DNA of 64,000 bases from Candidatus Poriferihabitaceae bacterium (GTDB taxonomy: Bacteria > Pseudomonadota > Gammaproteobacteria > Arenicellales > Poriferihabitantaceae), in NCBI GenBank assembly GCA_965214625.1, contig OZ243962.1, forward strand, positions 1,005,278 through 1,069,277, given 5' to 3'. Position 1 is the first letter of the stretch; each line of letters starts with the position of its first letter. Under the pieces are notes generated by a model. It ran no database searches. It was not told the DNA's origin and saw nothing but the letters and a program-made list of their open reading frames with translations. Shown here in pieces: positions 1 to 64,000 of this stretch. The position numbers were made by a program, and so were the translations under genes.

Positions 1-625
1 AGGGCAGTCCGCACAAGGCAGCGGTGTCCCTTTGATCCTGTTGATACCAGGAGACAAATCCCGCATTGGCCTGCAGCGGCTTTCTGCCCTTGACCGCGTC
101 ATTGAGATTGGCCAGATGGACTGGTTTCCAGTTCAGCTGTGCATTAAATTCCCGGGCAATATCACCAATACGGAAACTCGCGAAGTAGCACCAGGGACTG
201 TGAAAATCAAACCAGAAATCAAGCTGCTTTTTCTTCGGGTCCGGCACTTTTGTCGCCGTTTCAAAACGTCGCCGGTCAACCACCGCGCGAATATGTCGGC
301 CGCGCATGACCAAGGTCTCGCCTTGATGGGCCGTCAACTCAAACTCGATACGACGGCCCTGTTGTCTGGTCAGAATCGCAGTCACGACAATCGATTGACC
401 GATCCACGCCGGGGCCAGATGATCCACTTGCACCGACGTCCCGACACTCACTTCCCCGACTTCATAATAGGGCGACGCCAGATGATCGGCAGCCGCTTCA
501 AAATACAGGATAATCGCCGTGGTGGCGACCACATCGACCCCATGATTCCCCATCGCCGAGGCGGCCTGCTGTGCCGTGGGATAAAACACTTCGCGATGGT
601 CGATTCCGCGCTTAATGACCCTCAT
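1..625 (-). CDS. Hotdog-fold thioesterase-like / DsbA-like (2-hydroxychromene-2-carboxylate isomerase family) fusion protein; N-terminal part only, continues past the left edge
   Basis: My own reverse-strand translation from ATG at 625-623: MRVIKRGIDHREVFYPTAQQAASAMGNHGVDVVATTAIILYFEAAADHL...GRRIEFELTAHQGETLVMRGRHIRAVV, a hotdog/FlK-like thioesterase pattern. It continues ...KKKQLDFWFDFHSPWCYFASFRIGDIAREF...WKPVHLANL, a DsbA-like HCCA-isomerase pattern. Not in the ORF track because it is open at the window edge. Confidence 0.5.
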   Translation of the reverse strand, partial: MRVIKRGIDHREVFYPTAQQAASAMGNHGVDVVATTAIILYFEAAADHLASPYYEVGEVSVGTSVQVDHLAPAWIGQSIVVTAILTRQQGRRIEFELTAHQGETLVMRGRHIRAVVDRRRFETATKVPDPKKKQLDFWFDFHSPWCYFASFRIGDIAREFNAQLNWKPVHLANLNDAVKGRKPLQANAGFVSWYQQDQRDTAALCGLP

Positions 626-646
626 AGCTGCACACTCCGGCGATGT

Positions 647-1438
647 TCAACGTACCTGTGGAAACTCCGGTCCGTCCAGTGGATCACCGTGTCGCAGCCG
701 ACACTCGGGAAACGGTGGCGAAGTGGTTCCCCGGCGAACGGCAAAGGTCGCATCATCACCGACCCAGCGACTCGAAAAAGCCCGCCTGCGGCGGGTCTTG
801 CACTGATTGGCGGGTGCACCATGTACGGTCAGAAAATGAAAGGCCACCACATCGCCCGGCTCGACGGCCCAGTGCAACAGCCGGTACTTGTCAGGGTCGG
901 CATCAATGTCCGGCAACCGGTGGTAGTGGGTGTCCGGGTACAGTGGCGTTCGATCAAAACGGGTTGGCGTGAACCACTTTCCCCAACCATGCGATCCGGC
1001 GACAAACCGGACGGCCGTCTCTTCGGACACGTGATCCAATGCCAGCCACAAGCTGCAGTTCTGTCTGCCATCGACACAGTAGTAGGGTTGGTCATGGTGC
1101 CAGGGTGTGGGAATATCGGTGGCCGGTTCCTTGACCAGAACATGCTCATGAAACAATCTGACATGCCTCGACCCCATGAGCTGTTGTGCTATCGCCGCTG
1201 CCGGCGAATGAAACAGGAAATCCCGATATTCATCAATCCGGTGCCAATTGCAAAAATCGCCGAAGAAACGCCCCCGCGAGCCATCGCGATAATCCCGGAC
1301 GAAGGGGCCCGGATTCTGCAGGTTGATTTCGATCCCCCGACGCAACACCTCAACCCAGTCGGTCAACAATCCCCTGATGACGACCGCGCCGTGCTGGTGA
1401 AACTGTTCAATCGTCTGTTTTGGGATATGCACAATCAT
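647..1438 (-). CDS. Phytanoyl-CoA dioxygenase (PhyH) family Fe(II)/2-oxoglutarate oxygenase
   Basis: 263-aa ORF. HxD iron ligands in TPWHHDQPYY and a distal His in FLTVHGAPAN; PhyH-like N-terminus FHQHGAVVIRGLL. The 480-aa + strand ORF 32..1474 is its antisense shadow. Confidence 0.75.
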   Translation of the reverse strand: MIVHIPKQTIEQFHQHGAVVIRGLLTDWVEVLRRGIEINLQNPGPFVRDYRDGSRGRFFGDFCNWHRIDEYRDFLFHSPAAAIAQQLMGSRHVRLFHEHVLVKEPATDIPTPWHHDQPYYCVDGRQNCSLWLALDHVSEETAVRFVAGSHGWGKWFTPTRFDRTPLYPDTHYHRLPDIDADPDKYRLLHWAVEPGDVVAFHFLTVHGAPANQCKTRRRRAFSSRWVGDDATFAVRRGTTSPPFPECRLRHGDPLDGPEFPQVR

Positions 1439-1550
1439 CGCCTGGTTGATTTCGATCCGGTGCCCCGATCATGACTGACGGCGAATTGCCGCGAACCGGC
1501 TGACGACAGCAAGGGGGTTCTCCTTCGTTTGGAATTTCGAATATACTGCA

Positions 1551-3170
1551 TTGTCCAATCCGGAACAAACGACCTCATTCATGACGACTGAAACCGCGAT
1601 TCCCCGATTCGATAAAATCAGTGATTATGTCTTTCACTACGCCGATCACACCCCCAATAAAGAGGCTTTGGTCTGGCAGGATGTTCGCATTGACTACCGA
1701 TCGTTTGCAACCCGGGTCAAACGGATTTCAAGGGCATTGATCGCCGCTGGCGTCGGAAAAGGAGACCGTGTCGTGCTGCTCGGCACCCCGCGGCCAGAAT
1801 TTTTCATGGTCATGCTGGCGACCGTCGATATTGGCGGAATCTGGGTCGGGCTACATCCCCGCTATCAGCTGAACGAATTTCGCCATATCCTTGATCAGGC
1901 CTCACCCACACTCCTGTTTGCCTTCGAACAGATCGATGGTCGTCGATATGAGGATGAATTATCCATTTTCCAGAAAGCGTACCGCCAACTCAATCAGATC
2001 ATCGTGTTTGATAACAGCCATCCGACCACCGGGATTTCGTTTGATGCCTTTTGCGCAACCGCCCACGATACCCCTGAAGCAACATGGCAGGCCGCCAGGG
2101 ATCGTATCGAAACCGATGATTCAGCGGTGATTATTTTCACATCCGGGACTACGGGCAAACCCAAAGGGGCGATGAACAGCCATTACGGACTGGTGCACTG
2201 TGCCCTGATCGAGCTGAGCCGGTGGCCCGGTGATGACCTGCGTGTCCTGCAGAACATGCCGATCAACCACATCGCCAACATTGGCATGATGTCCAGCTAT
2301 GCACTGGTGGCGGGAGGTACCCTAGTCTTCATGGATCGCTTTGATCCCGTTCAAATCCTAAAATGCATCGAAACCGAACGGATCACTTTCTGGCTGCAGG
2401 CACCCGCGATGTTCCATCTGGTTGTCAATCAACCCGGTTTTGCAACAACCGATCTTTCCTCGCTGGAGTATATCGTCTGGGGAGGCGGACCCATGCCGCA
2501 ACACCTGATCCGCAGCCTGCGCCGACTGAAGGCTACCTTGGCCATGGCCTATGGGATGACCGAATTGACTGCGTATGTCACCTATGCGGATCTGGATGCC
2601 AGTGAAGAAGCCCTCGCCAACACCATCGGCAAGCCGGAACCGCGTTATGATCTGCGTCTGATCAACCATCGCGGCAACATGGCGGACATTGGGGAAAGCG
2701 GTGAAATTCAGGCCAGAGGCCGGTGGCTGATGAATGGCTATTTCAACCAGCCACAGGCGACCTCAGCGGCTTTTACCGACGATGGATGGTTCAAAACAGG
2801 CGATATTGCGGAACTTCGCGAAGACGGAAACTGGAAACTGGTCGGTCGGACCAAGGAAATGTATAAATCCGGTGGCTATAATATCTACCCCAGAGAGATA
2901 GAAATGGGCATTGAAGAACATCCCAGCGTTGCCATGTGTGCGGTATTGGGGGTGCCTGACGCGCTTTATCATGAGGTCGGTTACGCTTTCATACAGATTG
3001 AACCCGGCCGACACCTTAGCGTCCCTGAAATAACTGACTGGTGTCGACAAAGACTGGCCAATTACAAGATCCCGAAAACGTTCGATATCATGACCGAACT
3101 GCCGCGGCTGCCGATTGGGAAGATTGACAAGCAGGGGCTGCGACGCCGTCTCGACAATCGGTCCAGTTAA
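1551..3170 (+). CDS. AMP-dependent acyl-CoA synthetase/ligase (class I adenylate-forming enzyme)
   Basis: 539-aa ORF with the AMP-binding signature IIFTSGTTGKPKGAM, plus YGMTE, GDIAELREDGNWKLVGRTKEMYKSGGYNIYPREIE and C-terminal GKIDK. The track start is TTG 1551; ATG at 1581 is an alternative. Confidence 0.85.
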   Translation: MSNPEQTTSFMTTETAIPRFDKISDYVFHYADHTPNKEALVWQDVRIDYRSFATRVKRISRALIAAGVGKGDRVVLLGTPRPEFFMVMLATVDIGGIWVGLHPRYQLNEFRHILDQASPTLLFAFEQIDGRRYEDELSIFQKAYRQLNQIIVFDNSHPTTGISFDAFCATAHDTPEATWQAARDRIETDDSAVIIFTSGTTGKPKGAMNSHYGLVHCALIELSRWPGDDLRVLQNMPINHIANIGMMSSYALVAGGTLVFMDRFDPVQILKCIETERITFWLQAPAMFHLVVNQPGFATTDLSSLEYIVWGGGPMPQHLIRSLRRLKATLAMAYGMTELTAYVTYADLDASEEALANTIGKPEPRYDLRLINHRGNMADIGESGEIQARGRWLMNGYFNQPQATSAAFTDDGWFKTGDIAELREDGNWKLVGRTKEMYKSGGYNIYPREIEMGIEEHPSVAMCAVLGVPDALYHEVGYAFIQIEPGRHLSVPEITDWCRQRLANYKIPKTFDIMTELPRLPIGKIDKQGLRRRLDNRSS

Positions 3171-3236
3171 CGGCACAAAAACAATCCAGCCGGAAAACCA
3201 ACCTTTGACCCTTACCACACCAATCACGACTTGACG

Positions 3237-4289
3237 ATGAAATACAACAAACTGGGCAATACCGATATTGATGTCAGCCTGATCTGTCTCGGCACCATGA
3301 CCTGGGGGGAACAGAATTCCCAGGCCGAGGCATTTGAGCAGATGCATTATGCGCTTGATCGGGGCGTTAATTTCTGGGATGCAGCGGAAATGTATCCCGT
3401 CCCGACCCGGGCGGAAACAGCGGGTGAAACGGAACGCATTATCGGTCACTGGTTCCACCAAAACGGTAAACGGGACCAGGTCATCCTGGCTACCAAGGTG
3501 ACCGGGCGGAGTGATCGGACATGGGTGCGGGGGGGAGAAGAGACCCGATTGAACAGGGAACAGATCGAACAGGCCGTTGAAGGCAGTCTGAAACGATTGC
3601 AAACAGACTATATCGACCTGTATCAGCTGCATTGGCCTGACCGGAAACTGGGTTTATGGGGAGAGGGGAATGGGTCCTATGTCCACAAGAACAATCCGGA
3701 TGAAATCGCCATCGAGGAAACGCTGGATACGATGGGACGGCTTGTCCAATCCGGGAAGGTCAGAATGATCGGTGTGTCCAACGAAACACCGTGGGGTCTG
3801 AGTCAGTATATTGCGGTATCGGAAAAGACGGCACGGCCCAAAGTGGTCTCGATTCAAAACTCCTACAGCCTGATGAACCGGGTTTTCGAAAGCGGGCTCA
3901 GTGAATTCAGTTATCGTGAAAACATCGGTCTGTTGGCCTACTCACCACTGGGGATGGGTACATTAAGCGGCAAGTATATCGAAGGAGACATTCCGCTGGG
4001 CAGTCGTCTGGACCGCTTTCCCGAATTCATGCCACGCTATCAGACCGATATTGCCAAACAGGCCATACAACAATATGTCGACCTTGCTCAGGCCCAGGGC
4101 CTGACACCCACGCAGCTGGCACTTGGATTTGTCAACACTCGACCTTTCGTGACCGCCAATATCATCGGTGCCACGAATCTGGACCAGCTCAAGGAAAACA
4201 TTGACACCATTAATGTGGACATCACTGAAGAAATACAAACTGAAATCAATCGTATCCATACAATCTGCAAAAACCCAACCGCGTCGTAG
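3237..4289 (+). CDS. NADP(H)-dependent aldo/keto reductase (Tas-like)
   Basis: MKYNKLGNTDIDVSLICLGTMTWGEQ...ALDRGVNFWDAAEMYPVP and IDLYQLHWPDR are typical AKR (E. coli Tas-type) strings. I prefer ATG 3237 to the track's TTG 3231. Confidence 0.85.
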   Translation: MKYNKLGNTDIDVSLICLGTMTWGEQNSQAEAFEQMHYALDRGVNFWDAAEMYPVPTRAETAGETERIIGHWFHQNGKRDQVILATKVTGRSDRTWVRGGEETRLNREQIEQAVEGSLKRLQTDYIDLYQLHWPDRKLGLWGEGNGSYVHKNNPDEIAIEETLDTMGRLVQSGKVRMIGVSNETPWGLSQYIAVSEKTARPKVVSIQNSYSLMNRVFESGLSEFSYRENIGLLAYSPLGMGTLSGKYIEGDIPLGSRLDRFPEFMPRYQTDIAKQAIQQYVDLAQAQGLTPTQLALGFVNTRPFVTANIIGATNLDQLKENIDTINVDITEEIQTEINRIHTICKNPTAS

Positions 4290-4408
4290 AGTTATTCGAT
4301 CTGTTCCTCATGTCGCTGGATGAGACTGGGAAAATGAGATTATCCCACTGGGTATCGCCTGCACCCGGCGCAACAGGCCTCGCTGTCTATCGAACGTAAC
4401 GGATAACC

Positions 4409-5023
4409 ATGATGAGACCCCCTCTGATTCTGGCTTCCTCGTCCCCCTACCGCAGGGCGATCGTCAACAAACTCAATCTCAAGATTCAATCGGTTTCCCC
4501 GAATATCGATGAAACCCCGTTGCCCTCGGAAACCCCGATGGACCTGGCCAAGCGCCTGTCTGAGCAAAAAGCACGCTCGGTCGCCACGCATTTTCCGGAT
4601 GCCCTGATTATCGGCTCGGATCAGGTTGCGGTTCAAGACAACCGGATCATGGGCAAACCCAAAGATCACGAAGAGGCCGTCAACCAGCTTCGTCGTGCAT
4701 CCGGCGCCATCATTGTGCTTTACAGCGGGTTATCGCTGTTCAATGCAGCCAGCGGCTCGATGCAGTCGACTGTCGATTCATTTGAAGTGGAATATCGTCA
4801 TTTGACCGACCAGCAGATTGAAAATTATCTTCAACTGGAAAAGCCCTATGATTGCTGTGGCAGTTTGAAAGCCGAGGGGATCGGCATCAGCCTGTTGCGA
4901 AGACTGACCGGCAACGATCCCAACACATTGATCGGATTACCGTTAATTCAGTTGATTACGCTGTTGAAAAATGAAGGCATTGAACCCATCCCGATAGATC
5001 GTGTCCTGTCACCGATAAAGTAA
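4409..5023 (+). CDS. Maf-like nucleoside triphosphate pyrophosphatase (YceF-type)
   Basis: 204-aa ORF: LILASSSPYRRAIVNKL, LIIGSDQVAV..GKP, EKPYDCCGSLKAEGIG. These match the Maf family layout. Confidence 0.8.
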   Translation: MMRPPLILASSSPYRRAIVNKLNLKIQSVSPNIDETPLPSETPMDLAKRLSEQKARSVATHFPDALIIGSDQVAVQDNRIMGKPKDHEEAVNQLRRASGAIIVLYSGLSLFNAASGSMQSTVDSFEVEYRHLTDQQIENYLQLEKPYDCCGSLKAEGIGISLLRRLTGNDPNTLIGLPLIQLITLLKNEGIEPIPIDRVLSPIK

Positions 5024-5434
5024 TCTCCCGCCATTCTGTGGCCGGAGTGACTCAGCAATGACTGTATTTTCAGGATAAATGCGACCTGTTTTGATCTTCG
5101 TCATTGGACATAAGAAGATCGTTCCTTGTTTATCGTACGTTATTCCTGAATCGGGCAGCCATCTGGCATCTATCCAGAATCGCCTGGTGAATATCGGCTT
5201 CTGAAGTAATCTTTCGCGCTCCCATCAACGTTTCTTTCAACGTCTCATTACAGGTGCAAACCAACTCAGCGGAACTGAGACCCTTTACCTTGCTGGCCAA
5301 ACGTTTCCAGGAAATTCATTTAGCCGTCTTCTCGCCAAGCCTTGATTTCAAAAATAGCTGCAATATACTCATCATCCGGCAATTCATGATGAAGGCTCCG
5401 CCAGAGTTATCCCTGTCCAAGCCGGGGCATGTCA

Positions 5435-7468
5435 TCAGTCCGTTGATTGGGTTGGATTGAGGCTGTCCTTGAAGGTCACACTGCGAATTCGATTTATTCG
5501 GTCCCGCACTGATGCGGCGGCTTCAAACTCAAGATTTCTGGCATAGGCATACATTTCCTTTTCGAGTTTTTTGAGCAGCTTACCCAATGCTTTGGGAGAT
5601 TGGCGATAGTGCTCCTGTTCTTCCTCTGAAACCCACTGCGCCTCAGGCAAATCATGCCAAGCCGAATCATTGGCGGTCACGCCGTCAATGATATCCTTGA
5701 CCGGTTTGATCACCGATTTGGGAGTAATGTGATTCAACGCGTTATAGTCGCGTTGCTTGTTTCTCCGTCTTTCTGTTTCCTGAACGGCATTTTTGATCGA
5801 ATTGGTGTGTTGATCGGCATAGAGGATAACTTTCCCCTCTGAATGTCTTGCCGCCCGGCCGATTGTCTGAATCAGGGAACGGGTTGAGCGCAAGAAACCC
5901 TCCTTGTCCGCATCCAGGATGGCCACCAGTGATACTTCGGGAATATCCAATCCCTCTCTTAACAAATTAATCCCGACCAGCACATCAAAGACCCCTTTTC
6001 GCAGGTCACGGATGATTTCTACCCTTTCCACCGTATCAATATCGGAATGTAGATAGCGCACCTTGACATGATGTTCATGCAGATATTCGGTCAGATCTTC
6101 CGCCATTCTTTTGGTCAGGGTGGTCACGAGAACCCGTTCCTTTCGGGTGACACGGAGGTGGATTTCTGACAACAGATCATCAACCTGACTCTCGACCGGC
6201 CGAATCGTCACTTCCGGGTCCAGCAATCCTGTGGGGCGCACCAGCTGTTCCACCACCTGCGGTGTCCTGTCATGTTCATAATCCGCCGGGGTGGCCGAGA
6301 CGAAAATCGTTTGTGGAATCAGCGATTCAAATTCATCAAATCGAAGTGGCCGGTTATCCAGCGCCGAAGGCAGCCGAAATCCATATTCCACGAGATTTTC
6401 CTTGCGGGATCGGTCCCCCCGGTACATGGCCCCAATTTGTGGAACCGTGGCGTGACTTTCATCGATAAACAGCAACGCATGGTCCGGCAGATAATCCATC
6501 AAGGTCGGTGGTGGCATCCCGGCGGACCGCCCTGAAAGATAACGCGAGTAGTTTTCTATCCCGTTGCAGTAGCCGAGTTCATACATCATCTCCAGATCAT
6601 ACAAAGTCCGTTGCTCCAGTCGCTGGGCTTCGAGCAATCTCCCCCCCTCGCGTAACTGAGCCAGTCTTTCGCGTAACTCAAGCTTGATCTCGTCCAATAC
6701 ATTGATAATGGTCTCCCGCGCAGTCACATAGTGACTTTTGGGATAAACCGTCACCCGGTTCACATGCTCTTCCACTGCGCCGGTGAGGGGATCAAAGCGG
6801 GAGAGATTTTCAATTTCGTCGCCGAACAACTCGATACGTACCGCCAGACGCTCGGACTCGGCGGGATAGATGTCAATGACATCCCCTCTGACGCGAAAGG
6901 TACTGCGGTGCAGCTCCAGATTATTACGAATATACTGCAGTTCAGCGAGCCGCTTGAGTATCGTACGTTGGTCAATCCGATCCCCTTTTTTGACATGCAG
7001 TATCATCCCGTGATACGCAACCGGATCACCCAGTCCAAAAATCGCGGAGACCGTGGCAACAATAATGACATCGTCACGCTCCAGCAATGCCTTGGTTGCA
7101 GAGAGGCGCATCTGGTCGATATGGTCATTCACCGAAGCGTCCTTTTCGATGTAGGTATCTGAACTGGGGACATACGCTTCAGGTTGATAGTAGTCGTAGT
7201 ACGACACAAAGTATTCAACCGCATTATGTGGAAAGAAGTCCCGCATTTCCGAATACAGCTGTGCTGCGAGGGTTTTGTTGTGGGCCAGAATGAGCGCCGG
7301 TCTTTCGGTTCGGTCGATCACATTGGCCATGGTGAAGGTTTTTCCGGATCCGGTCACACCGAGTAACGTCTGAAAGGCTTCTCCCGCTTCAATCCCCTGG
7401 ATCAGTGCATCAATGGCATAAGGCTGGTCACCCGAGGGGGTATAGTCACTCTTTAACTGATACAGCAT
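5435..7468 (-). CDS. uvrB: Excinuclease ABC subunit B
   Basis: 677 aa. N-terminus [29 protein letters not shown], Walker [10 protein letters not shown], helicase motifs (FIDESH, GRAARH) and the C-terminal UVR motif [12 protein letters not shown]. Confidence 0.97.
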
Positions 7469-8147
7469 GGATTAGCTCATCACCTCATCAAACAGACGGT
7501 CTCTCCATCGTGCAACACCATTGGGGCGGCCCTCTTGGTCATGGTTTCACTGACCGTATCCCGGATGACTCCTCCTAGGTCAGACTCCGTCCTGTCCAAC
7601 CTTCGTACGCTTCTTCAAATCTCATCTCTCTGGTCTCCTGTAACCATTCTGCCTCATGACACCTCCCAATCAATGGCTTTGCACCGGACAGATCATTTGC
7701 TCCCTACACAGCACACGGCTGACCAGTCGGAGCCGTTCCAACAGCGAATCTCAGGCAATCAAGATGTCAAGATGACACTTCAGTGAACAGAGTGACGATG
7801 GACACCGACAGCCATATTAGTCTGCTCCCCGATGGAGATCAATACATACAAACATGCTTGTTTCCCAGGAGCAAATCATCTGCCCTCTCATTCGCCATTG
7901 ATGCATGTTCCATCCGAACTGATGCCATACCCACTGAACCTGGCATGACAGGCCCGACCCGATGCGTTTCGACTCGGCAAACCCATTGAGATTACCCAGG
8001 TGATGCAGAACTACCTCGGCTGTTTTTCCCTCACCATCACTCGCGCCAATCTGTGATCACTGTTAAAATATTGATTCAATACCGTATAAGGTCTTTGAAC
8101 ATCTCGACCACATTGAACGACAACACGGGTATGACCGCGGAGCAACC

Positions 8148-8999
8148 ATGAGCTATCAGCAAATCACTGTAGTGCGTCGCTCACCCCATCTGGGTGCATT
8201 TGTTAGCGACGTGGACCTCAGTAAACTATTAACCGCCGAAACGGTTGCAGAAATCAATCGTGCCCTGCTTGAATTCGGTGTGCTGTTTTTTCGAAATCAG
8301 TCATTGACCAAAACCCGCCATATAGCACTGGGATCCCAGTTTGGCGAAATTGAAGAACCCCATCCGGTATTCGGTTTTGATAAAAAAGACCCGCGCCTGA
8401 CCATCATTGAGTCAAAGGGGCGGGTTGAAGATGCCGAACACTACTGGCACTCGGATGTGTCCTATCAGGAGGCGCCCTCCATGGGTTCCATCCTGGCTGC
8501 GAAAAAAATTCCGCCCTACGGTGGCGATACCCTGTTCTCCAGCATGTACGCTGCCTACGATACCTTGTCGGCACCGATCAAAAAGATGCTCGAGTCATTA
8601 ACCGCGCAGCATTCCTTTGAGCGGGGATGGGGCGCCACCTTCAGGATGCGGGAGGGGGGAGAGGACAGACTGCATCAATTAAAGAAAGCCTTTCCCCTGA
8701 TGACCCATCCCGCGCTTCGAACCCACCCTGAAACCGGTCGTACCGCGCTTTATGTCAATGAATACTATACCGCACGCATCAACGAACTGTCCGAAGCAGA
8801 AAGTGATGGATTGTTGAGACTACTGTTCCATCATTCCCAGTTGCCTGATTTTCAGGTTCGTCATCAATGGCAGGTCGGCGATGTGGCTTTCTGGGATAAC
8901 CGTTGTACGCAGCATTATGCATCCCATGATTACGGCGCTGAACACCGGATCATGAATCGGGTGACACTGGTTGGAGACAAACCATATTTCAGACATTAA
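8148..8999 (+). CDS. TauD/TfdA-family Fe(II)/2-oxoglutarate dioxygenase (taurine dioxygenase-like)
   Basis: 283 aa. HxD in HYWHSDVSY, GGDTLF, and C-terminal WDNRCTQHYA, characteristic of TauD-like enzymes. Confidence 0.8.
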   Translation: MSYQQITVVRRSPHLGAFVSDVDLSKLLTAETVAEINRALLEFGVLFFRNQSLTKTRHIALGSQFGEIEEPHPVFGFDKKDPRLTIIESKGRVEDAEHYWHSDVSYQEAPSMGSILAAKKIPPYGGDTLFSSMYAAYDTLSAPIKKMLESLTAQHSFERGWGATFRMREGGEDRLHQLKKAFPLMTHPALRTHPETGRTALYVNEYYTARINELSEAESDGLLRLLFHHSQLPDFQVRHQWQVGDVAFWDNRCTQHYASHDYGAEHRIMNRVTLVGDKPYFRH

Positions 9000-9062
9000 G
9001 AAGCGTTAATCCGTATATTTCATAAACTTGCCAGAATGGCCGTATTTTCGGTCTCGACCGGG

Positions 9063-9337
9063 TCATTTACAAGTACACTGCGCCGGGCGACCACCGTTGC
9101 GAACAGGGCCTGATGCGGGGTTGAACGGGCACACAGTCGCATGGACCAGGGCGGTGTGCTTCAGTGCCACTGACCGTAGACGCTCCCGCAGGCTATCCGC
9201 TAGGGAGGATAAAATCATTCTGAATGGGTTGACCCGCCACACTTGACAACTCGTGCGATCGGCAAACAGGTCGAGTTGCGGCTGCTTGATGGCGTTTTCC
9301 CTCTCCCCCGGGCACAGTACACCTGTTCATACAGACA
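9063..9337 (-). pseudogene. IS1380-family-like DDE transposase, C-terminal remnant (truncated and frameshifted)
   Basis: My reverse-strand translation of 9305-9063 gives ERENAIKQPQLDLFADRTSCQVWRVNPFRMILSSLADSLRERLRSVALKHTALVHATVC...*. The adjacent frame (9337-9305) gives CLYEQVYCARG, preceded by a stop. Joined, they give the YCARGE.EN.IKE...LFADRTSC...N.FR..LS signature I recall from IS1380-type transposases. The two halves are offset by 1 nt at the C5 run 9305-9309, and there is no N-terminal part. Confidence 0.55.
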
Positions 9338-9782
9338 TTACGCATGTAATCCAATTTTATGCGCAAATAATCCGGCGCGCATATACAGCTTGCCGGTTGT
9401 GCAAGTCGCTGATTGATCTTCTTATTAATGACTTCGTATCGATTTTGGGGAATAATCAAAACTCACAGTGACGGCACACCGGACACTTTCGCCATTATTT
9501 CACTGGTGGGAAATAAACAACGATCATCGTCGACCCATGGCCATGCTCGTGAAACGACAACTTTCGATTTGAGTTGGCTAGATTTATTTGAAATTACCCG
9601 TCCGTCAATTTTCAACTATTCTCTCAGTCTCGGCTCCGGTGGTGGGCCAAACAATGACAGATAAAATCATGACCCTAAAAGTGGTAACCGGACACCTGAA
9701 ATTAGCAGGAGATCATTTAACATCCAGTAGCGGCCCATAAAAAGAGTGAGTATTCAAAAATCAAGGAAATCATCTGGGGGAA

Positions 9783-11315
9783 ATGACGGTCAACGATCTA
9801 CAATATCCGGTTGTTGACCTTTTTGCCGGACCGGGTGGACTGGGTGATGGATTCTGTTATCCGCATAACGGAAACAGGTCCTCCTTTAAAGTAGTTGCAG
9901 CAATTGAACGTGATGAGTCCGCAAGACAGACTCTGACGCTGCGACACTTTTACAGATATTTCGACCGGGGAAACGTGCCAGATGAATATTATTCTTATCT
10001 GGCAGGCGATATCTTGAAAGAAGAATTACGGGAAAAGTATAAGCGCCAGTGGACTCACGCTGAAAGTACTGTTTTAAAGGCTTCACTGGGTGAAAACAAT
10101 CATAACGATGTAAAGAACCATATCACCCAGCGCCTGATGAAATCCAAGAAGTGGGCGCTGATAGGTGGCCCACCATGCCAAGCATATTCTCTTGCCGGGC
10201 GGTCAAGAATGATGGGTAATCCTGATTTCGAAGAAGATGAAAGACATTTTCTTTACAAGGAATACCTGCGAATAATAATCGACCACTGCCCGCCTGTATT
10301 TGTAATGGAAAATGTCAAGGGTCTATTGTCCGCTCGTATAAACGGTGACCGGGCCGTTGACAAAATAGTCAACGACCTGTCCAGTCCGATCAAAGCAATT
10401 CGAAAGAGTCAAGATGGTTTGAAATACCGACTATATTCTTTTTCCCAGTCAGGTGAAATCAAAGAAGACGTGGACCCGATATCTTTTGTCGTCAAGGCCG
10501 AAAAGCACGGTGTACCACAGGCGCGCCACAGAGTTTTCATACTCGGTATCCGAGATGACATTGATATTCAGCCATCCACCCTACAAAAGAAAAATCCGCC
10601 GACCGTTGAGCAAGTGCTTGGCAGTCTGCCGAAAATACGAAGCGGTGTTTCCCGTCAGAAAGATTCCGGCGATTTATGGAAAAGAATTATTGCCTCTGCC
10701 AGCGGTTCAGATTGGCTGCCTGCGACAAATAAAAAGGAAAGACTGATCAAAAAGACCGTTTTATCGGCCATAAAAGAAATCCAGACTTCAGACCTGCAAA
10801 GATCATCAAAACTCTACAGCCCCCCCTGTGCCATGAGGGCATGGTATGACGATGAACGTCTGAAAACAACAACATTACATGATGCCAGGGCTCACATGGA
10901 AACAGACCTGCTCCGATATCTGTTTGTATCGTCGTATGGGACGGCTTTCGATATCTCGCCAAAACTCTCCGATTTTCCACATGCACTTCTACCCGCACAT
11001 AAGAATGTAAAAAACGGCTGCGAAGGAACAATGTTTCCTGACCGGTTCAGAGTACAGATTAAATCCAGAGTCAGCACGACGGTCACCTCTCATATATCAA
11101 AAGACGGTCATTATTTTATTCATTATGACCCGACACAGTGTCGAAGTCTGACGGTAAGAGAGGCCGCAAGATTACAGACGTTTCCTGATAATTACCACTT
11201 CGAGGGGAACAGAACTTCTCAATACCATCAGGTCGGGAATGCTATTCCGCCCTACCTTGCCATGCAGATTGCAGAGGTTGTCAAAGAAATCCTGAATGGA
11301 ATGTCGGATGACTGA
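9783..11315 (+). CDS. dcm: DNA (cytosine-5)-methyltransferase
   Basis: 510 aa with all C5-MTase motifs in order: I DLFAGPGGLG, IV GGPPCQAYS, VI FVMENVKGL, VIII QARHRVFILG, IX REAARLQTFPD, X QVGNAIPP. About 200 aa lie between motifs VIII and IX (variable/target-recognition region). GGGGGA lies just upstream of the ATG. Confidence 0.95.
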   Translation: MTVNDLQYPVVDLFAGPGGLGDGFCYPHNGNRSSFKVVAAIERDESARQTLTLRHFYRYFDRGNVPDEYYSYLAGDILKEELREKYKRQWTHAESTVLKASLGENNHNDVKNHITQRLMKSKKWALIGGPPCQAYSLAGRSRMMGNPDFEEDERHFLYKEYLRIIIDHCPPVFVMENVKGLLSARINGDRAVDKIVNDLSSPIKAIRKSQDGLKYRLYSFSQSGEIKEDVDPISFVVKAEKHGVPQARHRVFILGIRDDIDIQPSTLQKKNPPTVEQVLGSLPKIRSGVSRQKDSGDLWKRIIASASGSDWLPATNKKERLIKKTVLSAIKEIQTSDLQRSSKLYSPPCAMRAWYDDERLKTTTLHDARAHMETDLLRYLFVSSYGTAFDISPKLSDFPHALLPAHKNVKNGCEGTMFPDRFRVQIKSRVSTTVTSHISKDGHYFIHYDPTQCRSLTVREAARLQTFPDNYHFEGNRTSQYHQVGNAIPPYLAMQIAEVVKEILNGMSDD

Positions 11316-11736
11316 TACACTGACAAAAGAGAAAAGAAGCTGGAATATGTCACGGATAGCGGGGAAGAATACGAAGCCCGAAATTCTGCTGCGCTCACTG
11401 CTTCACCGGGAAGGTTTCCGTTTTCGACTGCATGATAAACGGTTTCCCGGTAAACCTGACATTGTGTTGCCACGATACCGGACTGTTATTTTCGTAAACG
11501 GCTGTTTCTGGCATAGACATGAGAACTGTAAATACGCTTATGCTCCAAAATCAAGGCGGGAATTCTGGTTTAAAAAATTCGATGCAACAGTAAAACGTGA
11601 CCGGACAAACCAGGAAATGCTCGTCAATATGGGCTGGCAGGTCATTGTGGTCTGGGAGTGTGATCTGAAAAAACAGCACAGAAAAACGATTGCGGATATC
11701 TCATCAAGAGTGCTGGGAAGTGTGCATGGCGACTAG
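11308..11736 (+). CDS. vsr: Very-short-patch repair endonuclease
   Basis: TKEKRSWNMSRI..KNTKPEILLRSLLHREGFRFRLHDKRFPGKPDIVLPRYRTVIFVNGCFWHRH matches the Vsr family layout. ATG 11308 overlaps the dcm stop by 8 nt; the track's upstream start at 11296 is less likely. Confidence 0.9.
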   Translation: MTDTLTKEKRSWNMSRIAGKNTKPEILLRSLLHREGFRFRLHDKRFPGKPDIVLPRYRTVIFVNGCFWHRHENCKYAYAPKSRREFWFKKFDATVKRDRTNQEMLVNMGWQVIVVWECDLKKQHRKTIADISSRVLGSVHGD

Positions 11737-13207
11737 ACACAAACTGCCGCCCAGCGCCGCCGCCCTTTCAGAGTCCATGCGAGACCTGGGTTATACTCTG
11801 GCCACTGCAATCGCAGATATTGTGGATAATAGTATTACGGCCAATGCGACCAAAATAGATATATTCTGCGACCTCGCCCGTGACTATCCTTCACTTGTTA
11901 TTATCGATAATGGAGAAGGGATGTCGTTGGACCGCCTTCTTCTGGCTATGAAACATGGGTCAGCCAATCCCAAGGAAGAAAGAAATCCCATGGATCTGGG
12001 AAGATTTGGATTGGGACTCAAAACATCTTCTTTCTCTCAATGTCGTCATTTGACTGTCATCAGCTTCCAGAAATCAAAGTATGTAGGAGCTGACTGGGAC
12101 CTTGATCTCGTCGGGCAGGAGGACGACTGGATCATCTCTATCCTAGACGAAAGTGAAATAGAGCCACTTCCATACATCGAGCATATGACAGGCACCGGTA
12201 CAGCTGTCATCTGGCAGAAACTTGACCGACTGTTCGAAGATCAGGTTGGGGCAAGGCGCGATGAGATTGTTAATGAAAAACTGGATCTTGTCGAAAAACA
12301 CCTTGCCCTTGTATTTCATCGTTTTCTTGCCGGAGAAATCAAAAGCAGACCCAGAATCTCCATAACGATCAATGGACACTGTATTGAACCCTTTGATCCA
12401 TTTTGTAGAAAAAATAAAGCGACAAGAGTATTGCCTGAAGATATCGTCAGAGTTGATGGCAAGGAAATCCGAATTCAACCCTACATTCTGCCCCATCATA
12501 GCCGTCTGTCTGCACCAGAATATGACTATTATCAAAACAGGAGCAATTTTATTTCAAATCAGGGAGCCTATATCTATCGAAATGGAAGACTGATGGCATG
12601 GGGAGACTGGTTTCGACTGATACCGAAAGGGGAAGCAACGAAGCTTGCGCGGGTCTGTATTGATTTCCCTAATGCGCTTGATGAGAAATGGACAATAGAC
12701 ATCAAGAAGTCCAAGGCAAGACCACCGCATGAAGTGCGTCAGAGGATCAAACAGATTATCACAAGAGTCACGGAAAGCAGCACCAGGATTCATCGTGGTC
12801 GTGGCAAAAAGCTTTTTGAAGAATCCAGAGCCCCTGTTTGGGAAAGATACGCCGATAGAGGATGTGTCCGTTATGACCTGAATATCGAACACCCGCTTTT
12901 CTCTGCTCTTGAGCAGAGCCTGACCAAAGAACAGAAGTGCCGATTTGACGTTTATATTCAATCGGTTGTTTCTTCTCTGCCAGTGGAAATGATCTACTCG
13001 GATTATTCCCTGCATCCACTTGATGTCAGCCAGTCAGAAAAAGACCAGGACCGAGCGCTGGAACGTCTCAGGCAACTGAAAGACATCATATCAAATGACA
13101 CCGTAATTGACTCTGCGGCTTTTCGAGAGATTGTCAATTCAACACGGTTATTTATCGGTCTCCAAAACATTGTAGACGACTTCATCAAAGAGGAACTCAA
13201 TGAGTAG
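11726..13207 (+). CDS. GHKL-superfamily ATPase (HATPase_c_3 / MORC- or MutL-like)
   Basis: Bergerat-fold motifs near the N-terminus: N-box IADIVDNSITA, G1 IIDNGEGM, G2 GRFGLGLKTSSF. I found no MutL endonuclease motif (DQHA..E....E) in the roughly 350-aa C-terminal part. ATG 11726 overlaps the vsr stop by 11 nt. Confidence 0.8.
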   Translation: MATRHKLPPSAAALSESMRDLGYTLATAIADIVDNSITANATKIDIFCDLARDYPSLVIIDNGEGMSLDRLLLAMKHGSANPKEERNPMDLGRFGLGLKTSSFSQCRHLTVISFQKSKYVGADWDLDLVGQEDDWIISILDESEIEPLPYIEHMTGTGTAVIWQKLDRLFEDQVGARRDEIVNEKLDLVEKHLALVFHRFLAGEIKSRPRISITINGHCIEPFDPFCRKNKATRVLPEDIVRVDGKEIRIQPYILPHHSRLSAPEYDYYQNRSNFISNQGAYIYRNGRLMAWGDWFRLIPKGEATKLARVCIDFPNALDEKWTIDIKKSKARPPHEVRQRIKQIITRVTESSTRIHRGRGKKLFEESRAPVWERYADRGCVRYDLNIEHPLFSALEQSLTKEQKCRFDVYIQSVVSSLPVEMIYSDYSLHPLDVSQSEKDQDRALERLRQLKDIISNDTVIDSAAFREIVNSTRLFIGLQNIVDDFIKEELNE

Positions 13208-15842
13208 TAGTACTGATAGTGAAAAAATTTTTACAAGCACGCTGATCTCGGCACTCTCACTACTAGACCACACACCGACACGCGAGGATGTAGAGCAGAA
13301 AGCCCGTCAACTCAGTCAGATGTTTGGATACAATGGCACTCTGGAGTCCATTGTCGAAGAAGCTCTTATCGCAATTGATACGCGAATGGGTGCAGGCACC
13401 TCTTTGATCGATGTTAAAGCCGAACATGATGACGAATGGGTATTCAAGTCCGATCTCAAATGGATTTATTCCGAAGGGTACGAGGAATATCTTAGATCTG
13501 AAAAATGGCATCCGGCTGTTGTTCAATCTCTCAGTGATGTGAGTGCCAAGATACTCGGTCACTTGCAGAACCCGGTCTCAGAAGGAGTCTGGGACAGACG
13601 GGGCCTGGTTATCGGACATGTGCAATCCGGCAAGACTGCAAACTATATCGGTCTTGTTGCACGGGCGGCAGATGCCGGATACAAGTTTATTATCGTCATT
13701 GCAGGCATACACAACAATCTTCGAAAACAGACGCAGGAGCGGATTGATGCCGGATTCGTCGGACGGTCAAGTGATCCAAACGCCAGAGAAATCATCGGCG
13801 TAGGATCCAAAAACTATCCACATCCTGCAACACTCACAAATATTTACAAGGATTTCAACAAGCAGACCGCCGACCAGAGTGGCTGGAGCATTAATGACTT
13901 CAGTAAACCCATTATCCTTGTCATAAAGAAACACGTTTCAACGCTTACATCTCTTCAACGCTGGCTGAAAGAACTAAATACCAGGGGAAACGATAAGATA
14001 TCAGATGTACCGATGCTCATTATTGATGATGAAGCAGACAATGCTTCAATAAATACAAACAAAGAGGAATTGGACCCGACACGTACAAATTCGATGCTGA
14101 GAAAAATCCTCGCCATGTTCGACAAATCCTGCTATGTGGGATATACGGCAACGCCATTTGCCAATATTTTCATCAACCCTGAGGCCTACGACGATGAGGC
14201 CAGAGAAGAGTTGTTTCCCAGAGATTTTATTTACTGTCTTGATGCACCTACAACGTATTTTGGTCCGGAAAAAATATTTCTGGATGATGCGAGAAGTGAG
14301 GTTATTCTGCAGACAATCCGCGATGCTGAAAATTATCTGCCCTTTTCCCATAAAAAAGACTTCGAGATTGTTGATCTACCACCCTCACTCTATGAGTCAA
14401 TAGTTCAGTTTATTCTTGTTCGCACAATAAGAAATCTCCGTGGGCATGGAAATAAACACTGTTCAATGATGGTGAATGTCTCGCGTTTCGTCACGATACA
14501 GGGGGCAGTCAGAGATTTTGTCAGCGCGTACGTCAAAATCCTGAAAGAAGCCGTAAAAGCAAACTACGCGATGCCGAACACGGTGTCCTGCCAAAACGAA
14601 CACATGGCACACATAGAAAGTGTATTTCAAGGACAGTTCAACGACTGTGGATTTTCTTGGATAACCATCAAGAAATCACTCTTCAGTACTTTTGAGCATC
14701 TGCGTATTTTCCTTATAAACAGCAAATCTGATGAGACACTTGATTTCAGGAAGTATGAAAAAGAAGACATTGGTCTGACTGCAATTGCCATAGGAGGCTT
14801 AAGCCTTTCGCGTGGACTGACTATTGAGGGACTGTGTGTCAGCTATATGTATCGGAACACAAGGATGTATGACACTTTGATGCAGATGGGCAGATGGTTC
14901 GGATATCGGCCAGGCTACGAAGATCTGTGCAGGGTGTTTTTATCAGAGGATTCCATAAACTGGTATGCCCACATATCTGATGCATCTGAGGAATTGAGAC
15001 AACAGATCAAGCAGATGAGAAAAGACCGTCTCAGCCCAAGAGATTTCGGACTGTATGTGAGAGCTCATCCTGACAGGTTACTTGTCACTGCTGGCAATAA
15101 GATGCGGAGCGGAGAAATCATTCCAGTCAAGCAGAACTTCAGCGGAAAACTTCGGGAAAGTTATATTTTACCTACTGCTGAATATCTCAACGAGCAGAAC
15201 AGGCTGTTGATCAAGGAAAACTGGAAATCAGGATTTGGTAAGAACTATGAGCCCATCGAAACAAAGAAGGGCTGGTATATACCAGATGTCAGATCAGAGA
15301 ATGTCTCAGAATTTCTTCTTTCGTTCCGTGTGCATCCGGCTTTTGTGGAACAGAGAACTGCGCATGCAAATTTTCTTACTGTTATTTCTGATCAGTACAA
15401 TGAATGTGATGTACTTCTGATTTCACTGAAAAACGGCCAAAATGTACGGACATTTGATCTGGGGCCTCAAAACAGGGAGAGTGCAACACTGAAATCCGGG
15501 TGGTGGAGAGTGCAAAAAGACAGGGTCGCAAGCAGAGGCGATGAAAAGCTTGGACTAAGTCCCGAGCAATGCGATGAAGCGAAAAGACACGCTAAACAAG
15601 ACAATAAGGAACCTTCAGATACTCACTACAGGGCGATCAGAAAGAAGCCATTGCTTATGATTCATCTTCTTGATCTCGGAAAAGGCAAGAATAAGCAGTT
15701 TAGCGTTCCAGCGTACGGTATCAGCTTTCCACCGGGCAACTATTCCGAAAGTGTTAATGTCGTGGCAAATAAAGTGTGGGTTGAACAGGTCCATGGCGGT
15801 ACGTTTGATAGGCCGGATGAGGAGGATGACTATGATGAATAA
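13200..15842 (+). CDS. Z1-domain protein (P-loop, SF2 helicase-like NTPase)
   Basis: 880 aa. Walker A GHVQSGKTANYIGL, Walker B LIIDDEADNAS, then the signature I associate with the Z1 domain: LSRGLTIEGL...MYDTLMQMGRWFGYRPGYEDLCRVF. The ATG overlaps the upstream stop by 8 nt. Confidence 0.8.
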   Translation: MSSSTDSEKIFTSTLISALSLLDHTPTREDVEQKARQLSQMFGYNGTLESIVEEALIAIDTRMGAGTSLIDVKAEHDDEWVFKSDLKWIYSEGYEEYLRSEKWHPAVVQSLSDVSAKILGHLQNPVSEGVWDRRGLVIGHVQSGKTANYIGLVARAADAGYKFIIVIAGIHNNLRKQTQERIDAGFVGRSSDPNAREIIGVGSKNYPHPATLTNIYKDFNKQTADQSGWSINDFSKPIILVIKKHVSTLTSLQRWLKELNTRGNDKISDVPMLIIDDEADNASINTNKEELDPTRTNSMLRKILAMFDKSCYVGYTATPFANIFINPEAYDDEAREELFPRDFIYCLDAPTTYFGPEKIFLDDARSEVILQTIRDAENYLPFSHKKDFEIVDLPPSLYESIVQFILVRTIRNLRGHGNKHCSMMVNVSRFVTIQGAVRDFVSAYVKILKEAVKANYAMPNTVSCQNEHMAHIESVFQGQFNDCGFSWITIKKSLFSTFEHLRIFLINSKSDETLDFRKYEKEDIGLTAIAIGGLSLSRGLTIEGLCVSYMYRNTRMYDTLMQMGRWFGYRPGYEDLCRVFLSEDSINWYAHISDASEELRQQIKQMRKDRLSPRDFGLYVRAHPDRLLVTAGNKMRSGEIIPVKQNFSGKLRESYILPTAEYLNEQNRLLIKENWKSGFGKNYEPIETKKGWYIPDVRSENVSEFLLSFRVHPAFVEQRTAHANFLTVISDQYNECDVLLISLKNGQNVRTFDLGPQNRESATLKSGWWRVQKDRVASRGDEKLGLSPEQCDEAKRHAKQDNKEPSDTHYRAIRKKPLLMIHLLDLGKGKNKQFSVPAYGISFPPGNYSESVNVVANKVWVEQVHGGTFDRPDEEDDYDE

Positions 15843-16809
15843 CTCATCTCCATGGGTAGAAATAGGAACACCCGGCACTGACTACAATGTGCGAAAAATA
15901 CCTGGAACAAAAGGTGTCCCACTCTACTGGGGCAAAGATAGTGCCGGGCATTGTCTTTTTATCGTGCTGCTTTCAGGAGATCAGACCGACTTATTTAGGA
16001 AACAGCATGTAAATGTGCGGGGTTTAAAATCCGAATTGAGATTCATTGACACAAACGATTCTCCAGGTCTGGTCATCCGTCTCGAAACACATATTGATCA
16101 GGATATCTTTTCTGCAATGTGTGACACACTTGTCTCCGCTTTGTGTGAAATTAATGATTCGGCTACAGCTCTATCCGTGGCAATGACACAGGTAAAACGC
16201 TGGAAAACTTTTATGGCAGGTGGGAAAAGAGGGGTCCTTTCCATAGAGGAAATCAGAGGTCTCTTTGGAGAACTCATATTCCTGTGGCAATTCCTTGATC
16301 ACACCAATACTGAGAATGATGCAATCGCTGCTTGGGAGGGACCAGAGTCGGTCCAGCAGGACTTTGTCTTTGGAAATACGGCAATCGAAGTTAAAACTTT
16401 GTCAGGCAGAGAAAGAAATTCGGTACGCATATCCTCGGAAGACCAACTGGATAGTCTCAACGACAGGCTTTTTCTGAAAATCTTCCGACTTTCTGAAAAC
16501 CCGGAATCGGACAGGTCTATGTCACTCAATGATCTGGTAAAGAGGATTGCCGGCATTTTTTTGGATCATGCAGTACTCGAATTGTATTACGACAAACTCG
16601 CCAAAGCCGGATACATTGAATTGCATGTATATGACAGCCCCAAATTTATCGTTTCCGAAGAACGACTTTATTATATTACCGATGAGTTTCCTAAACTTAT
16701 TCGCTCCAAGCTACCTGATGGCGTCTCAAATGTTCGTTACGGTATTGCACTGGAGAGAATAAATCCCTTTCTTGTAAAAAGTAATGTTCTGTGGAAGGGC
16801 ATAGTATGA
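15826..16809 (+). CDS. PD-(D/E)XK-motif protein (putative nuclease)
   Basis: D-x8-E-x-K core in QQDFVFGNTAIEVKT. I chose ATG 15826 (GAGGAGG immediately upstream), in frame with track ORF 15670..16809; the first 52 codons of the track ORF lie inside the Z1 gene. It overlaps the Z1 stop by 17 nt. Confidence 0.65.
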   Translation: MTMMNNSSPWVEIGTPGTDYNVRKIPGTKGVPLYWGKDSAGHCLFIVLLSGDQTDLFRKQHVNVRGLKSELRFIDTNDSPGLVIRLETHIDQDIFSAMCDTLVSALCEINDSATALSVAMTQVKRWKTFMAGGKRGVLSIEEIRGLFGELIFLWQFLDHTNTENDAIAAWEGPESVQQDFVFGNTAIEVKTLSGRERNSVRISSEDQLDSLNDRLFLKIFRLSENPESDRSMSLNDLVKRIAGIFLDHAVLELYYDKLAKAGYIELHVYDSPKFIVSEERLYYITDEFPKLIRSKLPDGVSNVRYGIALERINPFLVKSNVLWKGIV

Positions 16810-18875
16810 ACCAGACAATTCTTGAATTCTTCCACGATTTTCGCCAAGACCTCCTGGCTGGTGCGGAAGCGAATTTGAGCTTTCAACTATCGGAATTTAT
16901 GGATGTTGTAAGTGGCGAACTGGTAGATACCGGGTTCATTGATGGTTATGAATTCTGCCACTATCGAGCACAACGTGGTATCAGGGTGGATGGCTATTGG
17001 TTTGATGATGAAGGGACTCTTGATCTTTTCATTGCGGACTTTGAATGCAGGAATGAACTGGCATCTCTGACCAAAACAGAGGTTGATGCCATGTTCAGGC
17101 GATTAATGAAATTCTTCGAAGTCTGTATCGATAAGAATCTGCACCTAGATCTGGAGGAGACCTCGCCGGAATATGGATTGGCGCGGGAGATTCTGGACAG
17201 AAAATCGCAGATCAGAAAAGTCAATTTCTTTCTCATTTCAGAGCGTATTCTCAGTGATCGAATACAGTCAATAGATAACACTAACTTGAACGGAATCAAT
17301 ACTGCATTTCATGTATGGGATATATCCAGACTTCAGCGTCAAAGAAGTTCAAGAGGCCACAAAGAGATTTTAGATATCGATTTTTCTGCCTTAACTGGTT
17401 CCGGCGTTTCCTGCCTGCCCGCACATCTCGGCTCTGGCGCTTACCAAGCGTATCTGGTTGTTCTGCCGGCAAGTGTGCTTTCGGATCTATATGAAAGATA
17501 CGGCTCCAGACTACTGGAACAGAATGTTCGGTGTTTTCTTCAGGCAAGAGGGAATGTCAACAAAGGTATTCGGACAACCATTTTGAACGAACCCGAAATG
17601 TTCTTTGCCTATAACAACGGGATCACGGCAACAGCACAGGAGGTAGATGTAAGAAAAACTGAAAACGGACTTGAAATCGTAACCATCAAAGATCTTCAGA
17701 TCGTAAACGGTGGTCAGACGACCGCTTCACTGTTTCATACGCACAGGAAGGACAAAGCCTCATTGGAAAAGATTTTCGTACAGATGAAACTGTCTGTTAT
17801 TTCCGAATCAGAAAGCGACACTGTCGTCCCCAGAATTTCAGAATATGCCAACACTCAGAATCGTGTGAATGCAGCAGATTTCTTTTCAAATCATCCGTTC
17901 CATATAAGAATCGAGGAGTTTTCAAGGCGCATATGGGCTCCGGCTCAAGATGGCGCTTTAAGGGAAACAAAGTGGTTCTACGAAAGAGCACGGGGACAGT
18001 ATGCGGATGCACAAAGTAAGCTTACTCAAGGAGAGAGGAAACGATTTCAGGCGGAATATCCGAAACCGCAGATGTTTACAAAAACAGATCTCGCCAAATT
18101 TGAGAATGTATGGGATGAAAAGCCGACCTTTGTGAATCTCGGAGCACAAAAGAACTTTGCACAATATGCAAAACGAATCGGTCAGGAATGGAACAAAAGT
18201 CCTGACATCTTTAATGAATTCTATTACAAACGCGCAATTGTTCGAGCCATCCTGTTTCGTAAAACGGAAAAAATAGTGTCGGCACAGCCCTGGTACAACG
18301 GTGGATACAGAGCTAATATCGTGGCGTATACACTGGCATTGCTGGCATTTTATTGCGAGCAGAAGGATAGATCTATCGATTTTATGGCATTGTGGAAAGA
18401 TCAATCTGTTCCGGAAAGCATCCACCAATCACTTGCAGCCACTGCAAAACTGGTCAATGACATTATTATCAATCCAGAAGCAGGTATATCCAATGTAACT
18501 GAGTGGTGTAAAAAGGAGTTGTGCTGGCAAAGATTACAGAAAAAGGTTGACGAACTTGATCATATCCTGCCAAGAGAGTTCAAAGTCGGGCTAATTTTAA
18601 AGAGTGAATTAGTCGAAGCAAAGAAATCCGCTCGGCAAACCCAGAAGATGGACAATGGCATTGAAGCCCAAAAGAGGGTGATGAGCATCTCCGGACCGGA
18701 ATGGCAGAGTCTGCTGCAACGCTCACAGGAAAAAGAACTGCTGACTCAAAAGGAAACCGGGATATTACGGATTGCAACTCAAATACCCAGAAAAATCCCT
18801 TCAGAGAAACAAAGCATGATTTTGATTGATTTTCTGGAGAAGGCCCATCAGGAAGGTATTGTTGTGAATGAATGA
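16806..18875 (+). CDS. AIPR (abortive-infection phage-resistance) family protein
   Basis: About 689 aa from ATG 16806 (ATGA overlap with the upstream stop). The central FFAYNNGITATA...LQIVNGGQTTASL block is the AIPR-type signature as I recall it. Confidence 0.7.
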   Translation: MNQTILEFFHDFRQDLLAGAEANLSFQLSEFMDVVSGELVDTGFIDGYEFCHYRAQRGIRVDGYWFDDEGTLDLFIADFECRNELASLTKTEVDAMFRRLMKFFEVCIDKNLHLDLEETSPEYGLAREILDRKSQIRKVNFFLISERILSDRIQSIDNTNLNGINTAFHVWDISRLQRQRSSRGHKEILDIDFSALTGSGVSCLPAHLGSGAYQAYLVVLPASVLSDLYERYGSRLLEQNVRCFLQARGNVNKGIRTTILNEPEMFFAYNNGITATAQEVDVRKTENGLEIVTIKDLQIVNGGQTTASLFHTHRKDKASLEKIFVQMKLSVISESESDTVVPRISEYANTQNRVNAADFFSNHPFHIRIEEFSRRIWAPAQDGALRETKWFYERARGQYADAQSKLTQGERKRFQAEYPKPQMFTKTDLAKFENVWDEKPTFVNLGAQKNFAQYAKRIGQEWNKSPDIFNEFYYKRAIVRAILFRKTEKIVSAQPWYNGGYRANIVAYTLALLAFYCEQKDRSIDFMALWKDQSVPESIHQSLAATAKLVNDIIINPEAGISNVTEWCKKELCWQRLQKKVDELDHILPREFKVGLILKSELVEAKKSARQTQKMDNGIEAQKRVMSISGPEWQSLLQRSQEKELLTQKETGILRIATQIPRKIPSEKQSMILIDFLEKAHQEGIVVNE

Positions 18876-18935
18876 CAGAAGAGTTCACTCCACATCTTTG
18901 ACTGATGACTGTCTTATCATTTCGTTTCCCTCAGT

Positions 18936-20612
18936 TCATGAATTACAGCAATGATGGTTCAAACGACAGGCGCAGGAAGCATTAATCCCAACATCGGCTC
19001 TTGCGATGGCAAGATTAAGACGAGCACGAAACAACCGGGCCTCTTTTTGTTTACCCAGCCGTTCAAGGCATTCAACCAGTCCATGCAAACTCCATAGATT
19101 ATCAATATGTTGGGACGTGCTGACCAAGGTATCGGTCAGTCCCAAATCATCCATATAGACCTGCTGGGCTTGTTCAACGTAGCCCTGCTCCAGTAACAGA
19201 GCACCCAGTGCATGACGGGCCGGCTGCATCCAGCCCCACGGTTCATCGTATTTCAGATTGTCATCCAGATACACCGCCTTGCGAAGAAAGTCAAAAGCCG
19301 CTTCATGGTTTCCCTCCCGGTACGCAAGTTCCCCCTCCAGCATCTGACTGGCGATCTTGAGAACAGATTGACAGGAATTATTAAACAGATAACAGGTTTC
19401 AGGCACCTTCTCGATCGCATTATAAAAATTGCGACGTTCTGATTTCGCCATGTCGATCTCATTTCGTACGGCATGGGCAATGGCTTTCGCATAGCACCAG
19501 ACTGCAGTTGTCATGCAATACAGTGCCCGGTCGTGAGGCAACGGATGGTGGATAATCTCCTGCCAGCGTCCGAAGCGGATGAAAACATGGGCCTTGATAC
19601 CGATATAGCCTTCCATCCAGTCTGCCATGGCCGGATTTTCAATTCTAAGCAGTGCTTCGGGCGTCGTCTTGATCAATTCTTCCGCCGCATCCATCGCCGT
19701 ACGAAATTGTCCGAGAAACATCGCCGCATAGATTTTCAAATGAAAATTGTGAATCCGTGACAGGGTGTGATAGTTCATCGCGCCTTCATGTTTGAGATAG
19801 ACACGGTCGGCTGCAATGGCTTTGTCATTGGCAACAATCGCTTCGTAGTAGTGACCGCAACGCACATCAATATGGGACGGCATATGGCACAGATGACCTG
19901 AATCAGGGACCAGTTGTCGAAGCTGATCACAGGCCCGCAAAGACTTTTCCGGAAAGGGTGACATTTCCATCACATGAATATACAGGTGCAGTACGCCCGG
20001 GTGAGGAATGGCCCCACTGGCTTCCCGCCGCACCATGGCCTTTTCCAGCACATCAATCGCCTCCAAAGTGGACGCTCCCTCGGACGGGTCGCCGGTTCTC
20101 AGATCCCACAGTGCCCAAGGGGTGCGTATCATCAGTGCTTCAGCAAACAACGCACAAATATCGTCATCCTCCGGATAGACCTGGTAAAGACAACGCATCT
20201 GGTCAGCATACTCATCGTTCCAGCGATTATAGTCAGCAGGCGTTGTGGTATTGGGTGAGGGATATCGCGCCTGTAAGGCATCAATCATCATCGACTCCCG
20301 GTCAGAGTCATATGCCGTCTTCTGTTTTGCCTTACGGGCAAACTGGTACGTCCGTTGCAGTTTTTCCACCAACTCGTCTTGCTGCATTCGTACCCATGGC
20401 TTGTTGTAGTAGATGCCCGAAGAATAGGCCAATCCCCAATACGCCATTGCATGGTCCGGGTCCAGATTACTTGCCTGTTTGAAACAGCGATAAGCCATTT
20501 CCAGATCAAAGCCATAAATCCATATCAAACCGCGATTGAACCAGGACTGGGCCTCGGTGCTACCCCTATTGATGGAATCGAAATAGGCACCCAGATTGTA
20601 GGCGTGATTCAT
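18936..20612 (-). CDS. TPR-repeat protein, function unknown
   Basis: 558-aa ORF with repeated helical-pair segments (EAQSWFNRGLIWIYGFDLEMAYRCFKQASNLDPDHAMAYWGLAYS; HEAAFDFLRKAVYLDDN; VEQAQQVYMDDL). Cys-rich C-terminal tail CACRLNHHCCNS. Confidence 0.55.
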   Translation of the reverse strand: MNHAYNLGAYFDSINRGSTEAQSWFNRGLIWIYGFDLEMAYRCFKQASNLDPDHAMAYWGLAYSSGIYYNKPWVRMQQDELVEKLQRTYQFARKAKQKTAYDSDRESMMIDALQARYPSPNTTTPADYNRWNDEYADQMRCLYQVYPEDDDICALFAEALMIRTPWALWDLRTGDPSEGASTLEAIDVLEKAMVRREASGAIPHPGVLHLYIHVMEMSPFPEKSLRACDQLRQLVPDSGHLCHMPSHIDVRCGHYYEAIVANDKAIAADRVYLKHEGAMNYHTLSRIHNFHLKIYAAMFLGQFRTAMDAAEELIKTTPEALLRIENPAMADWMEGYIGIKAHVFIRFGRWQEIIHHPLPHDRALYCMTTAVWCYAKAIAHAVRNEIDMAKSERRNFYNAIEKVPETCYLFNNSCQSVLKIASQMLEGELAYREGNHEAAFDFLRKAVYLDDNLKYDEPWGWMQPARHALGALLLEQGYVEQAQQVYMDDLGLTDTLVSTSQHIDNLWSLHGLVECLERLGKQKEARLFRARLNLAIARADVGINASCACRLNHHCCNS

Positions 20613-20861
20613 TATCAGTTAACTCTTTTCGAATAAACCTGAAGTCGGTGGACTAAGACTGGATCCAGTCCGGTACGATATGGTTTACTGTATACAAATT
20701 CAACAATAAATGCCATTTGCAGCATGATGTCAATACAGTTTGAGAACCATTTGGCGTATATTCGAAACAGCAACGTCAGGGACATTTTCACTGACGGGAT
20801 ACGCTTAACCTGACCGGGTCCAAGAGAACGGCCAAAAGAGACGTTTTTGTCAGCAGCAAGC

Positions 20862-23273
20862 ATGAAAGATACCGCACAGGTTGTGATTATCGGGGGAGGC
20901 ATCGTCGGCTGTTCCGTAGCCTGGCATCTGGCAAGGAATGGCTGGACCGAGGTGACGCTGGTTGAAAGACAGGAACTGACCTCCGGATCGAGCTGGCATG
21001 CCGCAGGCGGATTGTTTACCGTCACGCGTCCCAACACCGCCGCCTGGGCCCATAAGTATACGTTTGACCTGTATCGGACGATTGAGAAAGAAAGCGGGCA
21101 ATCATGTGGTTTCCATTTTACCGGTGGGCTCAATCTGTGCCGTACCCCGGAAGAAGTGAACAGCAACCTGATGATGCAAAGCGCCTGTCGCAGACTGGGG
21201 ATCGACAGTCATTTCATTTCTCTAAAAGAGGCCCGCGACAAGGCGCCGGTTCTGGACACAACGGATATCATCTCGGTCCTGTGGGAAGAACAGGGCGGAC
21301 ATGTCGATCCCGCATCGGCGACACAGGCATTCGCGGTCGCTGCCCGGAATCTGGGGGTTGAAATCTATCGTCACACCCCGGTCGTTGGGACTATTCAGCA
21401 AACCGACGGTTCATGGCAGGTCCGAACGGAAAAGGGCAATATACAGGCTGAATATATTGTCAATGCCGCAGGACTCTGGGGTCGCGAGGTGGGGAGGCTG
21501 GCGGGGATCGAACTACCGCTCATCCCCGTGGAACATCACTACCTGGTCACGGAAAGCATTCCCCTGATCGAGGATCTGGATTTTGAACTGCCCCAGATCA
21601 ATGACAACGAGACCGGCTGTTATGCAAGACAGGAGGGTCAAGGGCTGTTGCTGGGAGCCTACGAAAAAACCTGTACGCATTGGGCGGTAGAAGAAACACC
21701 CCGGGACTTTGGTCACGAGCTATTGCCCGATGACCTTTCTCGTATGGAATGGAATTTCCGCAAATCAGTCGATATCATGCCCTGTCTGGGACAGGCCGGG
21801 GTCAGGCGTGTGATCAATGGCCCGATGATTTTTTCCCCCGACCTGGGACCCTTGATCGGCCCCCATCCGAACCTGAAAAACTACTTTTGTGCCAATGGGG
21901 TGATGGCGGGATTCAATCAGGGCGCTGCCATTGGGAAAGTGTTGTCGGAATGGATCATTCAGGGGGAACCTGAGTTCGATGTTTATTGCTGGGATGTGGC
22001 CCGATTCGGAAGCTGGGCATCGAAGTCCTATACCCGGGACACGACGCGCTACTTTTATGAGAACCGGTCGGAGAAAATCTACCCGTATCAGGAAATTGAA
22101 GCAGGCCGGCCCCTTCACAAGCCACCCGTCTATGATCGGCTAAAAGCGGCGGGCGGCGTCTTCGGAATGTCTTTTGGTCAGGAACACGCCAACTGGTTTG
22201 CCAGAGAAACCGTCAACGCCCGGGACAGCCTGACCTACCGCCAGCCCAATTGGTGGCAACCGGTGATTGATGAGGGGAAACGGGTGCGCAATGAAGTCGG
22301 CCTGATGGAATTTTCCGCCATGGCCAAATTTGAAGTGAGCGGCCCCAAGGCCGAAAACTGGCTCAATCATGTCATGGCCAATCGTATGCCGCAACCGGGG
22401 AGAATGGGGCTGTCTCCGATGCTCTCGCCCCATGGACGACTGATCGGCGATTTTTCCATTTCACGGATCGGCACCGATCAATTTTGGGTGCTTGGCGCAG
22501 ACACGATGCAGCTTGCCTTCCTGCGCCATTTCAACCGGTTCCTTCCTTACAAAGGCGTCGACGTCCATCATCGGTCATCGCATTACAGTGGCGTGCATAT
22601 TTGTGGCCCTCATGCACAGGCCCTGATCTCCCGTGTGGCGGACCATGACATGGATACCGTGCATTTCCCTTTCATGAGCGCGGCCAGAATCACGCTGGGT
22701 GGCATTGCCGATGTCATCACGCTGCGCGTCTCATACACCGGAGAAACCGGATATGAAATGTATCTGCCGGTCAATCGTCAAGCGGAATTATTCGATCTGC
22801 TGTTCATCGAGGGGCAGACGCTGGGCATTGGCCTGGTCGGCACACGGTGTCTGATGCACACCCGCCTAGAGAAGAGTTTCCCTGCATGGGGACTTGAACT
22901 GTCACCGGACTACACCGTTGTTGAAGCCGGCATGGAACGGTTTGTGAAACGGGACAAAAAGAACTTTGTCGGAAAAAAAGCGGTATTGGCCAACACCCCC
23001 CCGAAAGAACGATTTGTGACCTTGACGGTACAGGCAGATGACGGGGCAATATGGGGTGATGAAGCCATTTATCTGAATGGAACACCGGTCGGATATGTGA
23101 CCTCCGGTGGCTATGGACCGGCATCAGAGTGCCACATTGCCCTGGGTTATGTCCGTGCCGGAGCCGATGACACAAGCGGACAGTATTGTGTTGAAATACT
23201 CGGCAAATTACGCGATGCCGTACTCCACAGGCAACCCGTCTATGACCCCACCGGGGTTCGAATGAGGGCATGA
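20862..23273 (+). CDS. FAD-dependent oxidoreductase fused to a GcvT-type folate-binding domain (dimethylglycine/sarcosine dehydrogenase-like)
   Basis: N-terminal dinucleotide fold VVIIGGGIVGCSVAWHLAR, and TSGSSWHAAGG (covalent-FAD His context of DMGDH-type enzymes). The C-terminal roughly 380 aa have aminomethyltransferase-like strings (YTGETGYEMY). I prefer ATG 20862 to the track's TTG 20847. Confidence 0.8.
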   Translation: MKDTAQVVIIGGGIVGCSVAWHLARNGWTEVTLVERQELTSGSSWHAAGGLFTVTRPNTAAWAHKYTFDLYRTIEKESGQSCGFHFTGGLNLCRTPEEVNSNLMMQSACRRLGIDSHFISLKEARDKAPVLDTTDIISVLWEEQGGHVDPASATQAFAVAARNLGVEIYRHTPVVGTIQQTDGSWQVRTEKGNIQAEYIVNAAGLWGREVGRLAGIELPLIPVEHHYLVTESIPLIEDLDFELPQINDNETGCYARQEGQGLLLGAYEKTCTHWAVEETPRDFGHELLPDDLSRMEWNFRKSVDIMPCLGQAGVRRVINGPMIFSPDLGPLIGPHPNLKNYFCANGVMAGFNQGAAIGKVLSEWIIQGEPEFDVYCWDVARFGSWASKSYTRDTTRYFYENRSEKIYPYQEIEAGRPLHKPPVYDRLKAAGGVFGMSFGQEHANWFARETVNARDSLTYRQPNWWQPVIDEGKRVRNEVGLMEFSAMAKFEVSGPKAENWLNHVMANRMPQPGRMGLSPMLSPHGRLIGDFSISRIGTDQFWVLGADTMQLAFLRHFNRFLPYKGVDVHHRSSHYSGVHICGPHAQALISRVADHDMDTVHFPFMSAARITLGGIADVITLRVSYTGETGYEMYLPVNRQAELFDLLFIEGQTLGIGLVGTRCLMHTRLEKSFPAWGLELSPDYTVVEAGMERFVKRDKKNFVGKKAVLANTPPKERFVTLTVQADDGAIWGDEAIYLNGTPVGYVTSGGYGPASECHIALGYVRAGADDTSGQYCVEILGKLRDAVLHRQPVYDPTGVRMRA

Positions 23274-23416
23274 TGACAGGATGCGTTATTTTCGACAGAC
23301 CAATCTGGCCGCAAACCTTGTCCTGAACCGCCGTCTTCGGGCAACCGTCAGGATTGATGCCAATCCGGCCTGTTGCCGGAAAACCGCCTCAAACCGGTCC
23401 CATCCACAAATCATCC

Positions 23417-24955
23417 ATGTCCCGTCGTCAATCCAGGGCTAGGGCAAATCGCCAGACAGACCGTGAACGGCCGTTCACTCAACGGCCTTTCCAGCCGTTG
23501 TGCAATCCCTACAAGCCGATGGAAATTCTTTCCGTCGATCAGCTCGAGTCAATTCACCAGGCCAGTCTGAAGATTCTCCGCGATATCGGACTGCGAGTCG
23601 AAAGCAAGATCGCATTACAGCTGCTGACTGATATCAGAGCGGAAGTGGACAAAGATGCCCGACAGGTTCGCTTTTCCCCCGATTTGATCGAAGAACTGAT
23701 CACCGGGCTACCCACCGAATTTACCATTCATGCCCGAAATCCATCCAAGACCGTCACCATGGGGGGCAACTCCATTGTCTTTGCAACAGTTTGCGGTCCC
23801 TCCTTTGTATCGGACCTCGACCGGGGTCGTCGCGCAGGCACCCAGACCGATATGGAAGACTTCGTCAAGCTGTCCGGTTTTTTGAATGTATTCCATCATG
23901 AGGGCGGGAGTGGACTGGAACCCCTGGATTTACCCCCTCAAAGTCGCCACCTGGACATGATGTATGCCCAGATCACCTTGACCGACAAAGGCTGGCAACC
24001 GAGCTGGCTGAATACCGGTAAACGGGCACGCGATTGCATTGAGATGGCCAAAATTGCACTGCAGACCGATGAGGACGGTCTAAAGAAGCGACCCGCCATT
24101 ATCGGTGGATTGAACACCAATTCGCCGTTGTTGTTCGATGAGGGGCAGGCTGATGGCATGCGTGAATTTGCGCTGGCAGGCCAGCCGGTTCATATCACAC
24201 CGTTCACACTGGCCGGCGCCATGGCCCCGGCCACGGTCGCCGGGGCCGTCGCCCTGCAAAATGCCGAAGCACTGGGCTGTATCGCGCTGACACAGGCCGC
24301 CGCACCCGGTGCGCCGACGTTCTATGGACATTTCACGTCCAATGTGGACATGCGAACCGGTTCCCCGGCCTTCGGCACACCCGAATATGCCCAGTCCGTG
24401 ATCATCTCCGGACAACTTGCACGACGCTACAAGCTGCCGATTCGATCTTCGAGCACCACCGCTTCGGCCTGTGTCGACCTGCAGGCAGCCTATGAAAGTG
24501 ACATGTCGATCAATGCCTGCATTCAGGCCCATATCAATAATGTCATGCATGCAGGCGGCTGGCTTGAGGGGGGACTGACCTGTTCTTTCGAGAAACTGAT
24601 ACTGGATGCGGAACTGTTGCAAATGCAATCAGCCTTCTTGCAACCGGTCATCGTGGACGACAGTACACTGGCACTCGATGCCATTGAGGAAGTCGGACCA
24701 GGCGGCCATTTCTTTGGTGCGGCCCATACCCTGGAACGCTACAGGGATGCCTTCTACGAGCCGATCCTGTCGGATTGGCGCAATTTTGAAACGTGGCGGG
24801 ATGATGGAGGCCAGACAGCAACCCAAAGGGCGAACAGAATCTGGAAGAAAATCCTCCGGGAATATGAAAAACCCGCCATCGACCCGGCGATTGAAGAGGA
24901 ACTGCAGACTTATATGGCCAGACGCAAAGAACAGATCAACAAGGAAGGGGGCTGA
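23417..24955 (+). CDS. MttB-superfamily (trimethylamine methyltransferase-like) protein, non-pyrrolysine type
   Basis: 512 aa from ATG 23417 (MSRRQSRARANRQ... Arg-rich leader typical of the family, then LSVDQLESIHQASLKILRDIGL). Uninterrupted frame with no in-frame TAG. The track ORF starts 21 codons earlier. Confidence 0.75.
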   Translation: MSRRQSRARANRQTDRERPFTQRPFQPLCNPYKPMEILSVDQLESIHQASLKILRDIGLRVESKIALQLLTDIRAEVDKDARQVRFSPDLIEELITGLPTEFTIHARNPSKTVTMGGNSIVFATVCGPSFVSDLDRGRRAGTQTDMEDFVKLSGFLNVFHHEGGSGLEPLDLPPQSRHLDMMYAQITLTDKGWQPSWLNTGKRARDCIEMAKIALQTDEDGLKKRPAIIGGLNTNSPLLFDEGQADGMREFALAGQPVHITPFTLAGAMAPATVAGAVALQNAEALGCIALTQAAAPGAPTFYGHFTSNVDMRTGSPAFGTPEYAQSVIISGQLARRYKLPIRSSSTTASACVDLQAAYESDMSINACIQAHINNVMHAGGWLEGGLTCSFEKLILDAELLQMQSAFLQPVIVDDSTLALDAIEEVGPGGHFFGAAHTLERYRDAFYEPILSDWRNFETWRDDGGQTATQRANRIWKKILREYEKPAIDPAIEEELQTYMARRKEQINKEGG

Positions 24956-24990
24956 TGGACCCACCTGATCTGACAATCCGTACCTGACCC

Positions 24991-26082
24991 ATGGAAAACG
25001 ACCACTGCTCCGGAGAAATGGCCGCGGGCATTGACAATCTGCTGCAGCGCTGCGCCCGGGTCCAATCCGGGCAGACGCTGTTGATCATCGGTGAGTCGGG
25101 GGAAAACACCTATTTCGATCACGACCTGTGCCGAATGGTACAACAGGCGGCCAATGCACGGGGGATTCACACGACAGTGGAATACGCCAGGCCAGGAGCC
25201 GATGCGTCATCCAGTCTGCCTGTGCGATTATCAAAGAAAATGGCGTCAGCGGATGTAACGCTCTTTTTCTCCAGGCTGGGGGATCAGATCCGGTTCATGG
25301 TCTCCCCGGGACAAGGGAGCAAAGTGATGTGCTACACCCTCACAAAAGCACACCTTGGTGCGCCGTTTGCCACGCTGAATCACCATAAAATGACCGCGAT
25401 GCAACAGATATTGGAAACCCGCATCCGCAACGCCTCGCACTACCAGATCACAACCCGCTGCGGCACCCGCCTGACCGGTGAAATCATTTCCGATAACCGC
25501 AAAAATTATCGTACGGAATTTCACGTTGAGCTGTTTCCGACCATGATCTTCCCGCCCATCAATTGTCATCGACTGGCCGGCGATCTGACTCTTTCACGAT
25601 TTATCACCTCCACGTCCACACGGGCCTATGCAGACAGTGTCCTGATGATTGAGTCCCCGGTGACGGCCCGTGTGGAAAATTCGGTGATCGTGGCTCTGGA
25701 CGGTGATTCGGACACCGTCCGTCTCATTGACCGGCAACTGAACCGGGGCGGCGCACTGAGCGGCGGTGATCCTTATGTTCTACACTCTTGGCACACGGGC
25801 ATTAACCCGGGCACGTTTTTTGATGGTGATCCACTGGCAGATCTGGAATACTGGGGAACCGTCGCCTACGGATCCCCCCGCTATACACACCTCCACGCAG
25901 CAGGACGGGCTCCCGGTGATGTGGCCTATCACCTGATTGATGCCACGATCCGGTTCGATGACGAACTGCTCTGGCATCACGGGCAATTTGTCTTTCTCGA
26001 CACGCCGCAAATCCAGTCACTGTTTACATCCGACGAACGCAGGCTAATCCATTCGAAATACCGCCTCGGCATTGGTCTTTAG
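24991..26082 (+). CDS. Hypothetical protein (possibly M29 aminopeptidase-T/NicX-like fold)
   Basis: 363-aa ORF, 35 nt after the MttB-family gene on the same strand. There is weak resemblance to aminopeptidase-T-like proteins (LHSWHTGINPG, YTHLHAAG His-rich metal-site-like strings). The assignment is tentative. Confidence 0.35.
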   Translation: MENDHCSGEMAAGIDNLLQRCARVQSGQTLLIIGESGENTYFDHDLCRMVQQAANARGIHTTVEYARPGADASSSLPVRLSKKMASADVTLFFSRLGDQIRFMVSPGQGSKVMCYTLTKAHLGAPFATLNHHKMTAMQQILETRIRNASHYQITTRCGTRLTGEIISDNRKNYRTEFHVELFPTMIFPPINCHRLAGDLTLSRFITSTSTRAYADSVLMIESPVTARVENSVIVALDGDSDTVRLIDRQLNRGGALSGGDPYVLHSWHTGINPGTFFDGDPLADLEYWGTVAYGSPRYTHLHAAGRAPGDVAYHLIDATIRFDDELLWHHGQFVFLDTPQIQSLFTSDERRLIHSKYRLGIGL

Positions 26083-26255
26083 ACAGTCCACACACCGGGC
26101 ATCGCCGGAACCGATGTTCATCTTTTCAGTGCTGTCGAGGACAAAAGACCGACCCGGACAGGCTGCGATGACCCAGGCACAATAAAGCGGACTGGACGGA
26201 ACCCGTCGCATCCAGTATAAATTCACCTTTATCAAGATCAAATCTCTTAACCATC

Positions 26256-27047
26256 ATGATCGTCAAGCAAATCTGGACCGGTAATGCCTATCGAAATTTC
26301 AATTACTTGATCGTCTGCCCGGAAACCGGTGAAGCCATGGCGATTGATCCACTGGACCACCGCCAGTGCCTCGCTGTCGCACAGGTACAAGGCTGGCATA
26401 TTACCCAGATCGTCAATACACACGAACACCATGATCATATTGGGGGCAATCAGGCCATGGTCGCGGCCACTGGCGCAAAAATACTGGCGCATGCCGGTGC
26501 CGGGAACATGATCCCGGGCATGGACAGCGGACTCAGTGCAGGGGATATCATCCAGGTGGGCAAGACCGTGGAACTTGAGGCACTCGATACCCCGGGCCAT
26601 ACCATGAGCCATGTCTGCCTGCTTTCCCGTACCCAGTCACCGGCCCTGTTTTGTGGCGACACCCTGTTTAATGCCGGCGCCGGAAACTGTCATAACGGAG
26701 GACACCCGGCTGAACTTTACGATACCTTCGTCAAACAACTGGCTGAGTTGCCGGACGAAACACGCATTTATCCCGGACACGACTATTTGCATAACAACCT
26801 GGCTTTTACCCTCGACCGGGAACCGGGCAATCAGGCGGCGTTCACCCTGCTGGAAGAAACTGCAGAACAAAACCCGACCGATGCAAAGATCACCACCCTG
26901 GCACAGGAAAAGGAGATCAATACGTTTTTCAGATTACAAAACCCCGAAATCATTGAACAGCTTCGACTCAAGTTTCCGGACATGAGCACAACGCCGGATT
27001 CAAAATCAGTCTTCCTGAAGCTCAGAGAGTTGCGCAACAGCTGGTAA
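26256..27047 (+). CDS. gloB: Hydroxyacylglutathione hydrolase (glyoxalase II), MBL fold
   Basis: 263 aa. NFNYLIVC..GEAMAIDP, metal motif NTHEHHDHIGGN, TPGHTMSHVC, FCGDTLFNAG, YPGHDY and C-terminal EINTFFR, collinear with E. coli GloB. Confidence 0.75.
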   Translation: MIVKQIWTGNAYRNFNYLIVCPETGEAMAIDPLDHRQCLAVAQVQGWHITQIVNTHEHHDHIGGNQAMVAATGAKILAHAGAGNMIPGMDSGLSAGDIIQVGKTVELEALDTPGHTMSHVCLLSRTQSPALFCGDTLFNAGAGNCHNGGHPAELYDTFVKQLAELPDETRIYPGHDYLHNNLAFTLDREPGNQAAFTLLEETAEQNPTDAKITTLAQEKEINTFFRLQNPEIIEQLRLKFPDMSTTPDSKSVFLKLRELRNSW

Positions 27048-27199
27048 TCGCCCTCTGGCCGATCACTGACAAATCGGGCATCAATGGAGATAACGAGCAA
27101 TTATCCGTCTGAAAAAGACGCACCTCAGCTTCGACGTATTATCCTCGGCGAATCGGAGTGGCAAACCCGATGCTTTAGAAGAACCTGCCACCCGCACCC

Positions 27200-27658
27200 C
27201 TAGTCTCGTCCGGTTGAACCAAATCCGCTATCGGCACGATCACTTTTCTCGAAAGCATCCACGACAGTGAACTGTACCTGCGCCACCGGAACCAGCACCA
27301 TCTGCGCAATCCGGTCGCCCGGATGAATGGTGTAGTCAGCCTGACTTCGGTTCCAACAGGAAATGAAGATCTGTCCCTGATAATCTGAATCGATCAGCCC
27401 GGTCAGGTTGCCTAGCACGATACCATGCTTGTGCCCCAAGCCGGAACGGGGAAGCAGCACCGCTGCCAAGCCCGGATCGGCGATGTGCACTGCGATACCG
27501 GTCGGAATCAATTCCGTCTGCCCGGGCGACAGAACCAGCGGCGCATCCACACAGGCGCGAAGGTCGACACCGGCCGACCCTTCGGTGGCGTAATGCGGCA
27601 ATCCGAACGCTTCCCGGATCCGGGGATCCAGAATTTTCATTTCAATGATTTTCTTCAT
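27200..27658 (-). CDS. dut: dUTP diphosphatase
   Basis: 152 aa. [14 protein letters not shown]..., [32 protein letters not shown]. The ATG overlaps the coaBC stop (ATGA). Confidence 0.95.
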
Positions 27659-28881
27659 TTCAATGCGTCATTAATCGATCGGTTTTTCCGTTCATACGCT
27701 GTACCGAGATGTCGGATTATTTCCAGCGCCAGTGCCTGTTTGTCCATTCTATCGATGACCGTCTCACCGTCAGCAGAGATCAATGTGACCGCATTTCGTG
27801 TGCTGCCAAAAACACGGTTGTCCCCCGTCACAAGATTGGCGGCAACCATGTCCACTCGCTTGGCACGCAACTTGTGATAGGCATTCTCCAGCATGTTTTC
27901 TGTCTCGGCTGCAAACCCCATGGTAAAGATGTTACGTGAATGTGCCGCTACCGTCGCAAGAATATCGGGATTCCTGACCAGTTCGATCGACATCACCTCA
28001 TGGTTCTTTTTGACCTTGTGTTCAGCCGGAGATGCGGGACGATAATCGGCAACCGCCGCCACGGCAATAAAGATTTCGGTGGTGGATAACCGGGCGGCAA
28101 CCGCCGCCATCATTTGTTGCGCCGAGACAACATCAATCCTCTCGATCCCTTCAGGCGTTGCAAGATGTACCGGACCGCTGACCAGGGTGACCGTCGCACC
28201 ACTGTCTCTCGCGGCTTCAGCCAACGCATACCCCATTCTTCCCGAACTGCGATTGGTTATACCCCTGACTGGGTCAATGGCTTCCCAAGTCGGCCCGGCC
28301 GTCATCAGAAGTCGGCTCCCGGCCAGACTTTGGGGGATCGGATCACCGACCACCTGCTGGGCAATTTGCTCTGGCTCCAGCATACGACCTGGTCCCACTT
28401 CGCCACACGCCTGATTCCCCGCCCCCGGCCCCAAAACGGTAATACCGCGATCGATTAAAATCTGCAGATTTTTCTGTGTCGCTGCATGTTGCCACATTTG
28501 CTGATTCATTGCCGGTGCCACAAAAACCGGTGCGGTGGTCGCCAGAATCAGTGTCGAAAGCAGGTCATCCGCCTGTCCGTGTGCCATCTTCGCGATAAAG
28601 TGGGCTGTCGCCGGCGCAATGAGCACCGTATCCGCCCACCTTGCCAGTTCAATATGACCCATCCCCGATTCCGCTTCGGCATCCAGCAGATGCTGGAACA
28701 CCGGATGCCCGCTGACAGCCTGCAGCGTCAATGGCGTCACAAATTCATTGGCAGCCTGTGACATCACCACTCTGACCCGGGCGCCTCTTTCCTTCAATCG
28801 TCTGACCAGGTCGGGTGTTTTATACGCCGCAATACCCCCCGTAATACCGACCAACACCTGCTTTTTCCGACTTGGTTCCAT
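27655..28881 (-). CDS. coaBC: Bifunctional phosphopantothenoylcysteine decarboxylase / phosphopantothenate-cysteine ligase
   Basis: 408 aa. N-terminal flavoprotein domain [11 protein letters not shown]..., C-terminal CoaB domain ([18 protein letters not shown]). Classic coaBC-dut order. Confidence 0.93.
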
Positions 28882-29256
28882 AGTTCAAGTGTATCTGAAA
28901 TTGGTCAATGATTTGTATGGGTTGGTCACCGATGAGGCAACGAGGGATCCGTCAGTCTGTATGGCTGACTATACTTGATTGGGGACCATGAGGTCGAGTA
29001 CACAATGGGACGAAGGCAGTGGCGGCGGTGCTGGTCCGCAGCCCGAAGAAAAATGGATCTCCAGAGTGCATGGGGCTGAATTTGTGGCCGTGCCGGCCCA
29101 GAGACATTGGGCATGATTTTAAATCGCTGAGGTGATGCGATGAAGGGCATTCTCTCGGCCTGCGGCTCTTTCAGGCAGTTGATACTCTGCCCCTTAATCG
29201 CGTTATGGAGTAGAATTGATCCAATTCATCAATCGGATTTCGGCAGGCACGCGGTC

Positions 29257-29805
29257 ATGGGATTATTCATTGTTGGCATGATAATGTTTTTCGGCATTCA
29301 CCTGGTACCTTGCCTTGTCGGCACGAGACAGAAACTGATCGGGAAACTGGGCGGGACAGGATACAAGGCTGCTTTTTCCGTCATCTCTGTCATCGGTTTT
29401 GTGGTGATGCTGTATGGATGGAAGTCGTTGCCCCATGAGTCGATTTTTATTCCCCCGGCATTTGGCCCGCCTTTTGCTAAATTTATCATGCTGCCGGCTT
29501 GCATTTTGATGGTTGCAGCCTATATCCCCTGCCGGATCCGTCGTCGGGTGGGTCATCCCATGATTATTGCCGTCTTTTTGTGGGCACTGGTTCATATTCT
29601 TGCCAACGGTGATTACAAATCACTGCTCCTGTTCGGCGCTTTTCTTTTATATTCGGCTGCCGACGGGGTTTGTGTGGTACGGCGGCAATCAAACAAGCCG
29701 GATGCGGCGCCTTCCCATCATGATTGGATTGTCGTGGCAGTGGGGTGCGCGGTCTATTTCGGGATTTACTACCTGCACGAACAATTCATTGCCCCGATCG
29801 GATAA
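29257..29805 (+). CDS. NnrU-family integral membrane protein
   Basis: Hydrophobic, about 182 aa from ATG 29257 (MGLFIVGMIMFFGIHLVPC...GYKAAFSVISVIGFVVMLYGW...HILANGD), resembling the NnrU family. The track ORF extends 39 codons upstream. Confidence 0.55.
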   Translation: MGLFIVGMIMFFGIHLVPCLVGTRQKLIGKLGGTGYKAAFSVISVIGFVVMLYGWKSLPHESIFIPPAFGPPFAKFIMLPACILMVAAYIPCRIRRRVGHPMIIAVFLWALVHILANGDYKSLLLFGAFLLYSAADGVCVVRRQSNKPDAAPSHHDWIVVAVGCAVYFGIYYLHEQFIAPIG

Positions 29806-29909
29806 TTTTTGTCATCCGGTGCCACAGGCTGTCGACCTGACAGCGGCCCGACATATCGGTGAATGCCGAGTCACCGTCAATCGGGGGCATGCGTTGCGCC
29901 CGTTTCCCG

Positions 29910-31748
29910 TCAGCAGGCCGCTGATCTTAGAACGAAATGTTCCGGCCCCACTTCGTCATAGACGGAAGGACCGGGATCGTACCCCGCAGGGAATATCGGA
30001 GAAGGAACGGGTCTGAAACTCACCTCGTTGCGACAGCCGCGCTGACGTGGGTCGGCCACCGGAACGGCCGACAGCAGTGACTTTGTATAGTTATGGCGAG
30101 GATCCTCGAAAACAGCTGCCCGTGGCCCGATTTCCACAATACGCCCCAGATACATCACTGCGGCACGATGGCTGATGCGCTCGACCACGGCCATGTCGTG
30201 GCTGATGAAAAGCAATGCAATACCCAAATCGGCCTGCAATTCCATCATCAGATTCAATACCTGGGCCTGTATCGAAACATCCAGCGCGGAAACCGCCTCG
30301 TCTGCGATGATGAGCCCGGGATTTAACGCCAGGGCGCGGGCAATGGCAACCCGTTGGCGCTGCCCGCCGGAAAGCTCGTGTGGATATCGTTTCATGAAAT
30401 TGCGGGACAGTTCCACCCGGTCGAAAAGGGTTGCAACACGGTCCACAAGTTCGGTTCCGCGGGCAAGACCGTAGTTGCGCAGGGGTTCGGAAACCTGGTC
30501 AATCAGCCGGATTTGTGGATTGAGTGAGGCAAAAGGGTCCTGAAACACCATCTGCATGTTGCGTCGCGCAGCCCGAAGCTCGCGATCATTCATCGCCATG
30601 ACATCCTGCCCGTCCAACCTGACCTGTCCACGCAGCGGTTGGTCCAGCCGCAGAATAGACCGTCCGCAGGAGGATTTTCCACAGCCGGATTCGCCGACAA
30701 GACCCAGGGTCTCTCCCTGATTCAGCGTAAACGAGACATCCTCCACCGAATGCACGTTGGCTACAACCTGCCTGAAAAACCCCTTGCGAACCGGGAAGCG
30801 CGTGGTCAGCCCTTCAACCTCCAGCAGCACACGGGGTCTCGCGATATTGGTCCTGGCAACCTTTTCAGGCTCACCGCCCCTCATGACTTTCATCGATCCG
30901 GGCACCGACCGGCCCCGCATCTCACCCAGTTTCGGCACCGCAGCCAGGAGGGACCGGGTGTAGTCGTGTTGCGGGTTTTCGAAAATCTCGAGCACCGTCC
31001 CCTCCTCGATCTGCCGACCACGATACATGACACTGACCCGATCCGCGATCTGGGCGACCACGGCCATATCGTGGGTGATGAACAGGACCGCCGTGTCGTG
31101 CTCACGCTTTAGCCGGTCAATCAGTGCCAGTATCTCGGCCTGGACCGTCACGTCAAGCGCCGTGGTCGGCTCATCACAGATCAAGAGCCGTGGCCCACAT
31201 GCCAGGGCCATCGCGATAACCACCCGCTGGCGCATCCCTCCGGACAGTTCATGCGGATACTGCTTCAGCCGCTGCTCGGGTTCAGGAATCCGGACATCGT
31301 GGAGGAGTGTCTGCGCTCTGTCCCGTGCCTGCGCTTCGTTCAGGCCGAGGTGAATTTTGATTCCCTCCGTCAACTGACGTTCCACCGTGAACACCGGATT
31401 CAGGGCCGTCATCGGTTCCTGGAAAATCATCCCGATACGATGACCGCGAATTTGACGCATCCGTTGATCAGTCGCCCGGCCAAGATCGATATCCCCTTCC
31501 AGGCCATGGTAGCGCAGGCAGCCGGAAGTAATCTTTCCGCCACCAAACTCAACAAGGCGTATCAGACTGAGCGCGGAGACCGACTTGCCCGACCCGGACT
31601 CACCAACCACACACAGGGTTTCACCGGGCATAACCCGGAACGAGACATTCTCAACCCCCACGACGGTCCCTGAGCCCGTCTCGAACTCCACACGCAGGTT
31701 GCTGACATCAACAAGCGGCTGACCCGACATACATTTCTCCAGCATCAT
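29910..31748 (-). CDS. ABC transporter ATP-binding protein with two fused ATPase cassettes (DppD/DppF-type)
   Basis: 612 aa with two Walker A motifs (GESGSGKS, GESGCGKS), two ABC signatures (LSGGMRQR, LSGGQRQR) and two Walker B motifs (LLICDEPTTALD, LIIADEAVSALD). Confidence 0.9.
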   Translation of the reverse strand: MMLEKCMSGQPLVDVSNLRVEFETGSGTVVGVENVSFRVMPGETLCVVGESGSGKSVSALSLIRLVEFGGGKITSGCLRYHGLEGDIDLGRATDQRMRQIRGHRIGMIFQEPMTALNPVFTVERQLTEGIKIHLGLNEAQARDRAQTLLHDVRIPEPEQRLKQYPHELSGGMRQRVVIAMALACGPRLLICDEPTTALDVTVQAEILALIDRLKREHDTAVLFITHDMAVVAQIADRVSVMYRGRQIEEGTVLEIFENPQHDYTRSLLAAVPKLGEMRGRSVPGSMKVMRGGEPEKVARTNIARPRVLLEVEGLTTRFPVRKGFFRQVVANVHSVEDVSFTLNQGETLGLVGESGCGKSSCGRSILRLDQPLRGQVRLDGQDVMAMNDRELRAARRNMQMVFQDPFASLNPQIRLIDQVSEPLRNYGLARGTELVDRVATLFDRVELSRNFMKRYPHELSGGQRQRVAIARALALNPGLIIADEAVSALDVSIQAQVLNLMMELQADLGIALLFISHDMAVVERISHRAAVMYLGRIVEIGPRAAVFEDPRHNYTKSLLSAVPVADPRQRGCRNEVSFRPVPSPIFPAGYDPGPSVYDEVGPEHFVLRSAAC

Positions 31749-31976
31749 GTCTGCACTGATTATGGACAGGGAAACCCCGGAAGATGCCCTCCCCTGCCCC
31801 GGGCTGGCAATTGTTCTTTGCCAAATCGATACCGATAATGGTAATCTGTTTCATCGACATCTTTCACCATTTAATGCTTTTTACACGAATGTCCATCTTC
31901 GACCATCGCGGTCATGATGATGACGCACAACAGGGAAAGTGTCCATTCAATCCGGTTAACTGAATTAGACAACAGC

Positions 31977-33677
31977 ATGAAATATCTTTCTCTCTGGCTC
32001 ACTGCTGCCACGCTGGTACTGGCACCAATGGTCATGGCCCAACCGGGCAGCGACGGACATGTCAACATCATTTACTGGCAGGCCCCGTCCATCCTGAACC
32101 CGTTCCTTTCGGGTGGAACCAAGGATATCGAAAGCGCCAGCCTGATTATCGAGCCACTGGCACGGTATGATGAAGGAGGCAACATGGTGCCTTGGCTGGC
32201 CGCTGGAATTCCGACACTCGCCAATGGCGGTATCAGTGAGGACCTCACTTCCATCACCTGGCAACTGCGTGACGACATCCTGTGGTCGGACGGGACCCCC
32301 CTCACCTCGGCCGATGTCAAGTTCACCGCGGATTACTGCATGCATCCCGAAGGCGGCTGTGCCCAGCTTGCCAACTTCTCAGGCGTCACCGGGGTCGAAG
32401 CAACGGATACGCACACGGTCAAAATCACGTTCGAAGAACCCACACCGTTTCCATACGGCCCATTCGTCGGTGCTGAAACGCCGATTATCCAGTCCGCGCA
32501 GTTTGCCAACTGCCTCGGCACGGCCGCACCCAACTGCACCGAACAGAACTTCAATCCCATTGGAACCGGTCCGTTCAAGGTGGTGGAATTCCGTCCCAAT
32601 GACGTGATCACCATGGAGGCTAATCCACATTACCGTGACCCGGACAAACCGGCCTTCGCGACACTGACTCTCAAAGGAGGCGGTGATGCCACCGCTGCAG
32701 GCCGTGCCGTGATGGAAACAGGCGAATTCGACTACGCCTGGAATCTGCAACTGGCACCCGATGTCATCGCTGAAATGGAAAAAGGCGGCAAGGGCCAGCC
32801 GGTCGCAGGCTTCGGCTCTTTGGTCGAGCGGATCATGGTTAACCTCACCAACCCGGATCCCGGCCTGCCCGAGGGCGAGCGCTCGACAACGAAACATCCA
32901 CACCCGTTCCTTTCCGACATCCATGTCAGAAAGGCGCTTTCCATGGCAATTGATCGCGCACTGCTGGTAGAAATTGGTTATGGCAAGGCGGGCAGACCGA
33001 CCTGTAATATCGTTCCGGCCCCTGATATCTATATCTCCTCGGCCAACGACCATTGTCTGACCCAGGATATTGCCGGCGCCAATGCGCTGCTCGACCAGGC
33101 CGGATGGGTCGATTCAAACGGCAATGGTATCCGCGATCGGGACGGCGTTGAACTGGACCTCCTCTACCAGACATCGACCAACGCCGTGCGCCAGGACTTC
33201 CAGGTACTGATCAAGCAGTGGTGGTCTGAAATCGGTATCGCGGCAACGCTTCGCAATATCGATGCATCGGTCTTCTTCGGCAGTGATCCGGGATCTCCCG
33301 ACACCTATCAGAAATTCTATGCCGACGTGGAGATGTACGCCAATAACTTCAGTGGCACGGACCCGCAGTCCTACCTCGCCAACTGGCTCTGCTCGGTGAT
33401 TCCGCATCCCGAAACCCAATGGCAGGGCGGCAATATGCCTCGCTACTGTAATCCGAAGTACGATGCGCTGCACAAGGAACTGGCAACAACGGCACAGATC
33501 AGCGAGCGGGCACGCATCGCCCGGGCACTCAACGACATGCTGATGCAGGACATTGTGATGATTCCGCTGGTCCATCGGGGACGACTCTCCGCCCATGCCA
33601 ACAGTCTTGGCGGCATCAAATTGAACGTGTGGGACAGCGAACTCTGGAACGTGGCCGACTGGTACCGTATCCGATAG
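31977..33677 (+). CDS. ABC transporter substrate-binding protein, family 5 (peptide/nickel/opine type)
   Basis: Signal peptide MKYLSLWLTAATLVLAPMVMAQ from ATG 31977. Size (about 566 aa) and strings such as TFKLRDDILWSDG-like ITWQLRDDILWSDGTPLTSADVKF fit SBP family 5. Confidence 0.85.
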   Translation: MKYLSLWLTAATLVLAPMVMAQPGSDGHVNIIYWQAPSILNPFLSGGTKDIESASLIIEPLARYDEGGNMVPWLAAGIPTLANGGISEDLTSITWQLRDDILWSDGTPLTSADVKFTADYCMHPEGGCAQLANFSGVTGVEATDTHTVKITFEEPTPFPYGPFVGAETPIIQSAQFANCLGTAAPNCTEQNFNPIGTGPFKVVEFRPNDVITMEANPHYRDPDKPAFATLTLKGGGDATAAGRAVMETGEFDYAWNLQLAPDVIAEMEKGGKGQPVAGFGSLVERIMVNLTNPDPGLPEGERSTTKHPHPFLSDIHVRKALSMAIDRALLVEIGYGKAGRPTCNIVPAPDIYISSANDHCLTQDIAGANALLDQAGWVDSNGNGIRDRDGVELDLLYQTSTNAVRQDFQVLIKQWWSEIGIAATLRNIDASVFFGSDPGSPDTYQKFYADVEMYANNFSGTDPQSYLANWLCSVIPHPETQWQGGNMPRYCNPKYDALHKELATTAQISERARIARALNDMLMQDIVMIPLVHRGRLSAHANSLGGIKLNVWDSELWNVADWYRIR

Positions 33678-33800
33678 TGGCGCGAGGGACCCGGCCACCG
33701 CCTTCTCCCGATGGATCCGGTCAGGGCTGGGGCCTGATCCGACCCTCATCGAGACCCTGCGGAGGGCCACAGCGGACAAGGCACAAGAACGCGTCTGCCG

Positions 33801-34808
33801 ATGCTGACCTATACCCTTAGGCGTCTGATCCTGTCCATCCCGACGTTGCTGTTCATCAGCCTCGTCATCTTCGGGCTGCTGGAACTTGCACCGGGGGATC
33901 CCATGGCGCAGGTTCCGCTGACCGTGCCACCGGAGGTCAAGGAAAAAATGCGCGAGGCGCTTGGAATCGGACAGCCTGTGCACATCCGCTTCAACAAGTG
34001 GTTGTACCAGTTCTTCCTGATTGAACCGATGGTCCTGGCAGATAGCTTTCTTGGAACCACCTTTGCCGAAGGCGCGCAGCGTGTCATTTCATGGCAGACC
34101 CGTTCACCGGTCATGGACATCGTGGTGCAACGTCTCCCGCAGACACTCTGGGTTGTTGGCGTGGCCTATGTGGTCGCCGTGCTGATCGCATTACCGGTCG
34201 GCATCTACTCAGCCTATCGCCAGTATTCCGTGTTTGATCAGGCCGGTACCTTCATCACGATGATCGGCTTTTCGGTCCCGCCGTTCTTTTCCGGGGTACT
34301 TGTCATCGTGATCTTCTCGGTCCAACTCGGCTGGTTTCCCTCGATCTACAACACGACGCACGTCGTGAACGACTGGGACAGTTTCCTCGTCCAGTTAAAA
34401 CAGATGGTGCTGCCGGTCATGGTACTGGCCCTGCAGATCACCTCGCAACTCAGCCGCTTCATGCGAGCTTCGGTACTCGACAATCTCAGCGAGGACTATG
34501 TCCGCACCGCCCGGGCCAAGGGACTGTCCGAGCGTACCGTGGTACTGATACATGTTCTGCGCAATTCGCTCATCCCGGTCGTTACCGTCATTGCGCTCGG
34601 TGTACCGGCAATCTTCGGGGGGGCAATTATCACCGAACAGATATTCAAGGTGAATGGAATCGGCCATCTGCTCATCACGGCCATCCAGGCCAATGATCTT
34701 CCGATGGTCCAGACACTGACCTTCATCTTCGCCGTCCTGATTGTGCTTTTCAATCTTCTCGCCGATCTCCTCTACGGCATCCTTGACCCACGAATCCGCT
34801 ATGACTGA
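33801..34808 (+). CDS. ABC transporter permease (DppB-like)
   Basis: 335 aa. N-terminus MLTYTLRRLILSIPTLLFISLVIF and EAA-loop region YVRTARAKGLSERTVVLIHVLRNSLIPVVT. Confidence 0.9.
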   Translation: MLTYTLRRLILSIPTLLFISLVIFGLLELAPGDPMAQVPLTVPPEVKEKMREALGIGQPVHIRFNKWLYQFFLIEPMVLADSFLGTTFAEGAQRVISWQTRSPVMDIVVQRLPQTLWVVGVAYVVAVLIALPVGIYSAYRQYSVFDQAGTFITMIGFSVPPFFSGVLVIVIFSVQLGWFPSIYNTTHVVNDWDSFLVQLKQMVLPVMVLALQITSQLSRFMRASVLDNLSEDYVRTARAKGLSERTVVLIHVLRNSLIPVVTVIALGVPAIFGGAIITEQIFKVNGIGHLLITAIQANDLPMVQTLTFIFAVLIVLFNLLADLLYGILDPRIRYD

Positions 34809-35769
34809 ACAGAGTCTCGCTCACGGAACGGGAAGCGAAATCGGCCGTTCGCAATGGTGGGATGTGTGGAAGCAGTTCACGACACACCGGGGGGCGCTGG
34901 TCGGCATTGTCGTCTTCACCTCGATCATTCTGACGGTACTGATCGGCCCCCTTGTCTACTGGAATGACCCGCAATTCGTGCCCTCGGGCCGTGACTTCAT
35001 CACACTCAGGGACACACGCCCACTCTATGTGGCACTGTGGGACACTGGCGCAAAGATCAACTGGGCGCATCCACTCGGCACTGACAATCTGGGACGGGAT
35101 ATTCTTGGGCGTCTACTGTCAGGCGGGCGCGTATCGATCGCCGTCGGCCTGACAGCAATGCTGCTCAGTCTTGCCATCGGCACAGTCATCGGCGTCCTCG
35201 CGGGTTATTTCCGACGGCTCGACGGACTGCTGATGCGTTTCACCGATCTTTTCCTTGCACTGCCCCTGCTACCCCTCTTGCTGGTCGCTGTGCTGCTTTT
35301 TCGTGCCCCCCTGTCTGCCACCTTTGGGCCCGAGGGGGGAATATTTGTCCTGATCGTAACACTGGTCGGCATCACGTCCTGGATGCAGACTGCGCGTATC
35401 GTCCGTGGTGATGTACTGGCACTCAAGGAGCGTGAATTTGTACTGGCGGCACGGTCGATCGGCACATCGCCGCCATGGATGATCCTGCGACATATCCTTC
35501 CCAACATCCTGTCACCCATCATGGTGTCGGCAACACTGGGGATTGCAACGGCCATCATCACCGAATCAGCACTTTCTTTCCTTGGCTTCGGTTTTCCACC
35601 GGACTTCCCGACCTGGGGCAAGCTGCTTTTCGATGCGGTCGACCGGATGGCGATCTACCCTGAACGCGTGGTGTGGCCCGGTCTCGCGATCTCGCTGACG
35701 GTTCTTTCCGTGAATTATATCGGTGACGGCCTGAGAGATGCCCTTGATCCAAGAATCCGCAATCGCTGA
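34801..35769 (+). CDS. ABC transporter permease (DppC-like)
   Basis: ATG 34801 overlaps the upstream stop. PLGTDNLGRDILGRLL and FVLAARSIGTSPPWMILRHILPNILSPIMV are typical. Confidence 0.88.
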   Translation: MTEQSLAHGTGSEIGRSQWWDVWKQFTTHRGALVGIVVFTSIILTVLIGPLVYWNDPQFVPSGRDFITLRDTRPLYVALWDTGAKINWAHPLGTDNLGRDILGRLLSGGRVSIAVGLTAMLLSLAIGTVIGVLAGYFRRLDGLLMRFTDLFLALPLLPLLLVAVLLFRAPLSATFGPEGGIFVLIVTLVGITSWMQTARIVRGDVLALKEREFVLAARSIGTSPPWMILRHILPNILSPIMVSATLGIATAIITESALSFLGFGFPPDFPTWGKLLFDAVDRMAIYPERVVWPGLAISLTVLSVNYIGDGLRDALDPRIRNR

Positions 35770-35943
35770 ATACAGCGGATGCCGTGAGGGGACCGTCTCC
35801 ACCCAATCATGACACCTTGGACCCGGCCAAGCCAGCAGCCCTCATCACCGGCCAAAAGCCGCCTGTCGCATCCCGGTGTGTTGGCAAATCAACGTCTGTA
35901 CTTCGTATAATACATCGTTTCCATTGCTGAATTTTCCAATACC

Positions 35944-36414
35944 ATGAAAGTGAGCATCGAAATTATCCCTGCCGTTCATGTCGCCCGAATTCGTCATGTT
36001 GGTCCTTACCAGGAAATCGGACCCTGTTTCATGCGGCTTTTTCAATGGGCCGCATCAATCGGCGCCGCTCCGGGTCGAGGAATCAGCCTGTCCCATGATG
36101 ATCCTGAGATCGTCGCACCGGCAAATCTTCGCTCGGATGCCTGTCTCGAATTGGAGACTGATGCCGTTCCACCCTCTGAAATCGTACTTGAAACCCTTCC
36201 GGCCGGCCGATTCGCCGTGTATACCCACCAGGGCCCCTACGACGGTATTGCCAGCGCATACCGTCAACTGTTCCATGAATGGTTGCCGACGTGTACAGAA
36301 GAGGCAGACAATGCCCCTTGCAGGGAGGTTTACCTTAACACGCCAATGGACACACCCCCTGAAGCATTACTGACAGAGCTTTGCCTGCCACTGAAAGCGG
36401 CAGACCTGAACTGA
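35944..36414 (+). CDS. GyrI-like (AraC effector-binding/SOUL-like) small-molecule-binding domain protein
   Basis: 156 aa. IEIIPAVHVARIRHVGPYQEIGPCFMRLFQWA ... LPAGRFAVYTHQGPYDGIASAYRQLF is the duplicated beta-alpha-beta-beta pattern of GyrI-like domains. Confidence 0.6.
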   Translation: MKVSIEIIPAVHVARIRHVGPYQEIGPCFMRLFQWAASIGAAPGRGISLSHDDPEIVAPANLRSDACLELETDAVPPSEIVLETLPAGRFAVYTHQGPYDGIASAYRQLFHEWLPTCTEEADNAPCREVYLNTPMDTPPEALLTELCLPLKAADLN

Positions 36415-36455
36415 CCACCAAAGTACCGCCGGGGTCACGTCTGAAGCCATCCATC

Positions 36456-36600
36456 CTGGTCCGGGAGGATCAGCGATGGCCTCGACGCAACAAAAGGAAG
36501 CGCATCCGGATCTTCCGAAAGTTCTGTAACGGTACGCAATCGGTCCGGTCACATAGGGGCAGCTTCGAATCACCCAAACAGGCTCTGCCGGAGGCACCAG
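36456..36600 (+). promoter_or_regulatory. Candidate (divergent) cobalamin riboswitch upstream of cobO
   Basis: Elements resembling the cobalamin riboswitch core occur in the expected order: AAAAGGAAGC (36492-36501), ATCCGG (36504-36509), CTGTAACGG (36524-36532) and the B12-box-like CAGGCTCTGCC (36579-36589). They are bracketed by CTGGT (36456-36460) and ACCAG (36596-36600), which could form P1. Several canonical positions are missing, so this is a by-eye match only. Confidence 0.3.
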
Positions 36601-36778
36601 TGTTTCAACTTTCAGGAAAGGAATATGAGCCGTTTTGATGATTTGTCGACGCACCGCTGAAATCACGTGATTGAGGAGAAGACCATAGCAACATTCGTTC
36701 CAAGTATTACTTGACCCAAACGAACACAGGGTCGAGAATCCGCCATGCTGAGCAATCGTAAGACCGAGTTGATAAACA

Positions 36779-37315
36779 ATGAAATCCAGAGAACGGCGGG
36801 AAGGCGTAACGCTGGTCCATACCGGAGAAGGAAAAGGCAAATCTTCCAGTGCTTTTGGCGTGGTCTTCCGCGCTGCGGGTTGGGGAATGAAGGTTTGTGT
36901 CATCCAGTACATCAAGGGCAAATGGAAAACCGGAGAGCAGCAGGCTGCCGAGAAATTTGACAATATCGAATGGCACGCCATGGGCGACGGGTTTACCTGG
37001 GACACTCAAAATCCGGATCAGGACATTAAGACATCCCGCCGTATCTGGGCATTCAGCAGACAAAAAATCCTATCCGGGGAATTCGATCTGGTGTTGCTCG
37101 ATGAGATCAATTATTGCAGCAGCTATGGATGGATTACCGGCCAGGAAATCGCCGATTTTATCCGCAATGAAAAACCGAACTGGTTGCACCTGTTGCTGAC
37201 CGGCCGGGATGCGCCACAGGAAATCATTGAGGCGGCCGACACTGTCACCGAGATGTGCAAACTCAAACATGCGTTTGACAGCGGTACCATGGCGGCCCAG
37301 GGCGTCGAATTTTAG
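36779..37315 (+). CDS. cobO: Cob(I)yrinic acid a,c-diamide / cob(I)alamin adenosyltransferase
   Basis: 178 aa. P-loop HTGEGKGKSSSAFG, VIQYIKGKW, DEINY and a C-terminal pattern typical of CobO/BtuR. Confidence 0.85.
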   Translation: MKSRERREGVTLVHTGEGKGKSSSAFGVVFRAAGWGMKVCVIQYIKGKWKTGEQQAAEKFDNIEWHAMGDGFTWDTQNPDQDIKTSRRIWAFSRQKILSGEFDLVLLDEINYCSSYGWITGQEIADFIRNEKPNWLHLLLTGRDAPQEIIEAADTVTEMCKLKHAFDSGTMAAQGVEF

Positions 37316-37588
37316 CCACCCCGGGTCCGTCACTGCTTTGATCAGAAATCAGACAATCGATCCGGAGCGAGGCATCTTGTCAGTTTGTCGAATGCCGTTT
37401 TATGCCCTCAAAGGGCATCACGGTGAACCTGGATCCACTGTATAACCGCTGTCCGGCTCTCATTATCCCCATGCCACGCCGTAACGGTCTGCTGTTGTTA
37501 TACAGGAAATCCGGTTACTATAATCCGATTCGGCTGTTCAGGTGATCCGCTGATTCCTATGTGTGCATCCTGATTTTCAAAAACCGAT

Positions 37589-38833
37589 ATGAAACGTTAC
37601 TCAATTTTCAGTCTGCTGCGAAACGCGGTCAGTTATCACCAGAACTGGCAGCGCGCCTGGCGCAGTCCCGAGCCCAGAAAAAAGTACGATGTCGTGATTG
37701 TCGGTGGGGGCGGTCATGGCCTGGCAACGGCCTATTATCTTGCCAAGGAATGCGGCATCAGCAATGTTGCGGTTGTTGAAAAAGGTTGGCTCGGTGGCGG
37801 CAATACCGGGCGCAACACCACCATTGTTCGTTCCAATTATCTGTGGGATGAATCAGCTGCCATTTATGAGCACGCGATGAAGCTATGGGAAAACCTGAGT
37901 GGCGAACTCAACTACAATGTCATGTTCTCCCAGCGGGGTCTTTTGCATCTGGCGCATAGCGTACACGATATGCAGGAAATCGGCCGACGTGGCCACGCCA
38001 TTCATCTCAATGGCATTGATTCGGAGTTCCTGACACCCGCTCAGGTCAAGGAGCTGGTTCCCTTTATCAATCTGAAATGCCGTTATCCGGTCATGGGTGC
38101 CTTGCTGCAACGCCGGGGCGGCACCGCCCGTCACGATGCGGTGGCATGGGGATACGCCCGGGCAGCGGATGCCCTGGGCGTCGATATTATCCAAAATTGC
38201 GAGGTCACCGGTTTCCAGATTGAAGACAATGCCGTCAGGGGGGTGAGGACGAATCGGGGATTGATTGGTGCCCGGAAAGTGGGCTGTGTGGTCGCCGGTC
38301 ACTGCAGTGTGCTTGCCGAGATGGCGGGATTCCGGTTGCCCATTGAATCTTTTCCGTTACAGGCTCTGGTCTCCGAACCGATGAAGCCGGTGCTGAACTG
38401 CGTCGTGATGTCGGGCAGCGTCCACGCCTACATCAGCCAATCCGACAAAGGTGAACTGGTGATTGGTGCCGGTTCCGATATTTATAATTCCTACTCCCAA
38501 CGTGGCGGTTTTAACGTGATCGAAGAAACCGTTGGCCCCGTGGTCGAGTTATACCCCGTGTTCTCAAGAGTCAAAATGCTCCGACACTGGGGCGGTATCG
38601 TCGATGTGACGGTTGACCGGTCACCGGTGATCTCGACCACCCCCGTCCATAACCTGTTCTTTAACTGCGGCTGGGGAACCGGTGGGTTTAAGGCCACACC
38701 CGGTTCGGGTCACGTGTTTGCCCACTCCATTGCCCAAGGCATCATGCATCCGATTGCAGAACCGTTCTCCATGAATCGTTTCAATACCGGAGCCTTGATT
38801 GATGAAGGCGCCGCCGCAGCCGTCGCACACTGA
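37589..38833 (+). CDS. soxB: Sarcosine oxidase subunit beta
   Basis: 414 aa. [24 protein letters not shown]... then FAD fold [22 protein letters not shown]; followed by the delta, alpha and gamma genes. Confidence 0.92.
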
Positions 38834-38845
38834 TTGAGGATCGAG

Positions 38846-39127
38846 ATGCTACTGATCGAATGCCCCTGGTGCGGAAAACGTGACCAGACTGAATTCAGCT
38901 ACCATGGCGAGGCCCATATCACCCGCCCGGCCGACCCGGATGCGCTTTCCGAAGAGGAATGGGGGGACTATGTTTTCTTTCGGAAAAACACCAAGGGCAT
39001 CCACCATGAAAGATGGGCTCATGCCCACGGCTGCAGACGATGGTTCGTGGTAATTCGAAACACATTGTCAGACCATATTTATGCGTCTTACCGACCGGGT
39101 GAGGCTCCACCCGAGGTAGAAACATGA
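38846..39127 (+). CDS. soxD: Sarcosine oxidase subunit delta
   Basis: MLLIECPWCGKRDQTEFSYHGEAHITRP... (Zn-ribbon-like start typical of SoxD) from ATG 38846. Its stop overlaps the soxA ATG (ATGA). Confidence 0.9.
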   Translation: MLLIECPWCGKRDQTEFSYHGEAHITRPADPDALSEEEWGDYVFFRKNTKGIHHERWAHAHGCRRWFVVIRNTLSDHIYASYRPGEAPPEVET

Positions 39128-42100
39128 CCCAGATACAGCGCCTCAGCCAGGGAGGGCGGATCAACCGCACCAAATTGATCCGGTTCTGGTTTGACGACAA
39201 GGCCTATCAGGGCTATCCCGGCGATACGCTGGCCTCCGCCTTGCTTGCCAATGGCATCATGCTGATCGGCCGCAGTTTCAAGTACCATCGGCCAAGAGGC
39301 ATTTATTCGGCCGGATCCGAAGAACCGAATGCTCTGGTCCAGCTGGGAAAGGGCGCCTACACCGAGCCAAACCGAAGGGCAACCGAAGTCGAACTGTATG
39401 ACGGTCTCATTGCCCATTCCCAGAACTGCTGGCCATCGGTCAAGTTTGATTTGGGTGCGATCAGTTCGTCGATTGCCCGCCTGTTGCCGGCCGGATTCTA
39501 CTACAAGACCTTCATGTGGCCACGGTCTTTCTGGATGGTCTATGAAAGATACATTCGCAAGGCAGCCGGGCTGGGTGTCTCACCGGCGGAGACCGATCCG
39601 GACCGTTACGACAAAGCGTACGTACACTGCGACATCCTCGTGGTCGGCGGCGGTCCGGCCGGCCTCAGTGCGGCCTATACGGCAGGCATGACCGGTGCTG
39701 AAGTCATACTGGTGGATGAAAAAAATGAATTCGGCGGTTCTTTGCTTTTTGAGACCGGAGAAATCGACGGCTCACCGATCAGCACCTGGCTGGCCGACCA
39801 GATCGCTGCATTGAAAAAACTGACCAATGTCACTTTGCTGGAAAGAACGACGGTCACGGGCTACTATGACTACAATTTTCTGGTCGCCAACCAGCGTTGC
39901 ACCGAACATCTGGGACCGAACCGGTCGGGCAATTTGCCGAAGGAGCGCCTGTGGAAAATACGGGCCAACCAGGTCGTCCTGGCAACCGGCGCCATAGAGC
40001 GCCCCCTCGTTTTTGCCGATAATGACCGGCCCGGTATCATGCTGGCCAGTGCCGTCAGACACTACATCAACCGATTCGCCGTTCTGCCCGGGAAAAGGAT
40101 CGCGATCCTGACCAACAATGACAGTGCCTACCAAACCGCAATTGACGGCAAACAGGCCGGGGCCCATGTTGAAGTGATCGATATTCGTGATAATCCGCAG
40201 GGGACACTGGTTGATCAGGCGAGGGAACTGGATATCGATATCACCGTCGGCAGTGTGATCAGCGGGGTGCATTATGCCAGTCACAGGATCAGGCACATTG
40301 AAATCCGGTCACTCACTCAAGACGGTCGCCAGGTCAACGGTCCAAAACAAAACCGGACGATTGATCTGGTCGGTGTCTCGGGGGGGTGGACGCCCACGGT
40401 CCATCTGTACTGTCAGGCGAAAGGCAAGCTCAAGTTTCTGGAAGACCGGCACTGTTTTATTGCCGATACCGATGTGCCGAACGAACTGAACCGAAACAAC
40501 CACTCATTCAGTGCAGGCGCCTGCACCGCATCCTATGGATTAAAGGCCTGCCTGACGGAAGGCCGGCAGGCAGGCGACGCAGCGGCCACAGCGGCCGGTT
40601 TTGCCGCAGTGGAATCGGTCCATCCCCCGGTTTGCAGCGAGACACAAGACGGGCCAATGAAACCCTTGTGGGTACTGCCTTGTGACCATCCTATCGGCAA
40701 AGGGCAAAAAAAGCACTTTCACGAACTGCATAATGATTCCACCATTGCCGATATTGAACTCGCCGTTCGCGAAGGATTCGAGTCGGTGGAACATCTGAAA
40801 CGCTATACCACCACCGGCATGGGAACCGATCAGGGCAAACTGTCCAATGTCAATGCACTCGCCGTCATGGCCGACCTGCGTGGCACGGCAATTCCGGCAA
40901 TCGGAACCACGACATTTCGTCCTCCCTACACGCCCGTCACCTTCGGGTCTGTCGTCGGGCACGACAGACGTGAACTGTTTCTGCAAAAGCGCAAGACGCC
41001 GATCCACCGCTGGCATGACCGCCACGGAGCCGTGTATGAGGATGTGGGCGACTGGAAACGTCCCCGGTACTTTCCCCGGAACAAGGAAGACATGCATGCT
41101 GCGATACAACGCGAATGCCTCGCAACCCGAACTTCCGTGGGGATGCTGGATGCCTCCACATTGGGCAAAATTGATCTTCAGGGTCCCGATTGCAAACCAT
41201 TGCTCAACATGCTCTACACCAACGCCTGGGACCGGTTGATGCCCGGGAAATGCCGATATGGCCTGATGCTGAACGAACACGGGATGGTTTTCGACGATGG
41301 GGTGACAACCTGCCTTGAGAAAAACCACTATCACATGACGACCACAACCGGTGGTGCCGCCCGCGTGATGAACTGGATTGAAGAGTGGTTGCAGACCGAA
41401 TGGCCGCAAATGAAGGTCTATGCCACCAGCGTCACCGAACAATGGGCCGTGGTCGCTCTCAGCGGCCCCAACAGCCGCGCACTGTTGAGTACACTGACGG
41501 ATACGCCCCTGGATGATGACGCGTTTCCCTTCATGTCGATGCAGGAGATGACTGTTGCGGGTCTCCCTGCCAGAGTGTTCAGGATCAGTTTTACGGGTGG
41601 CCTGGGATTCGAAATCAATGTGCCGGCACGATTTGGCCTGTCGTTATGGAAACGCCTGATGGAAGCCGGTACCGATTTTGACCTCTGTCCCTATGGCACC
41701 GAGGCGATGCATGTTCTGCGTGCTGAAAAAGGCTTTATTATCGTCGGACAGGAAACCGACGGGACCGTTACGCCGATGGACTTGGGGATGGACTGGATTG
41801 TCTCGAAAAAGAAAGGAGATTTCATTGGTCGCCGATCGCTCAGCCGAACCGATACCGCCCGCAACGACCGCAAGCAATTGGTCGGCGTACTGACCGAAGA
41901 TCCCCGGCATGTGCTGAAAGAAGGCGCCCATTTGGTCGAAACCTTAAATGAGAAACCGCCCATGGACATGATCGGGCATGTCACCTCCAGTTATATGAGC
42001 CCCAACGCCGGCCGTTCAATTGCCCTGGCGCTGGTTAAAGACGGTTTCAATCGCAAGGGGGGAACCTACCATGTCCCCCTGATAAGTGGCGGTCATCAAG

Positions 42101-42159
42101 CCGTCACATTGACTGATCCGATTTTCCTTGACCCCCAAAAAGAACCTGCTCATGACTGA
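39124..42159 (+). CDS. soxA: Sarcosine oxidase subunit alpha
   Basis: 1011 aa. N-terminal RLSQGGRINRTKLIRFWFDDKAYQGYPGDTLASALLANG, NAD/FAD fold DILVVGGGPAGLSAA, and a C-terminal GcvT-like folate-binding domain. Confidence 0.93.
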   Translation: MTQIQRLSQGGRINRTKLIRFWFDDKAYQGYPGDTLASALLANGIMLIGRSFKYHRPRGIYSAGSEEPNALVQLGKGAYTEPNRRATEVELYDGLIAHSQNCWPSVKFDLGAISSSIARLLPAGFYYKTFMWPRSFWMVYERYIRKAAGLGVSPAETDPDRYDKAYVHCDILVVGGGPAGLSAAYTAGMTGAEVILVDEKNEFGGSLLFETGEIDGSPISTWLADQIAALKKLTNVTLLERTTVTGYYDYNFLVANQRCTEHLGPNRSGNLPKERLWKIRANQVVLATGAIERPLVFADNDRPGIMLASAVRHYINRFAVLPGKRIAILTNNDSAYQTAIDGKQAGAHVEVIDIRDNPQGTLVDQARELDIDITVGSVISGVHYASHRIRHIEIRSLTQDGRQVNGPKQNRTIDLVGVSGGWTPTVHLYCQAKGKLKFLEDRHCFIADTDVPNELNRNNHSFSAGACTASYGLKACLTEGRQAGDAAATAAGFAAVESVHPPVCSETQDGPMKPLWVLPCDHPIGKGQKKHFHELHNDSTIADIELAVREGFESVEHLKRYTTTGMGTDQGKLSNVNALAVMADLRGTAIPAIGTTTFRPPYTPVTFGSVVGHDRRELFLQKRKTPIHRWHDRHGAVYEDVGDWKRPRYFPRNKEDMHAAIQRECLATRTSVGMLDASTLGKIDLQGPDCKPLLNMLYTNAWDRLMPGKCRYGLMLNEHGMVFDDGVTTCLEKNHYHMTTTTGGAARVMNWIEEWLQTEWPQMKVYATSVTEQWAVVALSGPNSRALLSTLTDTPLDDDAFPFMSMQEMTVAGLPARVFRISFTGGLGFEINVPARFGLSLWKRLMEAGTDFDLCPYGTEAMHVLRAEKGFIIVGQETDGTVTPMDLGMDWIVSKKKGDFIGRRSLSRTDTARNDRKQLVGVLTEDPRHVLKEGAHLVETLNEKPPMDMIGHVTSSYMSPNAGRSIALALVKDGFNRKGGTYHVPLISGGHQAVTLTDPIFLDPQKEPAHD

Positions 42160-42742
42160 TTCTCCATCACAAGGCATCGGCATTGACCCCACGTCTCCCG
42201 CCTCTCAGCGTGAGCCTGTCGGTGGGACCAATCGCCTGTGTGAATTGCCGTGGATCGGTAAAATCAACTTGCGTATGGACCCATCAAACAAGGAAGTCGT
42301 CCACCAGATCACCGAACGGCTGGAATGTGACCTGCCCCTTCAGGCCAACACGCTGGTTGAAAACGAGACCCAGACCGTTTACTGGCTGGGACCGGACGAA
42401 TGGTTGATTCATTGTGACATGGATGCGGTTACCCCCACCCTCGAACGACTCAAAACCGCTTTGCAAGATACCCATCATGCACTGACGGAGGTCTCCGACT
42501 ACTATACCGTTCTTCAATTACAGGGACCGGATGCCCTGACGCTGCTCAGCAAGGCCTGTCCCTTGAATCTGCATCCCAGGGTCTTCAAGGCGGCTCACTG
42601 TGCACAAACACGGTTTGGCCATGCCAGCGTCCTGCTGCACAAACTCAATCATAACCCCGTGTTTCATATCCAGGTCAGGTGGAGTTATACGGAATATGTC
42701 TGGGACTATCTGTGCAGTGCAATGGCCATTTTGGATACCTGA
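42152..42742 (+). CDS. soxG: Sarcosine oxidase subunit gamma
   Basis: About 196 aa from ATG 42152, overlapping the soxA stop. Position and size fit SoxG; sequence strings are weakly diagnostic (VYWLGPDEWLI). Confidence 0.75.
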   Translation: MTDSPSQGIGIDPTSPASQREPVGGTNRLCELPWIGKINLRMDPSNKEVVHQITERLECDLPLQANTLVENETQTVYWLGPDEWLIHCDMDAVTPTLERLKTALQDTHHALTEVSDYYTVLQLQGPDALTLLSKACPLNLHPRVFKAAHCAQTRFGHASVLLHKLNHNPVFHIQVRWSYTEYVWDYLCSAMAILDT

Positions 42743-42949
42743 CACACGATACGGTCTGCGAAAAGATGACCTTTGTCCAAGGGTGGACCGGCAGTTTACG
42801 GTTGGCCGGTATACAGACAACACCCCGCTCATGACAGCACCTTCTGCCAGGCTGTTATCGTCGCGCCCCCGTTCGACCCTGGAAATGGGGTTCCCCCTGA
42901 AAACGATTTTCATCCCTTCCGACCAGGGCTCAAACACACCTTTGACCTG

Positions 42950-43606
42950 ATGGTTCTTGATCCGACACTGACACTGGCCTATTTGGTTTTGGCAACCGTA
43001 CTTGCGGTGTCTCCCGGTCCCGACGTGTTGTTTGTGGTTGCCAACGGTATCCGGCATCAACACAAGGGGGCCATCGCCGCCGCCTTTGGTATCGCTGCCG
43101 GTTCGTTCTTTCATGCCATCGCCGCCGCGGTGGGCATTTCGGCAGTGATCAAAACATTCCCCGTGGCATTTGACCTGCTCAAGTACAGCGGTGCGGCTTA
43201 TTTATTCTACCTCGGAATGCAGGCCCTGCATTCTTGGGTAAACCAGACGGCAGGTCACCTTGATGTCAACGCACAAGGCATCGGGGCCTCCGTCTGGAAG
43301 GTATTTTATCGGGGATTCATCACCAATCTCCTGAACCCCAAAGTCATCATCTTCTATCTGGCTTTACTGCCACAATTCGTCAATGTTGAGCTGGGCCATG
43401 TGGGGCTTCAGGCCTTCTTTCTGGGGTGTATTCACAACCTCATTGGCCTGATTTTTCTTATTTTCATTGGTCTGGTTGCCGGACAGGCCACTGACTGGCT
43501 GAAACAAACCCATCTCGGGCGTCACCTGGAGGGTATCGCCGGTCTTTTCTTCGTTGGTCTTGCGCTGAGACTGCTCCTTTCAGACAGACCCGGCAACGCT
43601 GCCTAA
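42950..43606 (+). CDS. LysE/RhtB-family amino-acid exporter
   Basis: 218 aa from ATG 42950: LAYLVLATVLAVSPGPDVLFVVANG..., NLLNPKVIIFYLALLPQFV. The track ORF's 59 upstream codons are unlikely to be translated. Confidence 0.8.
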   Translation: MVLDPTLTLAYLVLATVLAVSPGPDVLFVVANGIRHQHKGAIAAAFGIAAGSFFHAIAAAVGISAVIKTFPVAFDLLKYSGAAYLFYLGMQALHSWVNQTAGHLDVNAQGIGASVWKVFYRGFITNLLNPKVIIFYLALLPQFVNVELGHVGLQAFFLGCIHNLIGLIFLIFIGLVAGQATDWLKQTHLGRHLEGIAGLFFVGLALRLLLSDRPGNAA

Positions 43607-43914
43607 TGACAAACCCTGTTCGCTCCTGGCGCAAAGCCAGTCCAGCCTTTCCGGTACGTCACCGCATCAGGGTCAAGTCCCCCGACATGATGCGCTGGCC
43701 TGATCCCGTAGGCACTGACCGTTTGTTCCATTGCGACCGGATGCGGCCATAAGCGGTACACCCTGAATCCGCCGACATCTCTTGGGGGACAAGGGAGATC
43801 TCTCAATTGGGTTGTTGGAGTTCAATCCCGTCCATCGCAAACCGGTCAGTGATCGATTGTCGCATCGCTTTGATATCAACCATCGGTTCTTGCTGATCAG
43901 GGTTCATCCGATCA

Positions 43915-46900
43915 CTACAGACTCGGATAATGGACATGTCGATACCTGCCTGGCTTGGTCTTGAAAGGACTGATAAGCCGTTGTTGGGCAAGCCAACAGT
44001 CCGATTCGTCCACTTCAGCTGTCCAGTGAACCTGACCTGAGACATAGGTTGCAAAGACGGCACCATCCCTGAAAAGAATTCGATTGCGTGCCACGGCAGG
44101 AACCCGTTCACCCGGCAACACGATACCGGTCAGATTCAGGGGATCGGCCGCACTGATCACGATCAGACCCTGAGCGGTCTGTCGCTCCATTTTCCGCAAC
44201 AACCCAACCGCTTCAGGTAGAGCGAACTGCTCTCCAGCAAAACCGTCGACAAACCGCCCCCCGCGCACTTCCCCCCTGTCCTCCATGCGACGAAGGGTAT
44301 AATACAATTCATACCATCTGGGAACGCTGTGCTCAAGATCGATCAGGCGTCGAAACAAAATGCCGTATCTTTTGAGCAGTCGTTTTGCAATGTACTCCAC
44401 GGACTGCCGTTTTTCCGCAGCCGTCTCGTTGCGGCCAGTGTGCCTGTCGACGACAGCCCACCGCCCTGCTCCCTGCATCCGTGACCGTTGCCACACCCGT
44501 CGACCGCGCGCAGACCGCTTGTCTGAAGAGCGTCCGGTGAGCGCCCTCAGTCCGGCAAAGTTGTCACTGGTGACCAGTCCATTGCCGATCAGTTCGCACA
44601 GGCCCTGTTCGACATCTGACTGAAGCCAACCCCCCTCGGCCACCAGGTCATCGAAAAACTGAGCCCCGTTTTCGGTCAGGATTTCATGGAGTCGCTTCGC
44701 ATGTCCGCGCATCGGTTCGATCAACGAAACCTCGCTGCTGAAACGAAGCCAATGTCTTAGTCCCGGTCTTGATGACAGCGTGACCGGAGACTGTTTCGTG
44801 GCCCCTTTCATATGGGGCTGGGCCACCTTTGCCGGACTCAGACGACACCATGAGATGCGCCCACTGGAACACAAGATGTCAAGCCAATAATTCATGTATC
44901 CGTTCAGCCTCGCTGGCAAAACCGAGTCTTCCCACGCGCCTGCAGCAACTTCAGTGCCTTCCAGTTGATCGAGTACCGTCTCCAGTGCCTCCGCTGTCTG
45001 TGATGCCGGGGAATCGGTCCGGTCCAGTCCCTGCCAACGAAACAGGAACCGCATATATCCGGTAATTGAAACCGGTGCCGTCTGTTTCCTGAGATGCTTG
45101 ATCGTCCGTCGATGTATTCTGGCCAATAAACCCCGTTCACACCATTGCGCTTCGCCTCCGTGGTCCGAAAACGAACCCCGCATGGCATAGCCTTCGTGTT
45201 CCAGCGCGATCAAGCCCTGTGTCACGACCGCCGGGTCCAGTTGCAATAGCGAGGCCAGTTCACTCCCGTTGGTCGGCCCGACACCCTGCAGTCGCATTCT
45301 GAGCACTTCTTTCACTGCGTCCTCGTACGCATCAGTGGCTGTCGATGCGACCGGGGCAATCAACGGCTGCAACTGGCAATGCGGATGAATTTCAAGCCAA
45401 ATAGCCAGTCTTTCCGCCGATATCCAATAGGTCTGTGCATTTAATCGTGCGCGACATGCCCGGTTGTCCCGCGCGAGCGCATCAAACCAGCACTCCCAGC
45501 CTGACCGGACGGCCTCCTGTTCCTGAACCACGCCCAGAATCATCAGTGCATCGTGACATTCGTCCTCATTGGACACCTCCGGCCAGGCCTGCTTGCACAC
45601 CTCCCGTATGACATCCTGATGCAGTGCTGCGGCGCCGGGCGTCTCTTCAGATTGATAATATTGCCGGGTTTGCACCAACGCAGTCCGTCTCTCTTCGGCC
45701 GGCGCATCATCCAAAAAGGCATAGGGTCTGGCCACCAGCACTTCTTCAGCCAGCGACGACGGAGTGGCCAAATCCCGACAGATCACCTTGATGTTCCCTT
45801 CTGAAATATCGTTCAGAACCTGTTGCAGCCGCGCCACGTCCATCAGTACATGCAAACAGTCATGGACCGTCTGGCTGACCAAGGGGTGATCCGGAATTTC
45901 CCGGTCTCCGGCAATGTTTTCAGCACAGGCAATCTGGTCAGGAAAGATCACGGCAAGCAGGTCTTCCGCATCCGTCCGCTGAAATTGCGGCGGGCTTTTC
46001 TTACCCCCCGTGAATCGCTTGATTGCCAGCGCGATAGCCGCATTCCAGCGCCAATGGGTCGGGAACATCGGCGCATCCAGGAGCGCCTGGGTCAGCACCT
46101 CCCTAACGGTGGCCGGCTTAAGATAGTGGATGACCTCTTCCAGTGGAAAACTGTGGGTACTGCCCAAAGACAAGACAATCGTATCTTCCAGTGCGGCAGC
46201 CTGCAATTCGAAGTTAAACTTTCGACAAAACCGTTTTCGCAGTGCCAGTCCCCAGCCCCGATTGAACCGGGACCCGAAGGTGGAATGAATGACCAGGTGC
46301 TGATCCCCGGCCTGATCAAAAAACCGCTCCACAATGATCGTGCTGACGGTCGGCAGACCACCCAGCGCACGTTGGCCTGCCGCAAGATAGTGCACTAGTT
46401 GCCTCGCCCCTGCCTCGGGAATACGGTAGTGCAATACAACCTGTTCAATGGCCCTGCCGGTGCCTTCGGCCAGCCAGCCACTGATCCGCTCTCGCAACTG
46501 TGATACGGCCAGGCTGAGCGCATCGGTCCGCCCAAGTCCTTCGCCAAACCAAAACGGAATGGTGGGCGGCTGGCCTTTAGCATCCACAACAAATACCTTG
46601 CCCGATTCCACTTTAAGGATCCGATAGGCGGTATTGCCCAACTGAAAAATATCGCCGGGCAGTGATTCGAATGAAAAATCCTCATTCAGCGTGCCTATTT
46701 TCAACCCCTCGGGCTGCAGAATCACATCATAATCAAACTGGTCCGGGATGGTCCCGCCATTGGTAATGGCCGTCAGTCGGGCCCCCTTTCGTGCTCGAAT
46801 CCGGCCATTGACCACATCCAGATGCAAATACCTTGACCGCTGTCCCCGATGGGTCGAGAATCCCTCGGCCAGCATGTCGATGACCCGGTCATAGGTTTCC

Positions 46901-48318
46901 CGGGCCAGATCGGCATATGGTGTTGCCCGGGTCAGTCGACAGTACAGCGCATCGAGTTCATATTCCTCTCCCCCCGAGACCTCCGCAACGATCTGCTGCG
47001 CCAGCACATCCAGCGGCTGAATGTACAGGGTCATCTGATCCAGCTGTCCTTCGGTCGCTGACGCCAGCAGCGCGGTACATTCCACCAGATCGTCCCGCGA
47101 CAGCGGAAACAGTCGACCTTTCGGTATTGCATTCAATTGGTGGCCGGAACGACCCACCCGCTGCAGGAAAACGCTGATTGCCCTCGGTGAACCCATCTGA
47201 CAAACCAGATCGATGTCTCCAATATCGATCCCCAATTCCAACGATGCGGTCGCCACCAATGCTTTTAATTGGCCCCCCTTTAATTTTTGTTCGGCTGCAA
47301 ATCGATGTTCCTTGGACAGGCTGCCATGATGGGCGGTCACCGAGTCCTCATCAATGCGTTCTGCCAGTGCCTTGGCCATCCGTTCGGCAAGACGCCGGGT
47401 GTTCACGAAAATCAATGTGGTTCGATGTCCATGAATGAGGGTGGTGATTTGATCGTACAGTTCGGTCCATACGTCATTGGACATGACCGATTCCAATGGG
47501 GTATCCGGCAAAGACAGCTGCAGATCCCTTTCCCGCTGGTGGCCACGGTTAATAATGGAACAGGGTTTCCCTGATTGCTGCCCTGTCAGAAACTCCGCTA
47601 CGGTTTCAATGGGTTTCTGGGTCGCTGACAGCCCGATGCGCCTCAATGGCTGGCGACAAAGACCTTGCAGCCTTTCCAGCGACAGGGCCAGATGGGCGCC
47701 TCTTTTCGTTGGTACCAATGCATGAATCTCATCAACGATGACCGTTTCAGTCGAACTCAGCATCGTGCGACCCGACACAGAGGTCAGCAGGATATACAGC
47801 GACTCGGGAGTGGTCACCAGGATATGCGGCGGAGTGCGGCGCATTCGGGTCCGTTCGGTGGGCGTCGTATCACCCGTACGAACCGCTGCCGTGATCCTGA
47901 CCGGATGCGCCCCATCGCATCGTCCGTCAAAATAAGTGTGTATCCCGGCCAGGGGCAATTCCAGATTTCTGGCAATGTCATTGGATAACGCTTTTAACGG
48001 AGACACATAGACCACTTTGACCTGTTCTTCCAGTGCGCCCCCAACGGCCCGCCTCACCAGTGAATCGATGACACTCAAGAAAGCCGCCAGAGTTTTACCC
48101 GAACCCGTGGGCGCTGCGACCAGTGTAGGATGATGGCTTGAAACCGCCTCCCAGGCATCGAGTTGCGTCGGGGTTGGTTCATCAAAATGAGCGTAAAACC
48201 ATTGTCTTACGGACTCATGGAACTGCTGCATGACCATTTTGATCCACTGATATGCTGTACTACTCGACGGTTGTTGATGCCCTGCCGGATTCAGGACAAC
48301 ATCCAAAAGCGGCGACAC
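43915..48318 (-). CDS. lhr: ATP-dependent DEAD/DEAH-box helicase Lhr (large helicase-related)
   Basis: 1467 aa. Walker A APTGSGKTLAAF, DExH VDEIHAL, SLELGIDIG, QRVGRSGH, and the long Lhr-specific C-terminal extension. Confidence 0.9.
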   Translation of the reverse strand: MSPLLDVVLNPAGHQQPSSSTAYQWIKMVMQQFHESVRQWFYAHFDEPTPTQLDAWEAVSSHHPTLVAAPTGSGKTLAAFLSVIDSLVRRAVGGALEEQVKVVYVSPLKALSNDIARNLELPLAGIHTYFDGRCDGAHPVRITAAVRTGDTTPTERTRMRRTPPHILVTTPESLYILLTSVSGRTMLSSTETVIVDEIHALVPTKRGAHLALSLERLQGLCRQPLRRIGLSATQKPIETVAEFLTGQQSGKPCSIINRGHQRERDLQLSLPDTPLESVMSNDVWTELYDQITTLIHGHRTTLIFVNTRRLAERMAKALAERIDEDSVTAHHGSLSKEHRFAAEQKLKGGQLKALVATASLELGIDIGDIDLVCQMGSPRAISVFLQRVGRSGHQLNAIPKGRLFPLSRDDLVECTALLASATEGQLDQMTLYIQPLDVLAQQIVAEVSGGEEYELDALYCRLTRATPYADLARETYDRVIDMLAEGFSTHRGQRSRYLHLDVVNGRIRARKGARLTAITNGGTIPDQFDYDVILQPEGLKIGTLNEDFSFESLPGDIFQLGNTAYRILKVESGKVFVVDAKGQPPTIPFWFGEGLGRTDALSLAVSQLRERISGWLAEGTGRAIEQVVLHYRIPEAGARQLVHYLAAGQRALGGLPTVSTIIVERFFDQAGDQHLVIHSTFGSRFNRGWGLALRKRFCRKFNFELQAAALEDTIVLSLGSTHSFPLEEVIHYLKPATVREVLTQALLDAPMFPTHWRWNAAIALAIKRFTGGKKSPPQFQRTDAEDLLAVIFPDQIACAENIAGDREIPDHPLVSQTVHDCLHVLMDVARLQQVLNDISEGNIKVICRDLATPSSLAEEVLVARPYAFLDDAPAEERRTALVQTRQYYQSEETPGAAALHQDVIREVCKQAWPEVSNEDECHDALMILGVVQEQEAVRSGWECWFDALARDNRACRARLNAQTYWISAERLAIWLEIHPHCQLQPLIAPVASTATDAYEDAVKEVLRMRLQGVGPTNGSELASLLQLDPAVVTQGLIALEHEGYAMRGSFSDHGGEAQWCERGLLARIHRRTIKHLRKQTAPVSITGYMRFLFRWQGLDRTDSPASQTAEALETVLDQLEGTEVAAGAWEDSVLPARLNGYMNYWLDILCSSGRISWCRLSPAKVAQPHMKGATKQSPVTLSSRPGLRHWLRFSSEVSLIEPMRGHAKRLHEILTENGAQFFDDLVAEGGWLQSDVEQGLCELIGNGLVTSDNFAGLRALTGRSSDKRSARGRRVWQRSRMQGAGRWAVVDRHTGRNETAAEKRQSVEYIAKRLLKRYGILFRRLIDLEHSVPRWYELYYTLRRMEDRGEVRGGRFVDGFAGEQFALPEAVGLLRKMERQTAQGLIVISAADPLNLTGIVLPGERVPAVARNRILFRDGAVFATYVSGQVHWTAEVDESDCWLAQQRLISPFKTKPGRYRHVHYPSL

Positions 48319-48431
48319 TGGCTGTCATTGTATCAATGAACTGCCTGCAACCGGGAAATCCTGACGGTCAGACGGCTTGTTTGTTTGCGGTACAACAACT
48401 GAACCGGATGGGAATACCTGCTGCGGCGCAA

Positions 48432-48743
48432 TCACGGGGACTGGAAATACCCCACCTGTATTTCAGGACATGGCTCCCTTCCATCTACCGGCGACTGAAT
48501 CCATTCATCCACTCCATCAGAAAAACATATTGTTTTGGATCGTACTGATAAGAGAATTTGATGATCCATTGAGACACGCGCTCGAAATGTGACTGAAAAT
48601 TCCGGTTCATTATCAGACACCGGACAATTCCCAAACAATACCGCTCGGCCTTTATTCTGTAAATCGAGAACCGCACCGGCACTGCCGTCAATTATTCCAT
48701 GTCGATGAAACATCGATGGCCGGGTCGAATGACACCTCCACAA
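48432..48743 (-). CDS. Hypothetical protein
   Basis: 103-aa ORF in otherwise unassigned DNA upstream of lhr on the same strand. No motif recognised; coding status uncertain. Confidence 0.25.
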   Translation of the reverse strand: MWRCHSTRPSMFHRHGIIDGSAGAVLDLQNKGRAVLFGNCPVSDNEPEFSVTFRARVSMDHQILLSVRSKTICFSDGVDEWIQSPVDGREPCPEIQVGYFQSP

Positions 48744-48813
48744 GATTCGTCTGGCTTGGCTATTGCTTCATGGTAATGATTGCGGTAATCTGCGCTCCCT
48801 TCTTCCTCCCAGT

Positions 48814-48890
48814 GGCTACGTAGCTCAGTTGGTTAGAGCACATCACTCATAATGATGGGGTCGGTGGTTCGAGTCCACCCGTAGCCACCA
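48814..48890 (+). tRNA. tRNA-Met (CAT), elongator type
   Basis: 77 nt: GGCTACGTAGCTCAGTTGGTTAGAGCACATCACTCATAATGATGGGGTCGGTGGTTCGAGTCCACCCGTAGCCACCA. Acceptor stem GGCTACG/CGTAGCC, anticodon loop CTCATAA, T-loop GGTTCGAGTCC, encoded CCA. Near-identical to E. coli elongator tRNA-Met as I remember it. Confidence 0.95.
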
Positions 48891-49222
48891 TGAGGTCCAA
48901 AAAAAACATCCCTTGCATCCCTATGGCAACCGTTCGTATGAACCGGCATCGATGACGGACTTCTTCTCAGGACGATCAGAGCCGACTGAACGGGTATGGA
49001 ACAGGCCGCAACACTACTGCCCGCATGCACTTGGCGGAGAACGACAAAAAGCCACCGGTCGTTTTATCTAACGTCTGGCAAAGACAGCAAAATACTCTGT
49101 CGGGAAGCCGACGTATTCATTCGTGCGATCTATCCGCTACTTGGACAAAAGGTACCGGCCAATGGCTACCGGACGATTCGGCTGACGGCAAAAAACCCGT
49201 GTGTGGTCACATCCCCTTCGTC

Positions 49223-50632
49223 TCAACGCAATGAGACGGCCGCACTGGTTAACGCCTTATCCATCGCATCGACAATCTCATCGAGGTCATCACGCGTACA
49301 AATCAACGCCGGGCTGAGGCACAGGGTATTATTGTATTCAGCAAAACTGCGATTGGTGCGGCCAATCATGACCCCCTGCTTCAGACAGTCAGAAACAATC
49401 CCCCCAACGACGGCTTCATCGACCGGTTCCTTGGTTTTCCGATCCTTGACCAGTTCAGCCCCCACAAAGAGCCCTTTCCCCCGGACATCACCAATCATTG
49501 GATGCTTTTGCTGCAACTCGTTGAGTTGATCGATCAAATAACAGCCCATTTCATTTACATTGTCCAGCAGATTTTCCTGTTCGATAATGCGCATGTTTTC
49601 CAACGCGGCTGCCGGTCCCCCCGCACAGCCCCCGAACGTGCTGATGTCACGGAAATAGTGCATTTTTTCGCTGGGATCGGCCAGAAACTGCTTGAACAGT
49701 GCTTCCGTTGTCACCGTCACTGAGATCGGCGCATAGCCGCTCGCCACGCCTTTCGCCATGGTGACGATATCCGGCTTGACGCCATAATGCTGGTATCCGA
49801 ACCATTTACCGGTGCGCCCCATCCCACAGACCACCTCATCAATATGAATGAGCACACCGTATTTCGAACAAATCTCCTGAATGGTTTCAAAATAACCCTC
49901 TGGCGGTGTAATGACCCCTCCACCTGCGGTAATCGGCTCCAACACCACCGAACCGACCGTATCCGGCCCTTCCCGAAGGATCACCTTTTCCAGTTCTTTG
50001 GCCGCCTGAACACCGAAGTCCGGTTGATCGCCATTGGCAGAACGATACGCAAGACAGTGGGGAAATTGCACGAAACCCGGTGTAAACGGCCCGTATTGGT
50101 CTTTACGCTGTGACTGACCACTGGAACTCAAGGCGGTAATGGTGGTTCCATGATAATCACGGTCCCGGAAAATGATTTTATGCTTCTTGCCACCGTGGTA
50201 CATCGCCGCGATCTGCCGGACCAGCTTGTACCCTTTTTCATTGGCCTCCGACCCTGAATTGGAATAATAGACCCGGGTCAGTCCGGGCATTTTGGAAGTC
50301 AACTTTTCCGCGAACTGGGCGCCCGGTATATTGCCTGCCGAATTGGCGAAGTAACACATTTTCAAAAGCTGGTCATAAACCGCCTTGGCAATACTTTCCC
50401 GACCGTACCCGACATTGACCGTCCATACGCCCCCTGAAACCGCATCCAGATAGGTTTTGCCATTGATGTCGGTCACCCGCAGACCATGGCCCTCTGTAAT
50501 CACCATCGGGTCAATGGTTTCAAGGACCTTGTGCTGACTGAGATGATGCCAGAGATGTGCCTTGTCATCGCCAATGACTTGTTGTTTATCAATGTCAATT
50601 GACCCTTTATCCAAATGGAAAGCTTTGTTCAT
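49223..50632 (-). CDS. Class-III (omega) aminotransferase, PLP-dependent
   Basis: 469 aa. SGSEANE, DEVVCGMGRTGKWFG, PLP-lysine context DIVTMAKGVASGY. Confidence 0.85.
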   Translation of the reverse strand: MNKAFHLDKGSIDIDKQQVIGDDKAHLWHHLSQHKVLETIDPMVITEGHGLRVTDINGKTYLDAVSGGVWTVNVGYGRESIAKAVYDQLLKMCYFANSAGNIPGAQFAEKLTSKMPGLTRVYYSNSGSEANEKGYKLVRQIAAMYHGGKKHKIIFRDRDYHGTTITALSSSGQSQRKDQYGPFTPGFVQFPHCLAYRSANGDQPDFGVQAAKELEKVILREGPDTVGSVVLEPITAGGGVITPPEGYFETIQEICSKYGVLIHIDEVVCGMGRTGKWFGYQHYGVKPDIVTMAKGVASGYAPISVTVTTEALFKQFLADPSEKMHYFRDISTFGGCAGGPAAALENMRIIEQENLLDNVNEMGCYLIDQLNELQQKHPMIGDVRGKGLFVGAELVKDRKTKEPVDEAVVGGIVSDCLKQGVMIGRTNRSFAEYNNTLCLSPALICTRDDLDEIVDAMDKALTSAAVSLR

Positions 50633-51076
50633 GGTTCTGATCCTGACGTTAGCCTGTCTGAGTGTATGTCACCTGATGGACAACATGCCACCTGATTATT
50701 ACCTGATTCATACCATACTCTGTTGTCCATGAGTGTAAATAGAACCAGTTAAACACGTCCTATTAGACCACTCTTGTGAGAACATTCCCATCACCACCCT
50801 TGCCGCCTGCATGATACCAACCACAGTGCAATACCGTAGTCCAAAATGAAGATCAATCGACAGCCTGTCGACACGGACTCGCCACAACAAGATAGCATCG
50901 TCCTGTCGCTCCACGGGTGAATCGGGCTGCGGCATAGTATGACCTTGTTCCGACGCCCCCAATCACCGGCTTGGGGTTCATTGCCCGCTTCAGATGTACA
51001 CCACCGGGCAGATCCGGATTCCACTGGACAACATACCACTTTGTAAGTCGCTCCTCCCCCAAGTACAATCGGGGCA

Positions 51077-53230
51077 ATGGACATCTCACACATTTTTGAT
51101 TCCCTGAACAAGGAACAACGGGAGGCTGTTGCCGCTGAACCGGGACCGGTACTGGTGCTGGCGGGTGCCGGCAGTGGTAAAACCCGGGTACTGACACATC
51201 GTATCGCCTGGTTGATTCAGGGGCAGCATATCCCCCCCCCGTCCATCCTCGCAGTGACTTTTACCAACAAGGCGGCCAGGGAGATGCGCGGACGCCTTGC
51301 CGAACTGCTGGATATTCCCTTGCGCAACCTGTGGATCGGCACTTTCCATGGACTCTGTCTTCGCTTGCTGAGACTGCACGCCCCAGACGCCGGTCTCCCC
51401 GAACCGTTTGAAATACTCGATAGCGATGATCAATATCGTCTGATTCGACGTGTGCTTAAGGAGCACAATCTGAACGAGGATTACTGGCCTCCAAAACAGA
51501 TACAGTGGATGATAAACCAGCACAAGGAAGAGGGACGAAGGGCTCGGCATCTGCCTGCCGGACATGACATCCAGCAACAGACCCTATTGCAGATTTACCT
51601 CACTTATGAGGAACGCTGTCAACGGGACGGACTGGCCGACTTCGCGGAACTGCTGTTACGCACTTTGGAGCTATTACAGAACAATCAGTCCCTGAGGGAA
51701 CATTACCAACAGCGCTTTCGGCATGTCCTGGTCGATGAGTTTCAAGATACCAATGCCATTCAGTATCGTTGGTTACGCATACTGACACAGCAGCACAAGC
51801 ACTGCTTCGCAGTGGGTGACGACGACCAGTCAATCTATGGCTGGCGGGGGGCCAAAGTCGAGAATATGCTGAGTTTCGAAAAAGATTTTCCTGAAAGCAC
51901 CGTGATTCGGCTTGAGCAGAATTATCGCTCCACCGGCAACATACTCAATGCCGCGAACTCGGTCATTGCCAATAATACGGGACGGATGGGAAAAAATCTC
52001 TGGACCGATGCCACGCAGGGTCTGCCGCTTAGAATGTACGCCGCCCGTAACGAAATCGATGAAGCCCGGTTTGTTGTCGACCAAATCAGCCATTGGATCA
52101 CACAGGGCAATCGCAGGGATGAGGCGGCCATCTTATACCGTTCAAATGCCCAATCGCGGATTTTTGAAGAAAAACTGCTGGCCGAACAGATCCCGTACCG
52201 GGTATACGGAGGTCTGCGCTTTTTTGAACGTGCTGAAATCAAGGATGCACTGGCTTACCTGAAATTGATGGTCAATCGGGATTCCGATCCTGCTTTTGAG
52301 CGAGTGGTGAACGTGCCGGCGCGCGGCATCGGCAACAGGACACTGGAGGTGATTCGGGAACAGGCCCGAACAGGACAGGTGTCGATGTGGAAGGCGGCCC
52401 GCGAGACAGTCGACGGACAGACCCTGCCCACCCGCGCACTGACGGCCATTTCCCGATTCGTGGACCTGATTGAGCAACTGTCTCGTGAAACCGGTGCACT
52501 TGATCTGGAAGCCACTATCGATCACGTGCTCAAGCGAAGCGGATTACTGGATCATTGCCGCAAGGAAAAGGGCGAACGGGCGGAAGGACGGATTGAAAAC
52601 CTCGAAGAACTGGTGACTGCGGGACGACGTTTCGTGCCGGAGGAAGAGAACCGCGAAGAGGCGCTTTCGTTGTTTCTCAACAATGCGGCCCTCGAAGCGG
52701 GCGAGGGACAAGCTGACGAATGGGACGATTGTGTCCAGTTGATGAGTCTGCATTCATCCAAGGGACTGGAATTCCCTGTCGTCTTTCTGTGCGGCATGGA
52801 AGAAGGCCTGTTTCCGCATCAACGCTCTTTGGAAGAACCTGGCAGGCTTGAGGAGGAGCGGCGTCTTTGTTACGTCGGCATGACCCGCGCAATGCAGCAA
52901 CTGTATATTTGTTATGCTGAGATCCGGCAACTGTATGGCCGGTCAGACTATACCCGACAGTCCCGCTTTTTGACGGAGATTCCGGCTGAATTCATCGAGG
53001 AGATTCGTTCGTCAACCTTTTCCCGTCCCTTGTTCCGTCCCCCACAAACCCCAACCGACCACGTCCTCGTCAACTTCCAGCCGGGACGGCAAGTCCGTCA
53101 CAAGAAATTCGGGGAGGGCATGGTGATCAACCTGGAAGGCCAGGGTAATCAGGCCCGGATTCAGGTGAATTTTGTTGATGTCGGTCCCAAATGGCTGATA
53201 TACAGCTATGCCAATCTGGAACCGGTTTGA
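51077..53230 (+). CDS. uvrD: DNA helicase II
   Basis: 717 aa. MDISHIFDSLNKEQREAVAA..VLVLAGAGSGKTRVLTHRIAWL...AVTFTNKAAREM, collinear with E. coli UvrD (about 720 aa). Confidence 0.9.
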   Translation: MDISHIFDSLNKEQREAVAAEPGPVLVLAGAGSGKTRVLTHRIAWLIQGQHIPPPSILAVTFTNKAAREMRGRLAELLDIPLRNLWIGTFHGLCLRLLRLHAPDAGLPEPFEILDSDDQYRLIRRVLKEHNLNEDYWPPKQIQWMINQHKEEGRRARHLPAGHDIQQQTLLQIYLTYEERCQRDGLADFAELLLRTLELLQNNQSLREHYQQRFRHVLVDEFQDTNAIQYRWLRILTQQHKHCFAVGDDDQSIYGWRGAKVENMLSFEKDFPESTVIRLEQNYRSTGNILNAANSVIANNTGRMGKNLWTDATQGLPLRMYAARNEIDEARFVVDQISHWITQGNRRDEAAILYRSNAQSRIFEEKLLAEQIPYRVYGGLRFFERAEIKDALAYLKLMVNRDSDPAFERVVNVPARGIGNRTLEVIREQARTGQVSMWKAARETVDGQTLPTRALTAISRFVDLIEQLSRETGALDLEATIDHVLKRSGLLDHCRKEKGERAEGRIENLEELVTAGRRFVPEEENREEALSLFLNNAALEAGEGQADEWDDCVQLMSLHSSKGLEFPVVFLCGMEEGLFPHQRSLEEPGRLEEERRLCYVGMTRAMQQLYICYAEIRQLYGRSDYTRQSRFLTEIPAEFIEEIRSSTFSRPLFRPPQTPTDHVLVNFQPGRQVRHKKFGEGMVINLEGQGNQARIQVNFVDVGPKWLIYSYANLEPV

Positions 53231-53433
53231 TCGTCTTTGTTGAGCACGGCCAAAGCCCGCTCATAGATTTTCTGGGTCAGCTTGGTCGGCTGGCCAGTCC
53301 GGCCACTGTCAATCGTTGCCATCCAGTGAAAACAGGGGTGCTGCAACTGATAGGGTCGTAACGGCGATGTAATCAACTCGGGGTATTCATAGAGGATTTC
53401 ATCGGTAATCGGTATGAAAACTTTCTGGCTCAT
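53206..53433 (-). CDS. Hypothetical small protein
   Basis: Part of track ORF 53206..53448; MSQKVFIPITDEILYEYPELI... from ATG 53433. It converges on and overlaps the last 25 nt of uvrD. No recognisable motif. Confidence 0.25.
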   Translation of the reverse strand: MSQKVFIPITDEILYEYPELITSPLRPYQLQHPCFHWMATIDSGRTGQPTKLTQKIYERALAVLNKDDQTGSRLA

Positions 53434-53682
53434 ATCAACATTCCTCAATCAACCGTTTTCATCTGCGCGGGACTGTCCTGCCAATCCAAAGACAACCCGC
53501 ATCCTAAAGACCCCTCCTAGTCGAATAGTTTGGAATCTGCCCTGACAAACTGTTCACCAATTACACTCCTTTTGAGTGGTATCAAATCGTATAACTGATG
53601 GTATTTTGGTGGCAGTTCGCCAGGCAGATCATGCATGGACTTACTCCTTTGCCCGATTCGTGATAATTTCCTACACATCACA

Positions 53683-54396
53683 ATGAACAATCCGTCCAAC
53701 ATGCCCAAAACCATTGCCATCGTCGAAGACGATCCCGACCAAATCAATAATTATGCAGACACTCTCAGGGCACAGGGCTACACGGTGCAGCTTTACAGTA
53801 ACAAGATCAATGCGCTGGCCGGTTTTAACCGCTCACTGCCCGACCTTGCCATTTTGGATATCATGCTGGAAAATGAAATTGACGGCGGGTTTGACCTGTG
53901 TCGCGATTTAAGACAGAAAAGTCCTCGCATGCCGATCATATTCCTGACCGCGAGGGACAGCGATATCGACCGGGTCTCAGGGTTAAGGCTTGATGCATGG
54001 GATTACATCACGAAACCGGTCAATCTGCAGTTTCTCGCCGTTCGGGTTTCTTCGCTCTTTCGGATCGCCACTGCGATGCAAACCGAGATGGACAGCCCTG
54101 CTGCATTGGTACTGGGAGACCTGGAAATCGACCAGAACAGCATGTCCATCAAATGGAAAAGCCATCCGCTTAACCTCACACTGACCGAGTTCTGGCTGAT
54201 CGAAACGCTGGCACGCCACCCGGGTCATGTGAAAACCTATGAGGTGTTGATGCAGACCACCCGTCAAAGCTATGTTGAAAAAAATACAATCAATGGCTAT
54301 GTCCGACGGATCCGTAAAAAGTTCAAGGAGATCGATGATGACTTTTCGATGATCCAGACGGTATTTGGCGTCGGTTACCGCTGGCAACCGGATTAG
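53683..54396 (+). CDS. OmpR-family two-component response regulator
   Basis: Receiver domain (IAIVEDD, phospho-acceptor context DLAILDIML, LTARDS, ITKP) plus winged-helix output (LTLTEFWLIETLA..., VFGVGYRW). ATG 53683. Confidence 0.9.
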   Translation: MNNPSNMPKTIAIVEDDPDQINNYADTLRAQGYTVQLYSNKINALAGFNRSLPDLAILDIMLENEIDGGFDLCRDLRQKSPRMPIIFLTARDSDIDRVSGLRLDAWDYITKPVNLQFLAVRVSSLFRIATAMQTEMDSPAALVLGDLEIDQNSMSIKWKSHPLNLTLTEFWLIETLARHPGHVKTYEVLMQTTRQSYVEKNTINGYVRRIRKKFKEIDDDFSMIQTVFGVGYRWQPD

Positions 54397-54416
54397 CATT
54401 TCGGGGATTTTCCCAG

Positions 54417-56603
54417 TTGTTGAATCAACTACGCACTCTCAGCATACGCGCCAAACTGACGTGGATCGTCATCTCGTTACTCATCATCCCCTGGATGGGC
54501 TATCACTATGTACTGGAGATGAAGCGGTTTCTGGTACAGGGTCAGCAAGATGCGCTGCTGCTCACGGCAAACGGCATTGCCACCGTGCTCAATGATCGTT
54601 CGGAGTTATTCAATCCGGCAACCGGCGTACCGAAAGTGCTCGGGGAGGAGACCGACCTGTTCGCTCATGAATTGGACAATCCGGTTCAACTCGACGGTCA
54701 ACTGGGGGACTGGGAGAAACTCCAGGAATTCGCTTCATTTTATACCGGATCGATCAATATGGTGTGCGCAGAGGATTATGATCCAGACTCTTTTTCGCTG
54801 AAACACCTGCTGGGGTTTCAAGAGCTCTATTTATATGCGATGTTTGAAGTCAGTGACAATCAGGTTGTCTATCGTGACCTGGAACGTGTTCAGCTGAACA
54901 CCAGCGATCAGATAAGAATGTTGCTTCAACTGCCCGACAATACATTACGGCATTATCTGATGGTCGCACGTGCACCTGGCAGAATGAGCATTTACCTGGT
55001 TGATGAAGACTGGGAATTGGCCCTCAAGGGTGATCCGGTGACCGCCTTTACTGCCGAGATGGCGGAAACCGATTTTGGATATAATATCGAATTGCGGATC
55101 CCGCGTGACATCATTGGCACGCAAACCCATATCGGCTTTTATGTGGTGGATGTCGATGATCCTGAAAACCGGCAAATCGACACCATTCTCAACACCTCCC
55201 CTCAGATATCGGGCAGTGAACCGGCCCAGATACTGCTCAGCTCTCCCGAATTGACCAAGATCCTGAGGGGGCTCAATCGGCCACAATCCAGAATCTGGAT
55301 TCTCGACCAACAACAAAGGGTCAGAGCCGTCGTTGGCGGATTATCGGCCTCACCGGCAACCGACTACACGGAACCGGCTGAAGAGATCGGCTGGCTGACT
55401 GCCCTGTATGAGGCCTTTCAAAGACGCCTTGATGCCTTGTTTGTTCGGCCAACGGAACGTTTTACCGATATCCCGATCGATGTGACGCATCGGCCTGACA
55501 AGATTTTTACCACCATTTTGAAAGGCACACCCAAAGTGGCGGAGCGACCCTCTCTCGATCAGAAAGCACAGATCATTGTGGCCGGATATCCCATCCGGTC
55601 CGGGGGTGATGTGCTCGGTGCCGTGATCGTCGAGCAGAGCAGTCATGCCATACTTTCGTTGCAATACCGACTGCTAAGGAGCCTGACACTTGCCACCGTT
55701 TTGGTGTTTGTCTTTGTTTTGCTGACGCTGTTCGTTTTCGCCTGGCGCCTGACGGTGAGAATCAGGCGGCTTTACAACACCACTGAATTATCGATTACCG
55801 CCGAAGGTCGTGTGCTTGAAGAGCGCATTCCCACCCGTGTCTATCCGACAGATGAACTGGGTGACCTTGGGAGAAGCATTACCAATATGTTACACCGGTT
55901 GTCTGGCTATACCCGTTATCTGGAAGGCATGCCCGATACGCTGGCGCACGAGATGAACAATCCGCTCAACGTGGTCAGCTCTTCTTTGGAAATTCTCCAG
56001 TCAGACGTGCCCGAAATCAAAGACAACAAGTACATGTTACGCGCACAAAATGGAATCAATCGACTCAGGTCCATCCTGACCAGCCTGACCGAAGCGGCGA
56101 ACCTCGAAGAAGCAATGAGAGATGAAATCAAGGAACCGGTGAATCTATCCTCTCTCATTCATGAATTCGTCGACGGTTATCGCACCAGCTTTCCCCACTG
56201 CCGGTTTCAAACGCACACCACAGCACAAAGCATTGTCATCGAAGGGAGCGCCGATCGCCTGGCACAAATGCTGGACAAACTCATCGACAACGCGGTCCAG
56301 TTTACCCAGCCTGAAACACCGATTATCGTCAGCCTAATGAAAAACAGTCAAAGTGCGGAAATCAGTGTCACGAACGAGGGGCAGAAAATCCCTGAAAAAA
56401 TCATTGACAGAATGTTTGATCCAATGGTTTCTTATGGAAAAATCAATGCCAAACACTCTCATTTGGGACTCGGTCTGTTCGTGGTCAGACTGATTGCCGA
56501 ATATCATCAGGGCAAAGTCCGGGCCGAAAACAGAACAGATCGACCGGGGGTGATCGTCACCGTGTCCATTCCCATATCCAAAGAATCCGTGTCAATGGCG
56601 TAG
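54417..56603 (+). CDS. Sensor histidine kinase with a large (about 380 aa) extracytoplasmic domain
   Basis: 728 aa. TM1 WIVISLLIIPWMGY, TM2 LATVLVFVFVLLTLFVFAW, H-box LAHEMNNPLN, N-box KLIDNAVQFT, G2 GLGLFVV. TTG start as in the track. Confidence 0.88.
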   Translation: MLNQLRTLSIRAKLTWIVISLLIIPWMGYHYVLEMKRFLVQGQQDALLLTANGIATVLNDRSELFNPATGVPKVLGEETDLFAHELDNPVQLDGQLGDWEKLQEFASFYTGSINMVCAEDYDPDSFSLKHLLGFQELYLYAMFEVSDNQVVYRDLERVQLNTSDQIRMLLQLPDNTLRHYLMVARAPGRMSIYLVDEDWELALKGDPVTAFTAEMAETDFGYNIELRIPRDIIGTQTHIGFYVVDVDDPENRQIDTILNTSPQISGSEPAQILLSSPELTKILRGLNRPQSRIWILDQQQRVRAVVGGLSASPATDYTEPAEEIGWLTALYEAFQRRLDALFVRPTERFTDIPIDVTHRPDKIFTTILKGTPKVAERPSLDQKAQIIVAGYPIRSGGDVLGAVIVEQSSHAILSLQYRLLRSLTLATVLVFVFVLLTLFVFAWRLTVRIRRLYNTTELSITAEGRVLEERIPTRVYPTDELGDLGRSITNMLHRLSGYTRYLEGMPDTLAHEMNNPLNVVSSSLEILQSDVPEIKDNKYMLRAQNGINRLRSILTSLTEAANLEEAMRDEIKEPVNLSSLIHEFVDGYRTSFPHCRFQTHTTAQSIVIEGSADRLAQMLDKLIDNAVQFTQPETPIIVSLMKNSQSAEISVTNEGQKIPEKIIDRMFDPMVSYGKINAKHSHLGLGLFVVRLIAEYHQGKVRAENRTDRPGVIVTVSIPISKESVSMA

Positions 56604-57139
56604 GCTGTTGTCGGGTGCCCGATGGGACCGATCCATCCCTTATCGGACCGGCTTTCTGTCTTGACCCGTCACTGATCGACCGTTTGCACCATCTCTTTGA
56701 CGGCGGTGATCCGGTTTTTCATGCAAGACGGAGCGAATCCGGACCACAGGCAAATCAGGTCATGTCGTTTTTTGCATCCACGAGGACACCCCGCGACAAT
56801 GCACTGCAGCACATTGAGCCCCGATCCCAATGCGTTCTCTCCGGCCTTTCTCCCCGCCTTCGAAGACCCTGTGCCTTTCCGGTTGCGTCATTCGATCAGC
56901 AAAACCGGATGGATGATCGCATCCGTCCGGGCAATCGATTCTCCTGTTGATCATTCGGGTGGTCTGGCGACTTGCACTGTCCCGTCAGTCTGGCGCAAGG
57001 GAATCTGACCACTTTGATGGCGCGGATCATTACGGAAACAGAAACGGCCACGGCAATTCACGATGGCCAGCAAAAGACATGCTGACGGGGCATGCCGGAA
57101 AACAGCTACCGGTTTTCAGGCCGTCTGTTTGTATCCCGG

Positions 57140-57448
57140 CTACCAGGTGCCTATCTGCCACCGCCTGACATTCGGTCTTTCACCCAGCTGATTTTCCTCT
57201 GCCACCCAAAGCGCATCATCACGCTGATTTTGATAAATCTCGGTCCAACCGTTTTGTCGGTATACCACAAGTCGTTCCAGTCTGCCGCCAGTCCGGTAGT
57301 GCTCATATCGGGTCTCTCCCTTGTAAGTGATGGACAGCCCATCCGGCAGTTGCAGACCGACCTCAGTGTCTTCATCCGAGGCATGCACAAATGACAAGCA
57401 GAACACGAGAAAAATGCTTCCCGATATATATTTGGTTACAATATTCAC
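57140..57448 (-). CDS. Small secreted protein (DUF2782-like)
   Basis: 102 aa with signal peptide MNIVTKYISGSIFLVFCLSFVHA. It is divergent from polA, an arrangement I recall for DUF2782 genes in other gammaproteobacteria. The family call is from memory. Confidence 0.5.
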   Translation of the reverse strand: MNIVTKYISGSIFLVFCLSFVHASDEDTEVGLQLPDGLSITYKGETRYEHYRTGGRLERLVVYRQNGWTEIYQNQRDDALWVAEENQLGERPNVRRWQIGTW

Positions 57449-57684
57449 AAGTTCTTTCCTTTCTTCGGGTATTGATGATCCCTCAACTATAGCACCTCAG
57501 GGCATCAATCCGAACACACCATCTTGAAACAGCCCCGCGCCCGGTTTCATCGGTACCCGAGCTGTCGGCTGTTTGTTCGAACAATCACCGAATCGGATAC
57601 CCCGCGGCTGGTCAAAGATAGCGTTCGTTAACCGTATTGAATAATGACATAATAGGGAACCTCCATCCGCAAGTCCGATAACCG

Positions 57685-60387
57685 ATGTCTGCCGATAAAG
57701 AAATCACTTTAATTGACGGTTCCTCTTTCCTGTTTCGGGCATACCATGCCATGGGTCAGACACCGCTGATGACATCGGATGGCCGGATGACACAGGCCAT
57801 ATTCGGCATGACCAATATGCTCAAAAGTCTGCTCAGGGAAATTCAGCCGGTTCATATTGCCGTGATTATGGATGCCAAGGGAAAGACTTTCCGACATGAC
57901 CTGTATGATCAATATAAAGCAAACAGGGCGCCAATGCCGGATGATCTGAGGGAACAGTTGTCTTATCTGAAACAAATCATCCCCGCCATGGGGTTGCCAC
58001 TTGTCTCTGTTTCCGGAGTGGAGGCCGATGACGTTATCGGTACCCTGTCAACCCGGGCGGTTGCATTGAACTTCCGAGTTCGGATTGTGAGCAATGACAA
58101 GGACCTGGCCCAGTTAGTCAGCGACAAAGTGGAAATGGTGGATACCATGAAAAATATACGTCTTGATCCGGAGGGTGTGGTCAAAAAGTTCGGCGTACCC
58201 CCACAACAGATGATCGATTACCTGGCGCTTGTCGGTGACAAGTCGGATAACATCCCCGGTGTCCCCAAGGTGGGCCCCAAAACAGCCGTAAAATGGTTGT
58301 CAGCCTTCGGTTCACTGGATGATATTGTCAACCACGCGGATCAAATCACCGGGAGCGTTGGGGTCTCCCTGCGAGCGCATCTCGATCAACTTCGGCTGTC
58401 AAAAATACTGACAACCATCAAATGTGATGTGGAACTTGATACGTCACCGGAACAACTGAAATTAGGAAGCCCGGACACGGAGGTGCTAAGAACCTACTAT
58501 CAGGATCTTGAATTCAATTCCTGGTTAAAGGAACTGCCTGAGACAGACAGCAAAGAGACGTCTGCAACGGTGACTGAAACAAGTCGGTATGAGACGATTG
58601 TTGATTTTCAAACATTGGATGATTGGATAGAGAAACTCAGCAACGCCGATATTTTCGCATTGGATACCGAAACCACGTCGGTGGATGCCCACCAGGCTGA
58701 TCTGGTCGGACTGTCCTTTTGTGTCACGCCGGGCGAAGCAGCCTACATTCCCTTGAAGCATGGCTACCCGGAGGCCCCCCCGCAGCTTCCGATGGACATC
58801 GTGCTGGAAAAACTCAAACCGATACTCGAAGATCCGCACAAAGCAAAAACCGGGCAAAACCTGAAATACGATGCAGAAGTGCTTCATTATTGCGGCATAC
58901 AACTGAACGGTATTACTCACGACACGATGCTGATGTCCTATGTGCTTGGTGCCGGATATGCCCGCCATGATATGGACACCCTGGCACGTATACACCTCGG
59001 GAAAGAAACAATCAAGTTCTCTGACATCGCCGGAACCGGCAAGCAACAGCTGACTTTTGATCAGATAGAAATTGAGACGGCCTCACAATATGCGGCTGAA
59101 GATGCTGATATCACACTGCAGCTGCACCGCCTGTTCGTGCTTGAACTAGAGCAATATCCGCGTTTGAAAAACCTGTTCCACGATATCGAACTGCCCTTGC
59201 TGCACGTATTGGTGAAGATCGAAACCAATGGCGTCAAGGTGGATGCCGATCAACTCAACCGGCACAGTGAAGAGCTGGCAATCCGTCTTCGTAACATCGA
59301 AAAGCAGGCCCATGCCGTGGCAGGAGAGCCGTTCAATATCGGTTCCCCAAAACAAATCCGGGAAATTCTATATCACAAACAAGGCATTCCAGTCACAAGA
59401 AAAACCCCCAAAGGACAACCCTCGACGGCCGAACACGTACTGCAAGAGCTGGCCGAAGAACATGTGTTACCCGGTCTGATTCTCAAGCACCGGGGACTTG
59501 CCAAGCTGAAAAGTACCTACACCGACAAACTGCCACGTCTGGTGAATCCGAAAACGGGTCGGATCCATACCTCCTATCACCAAGCCGTCGCAGCAACCGG
59601 ACGCTTATCCTCATCCGATCCCAATTTACAGAATATTCCGATTCGAACCGAAGAAGGGCGTCGTATTCGGGTGGCCTTCGTCCCCGAGAAAGGGAATCTT
59701 CTGATCGCCGCAGATTATTCCCAGATTGAGCTTAGAATCATGGCGCACCTGTCACAAGACAAAAGCCTGATAGAGGCCTTTACCCATGGGGTTGATATAC
59801 ACAGTGCGACGGCAGCCGAGGTGTTTGGCGGTGATCCGAGCAACCTGGACACGGACCTGCGCCGCCGGGCCAAAGCGATCAATTTCGGCCTGATCTATGG
59901 CATGTCGGCGTATGGTCTTGCCCGTCAGTTGAAAATAGACCAAAGAGAAGCGAAACAATACATTGACATTTATTTCGACCGCTATCCGGGTGTTCGAAAA
60001 TATATGGAAGACACCAAACAGCTTGCCCGAATGCAGGGCTATGTGGAAACAATTTATGGACGACGGCTGAATCTGCCTGACATTCATTCGCGAAACGCAG
60101 CACGAAGACAGTATGCGGAACGAACCGCGATCAACGCACCGATGCAGGGCTCGGCCGCTGATCTTGTGAAACTGGCCATGCTGGCAGTCGATCAATGGAT
60201 TACCGAAAACCGGTCATGCGCCAAAGTGATCCTGCAGGTTCACGATGAACTGGTGCTTGAAGTGGACAAAGCAGAGGCAGAAAGGATGTCGGTGGTGGTT
60301 TCTGACTTGATGTGTTCGGTTGGACAACTGCGCGTCCCGCTGGTCGTGGAGACAGGCATTGGCCAGAACTGGAAACAGGCCCATTAA
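57685..60387 (+). CDS. polA: DNA polymerase I
   Basis: 900 aa. 5'-nuclease N-terminus (LIDGSSFLFRAYHA), 3'-5' exo ALDTETTS, pol motif A LIAADYSQIELRIMAHLS, motif B RRRAKAINFGLIYGMS, motif C QVHDELV. Confidence 0.97.
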   Translation: MSADKEITLIDGSSFLFRAYHAMGQTPLMTSDGRMTQAIFGMTNMLKSLLREIQPVHIAVIMDAKGKTFRHDLYDQYKANRAPMPDDLREQLSYLKQIIPAMGLPLVSVSGVEADDVIGTLSTRAVALNFRVRIVSNDKDLAQLVSDKVEMVDTMKNIRLDPEGVVKKFGVPPQQMIDYLALVGDKSDNIPGVPKVGPKTAVKWLSAFGSLDDIVNHADQITGSVGVSLRAHLDQLRLSKILTTIKCDVELDTSPEQLKLGSPDTEVLRTYYQDLEFNSWLKELPETDSKETSATVTETSRYETIVDFQTLDDWIEKLSNADIFALDTETTSVDAHQADLVGLSFCVTPGEAAYIPLKHGYPEAPPQLPMDIVLEKLKPILEDPHKAKTGQNLKYDAEVLHYCGIQLNGITHDTMLMSYVLGAGYARHDMDTLARIHLGKETIKFSDIAGTGKQQLTFDQIEIETASQYAAEDADITLQLHRLFVLELEQYPRLKNLFHDIELPLLHVLVKIETNGVKVDADQLNRHSEELAIRLRNIEKQAHAVAGEPFNIGSPKQIREILYHKQGIPVTRKTPKGQPSTAEHVLQELAEEHVLPGLILKHRGLAKLKSTYTDKLPRLVNPKTGRIHTSYHQAVAATGRLSSSDPNLQNIPIRTEEGRRIRVAFVPEKGNLLIAADYSQIELRIMAHLSQDKSLIEAFTHGVDIHSATAAEVFGGDPSNLDTDLRRRAKAINFGLIYGMSAYGLARQLKIDQREAKQYIDIYFDRYPGVRKYMEDTKQLARMQGYVETIYGRRLNLPDIHSRNAARRQYAERTAINAPMQGSAADLVKLAMLAVDQWITENRSCAKVILQVHDELVLEVDKAEAERMSVVVSDLMCSVGQLRVPLVVETGIGQNWKQAH

Positions 60388-60642
60388 ATTCAAACCCGGC
60401 TCCCGTCACTGACCAACGACCTCTGCCCGACTCCCAGCCCTTCTTCTGCCCAATCCCATTTTCCGGTTTCCTGTCATCACAGCCGCCCTTCTCATGGCAC
60501 TTTCGGATCAGTATCTGTCCAAAAGCAGCGGATTCTATGTTCTCCACAGGGGAAAATCGAACATTTGCACATCTGAATTGAATAGGGCAATATACCATTT
60601 TCGATTGAACGGTCTTAGCGATAGTGCAGACAGGAGGAATAC

Positions 60643-61794
60643 ATGTCCGAATTCGCTCACGGAGAAATTGAACATAAGAATCAAGGGTTTGCCCAGCGCC
60701 GTGTCCAGAAAATGCTGAGCATGACGGGTATTGAGATCAATGGGCAGAATCCCTGGGATATTCAAGTCGTCAACCCTGCCTTCTTCCGACGGGTCCTTGT
60801 AAACGGGTCGCTTGGGCTGGGCGAATCCTATGTCGAGGGTTGGTGGCACTGCAAACAACTCGATCAGATGATCAATCTCTTGCTGCGTTCCCCGCTGTCA
60901 CAAAATCATAAATTCCTGGCCCATATCGTTTCATGGTTTCGATCAGAATACTTCAACCTGCAGAAGCAGTCACGGGCATTTCGGGTGGGCGAGTTGCACT
61001 ACGACATTGGCAACGAGTTGTACCAGGCCATGCTGGACAAGAGAATGGTTTATACCTGCGGCTATTGGTCTGAAGCCGATAATCTGGATGATGCACAAAG
61101 GGATAAGTTGGATTTGGTGTGTCGCAAGCTGGATTTGCGCAAAGGTATGAAAATACTCGATATCGGTTGTGGATGGGGGAGTTTTGCAAAACATGCGGCA
61201 CAAAAGTATGGCGTCGAAGTCACTGGAATCACCGTCTCCAAAGAACAGGTTGATCTGGGAATGAAACAGTGTGCCGGGTTGCCGGTCGAACTGAGATTGC
61301 AGGACTATCGGGATCTCAGCGAACAGTTCGATGCCATCGTTTCTCTTGGCATGTTCGAACATGTTGGACATAAAAACTACCGGGTTTATATGGATATCGT
61401 CAAACGTTCCTTGAAACCCGGTGCCAAATTCTTGTTACACACCATTGGAAAAAATGACTCTCGTCATGGTGTGGACCCGTGGATATCCAAGTACATCTTC
61501 CCCAATGGAGAAATTCCCTCTCTCAACCAGATTGCATCGGCGCTGGAGTCATTGATGGTGGTTGAGGATATCCACAACTTTGGCCCCGATTACGATAAAA
61601 CACTCATGGCCTGGTTTCGTAACTTCCATACATCGTGGCCGACAATCAATGACCGCTATCCACGGAAATTTTATCGATTGTGGGAGTACTATCTCAAGGT
61701 TTGCGCCGGTGCGTTCAGGGCCCGCAATCTTCAATTGTGGCAGATCGTCATTTCTCTGGGCGATACACCCGAGGCCTATCGGCGTCCGGTATGA
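60643..61794 (+). CDS. cfa: Cyclopropane-fatty-acyl-phospholipid synthase
   Basis: 383 aa. HYDIGNELYQAMLDKRMVYTCGYW, SAM-binding ILDIGCGWGSFAKHAA, GMFEHVG. AGGAGG lies 6 nt upstream of the ATG. Confidence 0.88.
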   Translation: MSEFAHGEIEHKNQGFAQRRVQKMLSMTGIEINGQNPWDIQVVNPAFFRRVLVNGSLGLGESYVEGWWHCKQLDQMINLLLRSPLSQNHKFLAHIVSWFRSEYFNLQKQSRAFRVGELHYDIGNELYQAMLDKRMVYTCGYWSEADNLDDAQRDKLDLVCRKLDLRKGMKILDIGCGWGSFAKHAAQKYGVEVTGITVSKEQVDLGMKQCAGLPVELRLQDYRDLSEQFDAIVSLGMFEHVGHKNYRVYMDIVKRSLKPGAKFLLHTIGKNDSRHGVDPWISKYIFPNGEIPSLNQIASALESLMVVEDIHNFGPDYDKTLMAWFRNFHTSWPTINDRYPRKFYRLWEYYLKVCAGAFRARNLQLWQIVISLGDTPEAYRRPV

Positions 61795-61933
61795 CGGAAA
61801 GACCGAAAAATACCGTTATCCATCGGCACCCAATCCGCCCGCTGACCGGCTACAACAGATGATAAAAGTAACCCCTGCGTGACGCGCGCGGCCCGCTTTC
61901 GTGTACTGTCTCTACAGACTCAGATGATTCGCG

Positions 61934-62707
61934 TCACGATAACTGCTGCTCCACCCAGGCTGCCGCATTGTCAATCCGTCCCCCGCCCGAGAGATAACGA
62001 CCAATGAGGTGGTGCAGCCTTTCCTTCCCAAAGGAACCATAGTGTCCCGCATGCACCACCTGGACGGGCAATTCCTTCAAGCGCCTCAAGCTCGCCTGGT
62101 AAGTCTCCCGGTCCGAGTGATACAGCGTATCCAGTAACGCACCATCATAAACCACATCGCCTGAAAATAGGGTTCCGGTTGCTTTTTCATACAATACAAT
62201 CGACCCGGGTGAATGGCCCGGCAGGTGAAAAACCACAAAATGGCGGTTTCCTAGATCAATGACATCCCCCTCATCCAGATACCCGGTCAATGGCGCCGGT
62301 TTAACGGAATACTGGCTGGATTCAAATCCTTCATAGGGCAATGCGCTAAAGGTTTCAGTGCGCACGAAATCAGCATAGCCGGCGGTGTTGCGCTCCGTTG
62401 GAAAGGCATGGATTTCGGCTTCGCTGTGATGACCCAATCGGCTGTTAAACTCGTTTGCACCACCGATATGGTCAAAATGACAGTGCGTGGAAATACAGTC
62501 GACGGGTTTTTCGGTCAGCAGAGACACCTCCTGCTTCAAAGAACGCAGCCCCATGCCCGAATCAATCAGCAAATCCCGATTTTCACCCTGAATATGCCAC
62601 ATGTTACACCGTAACCACTTTGCCACATACCGTTCCCGAATCAGGTGAATTCCCTCTCCAACGGGAATCACTTCGTACCAGTCCTGCGCAATGTTTGAAG
62701 TTACCAT
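61934..62707 (-). CDS. MBL-fold metallo-hydrolase
   Basis: 257 aa. Metal motif STHCHFDHIGG, later LPGHSPGS and HAGH. Confidence 0.8.
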   Translation of the reverse strand: MVTSNIAQDWYEVIPVGEGIHLIRERYVAKWLRCNMWHIQGENRDLLIDSGMGLRSLKQEVSLLTEKPVDCISTHCHFDHIGGANEFNSRLGHHSEAEIHAFPTERNTAGYADFVRTETFSALPYEGFESSQYSVKPAPLTGYLDEGDVIDLGNRHFVVFHLPGHSPGSIVLYEKATGTLFSGDVVYDGALLDTLYHSDRETYQASLRRLKELPVQVVHAGHYGSFGKERLHHLIGRYLSGGGRIDNAAAWVEQQLS

Positions 62708-62817
62708 GGGCGGGATGAATCAGTATTTTGATCAGATAAACGCCGAGACATTTTATAGCACTTGTCATCGGATTGACATGCTCATACTCTCTCTCATCAG
62801 GACAAAAATGCCGGCGC

Positions 62818-62850
62818 AAAAAAAACCCTGCTCCCGGATAAGGAGCAGGG
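62818..62850 (-). terminator. Rho-independent terminator of the rRNA operon
   Basis: Perfect 9-bp stem CCCTGCTCC (62826-62834) / GGAGCAGGG (62842-62850) with a 7-nt loop. On the minus strand it is followed by a T8 run (A-run 62818-62825) and lies just downstream of the 5S gene. Confidence 0.85.
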
Positions 62851-62862
62851 TTTTCGTATTAA

Positions 62863-62982
62863 ATGCCTGGCAGTGTCCTACTTTCACATGGGGAGACCCC
62901 ACACTATCATCGGCGCTAAGCGTTTTCACTTCTGAGTTCGGGATGGGATCAGGTGGTTCCCGCTCGCTATTGCCACCAGGCA
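62863..62982 (-). rRNA. rrf: 5S ribosomal RNA
   Basis: 120 nt. The + strand reads ATGCCTGGCAGT..CCTACT...CATGGGGAGACCCCACACTA.CATCGGCGCTA...TTTCACTTCTGAGTTCGG.ATGGG.TCAGGTGG...CCAGGCA, the reverse complement of a typical gammaproteobacterial 5S (compare E. coli rrf). Confidence 0.95.
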
Positions 62983-63215
62983 AAGCTTTCAGACAGTTTC
63001 ACGGACTGAAGGAACACCGCTTGAAATCCGACTGTCGAACCAAGCCATACCAACCAGCCCCTCCAGTATCGCGGAACCGTCTTTCTTCTTGCTCAATCTC
63101 ATGATTGAGATTACAAATCAGGGTAGTCATCGGCGCTGTTCCTGCCGCAGTTCGACAGGAAGCGGATTGTCATAAATAGCTTATTGATAACACCCAAACT
63201 GTTTGGGTGTTATAT

Positions 63216-64000
<785 letters not shown>

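Follow-up and report, generated by a model that had tools for sequence, protein, structure and literature searches.

What is a six-gene operon that joins a DNA methyltransferase and a mismatch-repair endonuclease to a MORC-type ATPase, a helicase-like motor, a nuclease and an AIPR family protein, and does the methyltransferase belong to the machinery beside it? The locus that raises this question lies in a 64,000-nucleotide stretch of DNA (the window) from a Candidatus Poriferihabitaceae bacterium. In the window's ORF list, six co-directional ORFs span positions 9783–18875 on the plus strand, in the order Dcm, Vsr, MORC-type GHKL ATPase, DEAD-Z1 motor, DUF4420 nuclease and AIPR. An earlier note, written from the sequence alone, had described the run as gap-free; this is borne out, and with the likeliest start codons the genes overlap at all junctions by 4–11 nt (up to 20). 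The overlaps are 8 nt (ATG at 11308) or 20 nt (ATG at 11296) at Dcm/Vsr, 11 nt (ATG at 11726) at Vsr/GHKL, 8 nt at GHKL/Z1, 8–11 nt (ATG at 15835 or 15832) at Z1/DUF4420, and 4 nt (ATGA at 16806) at DUF4420/AIPR.

The ~9.1-kb chromosomal operon is horizontally acquired. Its G+C content is foreign, 0.43–0.48 against 0.50–0.59 in the flanks, and the segment is exchanged faster than they are. Relative to a sister genome (L081), dN/dS values of 0.03–0.21 indicate purifying selection on all six genes. Upstream lies a non-coding leader or promoter region (9010–9782, plus strand) whose ORFs lack any Pfam, PADLOC or NCBIfam match and in which consensus promoter matches are no commoner than in shuffled sequence. 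Only its last ~235 bp (9546–9782) are common to the sister genome, aligning at 83%; positions 9010–9545 have no counterpart there.

The first two genes encode the methylase module. Dcm (9783–11315, 510 aa) is a C5-cytosine DNA methyltransferase by Pfam (DNA_methylase, 1e-47), by NCBIfam (dcm, 140 bits, above the cut-off of 100.65) and by the motifs FAGPGG, GPPCQ, ENV, QARHR and GNAIPP in its translation. Its target-recognition region is long (~200 aa), and its top PADLOC match is DrmMII (1e-91). Vsr (11308–11736, alternative start 11296; 142 aa), a very-short-patch (T:G mismatch) repair endonuclease, matches Pfam Vsr (9e-32) and NCBIfam vsr (145.8 bits, above the cut-off of 97.85), and its residues P54, D55, W72 and H73 are invariant among 66 homologues.

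The remaining four genes are hereafter called the core. The MORC-type GHKL ATPase with S5 domain (11726–13207, 493 aa) is MzaB-like (Pfam HATPase_c_3, 2e-30; PADLOC MzaB, 1.4e-80; NCBIfam MzaB, 305.6 bits, under the cut-off of 850). Across 77 homologues there is no variation in its N-box D..DN, G1 DxGxG and G2 GxxGxG motifs or in the S5 motif of MORC, G-x-Y-x-Y-R-x-x-R-L, and it gives weak PDB matches to N-terminal parts of MORC2 and MutL (E about 1e-3). The MzaC-like DEAD-Z1 protein (13200–15842, 880 aa) is a superfamily-2 helicase-like motor with additional N- and C-terminal regions of no recognised fold. It matches Pfam Z1 (3e-74), weakly ResIII (5e-06), PADLOC MzaC (8.5e-133) and 'Type II helicase domain protein' (1.5e-38), and NCBIfam MzaC at 500.6 bits, under the cut-off of 1500. 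It contains the DEAD-Z1 hallmarks that were defined for H.CglI, all of them invariant: Walker A (QSGKT), DDEAD, TAT, and a motif VI that keeps the QxxR spacing.

The MzaD-like DUF4420 PD-(D/E)XK nuclease (15835–16809, 324 aa, or 325 aa if it starts at 15832) matches Pfam DUF4420 (1e-63), PADLOC MzaD (1.4e-22) and NCBIfam MzaD (131.5 bits, under the cut-off of 420), with E146, D176, E185 and K187 invariant among homologues. Its AF2 model has pLDDT 88 and pTM 0.85. The N-terminal ~100 residues bear a weak likeness to the SycE/YbjN fold, with no PDB match at E<=1e-3. The MzaE-like AIPR protein (16806–18875, 689 aa) comprises AIPR_N (Pfam, 4e-45), the AIPR core (Pfam AIPR, 1e-102) and a C-terminal extension of ~100 aa absent from canonical MzaE (595–597 aa). 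It matches PADLOC MzaE (5e-89) and NCBIfam MzaE (372.6 bits, under the cut-off of 1050), its core matches the PADLOC AbiU model (6e-26), and in 70 homologues NNGITATA and QIVNGGQTTAS never vary; its predicted structure is poor (pLDDT 68.5) and yields no structural match. Across the operon, catalytic motifs are all invariant in 66–82 homologues, down to ~38% identity. The motif strings quoted in the earlier note are all present in the translations, and Pfam recovers every domain it named, overall at 1e-30 to 1e-102. A search of the core proteins for a 5mC-reading or sequence-recognition domain found none, nor did any operon protein show a toxin-like or membrane domain.

Is this operon Mza? The earlier note took that name from a 2020 survey; name and survey are right, and PADLOC models of MzaB–E match at 1e-22 to 8.5e-133, but strictly speaking the operon is something other than Mza. 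Because the scores of the four core proteins, homologues of MzaB–E, amount to only roughly a third of the NCBIfam equivalog cut-offs and the MzaA sigma-factor gene is absent, the operon is an MzaA-less, Dcm/Vsr-linked sister subtype. The note's judgement that this is no classical type I, II or III restriction-modification (R-M) system also stands.

The gene set itself is not new, having been in print since 2008 and again in 2022. Iyer, Abhiman and Aravind (2008) described a neighbourhood with MORC, an SFII helicase (with a DThhQXuRhFG domain), a novel RE-fold protein, DCM, Vsr and AIPR; they found linked methylases to be largely cytosine and seldom adenine enzymes, and predicted that eukaryotic MORCs respond to epigenetic marks, DNA methylation among them. 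In 2022 Miller et al. gave the set as a putative 'type II' defence system with a 689-aa AIPR protein, and they credit mzaABCDE to Gao et al. (2020). The operon thus adds one more case to a defence system that is known but mechanistically unsolved. Related systems are active: E. coli mzaABCDE lowers infection by T4(C) and by T4(hmC) 10^3- to 10^4-fold, and Serratia SDIC2 (a 'novel mza subtype') gives at least 1000-fold protection in E. coli. Strains encoding 'mza' are described in the literature as carrying a GCAGC modification motif, which favours a link to methylation. Contrary to the earlier note, roles are on record for some of the proteins: the DEAD-Z1 domain of H.CglI is an ATP-dependent dsDNA translocase required for cleavage, and purified E. 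coli MzaD cleaves DNA, with active-site mutants weakened.

We compared 80 related loci, limiting counts to those with enough flank where stated. The GHKL gene lies directly upstream of Z1 in 75 of 77 loci, and DUF4420 and AIPR follow Z1 directly in all 67 of 67. These loci come from many phyla, and the arrangement is far beyond chance expectation. The four core proteins evolve in close concert, their pairwise identities correlating at rho 0.87–0.96. The note's linkage of methylase to the other genes also stands up, in that a C5-methylase adjoins the core in 53 of the 54 loci whose flanks are long enough; canonical Mza loci on plasmids, too, have a Dcm beside them, whether or not Vsr and a restriction endonuclease accompany it.

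The methylase module is swapped against a nearly constant core, an exchange reported in neither Iyer 2008 nor Miller 2022. Dcm correlates with Vsr at rho 0.60, whereas the Dcm–Vsr pair correlates with the core at only 0.28–0.34 (Dcm 0.28; Vsr with GHKL 0.34), and its position and orientation vary between loci. Among the locus pairs, 43 combine a Z1 identity of at least 75% (maximum 94%) with a Dcm identity below 55%; pairs of this kind are ~36% identical in the target-recognition region. The module's partners vary as well. In five of the 53 loci with an adjacent methylase (L067, L069, L071, L073 and L076) Dcm is fused to an HhH/FeS glycosylase-like domain, which takes the place of Vsr in some loci, and the fusion gene stops immediately before the GHKL start. 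In three others (L053, L082 and L086) the methylase is part of an apparently complete type II R-M system that has an endonuclease of its own.

Combining these observations, we propose, at a probability of roughly one half, that the operon is an R-M-like system in which Dcm marks self and the core attacks unmarked DNA directly. Dcm family enzymes methylate cytosine at C5 at their own target sites, and Vsr family enzymes repair T:G arising from 5mC deamination; here, Dcm would methylate host DNA and Vsr would mend the resulting mismatches. Co-evolution and translational coupling suggest that the four core proteins act as one unit, probably a complex. On DNA lacking the mark, the DEAD-Z1 protein would translocate along dsDNA with ATP, as its likeness to the CglI H subunit predicts. 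The MORC-type ATPase may dimerise upon ATP, clamp or loop DNA and license the nuclease, much as MutL licenses MutH and UvrD; the MORC/MutL parallel is an analogy, not evidence. The DUF4420 protein would then cleave DNA, degrading the invader directly without cell suicide, as the E. coli MzaD and mzaABCDE data suggest. AIPR might act as a further effector or else as a sensor. Since the core hardly changes where its C5-methylase module is swapped, it probably lacks an intrinsic, fixed sequence specificity. The methylase could fill the role of specificity or hand-off subunit that Mod has in type III systems, or the core could be blocked by 5mC generally.

Several observations weigh against this proposal. 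First, no C5-methylase lies within 9 kb of the E. coli mzaABCDE loci, and the available part of the account mentions none co-cloned with the active construct, so the core may need no dedicated methylase; that Dcm marks self is for this reason something we infer. Second, hmC gave T4 no shield from E. coli Mza. Third, the core proteins show no domain for reading 5mC or sequence, and AIPR, poorly modelled and unmatched, leaves one of the four without an assigned activity. The first point also favours an alternative that we consider unlikely though the strongest of the rivals: the core would be a methylation-independent Mza-type nuclease and helicase defence that tells self apart otherwise, for example by replication state, DNA ends or a phage trigger, with Dcm–Vsr a separate, co-located orphan or R-M-remnant module. 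The weak Dcm–core co-evolution and shifting placement would also fit plain co-location of two independent modules, as would the three loci with apparently complete type II systems. Against it, the methylase adjoins the core almost throughout the clade, the window's Dcm is translationally coupled to the core through overlapping codons, the Dcm-fusion reading frame reaches the GHKL start in five loci, and the cytosine bias of linked methylases noted by Iyer et al. is hard to square with chance co-location.

Abortive infection, which the earlier note had kept as an option, is improbable. Here AIPR, with or without the nuclease, would kill or arrest the cell once the ATPases sense infection, and the methylase would be a safety catch only. 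The family name ('abortive infection phage resistance') and the AbiU match favour this idea. However, E. coli cells carrying mzaABCDE show growth arrest at no MOI, and MzaD nuclease mutants weaken defence, pointing to direct DNA targeting; moreover, toxin-like and membrane domains are absent from all the proteins.

A repair pathway rather than immunity has very little probability. Vsr is stimulated by E. coli MutL, and the gene content parallels Vsr + MutL + UvrD + MutH: Vsr would nick Dcm-made T:G, the MutL-like ATPase would stimulate Vsr, and helicase and nuclease would clear the patch. Yet Vsr and GHKL hardly co-evolve, Vsr is replaceable by the glycosylase-like fusion, the segment is foreign and quickly exchanged, and the E. 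coli core, lacking Vsr and Dcm, has measured anti-phage activity. Equally remote is type IV-like restriction of foreign modified cytosines that ignores the host Dcm pattern: E. coli Mza restricts T4(hmC) and the Iyer prediction for eukaryotic MORCs would suit it, but T4 with unmodified cytosine is restricted with equal efficiency, and a C5-methylase in a coupled operon would make self targets.

How, then, does the R-M-like system that we favour compare with known ones? DISARM class 2 shares the logic of methylase, SF2 helicase and nuclease, and the window's Dcm matches its DrmMII best; DrmA, DrmB, DrmC and DrmE are absent, however, and the other five proteins match no DISARM model. MutL–MutH–UvrD and eukaryotic MORC offer a GHKL+S5 ATPase, helicase and PD-(D/E)XK nuclease, the MORC-specific S5 motif, and nuclease action dependent on DNA methylation state. 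Here similarity is detectable in the N-terminal ATPase region only, and the operon has an island-borne defence context without a MutS-like sensor. CglI and NgoAVII (M + R + H subunits) combine a C5-methylase with a DEAD-Z1 motor bearing the same motifs, and their R-M-like logic, with cleavage dependent on ATP-driven translocation, resembles that proposed for the window operon. Their nuclease is a PLD enzyme with a B3-like DNA-reading domain in place of DUF4420, and the operon here adds the MORC ATPase and AIPR. Mza (mzaABCDE; NCBIfam NF041931-35; PADLOC mza) shares the order GHKL, Z1, DUF4420 PD-(D/E)XK and AIPR in one operon, model matches for MzaB–E (1e-22 to 1e-150), catalytic motifs, and an island-borne, horizontally mobile character. 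Unlike Mza, the operon lacks the sigma-70-like MzaA gene, has a Z1 only ~35% identical to canonical plasmid Z1 and an AIPR ~95 aa longer, and incorporates Dcm and Vsr, where E. coli Mza has no linked methylase. From the 'third type' MORC R-M operon of Iyer 2008 and the 'type II' putative system of Miller, Stern and Burstein (2022), both defined computationally, it differs in nothing essential: with the same gene set, including the MORC GHKL+S5 protein and the RE-fold E-D-ExK nuclease, the window locus is a member.

Six genes on the forward strand fill positions 9783–18875 of the window, each starting inside its predecessor. In order they encode a Dcm-type C5-methylase (from 9783), Vsr (11308), a GHKL ATPase (true start the ATG at 11726), a Z1-domain protein (13200), a DUF4420 protein (15835) and an AIPR protein (16806). 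Reading the junctions with start codons that fit the profile alignments gave overlaps of 8 nt (or 20 nt) for Dcm/Vsr, 11 nt for Vsr/GHKL, 8 nt for GHKL/Z1, 8–11 nt for Z1/DUF4420 and 4 nt (ATGA) for DUF4420/AIPR. The earlier note, made from the sequence alone, had described a gap-free six-gene operon, and overlaps of 4–20 nt at every junction bear this out. Pfam recovered every domain it named: DNA_methylase (1e-47), Vsr (9e-32), HATPase_c_3 (2e-30), Z1 (3e-74; its Walker A/B half also matches ResIII weakly), DUF4420 (1e-63), and AIPR_N (4e-45) with AIPR (1e-102). All motif strings it quoted are in the translations. The observation is real, and the identification offered with it was largely right.

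The individual proteins carry the signatures expected of their families. In PADLOC, the methylase matches type II methylase and DrmMII models and Vsr matches the Vsr model. The GHKL protein has intact N-box, G1 and G2 motifs, and its MORC S5 motif (GhXhhpXXRhl) reads GAYIYRNGRLM, its G, Y, Y, R, R and L being invariant among 77 homologues; its matches to PDB structures are confined to the N-terminal parts of MORC2 and MutL. The Z1 protein reads DTLMQMGRWFG at the DThhQXuRhFG motif, invariant in 82 homologues, and its Q-containing Walker A (VQSGKT), DDEAD and motif VI (QMGR, with QxxR spacing) are likewise invariant. No confident position could be assigned to its H/H motif.

The RE-fold residues of the DUF4420 protein (E146, D176, E185, K187) are invariant, and its AF2 model is confident (pLDDT 88, pTM 0.85). 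Against PDB folds the model gave no match at E<=1e-3; a weak likeness to T3SS-chaperone SycE/YbjN-like folds (E 0.02–0.05) is limited to the first ~100 residues, and no known DNA-reading or 5mC-reading fold is recognisable. The AIPR model is mediocre to poor (pLDDT 68.5, pTM 0.44). The string VNGGQTT recalls the DGQQR of ParB/Srx (DUF262/GmrS-like) NTPases, a relationship that we found unsupported: Foldseek against the PDB returned nothing below E 0.1 (ParB-N at E 1.3, probability 0.13), and neither a profile search of PDB sequences nor a relaxed Pfam scan gave a match.

The operon lies in otherwise ordinary chromosome, with Lhr, PolA, UvrD, sarcosine oxidase, tRNA-Met and the end of an rRNA operon elsewhere in the window. 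Its G+C is 0.43–0.48, against 0.50–0.59 in the surroundings. A tauD-like gene, beside uvrB, flanks it on one side and a convergent gene for a 558-aa TPR-repeat protein (18936–20612, minus strand) on the other. Between the operon and a DMGDH-like gene, this TPR gene is followed by a 183-aa ORF without family matches (20615–21166, minus strand), both at an intermediate G+C of 0.50. We rejected these two as parts of the system, because beyond the window they are confined to its sister genome, with 0 of 80 related loci carrying them. The ORFs neighbouring the island include no recognised integrase or transposase, and the sole tRNA gene (tRNA-Met, 48814–48890, plus strand) is 30 kb away; the 5S rRNA gene and the 3' end of the 23S rRNA gene (62865–64000, minus strand) lie at the window edge, also not near the island. 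Upstream of the operon, no ORF in 9000–9782 matches any model or library, including any MzaA-like or regulator gene, and 9000–9790 has no similar sequence elsewhere in the window. Promoter and terminator scans gave matches no commoner than in shuffled sequence. Searches of E. coli genomes and plasmids found no DNA near-identical to the operon. Separately, a methylamine/glycine-betaine-type catabolic cluster (DMGDH/GcvT fusion, MttB-family methyltransferase and sarcosine oxidase subunits; 20847–26082 and 37589–42159) fits a marine or host-associated proteobacterium.

The operon is also present, at the corresponding site, in a sister genome, GCA_001752985.1 (2984–12070 of the locus compared). 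Flanking genes are 98–98.6% identical in DNA, the six island genes 91.5–97%. Synonymous divergence (dS) is 0.10–0.24 across the island against 0.03–0.08 in flanking housekeeping genes, a 2–6-fold excess, with Dcm and Z1 the most diverged. All six genes have dN/dS of 0.03–0.21 and are therefore functional. The alleles of the island are older than the genes around them, which suggests allelic exchange by recombination, not decay. The left junction of the island varies between the two genomes: ~540 bp upstream of the operon (9010–9545), with no recognisable ORF and no similar sequence elsewhere in the window, has no counterpart in the sister genome, where an unrelated ~210 bp stands instead. The TPR gene and the 183-aa ORF are common to both.

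Which system is this? The earlier note proposed the name Mza, and PADLOC supports it to the extent that the last four proteins match MzaB (1.4e-80), MzaC (8.5e-133), MzaD (1.4e-22) and MzaE (5.1e-89), in that order. It does not hold in the strict sense. NCBIfam has equivalog models for MzaA–E with curated cut-offs, and the window proteins reach about one third of them (MzaB 305.6 of 850, MzaC 500.6 of 1500, MzaD 131.5 of 420, MzaE 372.6 of 1050), whereas the MzaE of a canonical locus, L086, passes at 1057 of 1050; on the PADLOC Mza models, proteins of another, L082, have 2–3 times the scores of those in the window. Canonical loci also encode MzaA, a sigma-70-family protein of 627–750 aa whose C-terminal half resembles RpoD (L082 3362–5245; L086 2010–4262; L088 3919–5982; L089 5280–7331). 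MzaA may be a regulator, or else a decoy or sensor for phage factors targeting sigma-70. The window operon has none, and Dcm and Vsr sit where MzaA would be, directly upstream of MzaB. Given the low scores and the missing MzaA, we assign the operon to a sister subtype of Mza.

The Z1 protein was scanned against collections holding one genome per species, which yielded at least 590 relatives. The best 80, at 38–71% identity, come from Alpha-, Beta-, Gamma- and Deltaproteobacteria, Rhodothermales, Chloroflexi/Dehalococcoidia, Planctomycetota, Armatimonadota, Leptospira and others. We searched these loci by tblastn with the six window proteins. The earlier note had proposed conservation of gene order as a check, and the order is indeed kept: Z1 is directly preceded by a same-strand GHKL gene in 75 of the 77 loci with room for it, and directly followed by DUF4420 and AIPR in all 67. 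More distant Z1 proteins (22–39% identical to the window's) are encoded on seven 'Bacteriophage sp.' contigs (H37–H43), all unannotated and obtained from human faecal samples, so that motors of this type may travel on phage or prophage DNA too.

A methylase almost always accompanies the four-gene core. tblastn found Dcm within 10 kb in 46 of 54 loci, leaving eight apparent exceptions. Five of these have a Dcm of 638–639 aa fused to an HhH/FeS glycosylase-like domain and ending immediately before the GHKL start (L067 6543–8462; L069 6594–8513; L071 6580–8499; L073 and L076 6580–8496); a fusion at L050 589–2427 (minus strand) is listed with this group. The others are a short Dcm (320 aa), an HTH–Dcm with Vsr and an EcoRII-type endonuclease downstream, and a truncated locus adjoining a resolvase. 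With seven of the eight thus accounted for, a C5-methylase with a T:G repair function stands beside the core in 53 of 54 loci, in varying position and orientation. In the fusions, found in Dehalococcoidia and related loci, the C-terminal HhH and endonuclease-III-type FeS region looks like a built-in T:G glycosylase, a functional analogue replacing Vsr. In some loci the methylase belongs to an apparently complete type II system with its own endonuclease (L053 16007–19054, minus strand, EcoRII-C type; L082 1–2617; L086 11454–13874), which suggests that the core can sit beside a conventional restriction-modification system and perhaps share its methylase.

Core and methylase evolve almost independently. 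We correlated pairwise identities across the 51 loci with all six genes. GHKL, Z1, DUF4420 and AIPR follow one another closely (rho 0.87–0.96); Dcm and Vsr do so less (0.60), and either of them against any core protein gives only 0.28–0.34. In 43 locus pairs Z1 is at least 75% identical yet Dcm less than 55%. Between loci L015 and L018, for example, identity is 0.90 for GHKL, 0.94 for Z1, 0.87 for both DUF4420 and AIPR, but 0.46 for Dcm and 0.51 for Vsr. Target-recognition regions in the discordant methylase pairs are ~36% identical. The four core proteins therefore behave as one unit, against which the modification and repair module has been exchanged.

Such exchange is informative. In an ordinary type II system, replacing the methylase by itself would be lethal except where the two enzymes have a target in common. 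A better fit to the pattern is a core with no fixed specificity of its own, the methylase supplying it or 5mC acting as a general gate. One tentative extension, to which we give a minority of the weight, is that the core is a restriction machine without sequence specificity of its own, taking its self/non-self rule from whichever C5-methylase is adjacent. The methylase might act as a detachable specificity subunit of the core, or the translocating core might be halted by 5mC in any sequence context. If true, this would be a new restriction-modification logic, a plug-and-play methylase with a universal 5mC-gated effector, and prokaryotic MORC ATPases would gain a concrete role in reading DNA methylation, as long proposed for eukaryotic MORCs.

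We consider a restriction-modification-like mechanism, in which Dcm marks self and the core attacks unmarked DNA and degrades the invader directly, to be the leading reading, at a probability of about 0.5. Dcm would mark host DNA, with Vsr limiting the mutational cost of that methylation. The co-evolving MORC/DEAD-Z1/DUF4420/AIPR unit would load on unmarked DNA, the DEAD-Z1 motor would translocate along it, the MORC ATPase would clamp the DNA and license the nuclease, and DUF4420 would cut. Either the methylase or a generic 5mC gate could provide the specificity.

Published experiments concern relatives of the operon. According to a 2022 preprint, cloned E. coli mzaABCDE protects 10^3- to 10^4-fold against T4 carrying cytosine or hmC and only ~10-fold against glucosylated wild-type T4; purified MzaD cleaves DNA in vitro, and the MzaD mutants D187A and P297A weaken defence. 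A Serratia study reports at least 1000-fold protection in E. coli by SDIC2, 'likely a novel mza subtype', and a nanopore paper ties strains with a 'methyltransferase-encoding mza' to a GCAGC modification motif. The phage-protection data concern E. coli mzaABCDE and Serratia SDIC2, and in the literature we found no paper giving a mechanism for Mza as a whole.

The main competing explanation is a core that works independently of methylation, beside a methylase that is simply co-located. In its favour, E. coli Mza has no linked methylase; on the other side stands the C5-methylase beside the core in nearly every related locus. We regard it as a serious minority view. Less likely than this is abortive infection, which we rate as improbable: the preprint saw no growth arrest at any MOI with E. 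coli mzaABCDE, and the weaker defence of its MzaD mutants points to direct targeting of DNA. Least credible, and also behind a methylation-independent core, are a dedicated repair pathway and a type IV-like system, each of which we think very improbable.

Mza-type systems are now routinely catalogued in genomes. Of their versions, the Dcm/Vsr-linked subtype shows most clearly a self-marking component built into the operon, and it is widespread, which together make it a good entry point. An exchangeable methylase module set against a constant core is a testable constraint on the mechanism, and the subtype would bear on the long-standing idea of MORC ATPases as proteins that respond to methylation by acting on DNA.

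How does the operon compare with known systems? The earlier note had argued that this is not a classical type I, II or III system (HsdR/S, stand-alone type II endonuclease, Res/Mod), and PADLOC agrees: no REase, S or Res model matched in the operon, the only restriction-modification-type models matched being MTase_II, Vsr and 'Type II helicase domain protein'. DISARM shares with it the match of the methylase to DrmMII models, whereas DrmA, DrmB (DUF1998), DrmC and DrmE are unmatched in PADLOC. CglI/NgoAVII is closer in its motor. Toliusis et al. defined the hallmark motifs of the DEAD-Z1 motor on the CglI H subunit, an ATP-driven dsDNA translocase needed for cleavage, and the Q-containing Walker A, DDEAD and QxxR are common to the window Z1 protein. 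The two differ in other features: the window operon has no gene for an R subunit (PLD nuclease plus B3-like DNA-binding domain), its nuclease is the PD-(D/E)XK protein DUF4420 in place of a PLD enzyme, and the H subunit's C-terminal domain (6F1S type) has no counterpart in the Z1 protein, whose C-terminal region matched no PDB chain of that type as a single sequence or as a 28-sequence profile.

Canonical Mza differs at its upstream end. On Neorhizobium and Thalassospira plasmids a sigma-70-family gene is followed by ATPase, Z1, PD-(D/E)XK and AIPR genes, and on E. coli chromosomes mzaABCDE adjoins yecA. In E. coli G1/2 (L088 5988–8830) an IS421 (IS4-like) insertion splits mzaB, and the system there is probably inactive. 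Miller et al. (2022) treat mzaABCDE as validated, with Gao et al. (2020) as its source, and describe mzaA as a sigma factor.

The closest descriptions are two earlier ones. Among prokaryotic MORC operons, Iyer, Abhiman and Aravind (2008) distinguished a 'third type'. It combines a distinct SFII helicase, bearing DThhQXuRhFG in its C-terminal domain, with a novel protein of RE fold that has E-D-ExK; cytosine methylase and Vsr genes are frequent, and AIPR is drawn in the gene-neighbourhood figure. The window operon has every feature of this MORC-type restriction-modification operon. Miller, Stern and Burstein (2022) found the gene set again as a 'putative defence system' with a core of Z1, DUF4420 and cytosine methylase, and with a type II that also includes AIPR and a MORC-like protein. 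All type II components are present in the window, and its AIPR protein, at 689 aa, equals in length the type II-A AIPR cluster. With the gene set described in 2008 and 2022 and relatives catalogued and partly validated, the window operon is a further instance of a known family.
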